Source: Escherichia coli (GTDB lineage Bacteria; Pseudomonadota; Gammaproteobacteria; Enterobacterales; Enterobacteriaceae). From it: DNA of 64,000 bases. The position numbers were made by a program, and so were the translations under genes. The stretch is from NCBI RefSeq assembly GCF_003019035.1, contig NZ_CP027447.1; one strand, given 5' to 3'. Position 1 is the stretch's first letter; each line of letters opens with the position of its first letter. The notes under the pieces are model-generated. The model worked only from the letters and a program-made list of their open reading frames with translations. It was not told the origin of the DNA and searched no databases. Below, one piece after another: positions 1 through 64,000 of the stretch.

Positions 1-12
1 GTTGCGGGTTTT

Positions 13-735
13 TTAAAAAGGAAAATGAATCAGCTCAACGTCATCCGCCGTGACTTTTACCATTGAACCTTCCGTATGCCAGGCACCCAGCACGACGCGA
101 AAAGCAGGTTGCTGATTGGCGATAAGTTCATGTACCGCCGGGCGATGGGTATGTCCGTGGATCAGCCATTGCACCTGATGTTTTTCCATCGCACTGACCA
201 CCGCGTTTTGGTTAACGTCCATGATCGCCAGCGATTTACTGCTGTTGGCTTCTTTGCTGTTCGCTCGCATTCGCGCGGCAATGCGTTTACGCACAAACAA
301 CGGCAGGGCGAGGAATAGCGTTTGCAGCCAGGGTTTGTGGACTTTGGCGCGAAAAGCCTGATAACCGGCGTCATCGGTGCACAGCGTGTCGCCATGCATA
401 ATCAATACCCGGCGACCATACAGTTCGAGCACCTTTTCTTCCGGCAATAACGTCATGCCGCTTTCACGGGCAAAGCGTTTGCCGAGCAGAAAATCACGGT
501 TGCCATGAATGAAATAACAGGGAACGCCGGAATCGGACACCGCTTTGATCGCTGCCGCCATCTGGCGATGGAGTGGGTTGGGATCGTCGTCGCCAATCCA
601 CGCTTCAAACAGATCGCCAAGAATATACAGCGCGTCGGCATTGCGGGCCTCCCCCGCTAAAAATCGCAGAAAACCGGCGGTGATCGCCGGTTCTTCCACG
701 CAGAGATGAAGATCTGCAATAAAGAGTGTCGCCAC
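13..735 (-). CDS. lpxH: UDP-2,3-diacylglucosamine pyrophosphatase LpxH
   Basis: 240-aa ORF with calcineurin-like metallophosphatase motifs (GDLFE...GNRD...GHTH); full-length match to recalled E. coli LpxH; conserved position beside ppiB. Confidence 0.93.
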
Positions 736-737
736 GA

Positions 738-1232
738 TTACTCGCTAACGGTCACGCTTTCAATGATAACGTCTTCTTTTGGCACGTCCTGGTGCATACC
801 GCTACGACCGGTTGCCACACCTTTGATTTTGTCTACCACGTCCATGCCTTCAACCACTTCAGCAAATACGCAGTAGCCCCAACCTTGCAGGCTTTCGCCA
901 GAGAAGTTCAGGAAGTCGTTATCAACCACGTTGATGAAGAACTGTGCAGTTGCAGAGTGCGGTGCCTGAGTACGGGCCATTGCCAGCGTACCACGGGTAT
1001 TTTTCAGACCGTTGTTGGCTTCGTTTTTGATCGGGTCTTTGGTGGCTTTTTGCTTCATGCCCGGTTCAAAACCGCCGCCCTGAATCATAAAGCCGTTGAT
1101 AACACGGTGGAAAATGGTGTTGTTGTAAAAACCTTCGCGGCAGTAGTCCAGGAAGTTTTTAACTGTTTCAGGTGCTTTATCGTCAAAAGTTTTGATGACA
1201 ATATCGCCGTGATTGGTGTGGAAAGTAACCAT
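738..1232 (-). CDS. ppiB: peptidyl-prolyl cis-trans isomerase B (cyclophilin)
   Basis: 164-aa ORF starting [27 protein letters not shown], cyclophilin signature; conserved synteny. Confidence 0.95.
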
Positions 1233-1405
1233 TTTTGCATCCTGTTCCGTTTGATTGGTGCTTCAACCCGGTTCGGGTCATATATAGGGTGGTGTTATAG
1301 CATAACCGCACGATCGGATCATCACGCAATGTATGCTGATTCGCGCGGGAAATATGGGTATTATACGCAACTCAATTACCCACACATGTCTAAACGGAAT
1401 CTTCG

Positions 1406-2791
1406 ATGCTAAAAATCTTCAATACTCTGACACGCCAAAAAGAGGAATTTAAGCCTATTCACGCCGGGGAAGTCGGCATGTACGTGTGTGGAATCACCGT
1501 TTACGATCTCTGTCATATCGGTCACGGGCGTACCTTTGTTGCCTTTGACGTGGTTGCGCGCTATCTGCGTTTCCTCGGCTATAAGCTGAAGTATGTGCGC
1601 AACATTACCGATATCGACGACAAAATCATCAAACGCGCCAATGAAAATGGCGAAAGCTTTGTGGCGCTGGTGGATCGCATGATCGACGAAATGCATAAAG
1701 ATTTTGATGCGTTGAACATTTTGCGCCCGGATATGGAGCCGCGCGCGACGCACCATATCGCAGAAATTATTGAACTCACTGAACAACTGATCGCCAAAGG
1801 TCACGCTTATGTGGCGGACAACGGCGACGTGATGTTCGACGTACCGACCGATCCGACCTATGGCGTGCTGTCGCGTCAGGATCTCGACCAGCTGCAGGCA
1901 GGCGCGCGCGTTGACGTGGTCGACGACAAACGCAACCCGATGGACTTCGTTCTGTGGAAGATGTCGAAAGAGGGCGAACCGAGCTGGCCGTCTCCGTGGG
2001 GCGCGGGCCGTCCTGGCTGGCACATTGAGTGTTCGGCAATGAACTGCAAACAGTTGGGTAACCACTTTGATATCCACGGCGGCGGTTCTGACCTGATGTT
2101 CCCGCACCACGAGAACGAAATCGCGCAGTCCACCTGTGCCCATGATGGCCAGTATGTGAACTACTGGATGCACTCGGGGATGGTGATGGTTGACCGCGAG
2201 AAGATGTCCAAATCGCTGGGTAACTTCTTTACCGTGCGCGATGTGCTGAAATACTACGACGCGGAAACCGTGCGTTACTTCCTGATGTCGGGGCACTATC
2301 GCAGCCAGCTGAACTATAGCGAAGAGAACCTGAAGCAGGCGCGTGCGGCGCTGGAGCGTCTCTACACTGCGCTGCGCGGCACAGATAAAACTGTTGCGCC
2401 TGCCGGTGGCGAAGCGTTTGAAGCGCGCTTTATTGAAGCGATGGACGACGATTTCAACACCCCGGAAGCCTATTCCGTGCTGTTTGATATGGCGCGTGAA
2501 GTGAACCGTCTGAAAGCAGAAGATATGGCAGCGGCGAATGCAATGGCATCTCACCTGCGTAAACTTTCCGCCGTATTGGGCCTGCTGGAGCAAGAACCGG
2601 AAGCGTTCCTGCAAAGCGGAGCGCAGGCAGACGACAGCGAAGTGGCTGAGATTGAAGCGTTAATTCAACAGCGTCTGGATGCCCGTAAAGCGAAAGACTG
2701 GGCGGCGGCAGATGCGGCACGTGACCGTCTTAACGAGATGGGGATCGTGCTGGAAGATGGCCCGCAAGGGACCACCTGGCGTCGTAAGTAA
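1406..2791 (+). CDS. cysS: cysteinyl-tRNA synthetase
   Basis: 461-aa ORF with class I aaRS HIGH (CHIGHGRT) and KMSKS motifs. Confidence 0.96.
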
Positions 2792-2801
2792 TTGCGCTAT
2801 T

Positions 2802-2827
2802 GCCGGATGCGAGTTTTCGCATCCGGT
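2802..2827. terminator. REP-like inverted repeat / bidirectional terminator hairpin between cysS and ybcI
   Basis: gccggatgcg-agtttt-cgcatccgg perfect stem immediately after cysS stop and abutting the ybcI stop on the other strand. Confidence 0.5.
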
Positions 2828-3348
2828 TATCGTCTGCGCCACCACAACATTCCCATCAGTAGCATCCCCGGCAACCACACCCAGATCAATTCAGAAATAA
2901 TCACCTTGTGCCCGTACGGCGTGGTGTAACGAGACAATGCAAACGGCGCGACTTTGATCACCTGCCAGGGAGCGAAAAAGCGTTCATCTGACCACGGCCA
3001 CAGCCAGCCAACCCCTTTACCGCCAGTGGTTACCGAATCCAGCAAGCTGTGCGATAGCAACGAGACGGTTAAAAACAGCCAGCAGCGAATCAGCCCAGCC
3101 CTGAACCATCGACGTCCAATCAGCACACATAACAGCGGGACAACAAACGCAAACACCAGCGAATGGGTAAACCCGCGATGACCAAAAACATTGCCGTAAG
3201 CAACGCCAAATTTAAACGACAATACGTCGGCATCAGGCAGCATCGCCAGGACGATTCCGGCAAATAACAGGCGCGGAGGGATGACTTTTGAACCCAACCC
3301 TAAACCAATGCAAAGGGGAACGGCGGCGTGCGTAATAACGGTTGGCAT
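2827..3348 (-). CDS. ybcI: inner-membrane metal-dependent hydrolase family protein YbcI
   Basis: 173-aa hydrophobic ORF; conserved position between cysS and ybcJ. Confidence 0.85.
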   Translation of the reverse strand: MPTVITHAAVPLCIGLGLGSKVIPPRLLFAGIVLAMLPDADVLSFKFGVAYGNVFGHRGFTHSLVFAFVVPLLCVLIGRRWFRAGLIRCWLFLTVSLLSHSLLDSVTTGGKGVGWLWPWSDERFFAPWQVIKVAPFALSRYTTPYGHKVIISELIWVWLPGMLLMGMLWWRRR

Positions 3349-3455
3349 GATGGTCGCTTCGGCAAAATGTCGATGCTATCAGCATGGATGAACGGGGCGT
3401 AGAGGGCAACAGTCTGAAAAGAGAACCGGCCTGTTGTTACAGGCCGGGAAAGGGA

Positions 3456-3668
3456 TCAGGCAACAACCTGTACGCTGTGACCTGCAAAACTCACTGTCTG
3501 CCCGGCGACGATTTTGCAGCGTTTGCGCGTTTCAACCGCACCGTCGACTTTCACCTGGCCTTCGGCAATCGCGATTTTCGCCTGCGCGCCGCTTTCGCTC
3601 CAGCCTTCCAGTTTCAGCAAGTCGCACAGCTCAACGTGCGGATGTTTACCTAAAGAAAATGTCGCCAT
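3456..3668 (-). CDS. ybcJ: S4-like RNA-binding protein YbcJ
   Basis: 70-aa product from MATFSLGKHPHVELCDLL...; start trimmed from the 88-aa track ORF to the recognised N-terminus; directly upstream of folD. Confidence 0.8.
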   Translation of the reverse strand: MATFSLGKHPHVELCDLLKLEGWSESGAQAKIAIAEGQVKVDGAVETRKRCKIVAGQTVSFAGHSVQVVA

Positions 3669-3669
3669 G

Positions 3670-4536
3670 TTACTCACCCTGTGGATCATGATATTCAACG
3701 CACGCCTGTAGCGTGTTTTCAATCAGCGTGGCAACCGTCATCGGGCCAACGCCGCCCGGAACAGGCGTAATGTATGAGGCGCGTTTAGCCGCGTCTTCAA
3801 ACACGACGTCGCCCACAACTTTGCCATTTTCCAGACGGTTGATGCCGACATCAATCACAATTGCGCCTTCTTTGATCCAGTCACCAGGAATAAAGCCCGG
3901 CTTGCCGACGGCAACGATCAGTAGATCGGCATTTTCTACGTGGTGACGCAGATTTTTAGTGAAACGGTGAGTCACGGTGGTGGTGCAACCTGCCAGTAGC
4001 AGTTCCATGCTCATCGGGCGGCCAACGATATTCGATGCGCCAATCACCACGGCGTTGAGGCCGAAGGTATCAATGTTGTAACGCTCAAGCAGCGTGACAA
4101 TACCGCGCGGGGTGCAGGGACGCAGACGCGGCGCGCGCTGGCACAGGCGACCGACGTTATAAGGATGGAAACCGTCTACGTCTTTGTCCGGGTGTATACG
4201 TTCCAGCACTTTGACGTTATCAATACCCGCCGGTAACGGCAGTTGAACCAGAATGCCATCAATGGTGTTGTCGGCATTCAGCGTATCGATAAGCTCCAGC
4301 AGCTCCGCTTCGCTGGTGGTTTCCGGGAGGTCATAAGAGCGGGAGACGAACCCGACTTCTTCACAAGCCTTGCGTTTGCTTGCGACATAAATTTGCGATG
4401 CAGGGTTACTACCCACCAGCACAACGGCCAGTCCTGGTGCCCGCAGTCCGGCTGCAATACGCGCCTGAACTTTTTGAGCAACTTCAGAGCGCACCTGCTG
4501 CGCAATCGTTTTACCGTCAATAATCTTTGCTGCCAT
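3670..4536 (-). CDS. folD: bifunctional methylene-THF dehydrogenase / methenyl-THF cyclohydrolase
   Basis: 288-aa [22 protein letters not shown]..., full-length FolD. Confidence 0.96.
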
Positions 4537-5007
4537 CAGAGAGAGGATTCCATCTGTTACGTAGGTCGAAGGGGATGCGCCTATTTTGTCAGAAGCGGGG
4601 CGCGCTGTCAGGTTTCGTTTCAGATTTATCGCGTGAAGCGACCTCTTGCGAAGGTGAGGCGCACCGTCGCTGAGATTGAAAGCTTCATTTTTCGTCCATG
4701 ATGACGTTGTAAATCTGGAACTGATTTATTTCCTTGTCTAAGGATTAAGATAATTTAAGAAATACCTGACAATATAAAAAGAATTTTCAGCCTGGTAATT
4801 TACCGCTTCAGGTCTATATTTGTGTTGAATATATTTTGCGCGGAAATATTCATCTAACGGGGCTCTCTATTTTTTAGAATAGAGTGCATATTTTCAATTA
4901 AGACATTCTTAGAGGATAAAAAGGAATTTTACTACTATCAGTGTCTTAAATAAAGTAATCGGTTATATACGGATGTGGAGTCGATAAATGAGATTGAAGG
5001 AATATAT

Positions 5008-5550
5008 ATGAAATTAAGATTTATTTCGTCTGCGCTGGCCGCCGCACTATTCGCCGCTACGGGTAGTTATGCTGCCGTTGTAGATGGCGGTACAATTCAC
5101 TTTGAAGGCGAACTGGTGAATGCTGCCTGTTCAGTGAATACTGACTCGGCAGACCAGGTTGTCACACTCGGTCAATATCGTACCGATATTTTCAATGCTG
5201 TTGGTAATACCTCTGCATTAATTCCATTCACTATACAGTTGAACGACTGCGATCCTGTCGTTGCCGCTAATGCTGCCGTTGCATTTTCTGGTCAGGCGGA
5301 TGCAATCAATGATAATTTATTGGCCATTGCATCCAGTACTAATACAACAACAGCAACGGGTGTCGGTATTGAAATACTTGATAATACATCCGCAATTCTC
5401 AAACCTGATGGGAATAGCTTCTCAACCAACCAGAACTTGATCCCCGGGACCAACGTTCTTCATTTTTCTGCACGTTATAAAGGCACCGGTACAAGTGCAT
5501 CAGCAGGGCAAGCAAATGCTGACGCGACTTTTATTATGAGATACGAATAA
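5008..5550 (+). CDS. sfmA: type 1-like fimbrial major subunit SfmA
   Basis: 180-aa product with signal peptide [22 protein letters not shown] and fimbrillin C-terminus; start moved to ATG at 5008. Confidence 0.88.
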
Positions 5551-5768
5551 TCAAAACCACGTTGTTTTGAATTATATATCACGTCTTATAACAAAGTAAT
5601 GTACCGGTTGTCTGAAGCGGTATGGTGGCAATGTAAATCGAAATCACGTTCACTTTGTATCATGCCGCTTTATTAAATGAAAAGGGAATGATGTGTGTAA
5701 GAAACCAAAGCAATCATTTCTTTATACTCCTTATTTTTGCCGTCAGGAATACACAAGGCGTATTAACT

Positions 5769-6461
5769 ATGATGACTAAAATAAAGTTATTGATGCTCAT
5801 TATATTTTATTTAATCATTTCGACCAGCGCCCATGCTGCCGGAGGGATCGCATTAGGTGCCACGCGTATTATTTATCCCGCTGATGCTAAACAGACTGCG
5901 GTATGGATTAGAAATAGCCATACCAATGAGCGCTTTCTGGTCAATTCGTGGATTGAAAACAGCAGCGGTGTAAAAGAAAAGTCATTCATCATTACACCGC
6001 CACTGTTTGTTAGTGAACCCAAAAGCGAAAATACTTTGCGTATTATTTACACCGGTCCACCGCTGGCGGCAGATCGTGAGTCTCTGTTCTGGATGAATGT
6101 TAAGACGATCCCTTCGGTAGATAAAAATGCATTGAACGGCAGGAATGTTTTGCAACTGGCGATTTTATCGCGCATGAAATTATTTCTCCGTCCAATTCAA
6201 TTACAAGAATTACCCGCAGAAGCGCCGGACACACTCAAGTTTTCGCGATCCGGTAACTATATCAATGTTCATAATCCATCACCTTTTTATGTCACCCTGG
6301 TTAACTTGCAAGTGGGCAGCCAAAAACTGGGGAATGCTATGGCTGCACCCAGAGTTAATTCACAAATTCCCTTACCCTCAGGAGTGCAGGGAAAGCTGAA
6401 ATTTCAGACCGTTAATGATTATGGTTCAGTAACCCCGGTCAGAGAAGTGAACTTAAACTAA
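5769..6461 (+). CDS. sfmC: periplasmic fimbrial chaperone SfmC
   Basis: 230-aa PapD-like chaperone starting [13 protein letters not shown] with signal peptide; start trimmed from the longer track ORF. Confidence 0.88.
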
Positions 6462-6491
6462 CCGAATCATCTGACAATATCAGAGCTAATT

Positions 6492-9101
6492 ATGAAAATA
6501 CCCACTACTACGGATATTCCGCAGAGGTATACCTGGTGTCTGGCCGGAATTTGTTATTCATCTCTTGCCATTTTACCCTCCTTTTTAAGCTATGCGGAAA
6601 GTTATTTCAACCCGGCATTTTTATTAGAGAATGGCACATCCGTTGCTGATTTATCGCGCTTTGAGAGAGGTAATCATCAACCTGCGGGCGTGTATCGGGT
6701 GGATCTCTGGCGTAATGATGAGTTCATTGGTTCACAGGATATCGTATTTGAATCGACGACAGTAAATACAGGTGATAAATCAGGTGGGTTAATGCCTTGT
6801 TTTAACCAGGCACTCCTTGAACGAATTGGCCTTAATAGCAGTGCATTCCCCGAGTTAGCCCAGCAGCAAAATAATAAATGCATTAATTTACTGAAAGCTG
6901 TACCTGATGCCACAATTAACTTTGATTTTGCAGCGATGCGCCTGAACATCACTATTCCTCAGATAGCGTTGTTGAGTAGCGCTCACGGTTACATTCCGCC
7001 TGAAGAGTGGGATGAAGGTATTCCTGCTTTACTCCTGAATTATAATTTCACCGGTAACAGAGGTAATGGTAACGATAGCTATTTTTTTAGTGAACTCAGC
7101 GGGATTAATATTGGCCCGTGGCGTTTACGCAACAATGGTTCCTGGAACTATTTTCGCGGAAATGGATATCATTCAGAACAGTGGAATAATATTGGCACCT
7201 GGGTACAGCGCGCCATTATTCCGCTGAAAAGTGAACTGGTAATGGGAGACGGTAATACAGGGAGTGATATTTTCGATGGCGTTGGATTTCGAGGTGTACG
7301 GCTTTATTCTTCCGATAATATGTATCCTGATAGCCAGCAGGGGTTTGCTCCAACGGTACGTGGGATTGCCCGTACGGCGGCCCAGCTAACGATTCGGCAA
7401 AATGGTTTTATTATCTATCAAAGCTATGTTTCCCCCGGCGCTTTTGAAATTACAGATTTGCACCCGACATCTTCAAATGGCGATCTGGACGTCACCATCG
7501 ACGAGCGCGATGGTAATCAGCAGAATTACACGATTCCGTATTCAACAGTGCCAATTTTACAACGCGAAGGGCGTTTCAAATTTGACCTGACGGCGGGCGA
7601 TTTTCGTAGCGGTAATAGTCAGCAATCGTCGCCTTTCTTTTTTCAGGGCACGGCACTCGGCGGTTTACCACAGGAATTTACTGCCTACGGCGGGACGCAA
7701 TTATCTGCCAATTACACCGCCTTTTTGTTAGGGCTGGGGCGCAACCTCGGGAACTGGGGCGCAGTGTCGCTGGATGTAACGCATGCGCGCAGTCAGTTAG
7801 CCGACGACAGTCGTCATGAGGGGGATTCCATTCGCTTCCTCTATGCGAAATCAATGAACACTTTCGGCACCAATTTTCAGTTAATGGGTTACCGCTATTC
7901 GACACAAGGTTTTTATACCCTTGATGATGTTGCGTATCGTCGAATGGAGGGGTACGAATATGATTACGATTATGACGGTGAGCATCGCGATGAACCGATA
8001 ATCGTGAATTACCACAATTTACGCTTTAGTCGTAAAGACCGTTTGCAGTTAAATATTTCACAATCACTTAATGACTTTGGCTCGCTTTATATTTCTGGTA
8101 CCCATCAAAAATACTGGAATACTTCGGATTCAGATACCTGGTATCAGGTGGGGTATACCAGCAGCTGGGTTGGCATCAGTTATTCACTCTCATTTTCGTG
8201 GAATGAATCTGTAGGGATCCCCGATAACGAACGTATTGTCGGACTTAATGTTTCAGTGCCTTTCAATGTTCTGACCAAACGTCGCTACACCCGGGAAAAT
8301 GCGCTCGACCGCGCTTATGCCTCCTTTAACGCCAACCGTAACAGCAACGGGCAAAATAGCTGGCTGGCAGGCGTTGGTGGGACCTTACTGGAAGGCCACA
8401 ACCTGAGTTATCACGTAAGCCAGGGCGATACCTCGAATAATGGGTATACGGGCAGCGCCACGGCAAACTGGCAGGCCGCTTACGGTACGCTGGGGGTCGG
8501 GTATAACTACGACCGCGATCAACATGACGTTAACTGGCAGCTGTCTGGCGGTGTGGTCGGGCATGAAAATGGTATAACGCTGAGCCAGCCTTTAGGGGAT
8601 ACCAATGTTTTGATTAAAGCGCCAGGCGCAGGCGGTGTACGCATTGAAAATCAAACTGGAATTTTAACCGACTGGCGCGGCTATGCGGTGATGCCGTATG
8701 CCACGGTTTATCGGTATAACCGTATCGCGCTTGATACCAATACGATGGGGAATTCCATCGATGTTGAAAAAAATATTAGCAGCGTTGTGCCGACGCAAGG
8801 CGCATTGGTTCGTGCCAATTTTGATACCCGCATAGGCGTGCGGGCGCTCATTACCGTTACCCAGGGCGGAAAACCGGTGCCGTTTGGATCACTGGTACGG
8901 GAAAACAGTACCGGAATAACCAGTATGGTGGGTGATGACGGGCAAGTTTATTTAAGCGGTGCGCCATTGTCTGGTGAATTACTGGTTCAGTGGGGAGACG
9001 GCGCGAACTCACGCTGCATTGCGCACTATGTATTGCCGAAGCAAAGCTTACAGCAAGCCGTCACTGTTATTTCGGCAGTTTGCACACATCCTGGCTCATA
9101 A
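6492..9101 (+). CDS. sfmD: fimbrial outer-membrane usher SfmD
   Basis: 869-aa usher-sized ORF in chaperone-usher operon context. Confidence 0.9.
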
Positions 9102-9113
9102 AGGAAATTATCA

Positions 9114-10121
9114 ATGAAGATAATCTGCAGATTATTATTGGCAATGGCATGTTTGTGTCTAGCAAACATATCCTGGGCTACTGTTTGTGCAAATAGTACT
9201 GGCGTAGCAGAAGATGAACACTATGATCTCTCAAATGTCTTTAATAGCACCAATAACCAGCTAGGCCAGATTGTTGTTTTACCGGAAAAATCCGGCTGGG
9301 TAGGTGTATCAGCAATTTGTCCACCCGGCACGCTGGTGAATTATACATACCGTAGTTATGTCACCAACTTTATTGTTCAGGAAACTATCGATAATTATAA
9401 ATATATGCAATTAAATGATTATCTATTAGGTGCGATGAGTCTGGTTGATAGCGTGATGGATATTCAATTCCCCCCGCAAAATTATATTCGTATGGGAACA
9501 GATCCTAACGTTTCGCAAAACCTTCCGTTCGGGGTGATGGATTCTCGTTTGATATTTCGTTTAAAGGTTATTCGTCCCTTTATTAACATGGTGGAGATCC
9601 CCAGACAGGTGATGTTTACCGTGTATGTGACATCAACGCCTAACGATCCGTTGGTTACACCTGTTTATACCATTAGTTTTGGTGGCCGGGTTGAAGTACC
9701 GCAAAACTGCGAATTAAATGCCGGGCAAATTGTTGAATTTGATTTTGGTGATATCGGCGCATCGTTATTTAGTGCGGCAGGGCCGGGGAATCGACCAGCT
9801 GGTGTCATGCCGCAAACCAAGAGCATTGCGATCAAATGTACGAATGTTGCTGCGCAGGCTTATTTAACAATGCGTCTGGAAGCCAGTGCCGTTTCTGGTC
9901 AGGCGATGGTGTCGGACAATCAGGATTTAGGTTTTATTGTGGCCGATCAGAACGATACGCCGATCACGCCTAACGATCTCAATAGCGTTATTCCTTTCCG
10001 TCTGGATGCAGCTGCGGCAGCCAATGTCACACTTCGCGCCTGGCCTATCAGTATTACCGGTCAAAAACCGACCGAAGGGCCGTTTAGCGCGCTGGGGTAT
10101 TTACGCGTCGATTATCAATGA
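9114..10121 (+). CDS. sfmH: fimbrial adhesin-like subunit SfmH
   Basis: 335-aa ORF with signal peptide after the usher gene; FimH-like position. Confidence 0.8.
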   Translation: MKIICRLLLAMACLCLANISWATVCANSTGVAEDEHYDLSNVFNSTNNQLGQIVVLPEKSGWVGVSAICPPGTLVNYTYRSYVTNFIVQETIDNYKYMQLNDYLLGAMSLVDSVMDIQFPPQNYIRMGTDPNVSQNLPFGVMDSRLIFRLKVIRPFINMVEIPRQVMFTVYVTSTPNDPLVTPVYTISFGGRVEVPQNCELNAGQIVEFDFGDIGASLFSAAGPGNRPAGVMPQTKSIAIKCTNVAAQAYLTMRLEASAVSGQAMVSDNQDLGFIVADQNDTPITPNDLNSVIPFRLDAAAAANVTLRAWPISITGQKPTEGPFSALGYLRVDYQ

Positions 10122-10131
10122 GGTACGGAGA

Positions 10132-10647
10132 ATGAGAAGAGTACTCTTTAGCTGTTTCTGCGGGCTACTGTGGAGTTCCAGTGGATGGGCAGTTGACCCT
10201 TTAGGAACGATTAATATCAATTTGCACGGTAACGTTGTTGATTTCTCCTGTACCGTAAACACAGCGGATAAGGATAAGACGGTAGATTTAGGCAGATGGC
10301 CTACGACACAATTACTGAGCGCTGGCGATACCACGGCACTCGTCCCTTTTAGCCTGCGGCTGGAGGGATGTCCTCCGGGTTCAGTTGCGATTTTATTTAC
10401 GGGAACGCCGGCATCTGATGCCAACCTGCTGGCTCTGGATGATCCCGCAATGGCACAAACCGTCGCCATCGAATTACGTAATAGCGATCGCTCCCGGCTC
10501 GCACTGGGGGAGGCGAGCTCGACTGAGGAAGTTGATGCAAATGGCAATGTCACACTAAACTTTTTTGCCAATTATCGAGCGTTAGCCAGCGGTGTTCAGC
10601 CTGGTGTGGCGAAAGCGGATGCGATATTTATGATCAATTATAATTAA
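10132..10647 (+). CDS. sfmF: fimbrial minor subunit SfmF
   Basis: 171-aa product starting MRRVLFSCFCGLLWSSSGWA (signal peptide); ATG at 10132 preceded by GGAG; track ORF 9937.. is an upstream in-frame extension. Confidence 0.85.
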   Translation: MRRVLFSCFCGLLWSSSGWAVDPLGTININLHGNVVDFSCTVNTADKDKTVDLGRWPTTQLLSAGDTTALVPFSLRLEGCPPGSVAILFTGTPASDANLLALDDPAMAQTVAIELRNSDRSRLALGEASSTEEVDANGNVTLNFFANYRALASGVQPGVAKADAIFMINYN

Positions 10648-10649
10648 TA

Positions 10650-11282
10650 TTATATTAATTCATATAATTTGGCGTAGTCGATAAGCTCTACAATTGAATG
10701 CAAACCTAGCTTGCCATAAATATTAGATTTATGTGCACTAACTGTTTTATTGCTAAGTAATAACTTATCGGCAATTTCTTTATTAGATAATCCGCTAACC
10801 AGATAACGTAATATGGTTACTTCACGATTAGATAGCACAGTGACCGTTGAACTATTCGTACTACATTTATTGCTTTTTATATAGTTGAGCGTTTCGCTGG
10901 GAAAAAAAGTGTATCCGGAGAGAATCATCTGAACGGCATGAAAAATATCATTCTGATCATTGCATTTACTGACAAAACCGTTAGCACCAGCTTGTATCGC
11001 TCTGCCAGCATAAAAGCATTCTGATTTCGATGATAAAAATAATACTTTCACTGTACTCTGAATTTGTTTGATCCTTTTTAGGAAGGTAAAACCGTCTGTA
11101 CCGGGCAAGTCTATATCCATAATGATTAAATCAACAGGACGGGTTCGGAGATAATCGATGGTTATGCGGTAATCATCCGTTTTCAGGACAATCTGCAATT
11201 CACTGTTTTTTTGCAACAGAACTTCAATAGACATTCTGATGATAGGATGAGTATCCATAATGATCACCGACGTTGGTTTCAT
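10650..11282 (-). CDS. fimZ: LuxR/NarL-family response regulator FimZ
   Basis: 210-aa product from MKPTSVIIMDTHPII; receiver domain plus C-terminal LuxR helix-turn-helix; contains AGA/AGG arginine codons. Confidence 0.9.
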   Translation of the reverse strand: MKPTSVIIMDTHPIIRMSIEVLLQKNSELQIVLKTDDYRITIDYLRTRPVDLIIMDIDLPGTDGFTFLKRIKQIQSTVKVLFLSSKSECFYAGRAIQAGANGFVSKCNDQNDIFHAVQMILSGYTFFPSETLNYIKSNKCSTNSSTVTVLSNREVTILRYLVSGLSNKEIADKLLLSNKTVSAHKSNIYGKLGLHSIVELIDYAKLYELI

Positions 11283-11464
11283 AGTTACCAGTCTCATTGG
11301 ATCGGACAATTTTCCGTTAGGGCGGTAAATTGTACTTGATACATGAAAATACGGGTTTTCCTGATTCAGACGCGCAGCGGTGTGCGTTTGTTTGCCGCTA
11401 TAACGAAATAAATCAGAAAATCAGACGCGGTCGTTCACTTGTTCAGCAACCAGATCAAAAGCCA

Positions 11465-11492
11465 TTGACTCAGCAAGGGTTGACCGTATAAT
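11465..11492 (+). promoter_or_regulatory. candidate sigma70 promoter for argU
   Basis: TTGACT, 16-bp spacer, TATAAT located about 30 bp upstream of the tRNA 5' end. Confidence 0.55.
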
Positions 11493-11523
11493 TCACGCGA
11501 TTACACCGCATTGCGGTATCAAC

Positions 11524-11600
11524 GCGCCCTTAGCTCAGTTGGATAGAGCAACGACCTTCTAAGTCGTGGGCCGCAGGTTCGAATCCTGCAGGGCGCGCCA
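11524..11600 (+). tRNA. argU: tRNA-Arg (anticodon UCU)
   Basis: 77-nt sequence GCGCCCTTAGCTCAGTTGGATAGAGCAACGACCTTCTAAGTCGTGGGCCGCAGGTTCGAATCCTGCAGGGCGCGCCA with TCT anticodon loop and encoded CCA end. Confidence 0.95.
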
Positions 11601-11644
11601 TTTCTTCTTCATTTAATCCCGTCTTATCCGTTCCGCTTTGCTCT

Positions 11645-12406
11645 TCACCACATCACTTTTTGTCGCTGTTTGGCGAGATAATTCAACGGTGTCAGGCCGT
11701 AAAACGCCTTAAAAACAGAGATAAAGTACGACGTGCTGCTATAGCCACATAATTGCGCCACCTGAGTGATATTTTTGTTATCCATCAATAACATCTGTAC
11801 GGCGTAACGCATACGACACTCTGTGACAATCTGGCTATAGCTGGTATTTTCGTTTTTTAATTTCTTTTTGAGCAGGCTGGGGCTTAAACATAGCGAACTG
11901 GCGACAATTCGCAGATTCCAGTAATGCTGAATATCGCTTTGAATAATGCGGCAGACGCTGTCGCGGACGCTGCTGCGTAAGATATACATCAGTAGGGCAA
12001 TAAACCGCGATTGCTCAAGAAAGTTAGACAATACGGTAAAAAGCAATGCGCGCGTCAACTCCGCTTCGCAGGGTTTGCTGGGTTGCTGCTTGCTGTGGTT
12101 GGCGGCTAGCCGGAACACTTCCGGTGTACGGCTATGACAAGCGATAACCGGGGTTGCCAGCCGCGACCAGGGCTTTATACAGGTTAAGTTCTTATTTAAA
12201 AACAACAGATAATCGTTGATGATGTTACGGTTGATGTGGGTGATTAATACGTGATTTAACGTTGAGAGTTCAATGACGTTATTGTTGCACGCGAAGGCGG
12301 CCAGGTAGTTTTTCGGAAGGGTAAACGTAGCATGGTTATTGACGCTTACCTCTACCTCTTTTTCGGTCAGGATCACCACGCAAGGTTCACTGCTGCTCAA
12401 TTGCAT
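11645..12406 (-). CDS. envY: AraC-family transcriptional regulator EnvY
   Basis: 253-aa ORF with C-terminal AraC-type helix-turn-helix; full-length match to recalled EnvY. Confidence 0.85.
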   Translation of the reverse strand: MQLSSSEPCVVILTEKEVEVSVNNHATFTLPKNYLAAFACNNNVIELSTLNHVLITHINRNIINDYLLFLNKNLTCIKPWSRLATPVIACHSRTPEVFRLAANHSKQQPSKPCEAELTRALLFTVLSNFLEQSRFIALLMYILRSSVRDSVCRIIQSDIQHYWNLRIVASSLCLSPSLLKKKLKNENTSYSQIVTECRMRYAVQMLLMDNKNITQVAQLCGYSSTSYFISVFKAFYGLTPLNYLAKQRQKVMW

Positions 12407-12588
12407 TTCGCACTCCTCAGATATCAGAAACTCCGCTCAAAGGATCTATGCTTCCTGCATGAGTGATCGGCCCGTTCGCCGATAACGATCTTCTTTCTTT
12501 AGCACGCTTTTTAGCAATTAATCTTGATGGAATTCTGACGAGAGCGAAAGAGGTAAGCCAGGTCGTACCCGACTTACCTGGAGGAGAT

Positions 12589-13479
12589 TTAATACTCGAG
12601 AATGCCGTGCGCGACGGGCAAATAGCGCAGAGAGAAATAGAGCGTGTCTTTACCGCAAGAGGAACGTTTCGCTAACAGCGAGGCAATTTCTGCGTCCGGT
12701 TTCGGTTTCGCTGTAAAGGTTTTGCCTTTGCCGGCGACAAACAGTTCATAAACAATGCCGCTTGCTGGGGCGGAGCTTTGGCAATCGGCGCTGGCCTGTA
12801 GATAACGTTCACGCTGTTCAGCGGTCAGTTTATCCACGCCGCTGCCATCCTGTACCCAGACATTAACGCCGGTTGCTTTAACGTGTTCCAGCAGTTGGCG
12901 ATAGCCATCGGGCGACATGTTTCCGGCGAAAAAACTACTGATATAAACCGGTTTTGCTGAAACATCGCTAATCAACCGCTGCGCGTTGTTTAACCATGTT
13001 AGCAAAGGCTGACGGGCGGCTTCGCTGCGCCAGTTCAGGTCGTCAATTTCCGCGCTGATGTACCAGCCATCCGGCGTTACGCCAGGTACGGCGCTCCATA
13101 ATCTGGCTTGCTGGAGATCGGCAGCCAGCAGGCGGTTAAGATAGCTTTCCAGCGCTGCAGACGACTGTTTCTGGTGCATAAAAAATTCCGGATCGGCATT
13201 CAGCCCGACAATCAGCTTCAGGCCAGCCTGTTGCGCAGCTGCGGCACGCTTAAACAATAACGCGTGCTGTTCTGGCTGGGTGAATGCATCGCCGTAACGA
13301 GTCCATTGCAAAACCAGGGTATCGAAGCCTTGCAAACGTAACTGACTCATCAGCCCCTGCCACTGGGTATCGGTAACCTGACTATCACGGTTTTGTGGTT
13401 GCCAGATAATACCTTTCATCGCAAAGGAAAAAGGGCTGACCAAAAGCAGTGTCAGCAATACGAAAATGAACTTACGCAT
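12589..13479 (-). CDS. ybcH: DUF4434-family protein YbcH
   Basis: 296-aa secreted protein, conserved neighbour directly downstream of nfrA. Confidence 0.85.
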   Translation of the reverse strand: MRKFIFVLLTLLLVSPFSFAMKGIIWQPQNRDSQVTDTQWQGLMSQLRLQGFDTLVLQWTRYGDAFTQPEQHALLFKRAAAAQQAGLKLIVGLNADPEFFMHQKQSSAALESYLNRLLAADLQQARLWSAVPGVTPDGWYISAEIDDLNWRSEAARQPLLTWLNNAQRLISDVSAKPVYISSFFAGNMSPDGYRQLLEHVKATGVNVWVQDGSGVDKLTAEQRERYLQASADCQSSAPASGIVYELFVAGKGKTFTAKPKPDAEIASLLAKRSSCGKDTLYFSLRYLPVAHGILEY

Positions 13480-16452
13480 TTACCAGTGCACTCCAATGGT
13501 GAGAAACGCATTGTTGCGCTCTCCGTTACGTTGATTAATCGCCTTAAAGGTATGTTGATACTCGACGCCGAGACTGACTTTGTGCGGCCAGGCGTCGTAG
13601 TGCGTCTCGCCGGTCCAGATATTCCAGCGGACCCCGACACCGCCAAGCTGCGCGCCCTGAGTGCCTTTATCACGATAGCCGTTGTCCTGAACGTGAGCGT
13701 AAGGCTCAATAGTCTGTCCGTTAGCTACCTTCTGATGCCAGCTGACGCGATAATCTGCCGTCCACGCCTGAATATCCTGGCGGATATATTGCGCTGCATC
13801 GAGGTACAGGTTTTGGGCAAACCAGCCTGAACCGTTCGGGTGCCATTCGTCGCTGTATTTGCCGCCATTAAAGAATGAGGCGCTGGCGCGCAGCATGGTA
13901 TCGGATGCGCCATTTTGCCCGTTCAGCGGCAACTGCTGTTCGACGGCGAGGAAAAAGATCTGATCGCGCAGCGGCTTCCAGCGCAGACCGGTGCCGGACA
14001 TCGGATTTTTCACCGGCATCATCACCCCGTTTTCTCCAGTATCGGCAAATACACGGCTGTAAACCGAGAGCAGGTCGCCTTCCAGCAGCATATTGCGTCC
14101 GATGCGATACTCGGCTTCCAGTTGCCCGTAGCTACGATAGCTTTTCCCTGGCGCTGCGCCGCCGACATTATTGTTAGCGGTACTCATTGCGCCGGAACGC
14201 AAGCCGATAGAAGAATCGAAACTGAACGTCCAGCGGCGACCGACCTCCTCATGCAGACGGCGGAAATTGAAGCGTTGCTGATTTTGCTCTGGGGTCAGTG
14301 GGGTTATCAGCGCCTGATTATCAATGTCATCAATCACCAGCCGGGCGTAGTGCTGCGTCGCAGGCATGTCATCCAGACGCTGGTTCACGTAGGCCAGTTG
14401 TCGGATAAGTGCCGGATCGTCCGGTAGCCCTTTATGCGCCTGTTCGAGCATTTCCCGCGACTGTGCGATATCACCGCTATCCCACAAGGCGTAACCGAGC
14501 GCTGCCTGGGTGTTGCTATTATTCGGTTCCAGTTCCAGCGCGGCGCGCAAATCACTCACCGCCGCCGGGACATTATGACGTTGGCGATAAATTGTCGCCC
14601 GCGCAACGTAAGCGTTGGCAGAAGGCGCAATATTGATTGAGCGCGTGAGATCGTTCAGTGCGAGTTCCGGCTGACCAGGAATGTAACGTTGCGCATGCAG
14701 CCACCAGTAGAGGGCATTGTTTCCCAGCCCACGTTGTTCTGCCTGCTGAAGCCAGCGATCGCGAGCCGCACCATTTCCTGCCGCCTGGGCGGTATTGGCA
14801 GCAGCAAGCAGATCCTCATTGCTCATGTCGTGAAGACTGATTTTCTGCCAGGCCGCCAGTGCGGTGGCGTAGTCCTCAACCTGATACGCCTGATAGGCTA
14901 CCGCACGATGTTGCCAGGCGTTCGGTTGTCGTTGTTCGGCCTGAAGCCATGCATACAACGCCACACCGGGTAGCGTGTCCCGATAACACTTTGCCAGACG
15001 GTTCCAGGCGGCGGCATCGTAGGAAGGCGACATATCGCCCAGCAAGCGAACTATTGCCGGGCAATTATCTGCAATACCCGGCAACTGACTTTGCCACTGA
15101 CGTTGCTCCGCCAGCGGTAAAGGTTTCGATAAAATCGCCACCTTCGCCGGCGTTGCCAGGTAAGGATGACTTTCCAGCAGAGACGCCAGTCGCGCCATTA
15201 ACGTCTGGCTGACACGCGCATCGCCCTGGAAAGGATAGCGTTGCAGCAATAAATCGGCAGCTTCGCGTGACTGCTCGTTCTGCATCAGTTGCCAGGTCAG
15301 TTGATCCAGGCGGGTAAGATTTGCCGGTTCTTGCTGATACAGCAATCGTGCCAGACGCAGAGCTTCAGCCTTGTTATGGGTCGCTACGCTAACGGTATAA
15401 CGCTCCTCAAGCATTTCATTGGCGGGGAGGGTGGCGAGCAGTTTTTGCGCTGCGTCGTACTGACCTTCTTTTAACAGCACCGGTAGCGTCGCGCCAACAA
15501 CATACTGGCGGTTATCGGCAAACTGTACCGTATAATTCGCCAACGCCTGAACGGGGTTGACGCTGTATTTAGATAACAGATAGAGCCAACTTTTCTCTTG
15601 TGCGTCCGTGGTAAACAGCGGCTTATTTTCAATGAGATAATGCTGGAGGCGCGCTTTTTCGCCACGATAAGCCAGCGCGGTCGCGTAAGTAATATATGAC
15701 TGAGGATCGGTGAAGATCCCCTGTGATTGCAGCGCCAGGATCCGATCATCCAGCTGCGCGGCAAGAAGCACGTCAAACCACTGACGGCGTTCTGCCGCGC
15801 TTAATGTGTTCTGCTGGCGTGCTTCATTATATAGCGTATCTGCCTGGGACCATTGTTTCAGGTAGATTGCGCGTTGCAGCAGATCGGTTCGCAACGTTTT
15901 TCCTTCCGGCGATGCAGCAAACGTCGCATCGTTTAGTTGCGCTCTGGCGACAGGTAATTGTGCCAGCCGCAGGGCATTCTGCCCGACTTCACTGCGACAA
16001 CGCAGGGTCGGCGCAGCGTCGCACGCTTTTTGCTGGGCAAGCAGTTCTTCAACAGTCGTAACGCTTTTCACTTCAACTGGAATAGCCGCCAGACTGCGCT
16101 CAAGTCGGGCATCTCCTGGGTGACGTTTCAGTTGATCCTCAAGCAACAGCCGCGCCCGGTCATCATGACCAAAATGGCGATAGGCTTCCGCAAGGTATAA
16201 AGTCAGCGGAATATTATCCGGCACCTGCTGGTGTATATATTCAAATTCGCGGATGGCGGTTGCTTCGTCGTTATTTTTCTGTGCCTTCAGCGCCTTGTCG
16301 AGACGGGGATAAATAACGAAATGGCGATAATCGCTCAGCCCCAGCTCTTCTGCGCTGGTGCCGATATTGTCTGCGAGTGCGCTGGTACTCAATAAAGACG
16401 TCAGCAGTAAACCAGACCATCCGATGACGCGATTAAGGTTATTCTCCTTCAT
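13480..16452 (-). CDS. nfrA: bacteriophage N4 adsorption protein A (outer-membrane TPR protein)
   Basis: 990-aa product from MKENNLNRVIGWSG... with signal peptide; start trimmed from the 997-aa track ORF. Confidence 0.9.
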   Translation of the reverse strand: MKENNLNRVIGWSGLLLTSLLSTSALADNIGTSAEELGLSDYRHFVIYPRLDKALKAQKNNDEATAIREFEYIHQQVPDNIPLTLYLAEAYRHFGHDDRARLLLEDQLKRHPGDARLERSLAAIPVEVKSVTTVEELLAQQKACDAAPTLRCRSEVGQNALRLAQLPVARAQLNDATFAASPEGKTLRTDLLQRAIYLKQWSQADTLYNEARQQNTLSAAERRQWFDVLLAAQLDDRILALQSQGIFTDPQSYITYATALAYRGEKARLQHYLIENKPLFTTDAQEKSWLYLLSKYSVNPVQALANYTVQFADNRQYVVGATLPVLLKEGQYDAAQKLLATLPANEMLEERYTVSVATHNKAEALRLARLLYQQEPANLTRLDQLTWQLMQNEQSREAADLLLQRYPFQGDARVSQTLMARLASLLESHPYLATPAKVAILSKPLPLAEQRQWQSQLPGIADNCPAIVRLLGDMSPSYDAAAWNRLAKCYRDTLPGVALYAWLQAEQRQPNAWQHRAVAYQAYQVEDYATALAAWQKISLHDMSNEDLLAAANTAQAAGNGAARDRWLQQAEQRGLGNNALYWWLHAQRYIPGQPELALNDLTRSINIAPSANAYVARATIYRQRHNVPAAVSDLRAALELEPNNSNTQAALGYALWDSGDIAQSREMLEQAHKGLPDDPALIRQLAYVNQRLDDMPATQHYARLVIDDIDNQALITPLTPEQNQQRFNFRRLHEEVGRRWTFSFDSSIGLRSGAMSTANNNVGGAAPGKSYRSYGQLEAEYRIGRNMLLEGDLLSVYSRVFADTGENGVMMPVKNPMSGTGLRWKPLRDQIFFLAVEQQLPLNGQNGASDTMLRASASFFNGGKYSDEWHPNGSGWFAQNLYLDAAQYIRQDIQAWTADYRVSWHQKVANGQTIEPYAHVQDNGYRDKGTQGAQLGGVGVRWNIWTGETHYDAWPHKVSLGVEYQHTFKAINQRNGERNNAFLTIGVHW

Positions 16453-18676
16453 TTTCGGACTCCAGTTGCGCAACCTTTTCTGTGTTTAAACCTGCTTTGA
16501 GTAATAGTGATTGCATCGAAACTTGTAATTCGCGTTGAATTGTCAGAACGCGATCCAACGTTTCCTGGCTGATAACGCCTTCGGTGACCAAAAACTTGCC
16601 GAGCGGCAGAGAACTGCGTTCATGGCGCAATAACAACACGTTAATTGCTGAACGATTAATATGACCGAGCGTGGTCAGTATTTCGGCGAACAGGAACTGA
16701 TGCGGCACATATTGCCGCCAGATTTCACCGGCCTGCTGTTCCGTGAGCCACTGATGCTGAACCGCATTGTACAACATTGCCCGCGGATCGTGACCGCGTC
16801 GGCGCGCATACCAGTGGCGTAACCCCGTGACAATTTGTCCCCGCAGAACAATGACGTAACGCACTTTGCGTCCGACTTTACGCGTCAGGGCCGCCAGCGA
16901 AACCGGGTCAATACCATCTTCACTGCCGACAATTAACTCATCATTTTCCAGACGCAGCGGCAGCACTGCATAATGCAGCGCCACGGAGGCCGGCATCTCG
17001 GCAATCAGTGATGAAGGGATCTGCCAGGCGTCGATCGACTCCCACGCCACGCCGTTTTGCTCTGCCAGCGCCTGTGCCAGCTGCTCGGCGCTAATCAGCC
17101 CCTGCATCAGCATTGAACCGCCAAGGCGTAGACCTTCGACGCGATTACGCAGTGCTGTATCGAGTTGTTCTTCAGTGATGACCTGATTTTCCAGCAGAAT
17201 TTGACCTAACGGGCGCAACGAGCGGGTATCGCCAGTCACGCTGGGGAAGTCATGCGTTGTTTTATCCCACGCCACGCGACGTGGATCGCCGTGTTGAAGT
17301 ACCTGTTTTAACGCGCGCCAGTTGGCCATGAAGTTAATCAGGTTGCCCCAGAAAAGACGCAGGACAGATAGTAGCCCCTGCGTCAGGCCGTAGTAGCCAG
17401 TGACGAAAATCACCCGCTGCACGATGCGGTTAACCATCAAGCCAAAGTTTAGCCACAGCAGGGTCATTAACCATGCGCTGCCGCTGAAAATAGAAAGGAA
17501 ATGCCAGGCATCGGGCCACAAACTTTCATACGCCAGTAACAGCAAAAGCTGGATCATCACCAGCATCGCGAGGAAGCTGACAAAGTTACTGATTGCCCCT
17601 TTGCGGTCGCGCCAGAGAAAGTAGTTCAGCGTCAGGCTGGAGGTCCATTTGTGGGTTTTAAAGCCCTGGAAAACAATGCCGATGATCCAGCGAGATTTTT
17701 GTCGAACCGCCGTCGAAAAGGTATCGGGGAAATATTCGCGCACGCAGATCATGTTTGACGTCCGCGCGTGCTGTAAAAATTTACGCTGCTCGCGTTCTTT
17801 GGCTTCGTCCACCACCGGAAAACGGACAAAAATTTCCGTCATACCTTTTTCTTTCAGGCGGAAACCAATGTCGTAATCTTCAGTAAGACTCTGCACGTCG
17901 AAAGCAATACCGTCACCGTCAGCTAACAGTGCGGTCACGGCGCGGCGGCTGAAACAAGTACCGACACCTGCGCTGGGCACCTGTCCGGCGAGGGCTTCAC
18001 GCACCGGAACATCTTTGCCATGCAGTTCTGAAAACTCATCAATGTAAGTCATGCTGGTGAAGTGCGTCCATTCGCGTTCGAATGGGTATACCGGGATCTG
18101 AATCAGATCTTTACGCTCGACCAGATAGTTGAACAGACGCAATTCCATCGGTGAAATTACGTCTTCGGCGTCATGCAGAATAAAACCAGCAAAAGCGAAA
18201 TTGGCGCTACGCTCAAACTGGGTGATGGCGTCCAGCACGTTGTTCAGGCAGTCGGCTTTGCTGGTGGGGCCAGGACGCGCGCAGACTACCTTATGCACGT
18301 TTGGGAAGCGAGCGCACACTTCGTCAACATCACGCTGAGTATCGGGGTCGTTGGGGTAGGTGCCAACAAAGATATGATAGTTTTCATAGTCGAGCGTGGT
18401 CGCCGCCAGCTCGGCCATATTGCCGATGACGCCCGTTTCATTCCACGCCGGAACCATAATCGCTAACGGTTTTTCATCTGGTTTATACAGTTCGCGGTAA
18501 CTCATTCGCGGGTAGCGGCGATAAACACTCAACTTGCGTTTAATGCGGCGTACCCAGTAGACGACATCAATAAAAAAATCGTCCAGCCCGCTGATGAACA
18601 TGATGACCGCTAACGTTATCGCGATTACTTTTAAGCCATATAGCCAGGTTGCAAAAACATCAAGAAGCCAGTCCAC
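16439..18676 (-). CDS. nfrB: bacteriophage N4 adsorption protein B (inner-membrane glycosyltransferase)
   Basis: 745-aa ORF, membrane N-terminus plus GT2-like domain; overlaps the nfrA start (operon). Confidence 0.92.
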   Translation of the reverse strand: MDWLLDVFATWLYGLKVIAITLAVIMFISGLDDFFIDVVYWVRRIKRKLSVYRRYPRMSYRELYKPDEKPLAIMVPAWNETGVIGNMAELAATTLDYENYHIFVGTYPNDPDTQRDVDEVCARFPNVHKVVCARPGPTSKADCLNNVLDAITQFERSANFAFAGFILHDAEDVISPMELRLFNYLVERKDLIQIPVYPFEREWTHFTSMTYIDEFSELHGKDVPVREALAGQVPSAGVGTCFSRRAVTALLADGDGIAFDVQSLTEDYDIGFRLKEKGMTEIFVRFPVVDEAKEREQRKFLQHARTSNMICVREYFPDTFSTAVRQKSRWIIGIVFQGFKTHKWTSSLTLNYFLWRDRKGAISNFVSFLAMLVMIQLLLLLAYESLWPDAWHFLSIFSGSAWLMTLLWLNFGLMVNRIVQRVIFVTGYYGLTQGLLSVLRLFWGNLINFMANWRALKQVLQHGDPRRVAWDKTTHDFPSVTGDTRSLRPLGQILLENQVITEEQLDTALRNRVEGLRLGGSMLMQGLISAEQLAQALAEQNGVAWESIDAWQIPSSLIAEMPASVALHYAVLPLRLENDELIVGSEDGIDPVSLAALTRKVGRKVRYVIVLRGQIVTGLRHWYARRRGHDPRAMLYNAVQHQWLTEQQAGEIWRQYVPHQFLFAEILTTLGHINRSAINVLLLRHERSSLPLGKFLVTEGVISQETLDRVLTIQRELQVSMQSLLLKAGLNTEKVAQLESENEGE

Positions 18677-18855
18677 ACAAAAACCTTACATTAACGCTGG
18701 TTATGTTTAGGGTGGCGTATATTAAAGTTTTTTATGAATTGTGACAGCTTTTTATCATTAATAGGTAGGATTATTGCGGCACGTTATTTTTACACTGGTT
18801 ATAAAAGTTGCCGATTGCGTAGAATGTAGACAAAAGCGTGGTGTCAAGGAGGGGA

Positions 18856-20160
18856 GGGTAACGCAGGGAAAGATTACGAAAGCCCGCTCCCCGCAAGGAC
18901 TGACGCCAGATAGTTTCTGTCCATGGCTGCTTTTCGCATCTTACGTCTTAACCCTGCCTTGAATACCTTATCATTCGTCAAAATATTAATAGCGATGTGC
19001 CGTATCCCTGAAAATAATTCTGCTGCATTTCCTCTTCTTATTTTGCAGTCGTCTTCATTCATTACCACGTCCAGACGCCAGTGCAGCTTATTCTCCACGT
19101 GCCAGTGGTTTCGGATTGCTGTGGCGAACTTCTCTGCGGTTAAATCAGCAGAACTGATATAATATCTGACCGTCATTTCGGGCTCTTTCTTTTGTTCTGC
19201 TATTATTGACCGAAAGGAGACTGCCACGCATAATTTCTTCAGACCTTTCCATTCAAACGTGAAATCAATAAGTTCATCAGGGACATCGCAAACAATGTGA
19301 AGACGGATTTCTTCTCTGCCGTGACTCTTTTCACTCATTGCGTAACTGTCATGCTCTGGATTATTTAATTCTTTCAGCGGAAATTTTTCCTCGAAGGCTT
19401 TATTTAGCCGCCCCTGGTTTCCTTTTACAGCGAATAAATAATCACCTCCCTGTTTTTGTATCTTCTCTGCAATATCTTTCTGGCAACCCATCGCATCAGT
19501 TGTGATGATTTTTCCTTTAATATCCAGCATGTTAAGAAGTTCTTGGATAGCTGTAATCTCATTGGATTTCTCATCCGTCCTGATCTGTCCGATGACCAGA
19601 CTATGCATTGTTGAGAACGCACTAATGACATGAATCGCTCCCTTGCGGCGACTCTTGTCATAAGAGTGCCGGAGCGTTTTTCCATCAATTGCAATGACGC
19701 CTTTATCATCTGAAGAATGGCAGTCACGCATCCAGTTAATAAAGCACTCGTGAAATTTTGCAGGACTGATACAGGATACAACTCTGGCAATGGTATCGTG
19801 AACAGGAATACCATTTTCAAAATCACCATATTGCTTCAAAAAATCGAGATGTGTTTCCCCAAAATCCTCTATATCTTCCCAGCCTTCTGCACCAGAAATA
19901 ACGGCACAAATAGTCAACAGTAGAATATCCGACAATTTATGTTCCACTTTCCAGGCTTGTCTGTACTCGGGAATAACAGAAATATGTTCTATCAATTTTT
20001 TAAGTACCATTTTGTTCTCCTTAATTATGTAAGGAGTATTTGATCATGTATAAGCAATAAAAAACAGCTTCAGGTAATGAGGAATATCTCAATTTTTAAA
20101 CATAAAATGCGAATTATTTAGTACAAAAAAGCAGCGTTACGTGATCTTTCCCTGTGTAAT
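18856..20160 (-). mobile_element. H-repeat / ISAs1-family insertion sequence (about 1.3 kb)
   Basis: Contains the 378-aa H-repeat-associated transposase; imperfect terminal inverted repeats centred on CAGGGAAAGAT (18861-18878 versus reverse complement of 20139-20156, 15/17 identical); boundaries approximate to about 5 bp. Confidence 0.75.
18874..20010 (-). CDS. ISAs1-family (H-repeat-associated, YhhI-like) transposase
   Basis: 378-aa [53 protein letters not shown]...; near-identical to the recalled E. coli H-rpt protein family. Confidence 0.9.
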
Positions 20161-20834
20161 CCCCCAGCTAAATCATGAACTTTTTGAGCCATTTTACTTA
20201 ATTCAGGGCAGGCTCCTAAACCTAATGGATCTGTGAAGCAACACGGATTCAGCACATAACCATAAGTGTTTAGTCCACCCAATACACCCAGGGGGTCACT
20301 CACCAGATACATCCCGGTCTCCGGCTCGTAGTACCGGAACCGGTTATAGCACAGCCCTGACTCCGCATCCCGCCACTGCCCCGCATACAGCAGACCGGGG
20401 TCCGCTTCTGCGTCTCGCTCCCCGCGCGGGTCCGGGTAGTCCCTGTCTGCGCTGACGCTGAGTGCCAGCCCCCACAGGCTGGTCTGCTCCGCACGCCACA
20501 CCACGTTACCCTGACTGTTAAAGAGCATCACCGGGCGGCCTGTCAGGTCGCTTACCGCATGGCTGGTCCGCGTCACCCACTGCGGGGCCACGGACGGGTG
20601 CGGCTGCCGTACCCGGCTGAACTGCTGGCTTATCAGCTCAAAGCCGTTAAACACCAGGTACCGCACACTGTACAGTTTATCATCGCGGTATTCCCGGATT
20701 TCCGCAATAGTGTCGCCGTCCCACAGATATGTGATGCGGAGGGCTTTTTGTTTGCAGCGTTTCTCTGTCCGTCTGCCACTGGCGTCGTGGCAGTATTCCC
20801 ACTGCTCACCCCGGGCGCTGCGGTAGCCGATCAC
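20118..20834 (-). pseudogene. orphan rhs C-terminal fragment (last about 206 aa of Rhs core plus a truncated alternative tip)
   Basis: Homologous to residues about 1260-1470 of the upstream Rhs through the PxxxxDPxGL core end (DPLGL); no upstream ORF or canonical start; only about 19 native residues follow DPLGL before the reading frame runs into the IS terminal repeat. Confidence 0.7.
20217..20834. repeat. direct repeat copy 1 (rhs core 3' end, orphan copy)
   Basis: About 620 bp, high-identity copy of 21694-22311 visible in both nucleotide and protein alignment. Confidence 0.75.
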
Positions 20835-20863
20835 GGCTGTCGTGGCGGAACTTTATCTCTTTT

Positions 20864-21253
20864 TTATTTAATCCAGTAAGCTAATCTCTCACCAATCTTC
20901 AAATTTTCTCTTTTGTAATAAAATACAGTATCAAAGTTAATGGATATTTTTTTCGCAATAACTTTGAATTTCAATTCAAATTCCGAATAAAACTCTAATA
21001 CTAACATTTCACGAGCATTGTCAGTGCAACTTGATAGCTTAATAAACTCCTCATTAAGATCGCATGACCAGTCCATAACACCGCTAATATAGCATGGCGT
21101 GTCTATTATTATTTCCAGTGTGTGATAGTAAGAAAGGTCATCACTCCCGGAAATAATCAAGCGATTATGTTCATAAAGAAAAACTGAAAAATCCAACCAA
21201 CTTTCTTTCCAATTATGGTGCTTTATATCATTAATTATGTTTTGCTCACTCAT
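20864..21253 (-). CDS. candidate cognate immunity protein for the Rhs C-terminal toxin
   Basis: 129-aa AT-rich ORF; its ATG overlaps the rhs TGA stop in a 4-bp ATGA overlap; positional analogy to rhsI genes; no family recognised from sequence. Confidence 0.6.
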   Translation of the reverse strand: MSEQNIINDIKHHNWKESWLDFSVFLYEHNRLIISGSDDLSYYHTLEIIIDTPCYISGVMDWSCDLNEEFIKLSSCTDNAREMLVLEFYSEFELKFKVIAKKISINFDTVFYYKRENLKIGERLAYWIK

Positions 21254-24200
21254 GGAATAGTTCCTGTAGGCAATGGTATATGAGTATCATTTGCAGCTCC
21301 TGGATTATAATTCGGACTTTTAGTTTTCAAATCAGATGTATGATGCCAACTGCCATCAGGAGAACCATACTCCCAACCATAGCCTTGATTAGTCGCAGGA
21401 TTTGTTCCACTTTGGCTTCTACCAATCCTATATATGGGGCCATTGGCAGAATTACTCCCTGCTGGAGCAGTAGGGTTTACATCATGAGCCCTTACTTCAT
21501 ATTTATAATTTCCGACGGTGAATTTTTCTTTAAATTTTATAGGGTAGTTATGCCCAGACAAGCCTTGCCGATGTAAAGCATAATTTAACACATCCTGCGG
21601 TGAGGTATTTTTAATTGCTTGATGCGCTTGTGCTGCTGTCATACCTTGAGAACGATTGTATTTATACCAATCATACATCACAGGACATATAGCTAATCCC
21701 AAAGGATCAACATACCCCAGCGGATTAGGCACATACCGGTAAGTCTGCTCACCCCCCAGCAACCCCAGTGGATCACTCACCAGGTACATCCCGGTTTCCG
21801 GCTCGTAATACCGGAACCGGTTATAGCACAGCCCCGATTCCGCATCCTGCCACTGCCCCGCATACAGCAGGCCGGGGTCGGCTTCCGGGTCCAGCTCCCC
21901 GCGCGGGTCCGGGTAGCCGGTGTCTGCGGGCAGGCTGAGTGCCAGCCCCCACAGGCTGGTCTGCCCCGGTCGCCAGACGGTTTTACCTTCACTGTTAAAG
22001 AGCACCAGCGGACGGCCCGTCAGGTCGCTCACCGCATGATTCGTTCGCGTCACCCACTGCGGGGCCACGGACGGATGCGGCTGCCGTACCCGGCTGAACT
22101 GCTGACTCAGCAGCTCAAAGCCGTTAAACACCAGGTGCCGTACGCTGTACAGTTTATCATCCCGGTATTCCCGCATTTCCGCAATACTGTCGCCGTCCCA
22201 CAGATACGTAAAACGGATTTTCTTCCGGTCGCAGCGTTTTTCCGTCCGCCTGCCGCTGGCGTCGTGGCGGTATTCCCACTGCTCACCCTGTGCGCTGCAA
22301 TACCCGGTCAGCTGGTCCCGGCTGTCCCACCGGAACCGCTCTGTTTCCGGGCGGTAGCCGTCACGGTGTCTGGTGCGGCTGACCATCCGGCCTGCGGCGT
22401 CATAGCTGTAGTCTGTGTTTCCGGTCTGTTTCAGCCGGTGGCCGCGCTGATACATGTCAGTATCCACGCTTATCCGGTGCCTGCCCGCCGACTGCGCCTT
22501 CAGGTAGCCACAACTGTCATAGCCATAGGACTCATCGCCTTCGCCATAGCCCAGCCCGGTGCCTGAGGCTGTCACCGCCGTGACCTGGCCGTTCCGGTCC
22601 AGCCGGTACTCCCGCCGTGTTTCCCGTCCGTAGTCTTCCCGGCTGGTGACAGCCGACATATTGCCCGCGCTGTCGTAACGGTACTCCCGCACCAGTGAGG
22701 GGAGCAGTCCGCCCCATGTGGCTTCCGCCGGGAAAAGTCCGGCGCGCTGGCTGGTAAGCTGACCGGCTGCATTCCAGCCCTGCTCACAGGCAAAACCCCG
22801 GTTACTGTGCCGGAGCACTTCACGTCCTGCCTCATCACGGCTGAACGTCAGCGTCTCATCCCCCGGCAGGATAACCTCCGTCAGTTCTCCGGCGGCGTTG
22901 TAGCGGTAGGTGGTTTTCAGCAGGGATTCACCGGGGTGTCTGTCGCGTTCATCTTCCGGTGGCAGGATACAGCGGATGACGGTGTGTTCATCGGGGTGGT
23001 GGTATTCAATGGCCCGTCGGCCCTGAGTGGTGACATTCACCCGCCCGCGTTCGTCATAGCCGGTGCGCTGTGATGTACCGTCCGGGCTGAAGATACCCGT
23101 CAGCCTGCCGGATTTGTCATAGGCATACTGCGTTTTGCCTTCCGGCGAGATGACTTCTGCCAGGCGGCCTGCGGCGTCCCGGCTGTAGAGGATAGTTTCC
23201 TCCAGGCCGTTAACCCTGGCGGTACAAAGGCCATCGGCGTCATAGCGGTAACGCCAGACCACGCCGCCCCAGTCACGCTCTTCCGTCACCCGTCCACAGT
23301 TGTCCAGAATATAACGGTATGACTCGCCCTGCGGATTGATGACTTCTGTCAGTTGCAGCGTGTCTTTATCGTAGCGGTACTGCCAGCGGTGGCCTTCACC
23401 GTCCGTTCGCGCCACCGGCAAATCGAACGGGCCGTATTCCATCGTCCAGACAACGCCGTTGCCGTCCGTCCAGGCCAGCAGGTTGCCGTGGCGGTCATAG
23501 CGAAATCCTTCCGCGCCGGTGCCAGTGCGTTCAAGGCCGCTCAGTTTATGGTGCTGCTGCCACCGTAACCGCACTGACTGACCGCCGGGGCCGCGCATCT
23601 TCACCGGCAGGTCGTGACCGCTGTATTCGGTGTGGTGTTCACGGCCCATCACGTCGGTGAGTGTTTCCGGCCGGTTGTGGTGGTCGTACTCTATGCCCAG
23701 ACGCCGTTCATCCTGGCGGAATATCCCCGACAGCAGCCCCTGCGGCGTGTACGCCAGCCGGGTCTCTTCGCCCTGTGGCGACACCAGACTTACCGGCAGG
23801 CCGCGTTCATCACACTGCTGCGTCCACATCTGCCCGGCAGGGTCGGTGATGTTGCTGAGCAGGCCGCGCTCATCATAGCAGTACTGCCACTCCGCACCGT
23901 CTGCCGCCGTGTAACGGCTTAACTGACCGTGTGCGGCGTTGTATTCAAACTTCTCCACCCGCCCGGCAGGGGAGTGGCGGGCCAGCAGGTGATGGAATTC
24001 ATCCCATTCATACATGGTGGTGCTGCCGTCCGGCGCTGCTTCCCGCAGAATATTGCCGTCAGGATCATAGTAATAACGGTGAATGCCCTTGCCGTCCGTC
24101 ACGGTGGTGCAGCCGTCACCATAGTCCAGCGTGGCGTTGTAATAGCCCTCCGCCCCGGTGACGGTCACGCACCGGCCCTGTGCATCGTAGGTGAAACGGC

Positions 24201-26103
24201 TCCACGTCTGGTCGTTATCGGACCAGCGGATGATCCGGTCCGCAGCGTCGTACTCATAAAACAGGTGGTAGTCCAGCCGCGCATCCGCTTCTGTCAGCCG
24301 CCCCCGCGCATCCTGTTCGTAGGTCGCCAGCATCTGTATGCCGTTATCCGTACGGTGAATGGCTTTCAGGTAGCCGCTGGCATGGTACGTCAGTTTAAGC
24401 CGGATCCCGTCGGTGTGACTGACACCCATGATGCGGTACTGGCTGTCGCGCTCAAACGTGATGCGGTTGCTGGCGGTGTCGCTCATCCCGCCCAGCATGT
24501 ACATCCGGTCTGCGGGGCTGTGTGCCAGACGGTCATCGCAGGTATCGTCAGTCACCGGGTGGCGCAGGCGCATTCCCGGAAAGGCGTCATAAAAGAAGCG
24601 GCTGCTCAGTGCATCACGGTCGAACAGCTCCAGGTAATCGTCGCGGCGGCGCAGAATGTACTGGGCGTGATACGGGTTAACCGCCGTATCACTGTCACCG
24701 TCGAAGGCAAATCTCAGCGTGGTTCCCTGGCTGATGATATCCACCCGGTTTCCCTGTTCACGCACCCAGGCGTATTCGCTCCAGGAGTCGCTCCAGCCCA
24801 CGCCCGTCAGACCATGCAGCGGCAGTACAGAACTGTGGAAACGGGTGAAGGAGAGGGGGAGTGTCTGGCCCAGCGTAAAGTCGGTACGTTCGTCGCAGTA
24901 TGCGCCGGTTACCGGATCGACAGGATCTGTTACCCATCTGATGACTTTATTGGCAATACTTTTTAACGACTTACCTGTTTTCCCCAGCAACGCGCCGAGC
25001 TTTGCCCCCAGCAGCTTCCCGCTTTTCCCCAGCAGGTTTCCCAGTTTGCCGAGTTTCGCCAGATTCCCCAGTTTTCCCAGCAGTCCCGCGGGCGGCAGAA
25101 GATAGCTGGCTATCGTTATTCCCCCCAGGATCATTCTCTGCCACGGCGGGAACTCCGGCTGGATATCCAGATAGGTCACCTGTTCACCGCCAATAAAGAC
25201 GTCCGGCGAACCTTCCACGATTGCCGCGCTGCACTCCAGTTTGTCCCCTTTGCGTGCGGCAGTCTGATTGTTGATAAAGACGTTGCTGCTGCCCTGGGCT
25301 ATCCTCGGTGGTTTGTTCTCCTTGTCGCAGAGCGCCGTGTCCTCACCGGCTTCCGGGAAATCCACGTCTTTTTTGATTTCGCCACGCCCGCCCACCATGG
25401 TGGCAAACTCCATTAATACCGGACCGGCGGGAAACAGAAGCGATGCGCCGGCGCTGACGCGATCCATAATACCGGCATTGCTGTCCGTCAGGGTGATAAC
25501 AGCGTTCCCCCAGGCCTTCGCCAGTGGTACTGCTTTTTCCGCTGCCGATTCAAGCAGGTCAGTGGCAATATCACCCCATGAGGGTTCCCCCTGTGGTGGA
25601 GAGGGTATTGCTTCAGTCAGGGGAGGAGGGGGAAGGGTGACGGCGGCCCTGGCAGCGGGCTTTCCGTTAATGTTTACATTTTTAGAACCAGTATTGATGG
25701 CCCCGTCCGTGTCACAAAAACTGTTTATCCATGATTCAAGCTGGTTCTGTTTCTCCTCCACATAATCACTCGCCTTATAGCTGGCATACATCAGCGCAGG
25801 CACCAGAACCAGCGCATAAGGGCCGGTGGCACAGGCGGCCATAATCAGGCAACCTTCTGCGATGGTCACTATCGCCCCCAGCACGGCCCCTGCCAGCGCC
25901 CCCAAAAAACTCTTGTGCTGAATTTCATCGCCCAGCCTGGCTGCGGGGGGGCCAGACTTTTTTGATGCCAACATCTGTGCAATGGCTTTGTCGTTGGCTG
26001 CCCGTTTCATCTGGCTGGCGACCATCGCCTGCTGTGACAGCATTCGCATTGCCAGCGTACCGCCTGCGGTCGCTCCCTGTGGCCCGCCTGGTCCTTCACT
26101 CAT
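21250..26103 (-). CDS. rhs: prePAAR/PAAR-domain Rhs-family polymorphic toxin (T6SS effector) with variable C-terminal toxin tip
   Basis: 1617-aa ORF: N-terminal AARLGDEIQH (prePAAR-like AARxxDxxxH), hydrophobic helices, PAAR-like segment (ARKGDKLECSAAIVEGSPDVFIGG), long YD/Rhs repeat region, core terminating at DPLGL, then a 147-aa low-GC tip. Confidence 0.9.
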   Translation of the reverse strand: MSEGPGGPQGATAGGTLAMRMLSQQAMVASQMKRAANDKAIAQMLASKKSGPPAARLGDEIQHKSFLGALAGAVLGAIVTIAEGCLIMAACATGPYALVLVPALMYASYKASDYVEEKQNQLESWINSFCDTDGAINTGSKNVNINGKPAARAAVTLPPPPLTEAIPSPPQGEPSWGDIATDLLESAAEKAVPLAKAWGNAVITLTDSNAGIMDRVSAGASLLFPAGPVLMEFATMVGGRGEIKKDVDFPEAGEDTALCDKENKPPRIAQGSSNVFINNQTAARKGDKLECSAAIVEGSPDVFIGGEQVTYLDIQPEFPPWQRMILGGITIASYLLPPAGLLGKLGNLAKLGKLGNLLGKSGKLLGAKLGALLGKTGKSLKSIANKVIRWVTDPVDPVTGAYCDERTDFTLGQTLPLSFTRFHSSVLPLHGLTGVGWSDSWSEYAWVREQGNRVDIISQGTTLRFAFDGDSDTAVNPYHAQYILRRRDDYLELFDRDALSSRFFYDAFPGMRLRHPVTDDTCDDRLAHSPADRMYMLGGMSDTASNRITFERDSQYRIMGVSHTDGIRLKLTYHASGYLKAIHRTDNGIQMLATYEQDARGRLTEADARLDYHLFYEYDAADRIIRWSDNDQTWSRFTYDAQGRCVTVTGAEGYYNATLDYGDGCTTVTDGKGIHRYYYDPDGNILREAAPDGSTTMYEWDEFHHLLARHSPAGRVEKFEYNAAHGQLSRYTAADGAEWQYCYDERGLLSNITDPAGQMWTQQCDERGLPVSLVSPQGEETRLAYTPQGLLSGIFRQDERRLGIEYDHHNRPETLTDVMGREHHTEYSGHDLPVKMRGPGGQSVRLRWQQHHKLSGLERTGTGAEGFRYDRHGNLLAWTDGNGVVWTMEYGPFDLPVARTDGEGHRWQYRYDKDTLQLTEVINPQGESYRYILDNCGRVTEERDWGGVVWRYRYDADGLCTARVNGLEETILYSRDAAGRLAEVISPEGKTQYAYDKSGRLTGIFSPDGTSQRTGYDERGRVNVTTQGRRAIEYHHPDEHTVIRCILPPEDERDRHPGESLLKTTYRYNAAGELTEVILPGDETLTFSRDEAGREVLRHSNRGFACEQGWNAAGQLTSQRAGLFPAEATWGGLLPSLVREYRYDSAGNMSAVTSREDYGRETRREYRLDRNGQVTAVTASGTGLGYGEGDESYGYDSCGYLKAQSAGRHRISVDTDMYQRGHRLKQTGNTDYSYDAAGRMVSRTRHRDGYRPETERFRWDSRDQLTGYCSAQGEQWEYRHDASGRRTEKRCDRKKIRFTYLWDGDSIAEMREYRDDKLYSVRHLVFNGFELLSQQFSRVRQPHPSVAPQWVTRTNHAVSDLTGRPLVLFNSEGKTVWRPGQTSLWGLALSLPADTGYPDPRGELDPEADPGLLYAGQWQDAESGLCYNRFRYYEPETGMYLVSDPLGLLGGEQTYRYVPNPLGYVDPLGLAICPVMYDWYKYNRSQGMTAAQAHQAIKNTSPQDVLNYALHRQGLSGHNYPIKFKEKFTVGNYKYEVRAHDVNPTAPAGSNSANGPIYRIGRSQSGTNPATNQGYGWEYGSPDGSWHHTSDLKTKSPNYNPGAANDTHIPLPTGTIP
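21253..21693 (-). other. Rhs C-terminal toxin domain (147 aa after DPLGL); candidate WHH/HNH-type nuclease
   Basis: Abrupt drop in GC content after the DPLGL junction; motif GSWHHTSD...NYNPGAAN...THIP near the C-terminus resembles the His-His...Asn...His arrangement of HNH/EndoVII-fold toxin domains. Confidence 0.45.
21694..22311. repeat. direct repeat copy 2 (rhs core 3' end, main gene)
   Basis: Homologous to 20217-20834; substrate for homologous recombination that would swap toxin tips. Confidence 0.75.
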
Positions 26104-26122
26104 GTGTTATCCCTCGTTTATG

Positions 26123-26584
26123 TCAGCGCGGCTGGTCCTTTTGGATGTCATTCTCCGGTGGCAACGGGGTGAAGCTCTTTATCACCTCCAGCAGCATCGT
26201 CTTTTGACTGTTCTTCAGGGATAAGGAGGTGCTGAAAGTGAAGGTCAGCAGCGTATCTCCACGCCGCTGGAATACGGCTATCTGGCTAATCCGCCCCTGA
26301 TTCCCTTCATCTTCCGGACCGTTCCAGGAATAATCCAGCAGCCAGGCCGGGGCCTCTGCCAGAGTGATTTCCCGGCAGGCATGTTCGGTGTACCCATCAA
26401 GTTTGCCCTGGTACAGCGCCAGCGTTTCCTGGTACAGCTCTGGTGTCAGGGTTCCCTGTGGAACGGCTTCGCGGGTAATGACCAGGTTGATGCCACTGTT
26501 ATCTGTGGACACCAGGACCTGCATTGACTGATCCTGCCATTGAGACGGCAGTTGAATGTGGCCTTCATTAAAAGTGAACTGCAT
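26123..26584 (-). CDS. DUF1795 / Eag-family effector-associated chaperone
   Basis: 153-aa ORF between vgrG and the prePAAR-Rhs gene, tightly spaced; size and position typical of EagR-type chaperones. Confidence 0.75.
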   Translation of the reverse strand: MQFTFNEGHIQLPSQWQDQSMQVLVSTDNSGINLVITREAVPQGTLTPELYQETLALYQGKLDGYTEHACREITLAEAPAWLLDYSWNGPEDEGNQGRISQIAVFQRRGDTLLTFTFSTSLSLKNSQKTMLLEVIKSFTPLPPENDIQKDQPR

Positions 26585-26611
26585 AAAATACTCCCTGTTA
26601 ATCTGAGTGAA

Positions 26612-28513
26612 TCAGTTGATGAAAACAGAACCGCCCACGATGGTGATGCCATCCTTCGACAGCCTGATTACCGTCGATTCCCCGACCTGTAGCTGTATGC
26701 CATCCGGCGTCAGCGCAATTTTGCTTTCCTCCACGGCCAGCAAAATTTCCTTAATCGCCGTATAAGCCTGTATACCGTCGCCTTCGCCACCATTGTTTAC
26801 AGCGTCAACATGCACCGAACCGGCAATCGTGCCTCTGTCCTGAAAGACATCCTCAGATAAAGACCCTTTCAGTACTCCGGTGATCTTGTGGCCTTTTTCC
26901 ACCGTAAGAAGGCGGTTACCTTCCTGGATCGTGACCGTCTGGTCATTTTTTACGGTTTCGCGGTGATCGTGTTTTACGGTGGTGGTACGGTCGTTGAGCA
27001 CTTCGGTATCCATGTTCTTCTGCGCGTGGATGTAGACCTGTTCTCTCCCTGTCGCATCATCAAACTTCAGCTCATTAAATCCGCTGCCCATGTACGTTTT
27101 GGAGCGGATGGTCATCTGCGTCTTTGTTCCCGGCAGGCTGCCGGGGGTGCGGTTTTCCTGGTGGTAGGTGCGCCCCATAATGATCGGCTGGTCCGGATCG
27201 CCGTTGAGGAAGTCTACAATCACTTCCTGACCCACACGCGGTATCGCCAGGTGGCCAAAACCGGTGCCTGCCCACGCCTGTGCCACACGGATCCAGCACG
27301 AACTGTCTTGGTCTGCCGGGTTATAACGGTCCCAGTTGAACTTCACCCGCACGCGACCATGTTCGTCGCAGAAGATTTCCTCGCCTGCCGGTCCTGTCAC
27401 GACAGCGCTCTGCGGGCCGTCGACCAGCGGTTTCAGCAACGGCTGTGGTCGCCATGTTCTGTCTGCCGGGATCACCGCAAAATGGTTCTCCAGCGCCGTC
27501 CCCGCTCCCTGCCGTCCTGGCACCGCCTGTGGCTGTTCGCCGTGCAGTTCACTTGCCACCACCTGCCATTCCCGGTTCAGGTTCGCCTGCGGATGCCCCG
27601 TCAGCACAATTCGTCGTCCCGGCCATATCTCCGGCGAGCGACTCATTCCCCGCGCGGTTTCTGCATTGTTTCGCCAGCCGTCCATCTGCCAGCGGGCAAA
27701 GTTCTGCCCGTGGGCACCCTTGAAACGTCCGGGGTAGTCATACACTTCATACTGCGTGCGCTGGTAGTCCTGGTGCTGGCCTTCCTGTTCAAAACGTCCG
27801 GCCCAGCCGGGGCGTTTAAAGGTGTAGTCTTTGGTCACCACGGAAGAAGGGCGGATTTGTGCGCTGTAGCGGAACTGGCTGATGCAGAGGGTGCTCACCT
27901 CGGTACGGGTGTTCGGGTTCCATGGGATTTCAAAAGATTCGGGCAGATGGCGGACTGTGTCGCACAGCACCAGGCTCTGGTCGGTACTTTTGTAAGCATG
28001 CTCCTCATAAAAGAAGATGCCTTCCTCCGCCGCCATCCGGCACAGGAAATCGTAATCAGTCTCACCGTACTGGACACAAAACTCACGGGAAGGATGCGGC
28101 TCGCTGAACAGCGGACTCCATTCGGTCACCCCGTTTTCCTGCAACATCGTGCCGAGGATGCTTTTGATGTCCTCGTTCTGGAAGATACGGAAGTTCTGGC
28201 GCAGACCGGCACGCCACAGCGGCGGGTGCACCTTCATGCTGTACAGCATCTGGTTTTTGTCGTTCTCCCCCAGTTCAAACCAGGTCACCACGCCTTTCAC
28301 CCGGCGCTGTACTTCATCGCCCTGCCATATCGTCAGGTAGGCCATTTTGTCCAGCACCTGCGCAAATTCAAGGGAGAGAAACTGCTGGCTGACCAGGGAG
28401 AGATCGAGGGAAAAGAGCGAAGAGAGTGACTGGTTCAGATGAAAGGAAACCACCGCAAAAGCATCCGGCGGCAGGCCGTCCACTTCCAGTGTGAAACGTA
28501 ATCCGGTTGACAT
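26612..28513 (-). CDS. vgrG: type VI secretion spike protein VgrG
   Basis: 633-aa ORF starting MSTGLRFTLEVDGLPPDAF... with gp27/gp5-like regions and a C-terminal beta-helix-like segment; canonical VgrG N-terminus. Confidence 0.9.
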   Translation of the reverse strand: MSTGLRFTLEVDGLPPDAFAVVSFHLNQSLSSLFSLDLSLVSQQFLSLEFAQVLDKMAYLTIWQGDEVQRRVKGVVTWFELGENDKNQMLYSMKVHPPLWRAGLRQNFRIFQNEDIKSILGTMLQENGVTEWSPLFSEPHPSREFCVQYGETDYDFLCRMAAEEGIFFYEEHAYKSTDQSLVLCDTVRHLPESFEIPWNPNTRTEVSTLCISQFRYSAQIRPSSVVTKDYTFKRPGWAGRFEQEGQHQDYQRTQYEVYDYPGRFKGAHGQNFARWQMDGWRNNAETARGMSRSPEIWPGRRIVLTGHPQANLNREWQVVASELHGEQPQAVPGRQGAGTALENHFAVIPADRTWRPQPLLKPLVDGPQSAVVTGPAGEEIFCDEHGRVRVKFNWDRYNPADQDSSCWIRVAQAWAGTGFGHLAIPRVGQEVIVDFLNGDPDQPIIMGRTYHQENRTPGSLPGTKTQMTIRSKTYMGSGFNELKFDDATGREQVYIHAQKNMDTEVLNDRTTTVKHDHRETVKNDQTVTIQEGNRLLTVEKGHKITGVLKGSLSEDVFQDRGTIAGSVHVDAVNNGGEGDGIQAYTAIKEILLAVEESKIALTPDGIQLQVGESTVIRLSKDGITIVGGSVFIN

Positions 28514-29249
28514 AGCAACCTCCAGTAAAATGAATAATGATCCGTACCGTACAACTGCGGATAATGTGATAAGCGGGACGACTTCAGACGTTATTAGGGA
28601 AGGAACAGAAAATGCTATGGTTATGTGAGAATTTTGTTTAAATATTACTTTACAGAAACGGGTGTCTGTTCAGTCAAAAAAATAATCACAAGCTCAACCT
28701 CTTGTTTCTTGGCGTTATTCAGGACAGGTACGCATATCACAACGAGTAACAAAAACGCAAAGTTAAACCAATATTCATAATATATTTTTATTCACAGCAA
28801 TAAATAATCCAATTAACATTATTAAAATGAATGATTGCATAAGAAATATATGCTACCGCTCCACCCTGATAACATGATCTGCACATTGCACATCTTAACG
28901 TTGTTAAATACTGGCTCAATAGTGGATATTTTAAATTAGGAATTTATCAAATTCACTTGATAAATAGATTGAGTGAATAATATAACAATTAATGATGATT
29001 AATCGCGATTAAATTATTCATTGCTTTATATGATAGATGGCTTGTTTATAACGATGAAAATTTAGAAAGGGCATTGTGATCTACAATTGGAAGAAACACA
29101 GATTTAACTAAGTTTCATATACAAACATCTCGTGAAACTTTGAAAAATAAAAGCCTTCGATATTTCATATGTTTAATAAGTTTTTCTCTAATTTGTTGAT
29201 CAACAATACCAGGAGGTGATGCACCACGCCCTGAATTTGAACTTAATAA

Positions 29250-30698
29250 TCACTCTCTCTCCGGCAGCATAATCACAAACCTTGACCCCCGCGCATCTGA
29301 CGTTACTGCAACCGTGCCTTTATGCGCGACAACAATTGATTTCACTATCGCCAGCCCAATGCCGCTACCTTCGCCTTTTCGCTGGCGGGAAGGATCAACG
29401 CGGTAGAAACGGTCAAACAATCGCGGTAAGTGTTCGGGCGCAATGGGCGTACCGGGGTTTTCGACGGAAACTTGCACCTGGTGATCGACCGTCTGGCAGC
29501 GCACAACAATTGCCTCTCCGGGTGGCGTATAACGCAGGGCGTTCGAAAGCAGGTTGCTTAACGCCCGACGCAACATCAGCGGATCGCCCGCAACCTGACA
29601 CTCGTCACCAACAAACCGCAACTCCACGCCGCGATCTTCCGCTAACGCCTCGAAAAAATCGAACACTTTGCCGACTTCATCCGCCAGGTTGAGCATTTTC
29701 TTTTCGGGGATTAACTGGTTGTTATCGGCCTGAGCGAGAAACAGCATATCGCTGACCATTTTCGCCATTCGAGTCAGCTCTTCGAGATTAGAGTAGAGCA
29801 CATCTTCCAGCTCCTTCTGACTGCGCGACTGGCTGAGGGCGATTTCCGTTTGCGTTATGAGATTCGTAATCGGCGTGCGAATTTCGTGAGCGATATCCGC
29901 TGAGAAATTGGACTGGCGGGTAAAGACATCCTCGATACGCTCGATCATATGGTTGAACGACAGCACCAGTTGTTCGAGTTCAATGGGCACGGTCTGTGGA
30001 TCGAGGCGAACGTCGAGATCTTTCGAGGTAATGTTCTGGATTTGACGGCTGACGCTGCGAATTGGCGCGTGGCCTTTATGTACCGCCAGCAGCACGATAA
30101 AGACGATCAGGATGCTGATGATCGATGCGGTCATAATAAGTTTATTCATCAAATCATTTATGTAATGAAGATGAAAATCGATCGAAAGCGCGATGTAGAG
30201 CGTATAAATCGGTTTGCCGTCCACCAACGGGCCAACCGGCAAGTTAATCATCCGCCAGTTGCTGTGTTCCATATGCCCGTGACCGTGGCCTGGCATCATA
30301 ATCGTCGGGCCGGAAAGGAGATACACCTCGCCACCCTGAGCGTCTTTATCGGGTATGGCGTCACGCGTAAACTCGCGGATATCCGGCGCACCGGGGGAGT
30401 GATACACCGTTTTGCCGTGGCTATCTGCCAGGGAAATCAACACGTTGGAATAACCACTGACGATATCTTCCAGCGTCATTAAGCGTCGGGCTTGCGTCTC
30501 GTCAGGATGATTAAGTACCCGTTCAAGGGTGGCGCTAATTTCTTTTAAATCATTAATATCCTGCTCGGCAAAATGCACTTTCACTGAGTGGATCATGATC
30601 CATGCAAAGGCGAAAAACGCCGCGATGGTGGCCAGGCTGATAAAAAAGGTCAGACGGGTTGCCAGCGAAAACGGGCGCTGAAATGGCTTACTGACCAT
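29250..30698 (-). CDS. cusS: copper/silver sensor histidine kinase CusS
   Basis: [19 protein letters not shown]... with HisKA/HATPase regions; overlaps the cusR stop. Confidence 0.93.
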
Positions 30699-31371
30699 CC
30701 GGCACCTCAAGCATATAGCCCACGCCGCGCACGGTCTGAATCAGCTTCGGCTCAAAGTCGTTGTCGATTTTGCCGCGTAGCCGCTTCACCGCCACATCAA
30801 TGGCGTTAGTGTCGCTGTCGAAATTCATGTCCCACACCTGCGAGGCGATAAGCGAGCGGGGCAGCACTTCACCCTGATGGCGGAGGAAAAACTCCAGCAA
30901 AGTAAATTCTTTACTGGTCAACGTGATGCGCGTGCCGCTACGGGTGACTTTGCGGCTGACGAGATCGACCATCAGATCGGCAACCTGAAACTGACTTTCG
31001 ATAATCACCGCCGCCCCGCGCCGCAGTAGAGTGCGCACCCGCGCCAGCAGTTCAGCAAAAGCGAACGGCTTAACCAGATAGTCATCCGCCCCCAACTCCA
31101 GCCCCTTGACGCGATGTTCAATGGTGCCAAGCGCGGTAAGCAACAGAATCGGCATCCCCTTATTGGCGGAACGCAACATGCGCACGATATCCCAGCCGTT
31201 CACGTCCGGCAGCATAATATCGAGGATTATCAGATCATAATCACCGGTCATCGCCAGATGGTAGCCATTCAGCCCGTTGTCGGCCAAATCGACCACAAAA
31301 CCGGCTTCGGTTAACCCTTTGGTCAAGTATTCTCCGGTTTTCTTTTCATCTTCGACAATCAACAGTTTCAT
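30688..31371 (-). CDS. cusR: copper/silver response regulator CusR (OmpR family)
   Basis: 227-aa [23 protein letters not shown]...; receiver plus winged-helix domain. Confidence 0.95.
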
Positions 31372-31436
31372 ATTTCCTCCGCATGTTGCCCGGGCAATTC
31401 TAGAGTAGCGGGATCAGATGGCAATCGCTTATTGGC

Positions 31437-31458
31437 AAAATGACAATTTTGTCATTTT
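31437..31458. promoter_or_regulatory. CusR box in the cusR-cusC divergent intergenic region
   Basis: Perfect palindrome AAAATGACAA-TT-TTGTCATTTT between divergent cusR and cusC. Confidence 0.8.
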
Positions 31459-31527
31459 CCTGTCACCGGAAAATCAGAGCCTGGCGAGTAAAGTTGGCGG
31501 CATAAAATCACCAGAAATTATGAGCCT

Positions 31528-32916
31528 ATGTCTCCTTGTAAACTTCTGCCATTTTGTGTGGCCCTTGCGCTAACCGGTTGTTCACTGGCACCGGATTATC
31601 AGCGTCCGGCAATGCCCGTGCCGCAGCAGTTCTCACTCAGCCAGAACGGCCTGGTTAACGCAGCAGATAACTACCAGAACGCGGGCTGGCGCACCTTTTT
31701 TGTTGATAATCAGGTGAAGACGCTGATTAGCGAGGCGTTGGTGAATAACCGGGATTTACGCATGGCGGCGCTGAAAGTGCAGGAGGCACGGGCGCAATAT
31801 CGTCTGACCGATGCCGACCGCTACCCACAGCTCAATGGCGAGGGCAGCGGCAGCTGGAGCGGTAATCTTAAAGGGAATACCGCCACGACACGGGAGTTTT
31901 CGACCGGCCTTAACGCCAGCTTTGACCTCGATTTTTTCGGGCGCTTAAAGAACATGAGCGAAGCCGAGCGTCAAAATTATTTAGCTACTGAGGAAGCTCA
32001 GCGCGCGGTGCATATTCTGCTGGTTTCTAATGTCGCGCAAAGCTATTTCAATCAGCAACTGGCGTATGCGCAATTGCAAATAGCCGAAGAAACGCTGCGT
32101 AATTATCAGCAGTCATATGCATTTGTCGAAAAACAACTGTTGACCGGTAGCAGCAATGTTCTGGCGCTAGAACAGGCTCGCGGGGTGATAGAAAGTACCC
32201 GCAGCGACATCGCTAAACGTCAGGGGGAACTGGCGCAGGCGAATAATGCATTGCAACTGTTATTGGGAAGCTACGGCAAGCTGCCGCAAGCGCAGACAGT
32301 AAACAGCGACAGCCTGCAAAGCGTTAAATTACCGGCGGGCTTGTCGTCGCAAATCTTATTGCAGCGCCCTGATATTATGGAAGCTGAACACGCGTTAATG
32401 GCGGCTAATGCCAATATTGGCGCTGCACGCGCGGCATTTTTCCCGTCTATCAGCCTGACCAGCGGAATATCGACCGCCAGTAGCGATCTGTCGTCATTAT
32501 TTAACGCCAGCAGCGGGATGTGGAATTTTATACCCAAAATTGAGATCCCCATTTTTAATGCCGGACGCAACCAGGCCAATCTGGATATCGCCGAAATTCG
32601 CCAGCAGCAGTCGGTGGTGAATTATGAACAGAAAATCCAGAATGCCTTTAAAGAAGTGGCAGATGCGCTGGCATTACGTCAAAGCCTGAACGATCAAATC
32701 AGCGCCCAGCAGCGTTATCTGGCATCGCTGAAAATTACTTTGCAACGGGCGCGGGCATTATATCAGCACGGCGCAGTAAGTTATCTGGAAGTGCTGGATG
32801 CCGAGCGTTCTTTATTTGCAACCCGACAAACTTTACTTGACCTGAATTATGCCCGTCAGGTTAACGAAATTTCTTTATATACCGCCTTAGGGGCGGTTGG
32901 CAGCAATAATTTTTAA
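31528..32916 (+). CDS. cusC: outer-membrane efflux channel CusC (lipoprotein)
   Basis: 462-aa ORF with lipobox LTGC; TolC-like family; cus operon context. Confidence 0.93.
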   Translation: MSPCKLLPFCVALALTGCSLAPDYQRPAMPVPQQFSLSQNGLVNAADNYQNAGWRTFFVDNQVKTLISEALVNNRDLRMAALKVQEARAQYRLTDADRYPQLNGEGSGSWSGNLKGNTATTREFSTGLNASFDLDFFGRLKNMSEAERQNYLATEEAQRAVHILLVSNVAQSYFNQQLAYAQLQIAEETLRNYQQSYAFVEKQLLTGSSNVLALEQARGVIESTRSDIAKRQGELAQANNALQLLLGSYGKLPQAQTVNSDSLQSVKLPAGLSSQILLQRPDIMEAEHALMAANANIGAARAAFFPSISLTSGISTASSDLSSLFNASSGMWNFIPKIEIPIFNAGRNQANLDIAEIRQQQSVVNYEQKIQNAFKEVADALALRQSLNDQISAQQRYLASLKITLQRARALYQHGAVSYLEVLDAERSLFATRQTLLDLNYARQVNEISLYTALGAVGSNNF

Positions 32917-32932
32917 CTCCAGGAGAGAATAA

Positions 32933-33265
32933 ATGAAAAAAGCACTGCAAGTCGCAATGTTTAGTCTGTTTACCGTTATTGGCTTTAATGCCCAGGCTAA
33001 CGAACATCATCATGAAACCATGAGCGAAGCACAACCACAGGTTATTAGCGCCACTGGCGTGGTAAAAGGTGTTGATCTGGAAAGCAAAAAAATCACCATC
33101 CATCACGATCCGATTGCTGCCGTGAACTGGCCGGAGATGACCATGCGCTTTACCATCACCCCGCAGACGAAAATGAGCGAAATTAAAACCGGCGACAAAG
33201 TGGCGTTTAATTTTGTCCAGCAGGGCAACCTTTCTTTATTACAGGATATTAAAGTCAGCCAGTAA
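32933..33265 (+). CDS. cusF: periplasmic copper chaperone CusF
   Basis: 110-aa ORF with signal peptide and His/Met/Trp metal-site residues. Confidence 0.93.
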   Translation: MKKALQVAMFSLFTVIGFNAQANEHHHETMSEAQPQVISATGVVKGVDLESKKITIHHDPIAAVNWPEMTMRFTITPQTKMSEIKTGDKVAFNFVQQGNLSLLQDIKVSQ

Positions 33266-33280
33266 CCCAGGTTTAATGAG

Positions 33281-34504
33281 ATGAAAAAAATCGCGCTTAT
33301 TATCGGCAGCATGATTGCGGGCGGTATTATTTCTGCGGCAGGTTTTACCTGGTTTGCAAAGGCTGAACCGCCCGCAGAAAAAACGCCGACCGCAGAACGT
33401 AAAATCTTATTCTGGTACGACCCGATGTATCCCAATACGCGGTTCGATAAACCAGGTAAATCGCCGTTTATGGATATGGATCTGGTGCCGAAATATGCCG
33501 ATGAAGAGAGTTCTGCGTCTGGTGTACGCATTGACCCGACCCAGACGCAGAATCTGGGGGTGAAAACGGCGACCGTCACGCGCGGGCCGCTGACTTTTGC
33601 CCAGAGTTTCCCGGCGAATGTCAGTTACAACGAGTATCAGTATGCCATTGTGCAGGCTCGCGCTGCCGGGTTTATCGATAAGGTGTATCCGCTTACCGTG
33701 GGCGATAAAGTACAAAAGGGCACACCGCTTCTCGACCTGACCATTCCCGACTGGGTGGAAGCGCAGAGTGAGTATTTACTGCTGCGCGAAACCGGCGGTA
33801 CGGCGACCCAGACTGAAGGCATTCTTGAGCGGCTGAGACTGGCGGGAATGCCGGAGGCGGATATTCGCCGCCTGATCGCCACGCAAAAAATCCAGACTCG
33901 CTTTACGCTCAAAGCGCCCATTGATGGCGTGATCACCGCGTTTGATCTGCGCGCGGGAATGAATATCGCCAAAGATAACGTGGTCGCGAAAATTCAGGGT
34001 ATGGACCCGGTGTGGGTCACTGCTGCGATCCCGGAGTCCATCGCCTGGCTGGTGAAAGATGCCTCGCAGTTTACCCTCACCGTTCCGGCGCGACCGGATA
34101 AAACACTCACCATTCGCAAATGGACCCTGCTACCCGGCGTGGATGCCGCGACCCGCACGCTGCAACTGCGTCTGGAAGTCGACAACGCCGACGAGGCGCT
34201 AAAACCGGGCATGAACGCCTGGTTGCAACTCAATACCGCCAGCGAACCGATGCTGCTCATTCCGTCACAGGCGCTGATTGATACCGGCAACGAACAGCGG
34301 GTGATTACCGTTGATGCTGACGGGCGCTTTGTACCGAAACTCGTTGCCGTTTTCCAGGCATCGCAAGGCGTCACCGCGTTACGCTCTGGTCTGGCGGAAG
34401 GTGAAAAGGTGGTTTCCAGCGGCCTGTTCCTGATTGATTCTGAAGCCAATATTTCTGGCGCACTGGAGCGGATGCGCTCTGAAAGTGCTACCCATGCGCA
34501 TTGA
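33281..34504 (+). CDS. cusB: membrane fusion protein CusB
   Basis: 407-aa periplasmic adaptor-family ORF. Confidence 0.93.
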   Translation: MKKIALIIGSMIAGGIISAAGFTWFAKAEPPAEKTPTAERKILFWYDPMYPNTRFDKPGKSPFMDMDLVPKYADEESSASGVRIDPTQTQNLGVKTATVTRGPLTFAQSFPANVSYNEYQYAIVQARAAGFIDKVYPLTVGDKVQKGTPLLDLTIPDWVEAQSEYLLLRETGGTATQTEGILERLRLAGMPEADIRRLIATQKIQTRFTLKAPIDGVITAFDLRAGMNIAKDNVVAKIQGMDPVWVTAAIPESIAWLVKDASQFTLTVPARPDKTLTIRKWTLLPGVDAATRTLQLRLEVDNADEALKPGMNAWLQLNTASEPMLLIPSQALIDTGNEQRVITVDADGRFVPKLVAVFQASQGVTALRSGLAEGEKVVSSGLFLIDSEANISGALERMRSESATHAH

Positions 34505-34515
34505 GGGAATAGCCA

Positions 34516-37500
34516 ATGATTGAATGGATTATTCGTCGCTCGGTGGCGAACCGTTTTCTGGTGCTGATGGGCGCGTTGTTTCTGAGCATCTGGGGCACCT
34601 GGACCATCATTAACACGCCAGTGGATGCACTGCCGGATCTCTCTGATGTACAGGTGATTATTAAAACCAGCTATCCCGGTCAGGCACCGCAAATCGTTGA
34701 AAATCAGGTGACTTATCCGCTAACCACCACCATGTTGTCGGTGCCTGGCGCGAAGACTGTGCGCGGTTTCTCGCAGTTTGGCGACTCTTATGTGTATGTC
34801 ATTTTCGAAGATGGCACCGATCCGTACTGGGCGCGCTCGCGGGTGCTGGAGTACCTCAACCAGGTACAGGGTAAGCTGCCTGCGGGAGTCAGCGCCGAGC
34901 TGGGGCCAGATGCCACGGGTGTTGGCTGGATCTATGAATATGCACTGGTGGATCGCAGCGGTAAGCACGATCTGGCCGATTTACGCTCATTGCAGGACTG
35001 GTTTCTCAAATATGAGCTAAAAACCATCCCTGACGTTGCGGAAGTGGCGTCGGTGGGCGGTGTGGTGAAAGAGTATCAGGTGGTTATCGATCCTCAGCGC
35101 CTGGCGCAGTATGGCATCAGTCTCGCCGAAGTAAAAAGCGCGCTGGATGCTTCAAACCAGGAAGCGGGCGGTTCGTCGATCGAACTGGCGGAAGCGGAAT
35201 ATATGGTGCGCGCCAGCGGATATCTGCAAACGCTCGACGACTTTAATCACATCGTTTTAAAAGCCAGTGAAAATGGCGTGCCCGTTTATCTGCGTGATGT
35301 TGCGAAGGTCCAGGTTGGCCCGGAGATGCGCCGGGGCATTGCCGAACTGAACGGCGAAGGCGAAGTGGCGGGCGGGGTGGTGATCCTGCGTTCCGGCAAA
35401 AACGCCCGTGAAGTGATCGCTGCCGTGAAGGACAAACTGGAAACGCTGAAAAGCAGTCTGCCGGAAGGCGTGGAGATAGTTACAACATACGATCGCAGCC
35501 AGCTCATTGACCGCGCCATTGACAACCTCAGTGGCAAGTTGCTGGAAGAGTTTATTGTGGTGGCGGTAGTCTGTGCGCTGTTTCTCTGGCATGTGCGCTC
35601 GGCGCTGGTGGCGATTATTTCGTTGCCGCTGGGGTTGTGTATTGCTTTTATTGTCATGCACTTTCAGGGACTGAACGCCAATATTATGTCGTTGGGTGGC
35701 ATTGCGATTGCCGTCGGGGCGATGGTCGATGCCGCTATCGTCATGATCGAGAATGCGCATAAACGGCTGGAAGAGTGGCAGCACCAGCATCCTGACGCCA
35801 CGCTGGATAATAAAACGCGCTGGCAGGTGATCACCGAAGCATCTGTTGAAGTGGGTCCGGCGCTGTTTATCAGTCTGCTGATTATCACGCTGTCGTTTAT
35901 CCCGATCTTCACCCTGGAAGGGCAGGAAGGTCGTCTGTTTGGCCCGCTGGCGTTCACCAAAACCTATGCGATGGCGGGCGCGGCGCTACTGGCGATCGTA
36001 GTGATCCCGATCCTGATGGGCTACTGGATCCGTGGCAAAATTCCGCCGGAAAGCAGTAACCCGCTCAATCGCTTTTTGATTCGTGTTTATCATCCGCTGT
36101 TGCTGAAAGTACTGCACTGGCCGAAAACCACGCTGTTGGTGGCAGCGCTTTCGGTGCTGACGGTTCTCTGGCCGCTCAATAAAGTTGGCGGGGAATTTTT
36201 ACCGCAGATCAATGAAGGCGACTTGTTGTATATGCCATCGACGCTGCCGGGGATTTCCGCAGCAGAGGCGGCGAGTATGCTGCAAAAAACCGACAAGCTG
36301 ATTATGAGCGTACCGGAAGTGGCGCGGGTATTTGGCAAAACCGGGAAAGCGGAAACCGCCACCGATTCTGCTCCGCTGGAGATGGTAGAAACGACTATTC
36401 AGCTTAAGCCGCAGGATCAGTGGCGGCCTGGCATGACGATGGACAAAATCATTGAGGAACTGGATAACACCGTGCGGCTGCCGGGGCTGGCGAATCTGTG
36501 GGTGCCGCCAATTCGTAACCGTATCGATATGCTCTCAACCGGCATTAAAAGCCCTATCGGCATTAAAGTTTCCGGCACTGTGCTGGCGGATATCGACACG
36601 ATGGCGGAGCAAATTGAAGAAGTGGCGCGAACGGTGCCAGGCGTGGCTTCTGCGCTTGCTGAGCGTCTGGAAGGTGGGCGCTATATCAACGTTGAGATTA
36701 ACCGTGAAAAAGCCGCGCGTTACGGTATGACGGTGGCGGATGTGCAGTTGTTTGTGACTTCTGCGGTGGGCGGGGCGATGGTTGGCGAAACGGTGGAAGG
36801 GATTGCCCGTTATCCAATTAATCTGCGTTATCCGCAAAGCTGGCGCGATAGCCCGCAGGCACTGCGCCAGTTGCCGATCCTCACGCCGATGAAGCAGCAA
36901 ATCACCCTGGCAGACGTGGCCGACGTTAAAGTCTCTACCGGACCGTCGATGCTGAAAACCGAGAATGCGCGCCCGACGAGCTGGATTTATATCGATGCCC
37001 GCGATCGTGACATGGTGTCGGTGGTTCACGATCTGCAAAAAGCGATAGCTGAAAAAGTGCAGTTAAAACCGGGCACCAGCGTGGCATTCTCCGGGCAGTT
37101 CGAGCTACTGGAGCGCGCCAACCATAAGCTGAAACTGATGGTGCCGATGACGCTGATGATCATCTTCGTGCTGTTATATCTGGCGTTCCGTCGGGTGGGC
37201 GAAGCGTTGCTGATTATCAGCAGCGTACCGTTTGCGCTGGTGGGCGGCATCTGGTTGCTGTGGTGGATGGGCTTTCATCTTTCCGTGGCAACGGGCACCG
37301 GTTTTATCGCCCTTGCGGGGGTCGCCGCCGAATTTGGCGTGGTGATGCTGATGTATTTACGTCACGCCATAGAGGCCGAGCCGTCGTTGAATAATCCGCA
37401 AACATTCAGCGAGCAGAAGCTGGATGAGGCGTTATATCACGGCGCGGTACTGCGCGTGCGCCCGAAAGCGATGACGGTGGCGGTGATTATCGCTGGTCTG

Positions 37501-37659
37501 CTGCCGATTCTGTGGGGAACAGGAGCAGGGTCAGAGGTGATGAGCCGGATTGCCGCGCCGATGATTGGCGGCATGATCACCGCACCTTTGCTATCGCTGT
37601 TTATTATCCCGGCGGCGTATAAGCTGATGTGGCTGCACCGACACCGGGTACGGAAATAA
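34516..37659 (+). CDS. cusA: RND copper/silver efflux pump CusA
   Basis: 1047-aa RND transporter with 12 predicted TM segments. Confidence 0.96.
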
Positions 37660-37760
37660 AAGCAGGATACCCCGTTTAACCGTGTGGATTGTGTCTTGCG
37701 ACGATGGGCACTAAATGTTAAAAGGTGCCCCTCAACAAAAAAGACACACAGGGGAAAGGC

Positions 37761-39137
37761 GTGAAAAACGCGTCAACCGTATCGGAAGATACTGCGTCGA
37801 ATCAAGAGCCGACGCTTCATCGCGGATTACATAACCGTCATATTCAACTGATTGCGCTGGGTGGCGCAATTGGTACTGGTCTGTTTCTTGGCATTGGCCC
37901 GGCGATTCAGATGGCGGGTCCGGCTGTATTGCTGGGCTACGGCGTCGCCGGGATCATCGCTTTCCTGATTATGCGCCAGCTTGGCGAAATGGTGGTTGAG
38001 GAGCCGGTATCCGGTTCATTTGCCCACTTTGCCTATAAATACTGGGGACCGTTTGCGGGCTTCCTCTCTGGCTGGAACTACTGGGTAATGTTCGTGCTGG
38101 TGGGAATGGCAGAGCTGACCGCTGCGGGCATCTATATGCAGTACTGGTTCCCGGATGTTCCAACGTGGATTTGGGCTGCCGCCTTCTTTATTATCATCAA
38201 CGCCGTTAACCTGGTGAACGTGCGCTTATATGGCGAAACCGAGTTCTGGTTTGCGCTGATTAAAGTGCTGGCGATCATCGGTATGATCGGCTTTGGCCTG
38301 TGGCTGCTGTTTTCTGGGCACGGCGGCGAGAAAGCCAGTATCGATAACCTCTGGCGCTACGGTGGTTTTTTTGCCACCGGCTGGAATGGGCTGATTTTGT
38401 CGCTGGCGGTGATTATGTTCTCCTTCGGCGGGCTGGAGCTGATTGGGATTACTGCCGCTGAAGCGCGCGCTCCGGAAAAAAGCATCCCGAAAGCAGTGAA
38501 TCAGGTGGTGTATCGCATCCTGCTGTTTTATATCGGTTCACTGGTGGTTTTACTGGCACTCTATCCGTGGGTGGAAGTGAAATCCAACAGTAGCCCGTTT
38601 GTGATGATTTTCCATAATCTCGACAGCAACGTGGTAGCCTCTGCGCTGAACTTCGTCATTCTGGTAGCATCATTATCGGTGTATAACAGCGGGGTTTACT
38701 CTAACAGCCGCATGCTGTTTGGCCTTTCTGTGCAGGGTAATGCGCCGAAGTTTTTGACTCGCGTCAGCCGTCGCGGTGTGCCGATTAACTCGCTGATGCT
38801 TTCCGGAGCGATCACTTCGCTGGTGGTGTTAATCAACTATCTGCTGCCGCAAAAAGCGTTTGGTCTGCTGATGGCGCTGGTGGTAGCAACGCTGCTGTTG
38901 AACTGGATTATGATCTGCCTGGCGCATCTTCGTTTTCGTGCTGCGATGCGACGTCAGGGACGTGAAACACAGTTTAAGGCGCTGCTTTATCCGTTCGGCA
39001 ACTATCTCTGCATTGCCTTCCTCGGCATGATTTTGCTGCTGATGTGCACGATGGATGATATGCGCTTGTCAGCGATTCTGCTGCCGGTGTGGATTGTATT
39101 CCTGTTTGTAGCATTTAAAACGCTGCGTCGGAAATAA
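37761..39137 (+). CDS. pheP: phenylalanine-specific permease PheP
   Basis: 458-aa APC-family permease from GTG at 37761 (VKNASTVSEDTASNQEP...); the track ORF begins at an upstream in-frame GTG. Confidence 0.92.
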   Translation: MKNASTVSEDTASNQEPTLHRGLHNRHIQLIALGGAIGTGLFLGIGPAIQMAGPAVLLGYGVAGIIAFLIMRQLGEMVVEEPVSGSFAHFAYKYWGPFAGFLSGWNYWVMFVLVGMAELTAAGIYMQYWFPDVPTWIWAAAFFIIINAVNLVNVRLYGETEFWFALIKVLAIIGMIGFGLWLLFSGHGGEKASIDNLWRYGGFFATGWNGLILSLAVIMFSFGGLELIGITAAEARAPEKSIPKAVNQVVYRILLFYIGSLVVLLALYPWVEVKSNSSPFVMIFHNLDSNVVASALNFVILVASLSVYNSGVYSNSRMLFGLSVQGNAPKFLTRVSRRGVPINSLMLSGAITSLVVLINYLLPQKAFGLLMALVVATLLLNWIMICLAHLRFRAAMRRQGRETQFKALLYPFGNYLCIAFLGMILLLMCTMDDMRLSAILLPVWIVFLFVAFKTLRRK

Positions 39138-39168
39138 GGCATTCACGCTACATCCGACAAAACGATGT

Positions 39169-39202
39169 CCGCTCTCATCCATTCGATGAGAGCGGTTTTT
39201 TT
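39169..39202. terminator. bidirectional rho-independent terminator between pheP and ybdG
   Basis: Stem ccgctctcatc / gatgagagcgg followed by a run of seven T; sits between convergent genes. Confidence 0.7.
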
Positions 39203-39204
39203 AA

Positions 39205-40500
<1,296 letters not shown>

Positions 40501-40559
40501 TTATGCAAATCAGGAGAATCTGAGGGGAAATAGCCGGGCAGATGCCCGGCAAGAGAGAA

Positions 40560-41213
40560 TTACACTTCGGTTAAGGTGATGTTTTGCGGCAGACGAGATT
40601 TCGGCAGCGTAGCGTTAAAATCTTCAACGCTGTGATGTCCCACCGGAACAACCACCAGACTGGTGTAGCCTTTCTCTTTCAGACCAAATTCTGCATCGAG
40701 GATTGCGGCGTCAAAACCTTCGATGGGTACCGCGTCCAGACCCAGCGCTGCAACGCCGAGCAGGAAGTTACCGACGTTGAGATAAACCTGTTTTGCCATC
40801 CACTCTGCATCATCATGCAGATCTTTACGGTGCATATCGGCGAAGAACTTGCGACCTTTATCGTTCGCGGCTTTCGCTTCCGGCGTGGCAAAGCGGCCAT
40901 CGGCATCTTCCTGGTCAACAACCAGCTTCAGCCAGGCATCGTCCATCGCGGTTTTTGCACAGAACACCACGACGTGCGAGGCATCAAGCATTTTACGCTC
41001 GTTGAACACGTAATTACCGGCAGCGGATTTGGCAACACGCGCTTTACCTTCTTCCGTGCTGGCAACAATAAAATGCCACGGCTGGGAGTTGGTGCTGGAT
41101 GGGCTGTATTGCAGTAGCGTTTTGATCTGCTCGGCCTGTTCCGGGGTAAGTTTTTTGCTGGCATCAAATGCCTTAGTGGAATGACGCTTTAAGGCGACAG
41201 AAATGATATCCAT
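40560..41213 (-). CDS. nfsB: oxygen-insensitive NAD(P)H nitroreductase NfsB
   Basis: 217-aa product [23 protein letters not shown]...; start trimmed from the 234-aa track ORF. Confidence 0.93.
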
Positions 41214-41306
41214 AAAGACTCCATGTGAAAGTAATTTTGCGTGCCAGCAGATTACAAGGTTCAACGAGAAATGGTAAGCGAGAAAAATGCGCTATAGATT
41301 TCCGCT

Positions 41307-41675
41307 TTAGCCTGGACGCACTCTTTTTTGATCGCGTTTAGCCAGACCATCAACCACCAGATTCCACGAATCGTTGATCAGATCGCTAAGTAACGCTTCG
41401 GAGATTTCCTCGCCGGGATACACTGAAATCCAGTGCTTTTTATTCATGTGATATCCTGGCTTAATGCTCGGGTATATCTGCTGATTTAACAGGGATTTTT
41501 GTGGATCGGACTTCAGATTGATAAAGGGGACGCCGCGCAGCTCCGACGACAGCATAAAAATCTTGCCGCCAATTTTAAAAACATCGAACTCCGGGCCAAA
41601 AGGCCAGCAAAGCTCGACAAAGGGTAACTCAAGGGCCAGGCGTTTCGCCGTTTCGTGCAGTGATTGCTTATCCAT
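41307..41675 (-). CDS. ybdF: uncharacterised protein YbdF
   Basis: 122-aa product from [19 protein letters not shown]...; conserved neighbour of nfsB. Confidence 0.85.
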
Positions 41676-41739
41676 AAACGTTCCTTTAGGCGAAGGAGAA
41701 TAAGCAAAGTATGCCGCGAAGTTCGGCGATAATCGACGT

Positions 41740-41988
41740 TTAATCCGCCAGCGAGAACCAGCGTCGCCAGATAAAGCGCAGAACAAAATACTCAATAGCG
41801 CCCAGCACTAAAAACCACAGACAAAACAATAAAGTGTAAAACTGGCTAAGATCCATCAGATGGAACATGGTCACCAGTTTTTGTGCCAGCGTCAGCCCCA
41901 GTGCGGGGGCGGGAAGCAGCAGGCAAGAGAGGAAAGCCATCAGCAAAATGCCTGCTGCGGTGGTCAAGGTTTCTAAAGGGTGTTTCAT
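41740..41988 (-). CDS. ybdJ: small inner-membrane protein YbdJ
   Basis: 82-aa ORF with two hydrophobic helices. Confidence 0.8.
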
Positions 41989-42053
41989 AACATTGTTAAA
42001 TGTAAGTTAAAACACCATTGTCAGGGATATTCTTCTGTAAGGCAATTCCCGGC

Positions 42054-43181
<1,128 letters not shown>

Positions 43182-43623
43182 TTATGTTGGCGTTTTCTAT
43201 TCAGTATAGAAGTGGGAGCGACTGGGCGAGATGCGGAAGTTCTGGAATATTTCTTTTTTTGGTGATGGTGAACTGATTGTGAGTGAAGCAATTTAGCTAC
43301 TTTTTCAATGTGGCAAGTTATGGCACAGCTGGCTGGTGGCGAAGAATTTTGACGATTGAGGCATGCAGAAAAAACGGGCTCAGCTTCAGTTGATCAAATG
43401 GGGAGTGAGAAGTCCGAAACAGGATTCACTGTATAAATAAACAGCTATTTTGCTGAGGAAGCGTAAGATAACGGCGGGTGCCTGAAGCTTTCCGGTTTCA
43501 GGTTAACTCTGAGGTCTGGAAAGATGAAGCCCCAGGACGATATTTCTATCAACCCTGGGGCTGCCACTCCAAACCCGAACAATTTGGATGGTAGTCCCTT
43601 CTTCGCATGGAGGCAATATAAAC

Positions 43624-43776
43624 ATGCTGACGAAATATGCCCTTGTGGCAGTCATAGTGCTGTGTTTAACGGTGCTGGGATTTACGCTTCTGGTCGGCGA
43701 CTCGCTGTGTGAGTTTACGGTGAAGGAACGTAATATTGAGTTTAAGGCTGTTCTCGCTTACGAACCGAAGAAGTAG
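43624..43776 (+). CDS. hokE: Hok-family type I toxin HokE
   Basis: 50-aa product [50 protein letters not shown]; an overlapping upstream frame (43524..43712) is consistent with a mok-like leader ORF. Confidence 0.85.
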
Positions 43777-43897
43777 CCGTTGTGCGGGGAGCAATCCCCG
43801 CATATCCGGTTGTCAGGTCAGGATGGTAAGGCACCTGCTTTACACTTTCGCCCGTGGTCAGTGATGGCTGCGGGCGAATCGTACCAGATGTTGTCAA

Positions 43898-44518
43898 TTA
43901 ATCGTGTTGGCACAGCGTTATGACTATTTTTTCTTTTATCTGCCAGTGCACAGCAAACTGCTCATCCTCTAGTCGAATGATGATCTGCTGTTTATTCCAG
44001 CTAATTATCTGATAATCCAGAAAACCTTGAGCGGCCTGTATCTTGCTTGCCTTAAATGCGCTTTCTTTGGCGGAAAATGCCAGTGTCAGCGCCAGAGAAA
44101 AGGTTAAACCGCATTCTGCGAGTCGCTCGTGTTCTGCTGGTGTAATAATGTTGTCTGTCAATTCTCTTGCGGTTTGTACAGAGAAAATCTCTTCGATATC
44201 AATGCCAATCGGTTGACGAGATACCACGGCTAATGCCGTAGTCCCACAGTGACTAATGCTGCCGTATACCCCCGCAGGCCACACAGGTTGGCGTAGCTCG
44301 CCGATTGCGGGCACACATTTATAGCCATATTCCCGCAGCGCATAAACTGCAGCGATCCGTCCGGCTAAATGCTCTGTTTTACGTTTACGTCCAGCGTGTT
44401 GCAGTTGCGCGTAGTGTGGCAGCCAGAGTAAATCCTGCTCACAAAAACTCGCCGGATCAAACTCAACAAAATGCAGCGTATGTCCTACAAAGGGGAGGGC
44501 GGTATGCGTAGTTTTCAT
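43898..44518 (-). CDS. entD: enterobactin synthase phosphopantetheinyl transferase EntD
   Basis: 206-aa product from MKTTHTALPFVGHTLHFVEF...; an alternative upstream ATG (MVDM) lies at 44527. Confidence 0.88.
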   Translation of the reverse strand: MKTTHTALPFVGHTLHFVEFDPASFCEQDLLWLPHYAQLQHAGRKRKTEHLAGRIAAVYALREYGYKCVPAIGELRQPVWPAGVYGSISHCGTTALAVVSRQPIGIDIEEIFSVQTARELTDNIITPAEHERLAECGLTFSLALTLAFSAKESAFKASKIQAAQGFLDYQIISWNKQQIIIRLEDEQFAVHWQIKEKIVITLCQHD

Positions 44519-44555
44519 GTCGACCATATTAGAGACTGATGACAAACGCAAAACT

Positions 44556-44655
44556 GCCTGATGCGCTACGCTTATCAGGCCTACGTGGTCCTGCAATATA
44601 TTGAATTGGCAAGATTTTTGTAGGCCGGATAAGGCGTTCACGCCGCATCCGGCGT
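44556..44655. repeat. REP/BIME element (two inverted REP units) between entD and fepA
   Basis: gcctgatgcgctacgcttatcaggcctac and gtaggccggataaggcgttcacgccgcatccggc, canonical REP palindromes. Confidence 0.8.
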
Positions 44656-44692
44656 GAACGACGCGCACTTTGTCAACAATCTGACGTTAGCA

Positions 44693-46933
44693 TCAGAAGT
44701 GAGTATTAATGCTCATATACCACGTACGTCCCGGCTCGTTATAGGTATACGCGCCGGCACCGGCGATATAGTTGGCTCCTGCCAGATCGCCCGTGGTCTG
44801 GGCATTACCTGCACGCCACAAACGTTTGTCGAACAGGTTGTCCACGCCGCCGGTCAGACTGACATTCTTCGTCACATCCCAGGTCGCGCTCAGACCCACA
44901 ATGCTGTAAGGACTAATTTCTTTGGTTTCCGGGCCAACCGCTGGCTGACCTTTATAGTTGTATTTTTTCGGCTGCTGCTTGCCGTACCAGGTGAAGGTCG
45001 TTTGCATCGACAAATCTTCCCGTGCCTGCCAGCTCAGCGTTGAGTTCAACGTATATTCCGGGATGATCGACAAACGGTCGCCCGTGGTTTTGTTTTCACT
45101 CTTCAGCATATAAGTGATGTTATTGGTCCACATCACCGTTTCGCTAACCGGTACGTTTAACGATCCTTCCAGACCTTCAACCACCGCTTTCGGCACGTTA
45201 TCCCACTGATAGAGATCGGTGCCGACTGCGTTTTGCCCTACAGCCACATAGCCCGCTTCAATCTTATTGCGATAATCGTTACGGAACCAGGTGACGCCCG
45301 CCAGCCAGCCGTCGCGTTTGAACTCCAGACCAATCTCCTTGTTGATACTGGTTTCCGCTTTCAGGTCATCATTACCTTGCAGATAGCAGCCGCCCGCGCT
45401 GGCATAGCAACCCTGACCTTTACTGTAGAGAATGTAGTTCGGGTTAGTCTGGTACAGGCTCGGCGCTTTATAAGCACGGGCGATGCCCATTTTCAGCGTG
45501 AAGTCATCGCCTAAACCTTGCGATATGTTCAGCGCCGGGCTCCAGTTATTGCCGACTATACTGTGATGATCGAAACGCAGCCCCGGCGTTACGATGGTGC
45601 TGTCAGTCAGCTCCATGTTGTTTTCGGCAAACAGCGAGAAAATTTCTGCTTTTGAATACGGGCTACGGTCGGTGGCACTCACACCATCAATAGCGCCGCC
45701 GGTGTTCGTCCCGGTCAGCGCCTGGGTATTGGAACTCAAGTCCTTCATCCGCTGCTGATTCCACTCCGTACCCAGCGTCAGCGTCTGGTTAACGAGGAAA
45801 TCAATCGGCAGGTTAACTTCGCTATGCAGCATCACGTCATCGAGATCGATATCGACGAAATCCTGTGTCGCTTTTTCGTTAAATTTCCCTTCGGTACCGC
45901 CCGCCAGACCTTCCGGAATACGCGAGTTACGGGTGTGTTCGTACTGCACCCAGTTGCTGGTGGTCACGCCGTTATCCCAGCCACCGTTCCAGGTCAGCGC
46001 GTAGTTCTGGCGATACAGGCGGTTGGTTTCATCGCCATATTTCGAGCGAGTGTAAGCGTCAGAGTTGGTGTTCTGGGTATCGCCCGCATACAGGTTACCC
46101 TGGCGGCTGTAACCCGCTTCCAGTTCCAGCGATTGCAATGGTGCGAAGTCCCAGCGCACCACGCCGTTAATATCTTTATTGATCACCCCTTCGCGCCCGG
46201 CTGGTAACGTCGTGGCATACGTTCCGGCACGCGCGGACTGATGGCCTTGGTTGATATCCCACGCGTCAGCCTGGGTTTTGTCGAGGTTGCCATACAAGCG
46301 GAAGCTGAATTCGTCGCCCAGCGGACCGGTCAGGCTGAAGTTGGTGCGTTTGGTGGCACCTTCCTCTTTATGTTCTGGCGCATTGAAATAAGCATCCCAG
46401 GAGCCGTGCCACTCACCACTGCCTTTTTTGGTAATGATGTTAACCACGCCGCCCGCCGCGCCGTTGCCATAACGCGCAGCTGCCGGACCACGCAGAACTT
46501 CAATACGTTCAATCATTTCAGGTGGCACCCAGGAGGTATCACCACGGGTATCGCGCTCACCACGCCAGCCCTGACGCACCGAATTACGGCTGCTTACTGG
46601 CTTGCCGTCAATCAAAATCAGCGTGTTTTCCGGACCCATGCCGCGAATATCAATCTGGCGGTTATTACCACGCTGACCACTGGTGGAGTTACCGGTCAGG
46701 TTAACGCCTGGCATGGTACGGATGATCTCCGACACATCGCGGGCAACTGGGTTTTTGCGGATTTCATCTGCGGTGATGGTCGAAACGCCAGGCGCCTGTA
46801 AGTTCTGCTCAGCGGCGGTAACGACAATGGTATCGTCATGTGAAACAGGAGTATCGGTTGGCTCTTGTGCCTGTGCTACCCCATAAATCCCCAGATTGAC
46901 CAACAAGGCCAGGGAATGAATCTTCTTGTTCAT
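44693..46933 (-). CDS. fepA: TonB-dependent ferric enterobactin outer-membrane receptor FepA
   Basis: 746-aa product from MNKKIHSLALLVNLGIYGVAQA (signal peptide); TonB box and C-terminal aromatic residue. Confidence 0.95.
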   Translation of the reverse strand: MNKKIHSLALLVNLGIYGVAQAQEPTDTPVSHDDTIVVTAAEQNLQAPGVSTITADEIRKNPVARDVSEIIRTMPGVNLTGNSTSGQRGNNRQIDIRGMGPENTLILIDGKPVSSRNSVRQGWRGERDTRGDTSWVPPEMIERIEVLRGPAAARYGNGAAGGVVNIITKKGSGEWHGSWDAYFNAPEHKEEGATKRTNFSLTGPLGDEFSFRLYGNLDKTQADAWDINQGHQSARAGTYATTLPAGREGVINKDINGVVRWDFAPLQSLELEAGYSRQGNLYAGDTQNTNSDAYTRSKYGDETNRLYRQNYALTWNGGWDNGVTTSNWVQYEHTRNSRIPEGLAGGTEGKFNEKATQDFVDIDLDDVMLHSEVNLPIDFLVNQTLTLGTEWNQQRMKDLSSNTQALTGTNTGGAIDGVSATDRSPYSKAEIFSLFAENNMELTDSTIVTPGLRFDHHSIVGNNWSPALNISQGLGDDFTLKMGIARAYKAPSLYQTNPNYILYSKGQGCYASAGGCYLQGNDDLKAETSINKEIGLEFKRDGWLAGVTWFRNDYRNKIEAGYVAVGQNAVGTDLYQWDNVPKAVVEGLEGSLNVPVSETVMWTNNITYMLKSENKTTGDRLSIIPEYTLNSTLSWQAREDLSMQTTFTWYGKQQPKKYNYKGQPAVGPETKEISPYSIVGLSATWDVTKNVSLTGGVDNLFDKRLWRAGNAQTTGDLAGANYIAGAGAYTYNEPGRTWYMSINTHF

Positions 46934-47089
46934 TGTTTTATTCCTGCATTTTTGCCACGAATTGCAACTGTCGGGCATGGTCGTCATCAATACGACGCAC
47001 CCCGCTACCGCGAAAACCTTTGATCCTGAAAGACACGCAGTGCAGTTGGTTAATTAATGTCCGCGCTTCCCACGGCGCGCCATTACGCT

Positions 47090-47125
47090 ATTGCAAATGC
47101 AAATAGTTATCAATAATATTATCAA
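47090..47125. promoter_or_regulatory. Fur-box-like AT-rich operator in the fepA-fes divergent promoter region
   Basis: aatagttatcaataatattatc resembles the GATAATGATAATCATTATC consensus; sits between divergent iron-uptake genes. Confidence 0.5.
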
Positions 47126-47175
47126 TATATTTCTGCAATCAATAAAAAATTGCACAGTAAACATGGGGTTATGGT

Positions 47176-48378
47176 GTGACGGCGTTAAAAGTAGGAAGTG
47201 AGAGCTGGTGGCAGTCGAAACATGGCCCGGAATGGCAGCGTCTGAATGACGAAATGTTTGAGGTCACTTTCTGGTGGCGTGATCCCCAAGGTTCTGAAGA
47301 ATACTCGACGATAAAGCGCGTATGGGTCTACATCACTGGTGTGACCGATCACCATCAGAACAGCCAGCCCCAGTCGATGCAGCGAATTGCAGGCACCAAC
47401 GTCTGGCAGTGGACGACACAGCTCAATGCCAACTGGCGCGGCAGCTACTGCTTTATTCCCACCGAACGCGATGACATTTTTTCTGCACCATCCCCCGATC
47501 GCCTCGAATTACGTGAAGGCTGGCGAAAACTATTACCCCAGGCGATAGCCGATCCGCTGAATCCACAAAGCTGGAAAGGCGGGCGAGGGCACGCTGTTTC
47601 TGCACTCGAAATGCCGCAAGCGTCTCTGCAACCGGGATGGGATTGTCCGCAAGCGCCAGAAACGCCTGCCAAAGAAATTATCTGGAAAAGTGAACGGTTG
47701 AAAAATTCACGCCGTGTATGGATTTTTACCACCGGCGATGCAACAGCAGAAGAACGCCCGCTGGCAGTTTTGCTTGATGGTGAATTTTGGGCGCAGAGTA
47801 TGCCCGTCTGGCCTGCGCTAACTTCGCTGACCCATCGTCGGCAACTTCCTCCCGCCGTGTATGTGTTGATCGATGCTATCGACACCACGCACCGCGCCCA
47901 CGAACTGCCGTGTAATGCGGATTTCTGGCTGGCAGTACAGCAAGAGTTATTACCCCTGGTGAAAGCTATTGCCTCTTTTAGCGATCGCGCCGATCGCACC
48001 GTGGTCGCCGGGCAGAGTTTTGGTGGGCTTTCCGCGCTGTATGCCGGACTGCACTGGCCTGAACGCTTTGGCTGTGTATTAAGCCAGTCAGGATCGTACT
48101 GGTGGCCGCATCGGGGCGGGCAGCAAGAAGGTGCTTTACTTGAGCAACTTAAAGCTGGTCAAGTTAGTGCCGAAGGTCTGCGCATTGTGCTGGAAGCGGG
48201 TATTCGCGAGCCGATGATCATGCGGGCCAATCAGGCGCTGTATGCGCAATTACACCCCATAAAAGAATCCATTTTCTGGCGTCAGGTTGACGGCGGACAT
48301 GATGCGCTTTGTTGGCGCGGTGGCTTGATGCAGGGGCTAATCGACCTCTGGCAACCACTTTTCCATGACAGGAGTTGA
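47176..48378 (+). CDS. fes: enterochelin esterase Fes
   Basis: 400-aa ORF from GTG (MTALKVGSESWWQSKHGPEW...). Confidence 0.9.
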   Translation: MTALKVGSESWWQSKHGPEWQRLNDEMFEVTFWWRDPQGSEEYSTIKRVWVYITGVTDHHQNSQPQSMQRIAGTNVWQWTTQLNANWRGSYCFIPTERDDIFSAPSPDRLELREGWRKLLPQAIADPLNPQSWKGGRGHAVSALEMPQASLQPGWDCPQAPETPAKEIIWKSERLKNSRRVWIFTTGDATAEERPLAVLLDGEFWAQSMPVWPALTSLTHRRQLPPAVYVLIDAIDTTHRAHELPCNADFWLAVQQELLPLVKAIASFSDRADRTVVAGQSFGGLSALYAGLHWPERFGCVLSQSGSYWWPHRGGQQEGALLEQLKAGQVSAEGLRIVLEAGIREPMIMRANQALYAQLHPIKESIFWRQVDGGHDALCWRGGLMQGLIDLWQPLFHDRS

Positions 48379-48380
48379 AT

Positions 48381-48599
48381 ATGGCATTCAGTAATCCCTT
48401 CGATGATCCGCAGGGAGCGTTTTACATTTTGCGCAATGCGCAGGGGCAATTCAGTCTGTGGCCGCAACAATGCCTCTTACCGGCAGGCTGGGACATTGTG
48501 TGTCAGCCGCAGTCACAAGAGTCCTGCCAGCAGTGGCTGGAAGTCCACTGGCGTACTCTGACACCGGCGAATTTCACCCAGTTGCAGGAGGCACAATGA
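48381..48599 (+). CDS. ybdZ: MbtH-like protein YbdZ
   Basis: 72-aa MAFSNPFDDPQGAFYILRNAQGQFSLWP...; its stop overlaps the entF start (ATGA). Confidence 0.9.
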   Translation: MAFSNPFDDPQGAFYILRNAQGQFSLWPQQCLLPAGWDIVCQPQSQESCQQWLEVHWRTLTPANFTQLQEAQ

Positions 48600-51500
48600 G
48601 CCAGCATTTACCTTTGGTCGCCGCACAGCCCGGCATCTGGATGGCAGAAAAACTGTCGGATTTACCCTCCGCCTGGAGCGTGGCGCATTACGTTGAGTTA
48701 ACCGGAGAGGTTGATGCGCCATTACTGGCCCGCGCGGTGGTTGCCGGATTAGCGCAAGCAGATACGCTGCGGATGCGTTTTACGGAAGATAACGGCGAAG
48801 TCTGGCAGTGGGTCGATGATGCGCTGACGTTCGAACTGCCAGAAATTATCGACCTGCGAACCAACATTGATCCGCACGGTACTGCGCGGGCATTAATGCA
48901 GGCGGATTTGCAACAAGATCTGCGCGTCGATAGCGGTAAACCACTGGTCTTTCATCAGTTGATACAGGTGGCGGATAACCGCTGGTACTGGTATCAGCGT
49001 TATCACCATTTGCTGGTCGATGGCTTCAGTTTCCCGGCCATTACCCGCCAGATCGCCAATATTTACTGCGCATGGCTGCGTGGCGAACCAACGCCTGCTT
49101 CGCCGTTTACGCCTTTCGCTGATGTAGTGGAAGAGTACCAGCAATACCGCGAAAGCGAAGCCTGGCAGCGTGATGCGGCATTCTGGGCGGAACAGCGTCG
49201 TCAATTGCCGCCGCCCGCGTCACTTTCTCCGGCACCTTTACCGGGGCGCAGCGCCTCGGCAGATATTCTACGCCTGAAACTGGAATTTACCGACGGGGAA
49301 TTCCGCCAGTTGGCTACGCAACTTTCAGGTGTGCAGCGTACCGATTTAGCCCTTGCGCTGGCGGCTTTGTGGCTGGGGCGATTGTGCAACCGCATGGACT
49401 ACGCTGCCGGATTTATCTTTATGCGTCGACTGGGCTCGGCGGCGCTGACGGCTACCGGACCCGTGCTCAACGTTTTGCCGTTGGGTATTCATATTGCGGC
49501 GCAAGAAACGCTGCCGGAACTGGCTACCCGACTGGCGGCTCAACTGAAAAAAATGCGTCGCCATCAACGTTACGATGCCGAACAAATTGTCCGTGACAGC
49601 GGGCGAGCGGCAGGTGATGAACCGCTGTTTGGTCCGGTACTCAATATCAAGGTATTTGATTACCAACTGGATATTCCTGATGTTCAGGCACAAACCCATA
49701 CCCTGGCTACCGGTCCGGTTAATGACCTTGAGCTGGCCCTGTTCCCGGATGAACACGGTGATTTGAGTATTGAGATCATCGCCAATAAACAGCGTTACGC
49801 TGAGCCAACGTTAATCCAGCATGCTGAACGCCTGAAAATGCTGATTGCCCAGTTCGCCGCGGATCCGGCGCTGTTGTGCGGCGATGTCGATATTATGCTG
49901 CCAGGTGAATATGTGCAGCTGGCGCAGATCAACGCCACTCAGGTTGAGATTCCAGAAACCACGCTGAGCGCGCTGGTGGCAGAAAAAGCGGCAAAAACAC
50001 CGGATGCTCCGGCGCTGGCAGATGCGCGCTACCAGTTCAGCTATCGGGAAATGCGCGAGCAGGTAGTGGCGCTGGCAAATCTCCTGCGTGAGCGTGGCGT
50101 TAAACCGGGCGACAGCGTAGCGGTGGCGCTACCGCGCTCGGTCTTTTTGACTCTGGCGCTACATGCAATTGTTGAGGCTGGTGCGGCCTGGTTACCGCTG
50201 GATACCGGCTATCCGGACGATCGCCTGAAAATGATGCTGGAAGATGCGCGTCCGTCGCTGTTAATCACCACCGACGATCAACTGCCGCGCTTTAGCGATA
50301 TCCCCAATTTAACCAGCCTTTGCTATAACGCCCCGCTTACACCGCAGGGCAGTGCGCCGCTGAAACTTTCACAACCGCACCACACGGCTTATATCATCTT
50401 TACCTCTGGCTCCACCGGCAGGCCGAAAGGGGTAATGGTCGGGCAGACGGCTATCGTTAACCGCCTGCTTTGGATGCAAAACCACTACCCGCTTACAGGC
50501 GAAGATGTCGTTGCCCAAAAAACGCCGTGCAGTTTTGATGTCTCGGTGTGGGAGTTTTTCTGGCCGTTTATTGCCGGGGCTAAACTGGTGATGGCTGAAC
50601 CGGAAGCGCACCGCGACCCGCTCGCTATGCAGCAATTCTTTGCCGAATATGGTGTAACGACCACGCACTTTGTGCCGTCGATGCTGGCGGCATTTGTTGC
50701 ATCGCTGACGCCGCAAACCGCTCGTCAGAATTGCGCGACGTTGAAACAGGTTTTCTGTAGTGGTGAGGCCTTACCGGCTGATTTATGCCGCGAATGGCAA
50801 CAGTTAACCGGCGCGCCGTTGCATAATCTATATGGCCCGACGGAAGCGGCGGTAGATGTCAGTTGGTATCCGGCTTTTGGCGAGGAACTGGCAGAGGTGC
50901 GCGGCAGCAGTGTGCCGATTGGTTATCCGGTGTGGAATACGGGCCTGCGCATTCTCGATGCGATGATGCATCCGGTGCCGCCGGGTGTGGCGGGAGATCT
51001 CTATCTCACCGGTATTCAACTGGCGCAGGGGTATCTTGGACGACCCGATCTGACCGCCAGCCGCTTTATTGCCGATCCTTTTGCCCCAGGTGAACGGATG
51101 TACCGTACCGGCGATGTGGCCCGCTGGCTGGATAACGGCGCAGTGGAGTACCTCGGGCGCAGTGACGATCAGCTAAAAATTCGCGGGCAGCGTATCGAAC
51201 TGGGCGAAATTGATCGCGTGATGCAGGCGCTGCCGGATGTCGAACAAGCCGTTACCCACGCCTGTGTGATTAACCAGGCGGCAGCCACTGGTGGTGATGC
51301 GCGTCAGTTGGTGGGCTATCTGGTGTCGCAATCAGGTCTGCCGTTGGATACCAGCGCATTACAGGCGCAGCTTCGTGAAACATTGCCACCACATATGGTA
51401 CCGGTGGTTCTGCTGCAACTTCCACAGTTACCACTTAGCGCCAACGGCAAGCTGGATCGCAAAGCCTTACCGTTGCCTGAACTGAAGGCACAAGCGCCGG

Positions 51501-52477
51501 GGCGTGCGCCGAAAGCGGGCAGTGAAACGATTATCGCCGCGGCATTCTCGTCGTTGCTGGGTTGTGACGTGCAGGATGCCGATGCTGATTTCTTTGCGCT
51601 TGGCGGTCATTCGCTACTGGCAATGAAACTGGCAGCGCAGTTAAGTCGGCAGTTTGCCCGTCAGGTGACGCCGGGTCAGGTGATGGTTGCGTCAACTGTC
51701 GCCAAACTGTCAACGATTATTGATGGTGAAGAAGACAGCACCCAGCGCATGGGATTCGAAGCCATTCTGCCGTTGCGTGAAGGTAATGGCCCGACGCTGT
51801 TTTGTTTCCATCCGGCCTCCGGTTTTGCCTGGCAGTTCAGCGTGCTCTCGCGTTATCTCGATCCACAATGGTCGATTATCGGCATTCAGTCGCCGCGCCC
51901 TCATGGCCCCATGCAGACGGCGGCAAACCTGGATGAAGTCTGCGAAGCGCATCTGGCAACGTTACTTGAACAACAACCGCACGGCCCATATTACCTGCTG
52001 GGTTATTCACTTGGCGGTACGCTGGCGCAGGGTATTGCGGCGCGGCTGCGTGCCCGTGGCGAACAGGTGGCATTTCTTGGCTTGCTGGATACCTGGCCGC
52101 CAGAAACGCAAAACTGGCAGGAAAAAGAGGCTAATGGCCTGGACCCGGAAGTGCTGGCGGAGATTAACCGCGAGCGCGAGGCCTTCCTGGCGGCACAGCA
52201 GGGAAGTACTTCAACGGAGTTGTTTACCACCATTGAAGGCAACTACGCTGATGCTGTGCGCCTGCTGACGACTGCTCATAGCGTACCGTTTGAAGGTAAA
52301 GCGACGCTGTTTGTTGCTGAACGCACGCTTCAGGAAGGTATGAATCCCGAACGCGCCTGGTCGCCGTGGATTACGGAGCTGGATATCTATCGTCAGGATT
52401 GTGCGCATGTGGATATTATCTCGCCGATGGCGTTTGAAAAAATAGGGCCGATTATTCGTGCGACGCTAAATAAGTAA
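48596..52477 (+). CDS. entF: enterobactin non-ribosomal peptide synthetase EntF (C-A-PCP-TE)
   Basis: 1293-aa product from MSQHLPLVAAQPGIWMAEKL; adenylation-domain core motifs, PCP motif (GGHSLLAM) and thioesterase GYSLGG. Confidence 0.95.
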   Translation: MSQHLPLVAAQPGIWMAEKLSDLPSAWSVAHYVELTGEVDAPLLARAVVAGLAQADTLRMRFTEDNGEVWQWVDDALTFELPEIIDLRTNIDPHGTARALMQADLQQDLRVDSGKPLVFHQLIQVADNRWYWYQRYHHLLVDGFSFPAITRQIANIYCAWLRGEPTPASPFTPFADVVEEYQQYRESEAWQRDAAFWAEQRRQLPPPASLSPAPLPGRSASADILRLKLEFTDGEFRQLATQLSGVQRTDLALALAALWLGRLCNRMDYAAGFIFMRRLGSAALTATGPVLNVLPLGIHIAAQETLPELATRLAAQLKKMRRHQRYDAEQIVRDSGRAAGDEPLFGPVLNIKVFDYQLDIPDVQAQTHTLATGPVNDLELALFPDEHGDLSIEIIANKQRYAEPTLIQHAERLKMLIAQFAADPALLCGDVDIMLPGEYVQLAQINATQVEIPETTLSALVAEKAAKTPDAPALADARYQFSYREMREQVVALANLLRERGVKPGDSVAVALPRSVFLTLALHAIVEAGAAWLPLDTGYPDDRLKMMLEDARPSLLITTDDQLPRFSDIPNLTSLCYNAPLTPQGSAPLKLSQPHHTAYIIFTSGSTGRPKGVMVGQTAIVNRLLWMQNHYPLTGEDVVAQKTPCSFDVSVWEFFWPFIAGAKLVMAEPEAHRDPLAMQQFFAEYGVTTTHFVPSMLAAFVASLTPQTARQNCATLKQVFCSGEALPADLCREWQQLTGAPLHNLYGPTEAAVDVSWYPAFGEELAEVRGSSVPIGYPVWNTGLRILDAMMHPVPPGVAGDLYLTGIQLAQGYLGRPDLTASRFIADPFAPGERMYRTGDVARWLDNGAVEYLGRSDDQLKIRGQRIELGEIDRVMQALPDVEQAVTHACVINQAAATGGDARQLVGYLVSQSGLPLDTSALQAQLRETLPPHMVPVVLLQLPQLPLSANGKLDRKALPLPELKAQAPGRAPKAGSETIIAAAFSSLLGCDVQDADADFFALGGHSLLAMKLAAQLSRQFARQVTPGQVMVASTVAKLSTIIDGEEDSTQRMGFEAILPLREGNGPTLFCFHPASGFAWQFSVLSRYLDPQWSIIGIQSPRPHGPMQTAANLDEVCEAHLATLLEQQPHGPYYLLGYSLGGTLAQGIAARLRARGEQVAFLGLLDTWPPETQNWQEKEANGLDPEVLAEINREREAFLAAQQGSTSTELFTTIEGNYADAVRLLTTAHSVPFEGKATLFVAERTLQEGMNPERAWSPWITELDIYRQDCAHVDIISPMAFEKIGPIIRATLNK

Positions 52478-52691
52478 ATTTATATTATCTATAAACCCAT
52501 AATTACAATAAATGATTATGGGTTTATTATTTATTTAATTTATCAATTTAACGGATATTTCTCTGAAATAGAGTGAATGTTGCATTCAGTGGGAGGAATT
52601 TACAAACTTCAGCTTCGGATAAATCTCACCAACTGGTAAAGTGGGGGCCGTGGAGATTTACTCTTATTGGACCCATTTCAGGTTATATCGC

Positions 52692-53825
52692 ATGTCATCA
52701 CTGAATATTAAACAGGGAAGTGACGCTCATTTTCCCGAGTATCCTCTGGCGTCGCCCAGTAATAATGAAATTGATTTACTTAATCTAATCGACGTTTTAT
52801 GGCGGGCAAAAAAAACGGTCATGGCGGTCGTTTTTGCGTTTGCCTGCACAGGATTGCTGATCTCTTTCATCCTGCCGCAAAAATGGACCAGCTCCGCCGT
52901 CATTACTCCCGCAGAGGCTATTCAGTGGCAGGACCTGGAGAAAAACTTTACTAAACTGCGCGTTCTGGATCTTGATGTTAATCTCGATCGTAATGGAGTA
53001 TTTAATCTATTTATCAAGAAGTTTCAGTCTATTAGCTTACTGGAAGAGTACCTGCGCTCATCACCTTATGTGATGGACCAATTAAAAGAGGCGAAAATCG
53101 ACGAACTGGATTTGCATCGCGCTATCGTCGCATTGAGCGAAAAAATGAAAGCGGTTGATGACAATGCCAGTAAGAAAAAAGATGAACCGTCACTGTATAC
53201 CTCCTGGACGCTAAGTTTCACCGCGCCAACCAGTGAAGAGGCGCAGACCGTTTTGAGCGGGTATATCGATTATATCTCTGCGTTGGTGGTGAAAGAGTCG
53301 CTAGAAAACGTCCGTAATAAACTGGAGATCAAAACCCAGTTTGAAAAAGAAAAACTGGCTCAGGATCGCATTAAAACGAAAAATCAACTTGATGCAAACA
53401 TTCAGCGCCTCAATTATTCACTCGACATTGCCAACGCGGCAGGAATTAAAAAGCCCGTATACAGTAATGGTCAGGCCGTTAAAGATGACCCCGATTTCTC
53501 TATTTCTCTCGGTGCAGACGGTATTGAACGCAAACTGGAAATTGAAAAAGCGGTTACTGACGTTGCGGAATTGAACGGTGAATTACGTAATCGTCAGTAT
53601 CTTGTTGAGCAGCTAACAAAAGCAAATATCAACGATGTGAATTTTACACCGTTTAAATATCAGTTAAGACCGTCATTGCCAGTGAAAAAAGACGGTCCGG
53701 GTAAGGCGATTATTGTGATCCTTTCTGCGATGATCGGCGGGATGGTGGCTTGTGGTGGCGTGCTGTTGCGCCATGCGATGGCATCCAGAAAACAGGATGC
53801 CGTGATGGAAGAGCACTTAGTTTAA
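52692..53825 (+). CDS. fepE: polysaccharide co-polymerase (Wzz-like) FepE
   Basis: 377-aa product from MSSLNIKQGSDAHFPEYPLASP... Confidence 0.9.
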   Translation: MSSLNIKQGSDAHFPEYPLASPSNNEIDLLNLIDVLWRAKKTVMAVVFAFACTGLLISFILPQKWTSSAVITPAEAIQWQDLEKNFTKLRVLDLDVNLDRNGVFNLFIKKFQSISLLEEYLRSSPYVMDQLKEAKIDELDLHRAIVALSEKMKAVDDNASKKKDEPSLYTSWTLSFTAPTSEEAQTVLSGYIDYISALVVKESLENVRNKLEIKTQFEKEKLAQDRIKTKNQLDANIQRLNYSLDIANAAGIKKPVYSNGQAVKDDPDFSISLGADGIERKLEIEKAVTDVAELNGELRNRQYLVEQLTKANINDVNFTPFKYQLRPSLPVKKDGPGKAIIVILSAMIGGMVACGGVLLRHAMASRKQDAVMEEHLV

Positions 53826-54637
53826 ATCTTGGCAGTTGAAGGTGCCGTTCGTCCGAGCGGCACCACGAGCGGAGTTCCGGCTACCGGATCGTCAATAATC
53901 ATGCAGCGCAGACCATAAATGCGCTCGATCAATTCAGCAGTGACAATCTCCTTCGGCGCTCCCTGAGCAACAATTTTCCCTTCCCGCAATGCAATCAAAT
54001 GGCTGGCGTAACGACAGGCCTGATTAAGATCGTGCAGCACCGCCGCCAGGGTATAGCCTTTCTCGCGGTTCAGTTCGCTTAACAGTTCCAGCAAATCAAT
54101 CTGATGACTGATATCCAGCCAGGTCGTGGGTTCATCGAGCAGCATAATCGCCGTTTCCTGGGCCAGCACCATCGCGATCCACGCTCGCTGGCGTTGTCCG
54201 CCAGAAAGGGTATCCACGCTTTGATCTGCCAGATGGGTGATTCCCGTGGCCTGCATCGCTTTTGTGACTGCCTCTTCATCTTCTTTCCGCCAGCGGGTAA
54301 ACAGCGGTTGATGCGGATAACGCCCACGCGCCACCAGCTCCTGCACGGTGATATCGCCCGGCGTGGTAGCATTTTGCGCCAACAGACCAATCCGCCGGGC
54401 AACTTCTTTACTGGCGTAATGTTGAATGTGCTCGCCATCCAGCCAGACATGCCCGTGAGCAGGCGTCATCAGGCGGCTTAAAGTACGCAGTAAAGTGGAT
54501 TTACCGCAGCCATTTGGCCCGATAATTGCCGTGAAGTGACCATCAGGTATTTCTACAGTCAGATTCTCCGCAACGGTATATTTGCCATATCCGAGGGTTA
54601 ACTGTTCGCCACGCAAACGGGCTACTGATTCGGTCAT
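53822..54637 (-). CDS. fepC: ferric enterobactin ABC transporter ATP-binding protein FepC
   Basis: 271-aa product MTESVARLRGEQLTLGYG... with Walker A GPNGCGKST and ABC signature LSGGQRQR. Confidence 0.93.
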   Translation of the reverse strand: MTESVARLRGEQLTLGYGKYTVAENLTVEIPDGHFTAIIGPNGCGKSTLLRTLSRLMTPAHGHVWLDGEHIQHYASKEVARRIGLLAQNATTPGDITVQELVARGRYPHQPLFTRWRKEDEEAVTKAMQATGITHLADQSVDTLSGGQRQRAWIAMVLAQETAIMLLDEPTTWLDISHQIDLLELLSELNREKGYTLAAVLHDLNQACRYASHLIALREGKIVAQGAPKEIVTAELIERIYGLRCMIIDDPVAGTPLVVPLGRTAPSTAKI

Positions 54638-55626
54638 TTTTTGCGAGACTCCTGAATTAACAAGACGATAAGGTAAATACCGCCGAGGCTGACGGTAACG
54701 ACGCCAACCGGAAGTTGATACGGCATAAACAGTTGTTGGGCGCAGAGATCGGCCGCCAGTAATAACAACGCCCCGCACAGCGCCGCCTGGGTCAGCCCCC
54801 AGCGAGCGGTGCCGCTAATGCGGCGGGCAATGTGTGGCGCGACTAAAGCAATAAAGGAAATCGGCCCCGCCAGGGCAGTGGCAGCTGCGGTAAGCACTAC
54901 GGCGACCAGCATCATTAACAGCCGCGAACGTTCGACGCTGACGCCCAGCGCACATGCGGTATCATCGCCCATTTCCAGCAAGCGCATTCGCCGCACCAGC
55001 AAGGCGGCGGCAATGAGCATCAATATAATGATGGGTGCGGAAGGCGAGGTTTTTGCCCACGTCAGGCCGTTGAGCGATCCGGCATTCCACAAACCCGCTG
55101 TTAGCGCCGTTTCTAAAGACGCTTTCAGCAACAGCCAGGTATTAAAGGCCACCAGCATGGCGCGAACACCGATACCGATAATAATCAACCGAAAGGTGTC
55201 GATACCGTTACGCCAGGCGAGCAGCCAGACCAGCAGCGAGGTGACAATACCCCCCGCCATTGCTGCCAGCGCGATAGCCGTCAGATCCTGACCAAACAGC
55301 ACCATCGCCACCAGTACGCCGCTCCACGCCCCGGTGTTAAAGCCCATTACGTCAGGGCTGCCGAGCGGGTTACGCATCAGCGACTGAAAAATCGCGCCGC
55401 TGACGCCCAGTGCCGCGCCAATCAACAGCGCCATCAGCACGCGTGGTAAACGCCATTCGGTGACCACCTTCGTCATACTGCGCGGCGCATCGCCCATCAG
55501 AGCGGCGAATACCTGCGAGGTTTCCAGCGTGACGGCACCGCTACGTAATCCCCAGATACCTGCAACCACACAGGCGGAAATCAGCAGCAAACAGGTGATG
55601 AGTAATCGGCGAGAGACGTAAATCAT
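54634..55626 (-). CDS. fepG: ferric enterobactin ABC transporter permease FepG
   Basis: 330-aa polytopic membrane ORF, FecCD family. Confidence 0.93.
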   Translation of the reverse strand: MIYVSRRLLITCLLLISACVVAGIWGLRSGAVTLETSQVFAALMGDAPRSMTKVVTEWRLPRVLMALLIGAALGVSGAIFQSLMRNPLGSPDVMGFNTGAWSGVLVAMVLFGQDLTAIALAAMAGGIVTSLLVWLLAWRNGIDTFRLIIIGIGVRAMLVAFNTWLLLKASLETALTAGLWNAGSLNGLTWAKTSPSAPIIILMLIAAALLVRRMRLLEMGDDTACALGVSVERSRLLMMLVAVVLTAAATALAGPISFIALVAPHIARRISGTARWGLTQAALCGALLLLAADLCAQQLFMPYQLPVGVVTVSLGGIYLIVLLIQESRKK

Positions 55627-56627
55627 GCACCACCTCGCGTTTTACGTCGCACGAGGAAGATCAGCACCGGTGCACCAATAAACGCACTGACCACAGAAAC
55701 GCGCAGCTCGCCGGGCACAATCACCCGCCCGATGATATCGGCAAACAGCAGCAGGGCAGGGGTAGCAAGTAGCGTGACGGGCAGCGACCAGCGATGATCG
55801 GCACCCACCAGCCAGCGCGCCATATGCGGCATCATCAGGCCAATAAAGGCAATCGGGCCAACTACCGCCGTCGCACTACCACAAAGCACGGTAATCGCCA
55901 GCAGGCCAATTAACTGCGTCCGTGCCACGCGACTACCCAGCGCCGTCGCGGTGTCGCTGCCGAGGCTTAAACTATTCAGCGCGCGGCTCAGTAATAGCGC
56001 GGTTGCTCCGGCGATCAGCACTGGGATCAGCACCACTTTTAAGGTGTGCAGATTACGAATATCCAGCGAACCGGCTTGCCAGAAACGCAACTGATCGTAG
56101 ACGTCAGGGTTGAGCAGGGCGATGCCGCTGGTCAGCCCTTCAAGCACCGCCGCCAGCGCCACGCCCGCCAGGGTTAAACGCACCGGACTTAACTGCCCGC
56201 CGCCCTGGCTGCCGGTAAAGGCAACAATCAACGAGGCCACCAGCGCCCCGGCGAAGGCCATCGCCAGTTGTTCCTGCGCGGATGAGTAACCAAACAGCGC
56301 AGCACCCAGCACAATGGCAAAGCTGGCTCCGGCGTTCACACCAAGCAAGCCGGGGTCGGCAAGTGGGTTTCGGGTGAGGGTTTGCATCAACGCCCCGGCA
56401 AGGCCAAGCGCACCGCCGGCCAGTAAACCGGCAAGGGTGCGCGGCAGTCGCGCGTCGAGCACGATGGTGCAGTCGGCGCTCTGGCAGGTGCCGGAGAGGG
56501 CCTCCAGCACTACGGAAGCGGGGAGTGATTTTGCCCCAATGAGCAGGCTTAATGCCGTCGCGATAATCAGTAATAACAGCAATCCGGGCACGGCAATGGC
56601 GCGTGTCACGGCAACAGAACCAGACAT
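55623..56627 (-). CDS. fepD: ferric enterobactin ABC transporter permease FepD
   Basis: 334-aa product from MSGSVAVTRAIAVPGLLLL... Confidence 0.92.
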   Translation of the reverse strand: MSGSVAVTRAIAVPGLLLLLIIATALSLLIGAKSLPASVVLEALSGTCQSADCTIVLDARLPRTLAGLLAGGALGLAGALMQTLTRNPLADPGLLGVNAGASFAIVLGAALFGYSSAQEQLAMAFAGALVASLIVAFTGSQGGGQLSPVRLTLAGVALAAVLEGLTSGIALLNPDVYDQLRFWQAGSLDIRNLHTLKVVLIPVLIAGATALLLSRALNSLSLGSDTATALGSRVARTQLIGLLAITVLCGSATAVVGPIAFIGLMMPHMARWLVGADHRWSLPVTLLATPALLLFADIIGRVIVPGELRVSVVSAFIGAPVLIFLVRRKTRGGA

Positions 56628-56639
56628 ACGAACTTCCAT

Positions 56640-56665
56640 GATAATGAAATTAATTATCGTTATCG
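56640..56665. promoter_or_regulatory. Fur-box-like operator in the fepD-entS divergent region
   Basis: gataatgaaattaattatcgttatc resembles the Fur consensus. Confidence 0.5.
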
Positions 56666-56737
56666 ATCTTATTTGGATATGTTAGCATGTGCAGCCCAAG
56701 AATAGGTATTTAAAATATTTGATGGCAAGGCATTGTA

Positions 56738-57988
56738 ATGAATAAACAATCCTGGCTGCTTAACCTCAGCCTGTTGAAAACGCACCCGGCGTTTCGCGCA
56801 GTATTCCTCGCTCGTTTTATCTCAATTGTGTCTCTGGGCTTGCTCGGCGTCGCGGTGCCGGTGCAGATCCAGATGATGACGCATTCTACCTGGCAGGTGG
56901 GGCTTTCGGTGACGCTGACCGGCGGCGCGATGTTTGTTGGCCTGATGGTCGGCGGTGTGCTGGCGGATCGCTATGAACGCAAAAAAGTGATTTTGCTGGC
57001 GCGCGGCACCTGTGGCATTGGCTTCATTGGACTGTGCCTGAACGCGCTGCTGCCGGAGCCGTCATTGCTGGCAATCTATTTACTTGGTTTATGGGATGGT
57101 TTTTTCGCATCGCTTGGCGTTACGGCGCTACTGGCGGCGACACCTGCACTGGTAGGGCGTGAAAACTTAATGCAGGCCGGGGCGATCACCATGTTGACCG
57201 TGCGTCTGGGATCGGTGATTTCGCCCATGATTGGCGGTTTATTGCTGGCGACCGGAGGCGTAGCCTGGAACTACGGACTGGCGGCGGCGGGCACGTTTAT
57301 TACCTTGCTACCGTTGTTAAGCCTTCCGGCGTTGCCACCACCGCCGCAGCCGCGTGAGCATCCGTTGAAATCATTACTGGCAGGATTTCGTTTTCTACTC
57401 GCCAGCCCGCTGGTGGGAGGGATTGCGTTGCTGGGTGGTTTATTGACGATGGCGAGCGCGGTGCGGGTCCTGTATCCGGCGATGGCTGACAACTGGCAGA
57501 TGTCGGCGGCACAGATTGGTTTTCTCTATGCGGCGATTCCGCTCGGCGCGGCTATTGGCGCGTTAACCAGCGGGAAGCTGGCACATAGCGCGCGACCAGG
57601 GTTATTGATGCTGCTCTCCACGCTGGGATCGTTCCTCGCCATTGGTCTGTTTGGCCTGATGCCGATGTGGATTTTAGGCGTGGTTTGTCTGGCGCTGTTC
57701 GGCTGGCTGAGCGCGGTCAGCTCACTGCTGCAATATACAATGCTGCAAACGCAAACCCCGGAAGCGATGTTAGGGCGGATTAACGGTTTGTGGACGGCGC
57801 AAAACGTGACGGGCGATGCCATAGGCGCGGCGCTGCTGGGCGGTTTGGGAGCGATGATGACACCGGTTGCTTCCGCAAGCGCGAGCGGTTTTGGTTTGTT
57901 GATTATCGGCGTGTTGTTATTGCTGGTGCTGGTGGAGTTGCGACGTTTTCGCCAGACGCCGCCGCAGATGACAGCGTCCGACAGTTAA
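56738..57988 (+). CDS. entS: enterobactin exporter EntS (MFS)
   Basis: 416-aa 12-[35 protein letters not shown]... Confidence 0.93.
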
Positions 57989-57991
57989 TGC

Positions 57992-58948
57992 TTAAAACAG
58001 CGCCTTAAGTCGTTCCAGCACTTGCATGGCGCTGTAGTAATCCAGGCGGAACGTCTCGGTTCCCAGCGCATAAACCTGCTTGTTTTGTACTGCAGGCAGG
58101 TGCGCGAGCAGTGGATTGGCATAAATCGCATCGGCATCTTTCTGATCACCAGCGAACAGGAATAGTGAATCGCCATTTAACCCTGCAGCCAGATTTTCTC
58201 CACCAAGCTGAATGATGTCATGGCGTTTGCCCTGGCTTTGGCTGGCGTTTAACCCTGCGGGCAATTTCGCCAACGTAAAGCCGAGTTGTTCCAGCATCTG
58301 CCCTTGTGCTGATTCCGGCGTCCAGAGATTGGCACTGTGTGCAGCGGCGGTATAGACAATGGCAGTGACCGGCTGCGGCGGTAATTTGATTTGCTCTTTC
58401 GCCGCCGCCAGTTGCTTATCAAACTGCGCAATCCGCTCTGCCGCTTGTTTCTCATGCCCGGTAATTTCGCCAAGCTGCGTTAACAGCGACTGCCAGCTTT
58501 TGTCGTCGTAATTGATGATTAATGTTGGGGCGATGGTAGAAAGCTGATCGTACAGCGCCAGCGCCGAATCCCCGCCGGTTGCGCTAATTAAAATCAGATC
58601 CGGCATTTGCGCGGCAACGGCTTCTGCACTCGGTTCGCCGATATAGAGCCGTTGCAGTTTGCGTTCTTTCGCCACCTTGCTCCACTGGCGTAAAAAGCCC
58701 TGGTCATCCGCGACGCGGTTATTTGGCGTGGTCGCGCCGCTGGCGATCACCGGAGCATCAATCGCCAGCAGTGAGCCGGTCAGGGTGACGCTGGTGGAAA
58801 CTATACGCTGCGGCTGGCTTTCCAGGGTATGAGTGCCACGGCTGTCAGTAATCTGACGCGGCCAGTCGGCGGCCTGAACTGCGGCTATTCCTGAAAGCAA
58901 AAGTCCTGTTAATAGAAGGGCGTTGCGGTAGAGCGGGGCGAGTCTCAC
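57992..58948 (-). CDS. fepB: periplasmic ferric enterobactin-binding protein FepB
   Basis: 318-aa ORF with signal peptide [26 protein letters not shown]. Confidence 0.93.
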
Positions 58949-59088
58949 AAGTCAGCTTCCTGTTATTAATGAAGTTAATGCTTCTCATTTTCATTGTAAC
59001 CACAAACAGATGCAACCCCGAGTTGCAGATTGCGTTATCTCAAGAGTTGACATAGTGCGCGTTTGCTTTTAGGTTAGCGACCGAAAAT

Positions 59089-59107
59089 ATAAATGATAAT
59101 CATTATT
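59089..59107. promoter_or_regulatory. Fur box in the fepB-entC divergent promoter
   Basis: ATAAATGATAATCATTATT matches 15 of 19 positions of GATAATGATAATCATTATC, about 30 bp upstream of the entC start. Confidence 0.75.
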
Positions 59108-59136
59108 AAAGCCTTTATCATTTTGTGGAGGATGAT

Positions 59137-60312
<1,176 letters not shown>

Positions 60313-60321
60313 GGAGCGAGG

Positions 60322-61932
60322 ATGAGCATTCCATTCACCCGCTGGCCGGAAGAGTTTGCCCGTCGCTATCGGGAAAAAGGCTACTGGCAGGATTTGCCGC
60401 TGACCGACATTCTGACTCGCCACGCTGCGAGTGACAGCATCGCGGTTATCGACGGCGAGCGGCAGTTGAGTTACCGGGAGCTGAATCAGGCGGCGGATAA
60501 CCTCGCCTGTAGTTTGCGCCGTCAGGGCATTAAACTTGGTGAAACCGCGCTGGTACAACTGGGTAACGTCGCTGAACTTTACATTACCTTTTTCGCGCTG
60601 CTGAAACTGGGCGTTGCGCCGGTGCTGGCGCTGTTCAGCCATCAGCGTAGTGAACTGAACGCCTATGCCAGCCAGATTGAACCGGCGTTACTGATTGCCG
60701 ATCGCCAACATGCGCTATTTAGCGGGGATGATTTCCTCAACACATTTGTTGCAGAGCATTCTTCCATTCGCGTGGTGCAGCTGCTCAACGACAGCGGTGA
60801 GCATAACTTGCAGGATGCGATTAACCATCCGGCTGAGGATTTTACTGCCACACCGTCACCTGCCGATGAAGTGGCCTATTTTCAGCTTTCCGGCGGCACC
60901 ACCGGCACTCCGAAACTGATCCCGCGCACTCACAATGACTATTACTACAGCGTACGTCGTAGCGTCGAGATTTGTCAGTTCACGCAACAGACACGCTACC
61001 TGTGCGCGATCCCGGCGGCTCATAACTACGCCATGAGTTCACCGGGATCGTTGGGGGTATTTCTCGCTGGCGGCACTGTCGTTCTGGCTGCCGATCCTAG
61101 CGCCACGCTTTGCTTCCCATTGATTGAAAAACATCAGGTGAACGTCACCGCGCTGGTGCCACCGGCAGTCAGCCTGTGGTTGCAGGCGCTGACCGAAGGT
61201 GAAAGCCGGGCGCAGCTTGCCTCGCTGAAACTGTTGCAGGTCGGCGGCGCACGTCTTTCTGCCACCCTTGCGGCGCGTATTCCCGCTGAGATTGGCTGCC
61301 AGTTGCAGCAGGTGTTTGGCATGGCGGAAGGGCTGGTGAACTACACCCGACTTGATGATAGCGCGGAGAAAATTATCCATACCCAGGGTTACCCAATGTG
61401 TCCGGACGATGAAGTGTGGGTTGCCGATGCCGAAGGAAATCCACTGCCGCAAGGGGAAGTTGGACGCCTGATGACCCGCGGTCCGTACACCTTCCGTGGC
61501 TATTACAAAAGCCCGCAGCACAATGCCAGCGCCTTTGATGCCAACGGTTTTTACTGTTCCGGCGATCTGATCTCTATTGATCCAGAGGGGTACATCACCG
61601 TGCAGGGGCGCGAGAAAGATCAGATCAACCGTGGCGGTGAGAAGATCGCTGCCGAAGAGATCGAAAACCTGCTGCTGCGCCACCCGGCGGTGATCTACGC
61701 CGCACTGGTGAGCATGGAAGATGAGCTGATGGGCGAAAAAAGCTGTGCTTATCTGGTGGTAAAAGAGCCGCTGCGCGCGGTGCAGGTGCGTCGTTTCCTG
61801 CGTGAACAGGGTATTGCCGAATTTAAATTACCGGATCGCGTGGAGTGTGTGGATTCACTTCCGCTGACGGCGGTCGGGAAAGTCGATAAAAAACAATTAC
61901 GTCAGTGGCTGGCGTCACGCGCATCAGCCTGA
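60322..61932 (+). CDS. entE: 2,3-dihydroxybenzoate-AMP ligase EntE
   Basis: 536-aa adenylate-forming enzyme with an AMP-binding-type motif. Confidence 0.95.
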
Positions 61933-61945
61933 AGGAGAGAACACG

Positions 61946-62802
61946 ATGGCTATTCCAAAATTACAGGCTTACGCACTGCCGGAGTCTCACGATATTCCTA
62001 AGAATAAAGTCGACTGGGCCTTTGAACCGCAACGTGCCGCGTTGTTAATCCATGATATGCAGGACTATTTTGTCAGCTTCTGGGGTGAGAACTGCCCGAT
62101 GATGGAGCAGGTGATCGCGAATATTGCGGCACTACGCGACTACTGCAAACAGCACAATATCCCGGTTTATTACACCGCCCAGCCGAAAGAGCAGAGCGAT
62201 GAAGATCGGGCGCTGTTGAATGATATGTGGGGGCCAGGCCTGACCCGTTCGCCGGAACAGCAAAAGGTGGTGGATCGCCTGACGCCAGATGCCGACGACA
62301 CGGTGCTGGTGAAGTGGCGCTACAGCGCGTTTCATCGTTCCCCGCTGGAGCAAATGCTCAAAGAGAGTGGACGTAACCAGCTGATTATTACCGGGGTATA
62401 TGCCCACATTGGCTGTATGACCACCGCAACGGACGCATTTATGCGCGATATTAAACCGTTTATGGTGGCAGATGCGCTGGCCGATTTCAGCCGTGACGAG
62501 CATTTGATGTCGCTGAAATATGTGGCCGGACGTTCTGGTCGGGTGGTGATGACCGAAGAATTGCTGCCAGCACCTATCCCCGCCAGCAAAGCGGCGCTGC
62601 GTGAGGTGATCCTGCCGTTGCTGGACGAGTCCGATGAACCGTTCGATGACGACAACCTGATCGACTACGGTCTGGATTCGGTGCGGATGATGGCGCTGGC
62701 GGCGCGCTGGCGCAAAGTGCATGGCGATATCGACTTTGTCATGCTGGCGAAAAACCCGACCATCGACGCCTGGTGGAAGCTACTTTCCCGCGAGGTGAAA
62801 TA

Positions 62803-62803
<1 letters not shown>
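61946..62803 (+). CDS. entB: isochorismatase / aryl carrier protein EntB
   Basis: 285-aa ORF: N-terminal isochorismatase domain plus C-terminal carrier domain (GLDSVRMM). Confidence 0.95.
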
Positions 62804-63965
<1,162 letters not shown>

Positions 63966-64000
63966 ACCCGACAGAATTATATGAGATTGCAGGAAAACTC

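Follow-up and report, generated by a model that had tools for sequence, protein, structure and literature searches.

The hokE/sokE locus of an Escherichia coli chromosome in its ordinary, IS186-free state

The paradigm of the type I toxin-antitoxin systems considered here is hok/sok (parB) of plasmid R1, and the regulatory model of hok/sok used below is taken from PMC9841398. R1 and hokE both encode a toxin of the Hok family and share an mRNA of about 400 nt that folds back on itself via the tac and fbi elements (as predicted for hokE), a metastable 5' hairpin, a Sok-target hairpin, the same Rfam leader model, a sok promoter that overlaps the hok translation start region (putative in hokE), and a GC-rich hairpin in the 3'-UTR that is followed by fbi and then by a terminal hairpin. 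Unlike its plasmid counterpart, hokE is chromosomal, is preceded by a LexA box, shows no mok start within the Sok-target hairpin loop, and encodes Cys46 as Tyr (UAC), so that RNA editing is needed to obtain the cysteine; the two toxins are some 35-40% identical, as judged by eye from the alignment. In the hokC (gef)/mokC/sokC and hokB/mokB/sokB systems of K-12, the leader, which starts with GGGUGC(C/U)UGAG, has the same architecture as that of hokE, and hokB also shares the GGGUGCC/GGCACCC fold-back pair. These systems, however, occupy other chromosomal sites, their toxins have diverged from HokE, and in each an annotated mok begins within the 5' end of Sok, its first 9-11 nt forming the overlap, whereas hokE has no such mok.

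The hokE/sokE genes of K-12 MG1655 (b4415/b4835) represent the same locus at the same ybdK-hokE-entD position. In K-12, hokA, hokC and hokE are inactivated by IS elements (PMC12214031; PMC7232551). A tandem duplication of hokE has been reported as well (PMC7232551): in the hok-2.1/hok-2.2 pair of AIEC NRG857c and in O157:H7, each copy is a complete unit that corresponds approximately to positions 43409-43877 of the DNA analyzed here and possesses its own LexA box, promoter, leader, coding sequence, fbi and terminal hairpin. The IS inactivation in K-12, the existence of IS-free loci in wild strains, SOS control, HokE toxicity and RNA editing are all on record, and the locus described below is real but not new.

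The window, that is, the whole 64,000-nt stretch of E. coli DNA under analysis, is 100% identical to E. coli FDAARGOS_497 and shows the gene order ybdK-hokE-entD-fepA. With high confidence, the region between ybdK and entD (Table 1) can be assigned to the chromosomal hokE/sokE type I toxin-antitoxin locus, uninterrupted and present in a single copy, unlike the tandem pairs. The 50-aa Hok-family reading frame that had been noticed there in the original prediction matches the Pfam family HOK_GEF (PF01848) over residues 5-46 with 34 bits (cut-off 22), and the RefSeq entry for the identical protein is HokE (WP_000956465.1), a membrane toxin; the NCBIfam HokA and Hok-family models also match, with scores (49 and 40) that stay under the curated thresholds (89 and 73, respectively). 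The equally accurate claim that no IS follows the gene is borne out by the 725-bp ybdK-entD spacer, which is collinear with that of IS-free genomes.

Table 1. Positions of genes, RNA elements and putative signals of the hokE/sokE locus in the window
Feature	Position	Strand	Details
ybdK	42054-43172	-	flanking gene
LexA (SOS) box CTGTATAAATAAACAG	43429-43444	.	overlaps -35 region of hokE promoter
putative hokE -10 hexamer TAAGAT	43464-43469	+	by eye, by analogy with R1 (TATGAT-6 nt-GGCGCUU)
inferred full-length hokE mRNA, ~403 nt	43476-43878	+	ends placed by Rfam match, homology and hairpin
tac element GGGUGCCU	43476-43483	+	5' partner of fold-back helix
5' stem-loop CUUUCCGGUUUCAGG / CUGAGGUCUGGAAAG	43488-43523	+	15 pairs, 100% paired in 12 alleles
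inferred SokE antisense RNA, 60 nt	43521-43580	-	5' end 43580; homology to K-12 sokE
upstream ORF, 62 aa in window allele	43524-43712	+	from ORF list; frame differs from hok
alternative hairpin GGGGCUGCCACUCCAAA...UUUGGAUGGUAGUCCC	43557-43598	+	homologous to R1 mok-SD/dcb hairpin
putative sokE promoter	43588-43616	-	-35 TTGCCT (43616->43611), 17-nt spacer, -10 TACCAT (43593->43588)
hok Shine-Dalgarno GGAGG	43609-43613	+	upstream of hokE CDS
hokE CDS, 50 aa + stop	43624-43776	+	ORF list, Pfam, RefSeq
UACG at Tyr46	43759-43762	+	reported TadA A-to-I editing site (Tyr to Cys); from sequence, invariant in 12 alleles
3'-UTR hairpin GCGGGGA-GCAA-UCCCCGC	43784-43801	+	8 nt after hokE stop codon
fbi element AGGCACCU	43829-43836	+	3' partner of tac
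terminal hairpin of hokE mRNA	43847-43878	+	-24.4 kcal/mol, z = -5.7; 20 nt from entD stop
entD	43898-44518	-	flanking gene

The window differs from K-12 in the 3'-UTR. In MG1655, IS186B (608007-609351), the insertion that the original prediction had correctly mentioned, starts 19 bp after the hokE stop codon, inside the 3'-UTR hairpin, and is flanked by a 12-bp duplication, GGGAGTAATCCC, which in the window is the single segment 43787-43798. The fbi element of K-12 is thereby displaced by 1.3 kb, that is, IS186 cuts it away from the toxin gene. In the window, the hairpin stands uninterrupted, exactly where it had been placed, and folds with -18.5 kcal/mol (z = -5.2; none of 200 shuffled sequences folds as well). 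The IS186 target, reportedly described by SaiSree et al. 2001, has the consensus G>=4 N3-6 C>=4, and about 10-12 bp of it are duplicated when the element inserts; the window carries such G- and C-runs around a short spacer, GGGG-AGCAAT-CCCC, at 43786-43799. Homologous GC-rich hairpins follow the stop codon also in R1, hokB and hokC, and in K-12 the homologous G4-N6-C4 hairpin of hokC carries IS186A at the same place. Upstream of the IS, the two alleles are 95.8% identical over 619 bp (window 43180-43798). They share the LexA box, promoter region, leader, SokE region, hok Shine-Dalgarno sequence, UACG editing site, fbi and terminal hairpin; apart from the insertion, they differ in the loop of the 3'-UTR hairpin (GCAA in the window, GUAA in K-12), in an extra C at 43538 of the window that takes the upstream ORF out of the hok reading frame, and in residue 8 of HokE (Val8 in the window, Ala8 in K-12), the only difference between the proteins.

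A strong GC-rich stem-loop only 8 nt after a stop codon could be taken for an intrinsic terminator of hokE and nothing else, with the sequence beyond it being unrelated spacer. This possibility is very remote: no U-run follows the hairpin and the terminator scan is negative; fbi, which pairs with the 5' end of the mRNA, lies 28 nt further downstream and is followed by a second, stronger hairpin; the unit that is duplicated in tandem extends to 43877; and R1 and hokB display the same internal hairpin, and then fbi. The terminal hairpin, in which one pair varies between C-G, U-G and U-A across alleles, is likewise without a following U-run in the window allele, and there, too, the terminator scan was negative, whereas in the tandem loci the terminal hairpin of the first copy is followed by a U-rich run.

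How common is the uninterrupted state? The 3'-UTR site of hokE is uninterrupted in 3,646 of 5,426 complete E. coli genomes (~67%), and the K-12 IS186 junction is found in 1,742 (32%). About a fifth of the complete genomes appear to be single-copy and intact like the window, and nearly half appear to have two copies; both fractions are approximate, being derived from copy counts of the segment that contains the coding sequence. A count of tandem duplications by junction queries was dropped, as it joined out-of-order pieces of single-copy loci, and two further matches of the genome scan were set aside, a short, partial hokE-like fragment in Marinobacter and a chance 20-mer in Paenibacillus. Thus, the hokE locus of the window is in its ordinary wild-type state, lacking the IS186 of the laboratory strain; to be intact is the usual condition of hokE, already described and found in approximately two thirds of complete E. 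coli genomes, and there is nothing special to the window in this respect. For discovery as such, the locus adds little, its features being published. Since only about a third of the complete genomes contain the IS186 junction, K-12 is an atypical reference for hokE, so that an IS-free allele should be used in functional studies, be it of persistence, of TadA editing or of membrane damage triggered by the SOS response.

Homology to R1 hok/sok, together with the literature, suggests how the uninterrupted locus may be regulated. The predicted LexA box overlaps the promoter, 19 nt upstream of the putative -10 hexamer, an arrangement that conforms to the sequence signature of the LexA regulon. The pattern CTGT-N8-ACAG has its sole match in the 64-kb window here, with 0.53 matches expected by chance, so that the pattern alone says little; the 16-mer, however, is identical in 11 of 12 Escherichia alleles, and the single substitution in the twelfth preserves CTG-N10-CAG. 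In addition, hokE has been listed among the SOS-induced toxin genes (PMC11951105; PMC8406316). LexA would repress the hokE promoter via this box, and DNA damage would induce transcription. The putative -10 hexamer ends 6 nt before the inferred 5' end of the mRNA at 43476. A scan of 43170-43950 for consensus promoters and terminators found nothing; with agreement at 8 of 12 consensus positions, the promoters proposed for hok and sok fall below the scan threshold, so that both assignments derive from homology only.

The 5' end of the hokE mRNA was set by the start of the match to Rfam RF01794 and by homology to R1, hokB and hokC, and its 3' end was set at the terminal hairpin, which is also the end of the unit in tandem duplicates. 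The leader matches RF01794 ("sok") over its full length (model positions 1-157, window 43476-43632 on the plus strand) with 79.4 bits (gathering score 59; E = 1e-17); a match to the Rfam family mir-1990 was rejected as chance (20.6 bits vs 63). The inferred mRNA is predicted to fold with a minimum free energy (MFE) of -170 kcal/mol (z = -6.43), a stability attained by none of 100 shuffled sequences. The MFE and the centroid folds both contain an 8-bp helix between tac and fbi (43476-83 with 43829-36); it is 100% paired in all 12 alleles, which come from five or more Escherichia species; with respect to R1, 5 of 7 positions differ in a compensatory way, both sides of the helix having changed. 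The comparison with characterized hok/sok loci that had been suggested located fbi and sok promoter-like hexamers, the predicted tac/fbi pairing being kept in the alleles, and the expectation that the regulatory elements may be intact holds for all those that can be examined in the sequence, namely the fold-back, the leader, the SokE region, the hok Shine-Dalgarno sequence and the 3'-UTR hairpin. By analogy with R1, the full-length mRNA would be translationally inert owing to the fold-back, and slow trimming of the 3' end would remove fbi, upon which the leader would refold. In the MFE folds of 3'-truncated hokE mRNAs, no R1-like tac/ucb refolding that frees a Shine-Dalgarno sequence was seen.

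Within the leader, the 5' stem-loop (43488-43523) is predicted to sequester the GAGG Shine-Dalgarno sequence of the AUG at +49; its 5' arm can instead pair with tac, yielding a metastable hairpin (43480-43503), and the nascent 30-nt leader folds with -13 kcal/mol. The hairpin 43557-43598, to whose loop the SokE 5' tail is predicted to bind, forms in nascent folds (to 43600 and to 43630) as well as in the fold truncated at 43805, and competes with a hairpin at 43528-43562, the two being mutually exclusive in the leader. It is 99% paired in the 12 alleles. At two pairs both partners have changed, from A-U to G-C, and the covariation score of the hairpin was reached by none of 500 shuffles. For the whole MFE structure of the 12 alleles, covariation does not exceed the shuffle controls; because these sequences are 97% identical, the covariation support for most helices is weak.

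The antisense RNA had originally been expected near 43480-43560, and in this point the prediction has to be corrected: collinear alignment maps K-12 sokE (b4835, 607733-607792, minus strand) to 43521-43580, so that the predicted SokE lies approximately 30 nt further downstream. In the predicted fold of SokE (-25.4 kcal/mol, z = -3.2), the 5' tail is left unpaired, over 10 nt in the MFE structure and 14 nt in the centroid, and the rest forms a GC-rich hairpin that resembles a terminator; this hairpin, like the promoter hexamers, is highly conserved. Its putative promoter has the same layout as the sok promoter of R1 (TTGCGC-17-TATCCT), and nucleotides 111-148 of the mRNA, which span this promoter, make up the least variable segment, with one variable column out of 38. 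The SokE RNA of about 60 nt (43580->43521) would pair by its 5' tail with the loop of the hairpin 43557-43598 and thus lead to decay; when SokE is insufficient, HokE would be translated and would depolarize the inner membrane.

The remaining claim, that a mok-like frame overlaps hokE from upstream, holds only in part: the ORF 43524-43712 on the plus strand does exist, but it shares no homology with mok in R1, hokB or hokC, and different alleles carry it in different frames relative to hok. Where these three systems have GAGGC-N6-9-AUG, hokE has GGGGCUGCCACUCC, so that no start codon is found at the position homologous to their mok starts. This lack of a canonical mok start applies to hokE generally, K-12 included. 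Could the ORF nevertheless be a genuine mok ("mokE") that is controlled by SokE and drives hokE translation as in R1? Its AUG and well-spaced GAGG Shine-Dalgarno sequence are conserved in all 12 alleles, this Shine-Dalgarno sequence is predicted to be sequestered in the conserved 5' stem whose 5' arm can alternatively pair with tac, the region complementary to SokE (43521-43580) includes the AUG, and, in the window, the ORF reads through the hok translation start. We nevertheless consider this reading doubtful. The position that corresponds to the R1, hokB and hokC mok starts is some 50-60 nt downstream of this AUG, which sits at the 3' end, rather than the 5' end, of the Sok-complementary region; indels among the 12 alleles place the ORF in frame 0, +1 or -1 relative to hok, and in 4 of the 12 it stops 29 nt before the hok AUG; one of the two frame-setting indels, the additional C at 43538, divides the E. 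coli genomes roughly in half (it is present in at least 2,430 of 5,426); no mok is annotated at this locus in K-12; and a protein-family search with the ORF gave no match. Because its start differs from the mok of R1, hokB and hokC and its frame varies between alleles, the ORF is unlikely to be a conserved protein.

An intact hokE sequence would not by itself mean an active killer system, and the locus might be structurally complete yet functionally attenuated. It would then be a relic, domesticated or in decay, without killing activity in nature: a canonical mok for translational coupling would be lacking, the toxin would require Tyr46-to-Cys editing for full activity, and control by Sok would be redundant. 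The absence of an AUG at the mok-start position and the unconstrained frame of the upstream ORF speak for such attenuation, as does the fact that a third of the genomes tolerate IS186 in the locus. Furthermore, in the statement of Pedersen & Gerdes as quoted in bioRxiv 10.1101/2025.08.07.668861, IS-free chromosomal hokA and hokC, as well as K-12 hokB, gave no post-segregational killing or rifampicin response, and deletion of hokE together with five other SOS toxin genes in K-12 resulted in no persistence phenotype (PMC8406316). The K-12 phenotype data, however, derive from the IS-disrupted allele. Moreover, the noncoding leader (outside the loop) is more conserved across Escherichia species than the coding sequence (pi = 0.022 vs 0.040), the hokE ORF is intact in all 12 alleles, the segment 43600-43780 that contains it is kept in 5,374 of 5,426 E. 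coli genomes (99%), often in duplicate, and the HokE coding sequence is toxic when expressed (bioRxiv 10.1101/2025.08.07.668861). On balance, attenuation appears to be a possible but not a favored interpretation of what, in our preferred reading, is simply the uninterrupted wild-type locus. As to editing, a level of 40% for hokE and the relation to Cys46 have been reported (PMC12214031), and the potency of HokE may be tuned by TadA, although folding of the sequence around UACG did not support a local TadA-type hairpin (z = 0.3).

A more speculative proposal, to which we would assign a rather low probability, is that hokE has replaced the canonical mok with another arrangement, and that the Sok-hok recognition loop (43571-43585) is under diversifying change. 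Repression by the own cognate antisense RNA has been shown for the Sib/Ibs systems; should the proposal be true, each hokE/sokE copy, including the tandem duplicates, would likewise be mainly under its own SokE. A small follow-up on the regulation of chromosomal hok loci could start from the lack of a canonical mok, from the upstream ORF with its variable frame, and from the hypervariability of the recognition loop.

The evidence behind this proposal starts from an observation that is new to us: variation between alleles clusters in the loop predicted to be recognized by Sok, with an approximately 10-fold excess over 43571-43585. The loop differs in every tandem pair examined, and it is mainly there that tandem copies differ from each other, while the flanking stem shows compensatory changes. 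The loop variants of hokE/SokE include CCCGAACAA, CCAGACAA, CCUCAACAAC and GCCCCAACAAC.

The 50-aa open reading frame between ybdK and entD, which the original prediction had placed in the Hok family, is hokE, as judged from the gene order, a profile match to Pfam HOK_GEF (34 bits; gathering score, 22) and its RefSeq entry, WP_000956465.1, which is named 'type I toxin-antitoxin system toxin HokE'. Across the 771-nt query, E. coli FDAARGOS_497 is 100% identical to the window.

Features of the hokE/sokE locus and its flanks (window coordinates)
Feature	Position	Strand	Remarks
ybdK	42054-43172	-	GCS2 family; one flank of hokE
LexA box CTGTATAAATAAACAG	43429-43444		pattern search; sole such match in the window
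Putative hokE -10, TAAGAT	43464-43469	+	promoter candidate
hok leader	43476-43632	+	Rfam RF01794, whole model, 79.4 bits (gathering score, 59)
tac GGGUGCCU paired with fbi AGGCACCU	43476-43483 with 43829-43836	+	predicted; MFE and centroid structures alike
Upstream ORF AUG	43524	+	hokE-specific; GAGG Shine-Dalgarno 9 nt upstream
Two overlapping leader hairpins	43528-43562; 43557-43598	+	predicted folds
Predicted SokE	43580 to 43521	-	K-12 sokE placed by collinear alignment
Putative sokE promoter	upstream of 43580	-	TTGCCT, 17 nt, TACCAT, then 7 nt to start; by eye
hok Shine-Dalgarno GGAGG	43609-43613	+	predicted to pair with 3' end of coding region in full-length fold
hokE CDS	43624-43776	+	ATG start, 50 codons
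UACG at Tyr46	43759-43762	+	present in window sequence; reported TadA editing site
3'-UTR hairpin	43784-43801	+	GCGGGGA 43784-43790, loop GCAA, TCCCCGC 43795-43801
Terminal hairpin	43847-43878	+	strong, z = -5.7; closes the hokE unit
entD	43898-44518	-	other flank of hokE; fepA-fes-entF beyond

The hairpin that follows the stop codon lies exactly where it had been predicted and, at -18.5 kcal/mol (z = -5.2), is much stabler than shuffled sequence. The presence of an IS186 downstream of hokE in K-12, as the original prediction stated, is borne out by the MG1655 annotation, which lists sokE (607733-607792, minus strand), hokE (607836-607988) and IS186B (608007-609351), then entD, and by the junctions themselves, which read GTGCGGGGAGTAATCCC before the element and GGGAGTAATCCCCGCATATCC after it. 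The duplication is of 12 bp, equivalent to window positions 43787-43798; therefore, the K-12 element sits in the loop of this hairpin, shifting fbi 1.3 kb away. At hokC, IS186A occupies an equal relative place in the homologous downstream hairpin (GGCGGGGAGTGATCCC, then the element). The hairpin has the form GGGG-N6-CCCC and thus fits the IS186 target, a G-run, a spacer and a C-run, that SaiSree et al. are said to have described in 2001. We considered whether the hairpin is a mere terminator and rejected this reading because fbi and a second hairpin lie downstream, the unit that is duplicated in tandem runs on to 43877, and the same internal hairpin is shared by hokB and by plasmid R1, the source of the paradigm hok/sok system.

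The window itself is free of insertion sequences at this locus, as had been noted: from ybdK to entD, the entire spacer aligns collinearly with that of other IS-free genomes. The segment 43600-43780, which holds the hokE CDS, was found in 5,374 of 5,426 complete E. coli genomes (7,981 places; median, 1), 43700-43880, with the hairpin and fbi, was uninterrupted in one copy or more in 3,646 (67%), and the K-12 type hokE::IS186 junction occurred in 1,742 (32%). Thus, the absence of the element is ordinary, and IS-free hokE is the majority state in E. coli. Many genomes, e.g. O157:H7, carry two full hokE units in tandem, a duplication reported for AIEC NRG857c (PMC7232551). Because the query for tandem junctions joined pieces that were separate, and so was confounded, the copy split was taken from the segment counts; from these summary counts, we estimate that somewhat under half of the genomes have a second copy and that roughly one fifth share the single-copy, uninterrupted state of the window. 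The duplicated unit, common in E. coli, spans about 470-500 bp from the LexA box to the terminal hairpin; the O157:H7 tandem occupies positions 1716-2690 of its locus (L002), and further tandems were seen at loci L010, L013 and L014. E. whittamii and one other Escherichia species have the duplication too. The terminal hairpin of first tandem copies is followed by a U-rich run, TTTCGTTTT; the window allele has no such run.

The suggestion that the regulatory elements may be intact is consistent with the sequence, where leader, predicted fold-back, SokE region, LexA box and terminal hairpin were all found, the matching Rfam model comprising both the hok mRNA leader and the Sok region. The predicted fold of 43476-43882 has a free energy of -170 kcal/mol (z = -6.43) and brings tac and fbi together. 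The R1-type hok mRNA, folded likewise, pairs GGCGCUU with AAGCGCC, such that 5 of 7 positions of the helix are changed on both sides, which, on the predicted structures, is classical tac/fbi covariation; the corresponding pair in hokB is GGGUGCC and GGCACCC. The nascent 5' end of the hokE mRNA is predicted to form a hairpin (GCCUGAAGCU/GGUUUCAGGU) resembling the metastable hairpin of R1, and the R1 mok-SD/dcb hairpin (GAGGCAUCC...GGAUAGCCUC) has its homologue in the leader hairpin at 43557-43598. Among 12 Escherichia alleles, this leader hairpin is 99% paired, with A-U to G-C double changes in two pairs, and its covariation score was reached by none of 500 shuffles; the low divergence of these alleles places most helices beyond covariation testing. 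The LexA box and the -35 region of the putative hokE promoter overlap, which fits the SOS induction published for hokE (PMC11951105, PMC8406316).

In its predicted fold, SokE leaves a 5' tail unpaired (10 nt in the MFE structure) and has a GC-rich hairpin plus a U-rich tail. Its putative promoter has the same layout as that of R1 sok (TTGCGC-17-TATCCT). The sokE and hokE promoters were assigned by eye and fall below the 9 of 12 matches required by our consensus scan, which reported none of the proposed promoters. RefSeq/PGAP annotates a pseudogene, 'hypothetical protein' with an internal stop or frameshift, antisense to the hokE leader (43386-43655, minus strand) in FDAARGOS_497, K-12 RP437 and O157; the annotation probably reflects a spurious ORF family that overlaps sokE.

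An overlapping upstream frame does exist (43524-43712, plus strand), but the original description of it as mok-like needs correction: its start is not at the mok position, and its frame varies. The mok frames of R1, hokB and hokC begin at GAGGC-N6-9-AUG within the Sok-target hairpin, and their first 9-11 nt overlap the Sok 5' end, whereas hokE has at this position GGGGCUGCCACUCC, without a start codon, in K-12 and the window alike, and AUG 43524 lies at the other end of the region complementary to Sok. This AUG is invariant among the 12 alleles and the frame is altered by indels: the ORF is in frame with hok in 7 alleles, yielding an 83-aa fusion, stops short of the hok AUG by 29 nt in 4, and gives an out-of-frame 62-aa product in the window alone. 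Owing to an extra C at 43538, found in at least 2,430 of the 5,426 genomes, and a 1-nt loop indel, each of the three possible frames relative to hok is taken by the ORF in one allele or another; 472 genomes have a 78-nt leader segment identical to that of the window. Profile searches with the product gave no protein family match. Our conclusion is that the ORF exists as a codon string without being a conserved protein; any effect that it has would come from translation itself.

A 20-mer scan of species-representative genomes found hokE units in E. albertii, E. whittamii (two copies), two further Escherichia species and one E. coli representative. On a short, low-coverage contig (L009, 2.3 kb) filed as Marinobacter sp. 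B9-2, the 3' half of hokE is joined to unrelated sequence; contamination from Escherichia or a chimeric assembly is the probable cause. Over the 403-nt mRNA, the 12 alleles are 97% identical; the Hok ORF is unbroken in all of them, nucleotide diversity (pi) is 0.022 in the non-coding leader minus one loop vs 0.040 in the CDS, and in the nearly invariant segment that spans the sok promoter and the start of hok translation, 1 of 38 columns varies. This conservation argues against a decaying relic. The variation gathers at the top of hairpin 43557-43598 and in its loop: the loop at 43571-43585 (mRNA nt 96-110), complementary to the predicted SokE 5' tail, has a pi of 0.229, about 10 times that of the rest of the leader. 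The two copies of each tandem pair examined differ in this loop, a hint of possible cognate specificity in Sok/hok recognition.

Of the readings considered, the standard hok/sok mechanism (summarized in PMC9841398), with a promoter under SOS control, is the best supported. The full-length mRNA would be folded and inert until activated by 3' trimming; SokE would pair with the leader hairpin loop, leading to mRNA decay, and, without its action, HokE would be made and damage the membrane. The anatomy of the locus can be read in the window; the dynamic steps are all inferred from R1 hok/sok and the literature. The main rival is that a locus complete in sequence nevertheless does no killing in nature: a quotation of Pedersen and Gerdes in bioRxiv 10.1101/2025.08.07.668861 describes other IS-free chromosomal hok loci without post-segregational killing, and K-12 deleted for hokE and five further SOS toxin genes showed no persistence phenotype (PMC8406316), although that result comes from a disrupted hokE allele. 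HokE toxicity (bioRxiv 10.1101/2025.08.07.668861), TadA editing at Tyr46 (PMC12214031), and the locus, its interruption by IS186 in K-12 and the IS-free copies of natural isolates (PMC7232551, PMC12214031) have all been published; therefore, the original finding is correct but already known. We could not find a published description of the variation in loop 43571-43585, the loop differences within tandem pairs or the frame-variable upstream ORF, which we regard as modest leads rather than discoveries.

Elsewhere, the window begins within a lambdoid prophage tail region (1-8627; gpJ, a Lom-family gene and tail-fibre genes, some of them annotated as pseudogenes), with appY-ompT-envY downstream. 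Between ompT and envY, Rfam (72 bits) and ARAGORN identify a tRNA-Arg(TCT) (11524-11600, plus strand) that is absent from the feature table for that stretch of the FDAARGOS_497 record. A type VI secretion effector island between nfrB and cusS (18866-28505) comprises an ISAs1-family transposase, an Rhs fragment, a full Rhs core protein and genes for VgrG and a DcrB-related product. In the entD-fepA spacer (44577-44618, minus strand), a match to Rfam ES036 (CssrF; 42 bits) coincides with the REP-like palindrome gcctgatgcgctacgcttatcaggcctac.

Follow-up and report, generated by a model that had tools for sequence, protein, structure and literature searches.

Fur operators of the enterobactin gene cluster in an Escherichia coli chromosome and their identity to footprinted K-12 DNA

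The enterobactin cluster and its divergent intergenic regions

The DNA analyzed here, called the window below, is a 64-kb stretch (64,000 nucleotides) of an Escherichia coli chromosome, and the entire enterobactin (ent/fep) cluster lies inside it. An 801-bp stretch around the fepA/fes site is 100% identical to E. coli SCU-301 and was found in 5414 of the 5426 complete E. coli genomes. Gene coordinates are those of the RefSeq annotation of the identical record (SCU-301), converted to window positions. The ferric enterobactin receptor gene fepA is located at 44693–46933 on the minus strand and is followed by fes, which encodes the enterochelin esterase from a GTG start on the plus strand (47176–48378). 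The genes ybdZ, entF, fepE, fepC and fepG lie between fes and fepD, the latter being gene 1 of fepDGC (55623–56627, minus strand). Next to it are the enterobactin exporter gene entS (57988 being its last position and 56738 its first, plus strand) and fepB, which encodes the periplasmic binding protein (57992–58948, minus strand). Finally, entC, gene 1 of entCEBAH, is located at 59137–60312 on the plus strand, with entE, entB, entA and entH 3′ of it in the same orientation. This arrangement leaves three divergent intergenic regions, namely fepA(−)/fes(+) at 46934–47175, fepD(−)/entS(+) at 56628–56737 and fepB(−)/entC(+) at 58949–59136, with a G+C content of only 32–42%. A preliminary description of the window had placed Fur-box-like sites in the divergent promoter regions of exactly these three gene pairs, and the annotation, a position weight matrix (PWM) and published footprints all bear this out. 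The fur gene is located outside the window, and its 5′ region is present in 5424/5426 complete E. coli genomes.

Concerning the 5′ end of fes, the annotation places the start at the GTG of 47176 (400 aa); the ATG at 47254 corresponds to the start formerly used for K-12. The longer form is favored by the conservation of 47160–47215, which includes a GGGG Shine-Dalgarno-like run 5′ of 47176. A 12-codon ORF starting with the ATG at 47163 (47163–47201) overlaps the GTG start of fes. Elsewhere in the window, from cusS to nfrBA (~18900–28500), there is an island with type VI secretion VgrG, DcrB-like and frameshifted Rhs genes, and a frameshifted ISAs1 transposase is also found there. This segment varies between strains and has no relation to the Fur operators.

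Fur sites in the window and footprinted DNA of K-12

The 19-bp consensus GATAATGATAATCATTATC was scanned over the whole 64-kb window on both strands and matches were counted out of 19, the chance level being estimated from 200 dinucleotide-preserving shuffles of the window. Four sites with at least 15/19 were observed where 0.12 were expected, and one with at least 16/19 where 0.01 were expected, so that sites of 15–16/19 exceed chance by far. The site at 59089–59107 near entC matches at 15/19, precisely the count given for it in the preliminary description, which had also called the fepB/entC region the best match. By this count that rank belongs to fepD/entS, where the top consensus match of the window is located (16/19 at 56640–56658, with a further 15/19 at 56646–56664); fepB/entC holds it by PWM score only (24.5 bits). 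The fourth site is on the fepB side, at 58974–58992 on the minus strand (15/19). The fepA/fes region reaches a maximum of 13/19 at 47093–47111, followed by 12/19 at 47099, 47105 and 47111 in 6-bp phasing. Since 38 positions of the window score at least 13/19 (7.5 expected), the fepA/fes match is not distinctive by this count alone. Consensus counting sets the fepD-entS, fepB and entC sites off from the background, but it fails for fepA-fes; it was consequently abandoned as the sole measure and a PWM was used instead.

Published Fur models were partly trained on ent sites, and in order to avoid this circularity the PWM was built from 16 K-12 Fur sites, none of which belongs to the ent cluster (fhuA, gpmA, nohA, yoeA, cir, exbB, ryhB, sodA, fecI, fecA, fhuF, sufA, bfd, mntH, fur, and tonB). 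Centers of the training sites were taken from Table 4 of Chen et al. (2007; PMC2189734) and cross-checked with annotated gene starts. The resulting model is symmetric, 19 bp long, carries ~23 bits and has the consensus AATGATAATnATTATCATT; its weakest training sites score 12.4 bits, or 7.3 bits when left out of the model. Among the ~64,000 positions of the window, the six top scores all fall within the three divergent promoter regions, with centers at 59101 (24.5 bits, entC), 56652 (19.4 bits, fepD/entS), 47105 (18.0 bits, fepA/fes), 59095 (16.4 bits, entC), 56658 (14.8 bits, fepD/entS), and 58986 (14.1 bits, fepB). In shuffled windows, 0.30 sites of at least 14 bits (observed: 7) and 0.04 of at least 18 bits are expected per window, and when each intergenic region was shuffled alone, preserving dinucleotides, its observed maximum was reached in ≤0.15% of the trials. 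All four operators (24.5, 19.4, 18.0, and 14.1 bits) score above the weakest proven training sites (12.4 bits), and this includes the three sites of the preliminary description, at 18.0, 19.4, and 24.5 bits. That description had listed three sites, all of which are real, but it overlooked a separate fourth operator at the fepB promoter (58968–58998). Chen et al. (2007) reported scores of 23.1 bits for entC, 19.4 for fepD-entS, 18.7 for fepA-fes, and 16.7 for fepB (PMC2189734), and after coordinate conversion our centers and scores reproduce theirs. Positive-scoring sites recur at 6-bp offsets within each operator, with one 3-bp offset in entC (59098), and clusters with 6-bp (or 3-bp) offsets are the pattern of all footprinted Fur sites (PMC2189734).

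Two further candidates in the window were rejected. The seventh-best PWM match (10636–10654, 14.0 bits, AATTATAATTAATATTATA) is found in an AT-rich stretch where fimZ and sfmF have their 3′ ends; it is of low complexity with no promoter near and was judged a chance match. The other, at the 5′ end of fepE (~52767–52773, 8–9 bits), is weak and lies inside coding sequence, again with no promoter near.

DNase I footprints of Fur in K-12 have been compiled in Table 3 of Chen et al. (2007; PMC2189734) from the original studies (Brickman, 1990; Hunt, 1994; Lavrrar, 2002). On NC_000913.2 they span 611868–611915 for fepA-fes, 621394–621462 for fepD-entS, 623939–623969 for fepB, and 624054–624102 for entC (PMC2189734). 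These sequences were extracted from K-12 and searched as exact strings in the window, which yielded exact copies for fepA-fes at 47084–47131 (48 bp), for fepD-entS at 56609–56677 (69 bp), and for entC at 59083–59131 (49 bp). Of the fepB footprint, 23 of the 31 bp matched, its bases 9–31 corresponding to 58976–58998. Compared with the K-12 operators (fepA-fes, fepD-entS/ybdA, fepB, and entC), genes and positions are therefore the same, three of the four footprint sequences are 100% identical, and PWM centers and bit scores agree. The ranges claimed in the preliminary description (47090–47125, 56640–56665, and 59089–59107) fall inside the K-12 footprints, and the footprinting literature to which it had pointed for fes-fepA and fepB-entC is matched by exact K-12 sequences at 47084–47131 and 59083–59131 (PMC2189734). 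Additionally, fepA, fes, fepB/C/D/G, entS and entCEBAH have been assigned to the Fur regulon by ChIP-exo and expression data from nine E. coli strains (PMC10164565), and strong repression of ent and fep genes by Fur has been reported for K-12 (PMC4676285). As these reports concern K-12 and other E. coli rather than the present strain, Fur binding and Fur-dependent expression are predicted here on the strength of the literature.

Taken together, the sites are almost certainly the four classical operators through which Fur controls the E. coli enterobactin cluster. The main finding is already known and nothing about it is new, the locus being the textbook system itself rather than a relative of it. 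The preliminary description rightly regarded the sites as expected biology and as a positive control, with footprint identity, PWM, conservation and regulon membership in agreement. A reading of the raw sequence thus located experimentally established regulatory sites with coordinates inside published footprints, and its main value is that of a control.

Operator conservation and mode of repression

A FepD-anchored scan yielded 80 loci from different Enterobacteriaceae species, with genera including Escherichia, Citrobacter, Salmonella, Klebsiella, Raoultella, Enterobacter, Kluyvera, Kosakonia, and Buttiauxella. Gene order is identical across all 80 loci, and the usable regions numbered 61 for fepA-fes, 79 for fepD-entS, and 75 for fepB-entC. 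Every orthologous intergenic region holds a high-scoring Fur site, the lowest best-site score being 18.0 bits for fepA-fes (61/61), 19.4 bits for fepD-entS (79/79), and 17.9 bits for fepB-entC (75/75). Sites of at least 12.4 bits occur at 10.05 per kb inside the three regions and at 0.0198 per kb over the 1.47 Mb outside them. The footprints are islands of conservation, their identity to the window compared with that of the rest of the region being 0.96 vs. 0.52 for fepA-fes, 0.81 vs. 0.67 for fepD-entS, and 0.81 vs. 0.59 for fepB-entC. The conserved blocks extend over 40–50 bp, far longer than promoter hexamers. The conservation of the operators is not fully separable from that of the hexamers they overlap. 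The fepA-fes operator is near letter-identical in other Enterobacteriaceae, and counting matches out of 19 mis-ranks Fur sites, as this operator looks like noise at 13/19 while being footprinted and near-invariant across genera. Sequence match, excess over chance, identity to footprinted K-12 DNA and deep conservation are what the present work shows.

Concerning the way in which these operators may act, one is common to fepA and fes and one to fepDGC and entS, with separate ones for fepB and for entCEBAH. Each consists of Fur-box units (tGATAATnATTATCa) that overlap in an array with a 6-bp offset. Under iron sufficiency, Fe2+-Fur dimers, more than one per operator, would occupy the arrays, and bound Fur would block RNA polymerase, so that the synthesis of enterobactin would be switched off jointly with its export and uptake. 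Under iron scarcity, Fur would come off the DNA and all the operons would be derepressed. The blocking step is the inferred part of this scheme. The operators resemble the archetypal Fur box of the aerobactin operon (iucA of pColV-K30), a GATAAT hexamer array, in their overlapping GATAAT/ATTATC units and probably in the binding of several Fur dimers over the sigma-70 promoter of a siderophore operon (PMC2189734). However, iucA has one promoter, and its secondary footprint is unusually long (291–393, 13 predicted sites; PMC2189734), whereas the ent operators measure 31–69 bp with 2–4 predicted sites, two of these operators each acting on a pair of divergent promoters.

The fepA-fes operator (47084–47131) is a single one for both divergent promoters, with PWM centers at 47105 (18.0 bits), 47111 (5.5 bits), and 47117 (10.1 bits) in 6-bp spacing, and the 43 bp TACGCTATTGCAAATGCAAATAGTTATCAATAATATTATCAAT are almost invariant across genera. 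A consensus promoter scan returned few sites. For fepA it proposed a putative minus-strand promoter with −35 TTGATT (47142–47137) and −10 TATTAT (47118–47113). This −10 lies within the operator and shows no variation between species; conservation of the −35 is poor, which makes its hexamer assignment uncertain. The putative fes promoter, on the plus strand, was read from the sequence (−35 TTGCAA at 47091–47096, −10 TAATAT at 47114–47119), its 8/12 match being below the cut-off of the scanning tool. The start points of fepA and fes are 19 bp apart and their promoters overlap almost completely (PMC4469952). The predicted fes start, at ~47126, would be ~20 bp from that predicted for fepA, consistent with the published distance, and the overlapping −10-like hexamers of the two genes (47113–47119), both inside the operator, fit the published start-point geometry as well. 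As both putative −10 elements and both start points fall under the operator, promoter occlusion is favored at fepA-fes, and Fe2+-Fur would keep RNA polymerase off the two promoters simultaneously.

Near-invariance reaches to the left of the PWM cluster (47096–47126), over 47077–47095 with TACGCTATTGC and the putative fes −35, and it suggests constraints beyond Fur binding. Directly left of the operator there is also a GC-rich inverted repeat, CGCGCT-TCCCAC-GGCGCG (47061–47080, within 47059–47083). Part of this block (47077–47095 together with the inverted repeat at 47061–47080) may have a second function besides Fur binding, as the site of another regulator or by forming a structure in the leader of the fepA mRNA, a possibility that we rate as somewhat unlikely. 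It would account for the near-invariance down to ~47077 and for the inverted repeat, which is retained as CGCGCT-N6-GGCGCG in most of the 61 species (AGCGCG in most other species), and the stretch would fall within the first ~50 nt of the fepA transcript if this starts at ~47106. However, the footprint itself starts at position 47084, and some of the extra conservation is therefore that of Fur-protected DNA. Moreover, an Rfam scan of 46800–59400 matched no known RNA element, and variation of the repeat among the 61 species consists mostly of loss or sequence change, with no clear compensatory pairs.

The fepD-entS operator (56609–56677) has PWM centers at 56646 (7.1 bits), 56652 (19.4 bits), 56658 (14.8 bits), and 56664 (1.8 bits). 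Its box at 56640–56658 reads GATAATGAAATTAATTATC in Escherichia (19.4 bits) vs. GATAATGATAGTAATTATC in other genera (median 22.7 bits), the lower score being due to two derived, lineage-specific Escherichia substitutions. According to Chen et al. (2007), the Fur cluster there overlaps no strong sigma-70 promoter and sits, for either gene, in the stretch from promoter to start codon, and repression might be weak (PMC2189734). The operator apparently lies downstream of both start points, so that a roadblock-type mechanism is also conceivable at this site. Specifically, Fur could bind fepD-entS, and possibly entC, without excluding the polymerase from the promoter and act instead downstream of the start points, either as a roadblock or through a block of promoter escape, which we consider fairly unlikely. 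Besides the published position of the cluster, a promoter-like site in the fepD direction at 56728–56699, upstream of the operator, would fit such a mode, as would the −35 element proposed below for entC, which would place the entC start at the left edge of its operator. On the other hand, a second promoter-like site in the fepD direction lies inside the operator (56666–56638), and these promoter positions are consensus guesses only. Overlapping opposing promoters with a common Fur site, as described in the primary literature, would likewise speak against a roadblock.

The entC-proximal operator (59083–59131) contains the strongest PWM site of the window, with centers at 59095 (16.4 bits), 59098 (7.7 bits), 59101 (24.5 bits), and 59113 (9.8 bits), and AAATATAAATGATAATCATTAT within it is conserved across genera. 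A TTGACA on the plus strand at 59047–59052, a perfect −35 consensus that is >90% conserved in 74 species, is likely the −35 of entC; transcription would then start at ~59082. A promoter-scan match at the operator itself was discarded as evidence, since the ‘promoter’ reported there is just the Fur box palindrome. Between the fepB and entC operators, a terminator-like hairpin (TGCAACTCGGGGTTGCA then TCTGTTTGTG) is located at 59011–59033 on the minus strand, in the direction of fepB, and its arms are partly conserved.

That the matches and their conservation are a mere by-product of AT-rich promoter DNA, with its −10-like and UP-like elements, is hardly credible: the regions are indeed only 32–42% G+C, the operators share sequence with predicted −10 and −35 hexamers, a 14.0-bit match occurs in AT-rich non-promoter DNA (10636–10654) and fepA-fes reaches just 13/19, but region-wise dinucleotide shuffles attain the observed scores in ≤0.15% of the trials, the conserved blocks measure 40–50 bp against short hexamers, ChIP-exo and expression data put the genes in the Fur regulon (PMC10164565) and the published footprints on identical sequences already contradict it. 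The reading of the sites as the classical Fur operators is accordingly retained.

The fepB control region

The fepB-proximal operator (58968–58998) is supported by the 23/31 bp of the K-12 footprint, the PWM and the consensus. Its PWM centers are located at 58986 (14.1 bits) and 58980 (10.8 bits), and its core TAATGCTTCTCATTTTCAT is invariant across species. Mapping of K-12 coordinates with a single offset failed for fepB and entC, and this revealed a 186-bp insert of K-12 (16542–16727 of the K-12 locus, L002), which is absent here at 58977/58978, in the fepB leader. The K-12 fepB footprint owes its leftmost 8 bp to the right end of the insert, and it is because the insert ends exactly there that these 8 bp differ in the present strain. 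Consequently, the left flank of the operator reads AATGAAGT here vs. TCCATCAA in K-12, and the left sub-site changes from ATCAATAATGCTTCTCATT (18.2 bits) in K-12 to GAAGTTAATGCTTCTCATT (10.8 bits). Relative to K-12, the fepB leader is reduced by 186 nt, and owing to the absence of the repeat the operator is located ~20–50 bp from the fepB start codon instead of ~206–236 bp.

The 186-bp sequence is a dispersed, G-rich repeat; the median number of places per genome is 6 and the maximum 13. About half of the complete E. coli genomes (2721/5426) contain a full-length copy, and it was seen between fepB and entC in K-12 and in the single further genome inspected. The repeat carries GGGAGAGGGTTAGGGTGAGGG, the ‘HPG1’ quadruplex/hairpin motif, which has been listed at fepB/entC (PMC5100583). 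The full insert is absent from all 74 other species examined, while E. whittamii (L019) bears a shorter insert at the same spot. We tentatively propose, as a reading that we regard as rather doubtful, that the fepB control region differs among E. coli strains, with a polymorphism that reaches into the operator itself, that the textbook architecture of K-12, the strain used in all the experiments, is the derived state, and that iron regulation or translation of fepB could differ measurably between lineages. This strain difference in the fepB operator and leader is the only item presented here with some new content, and it may be of relevance when iron regulation is compared across E. coli lineages.
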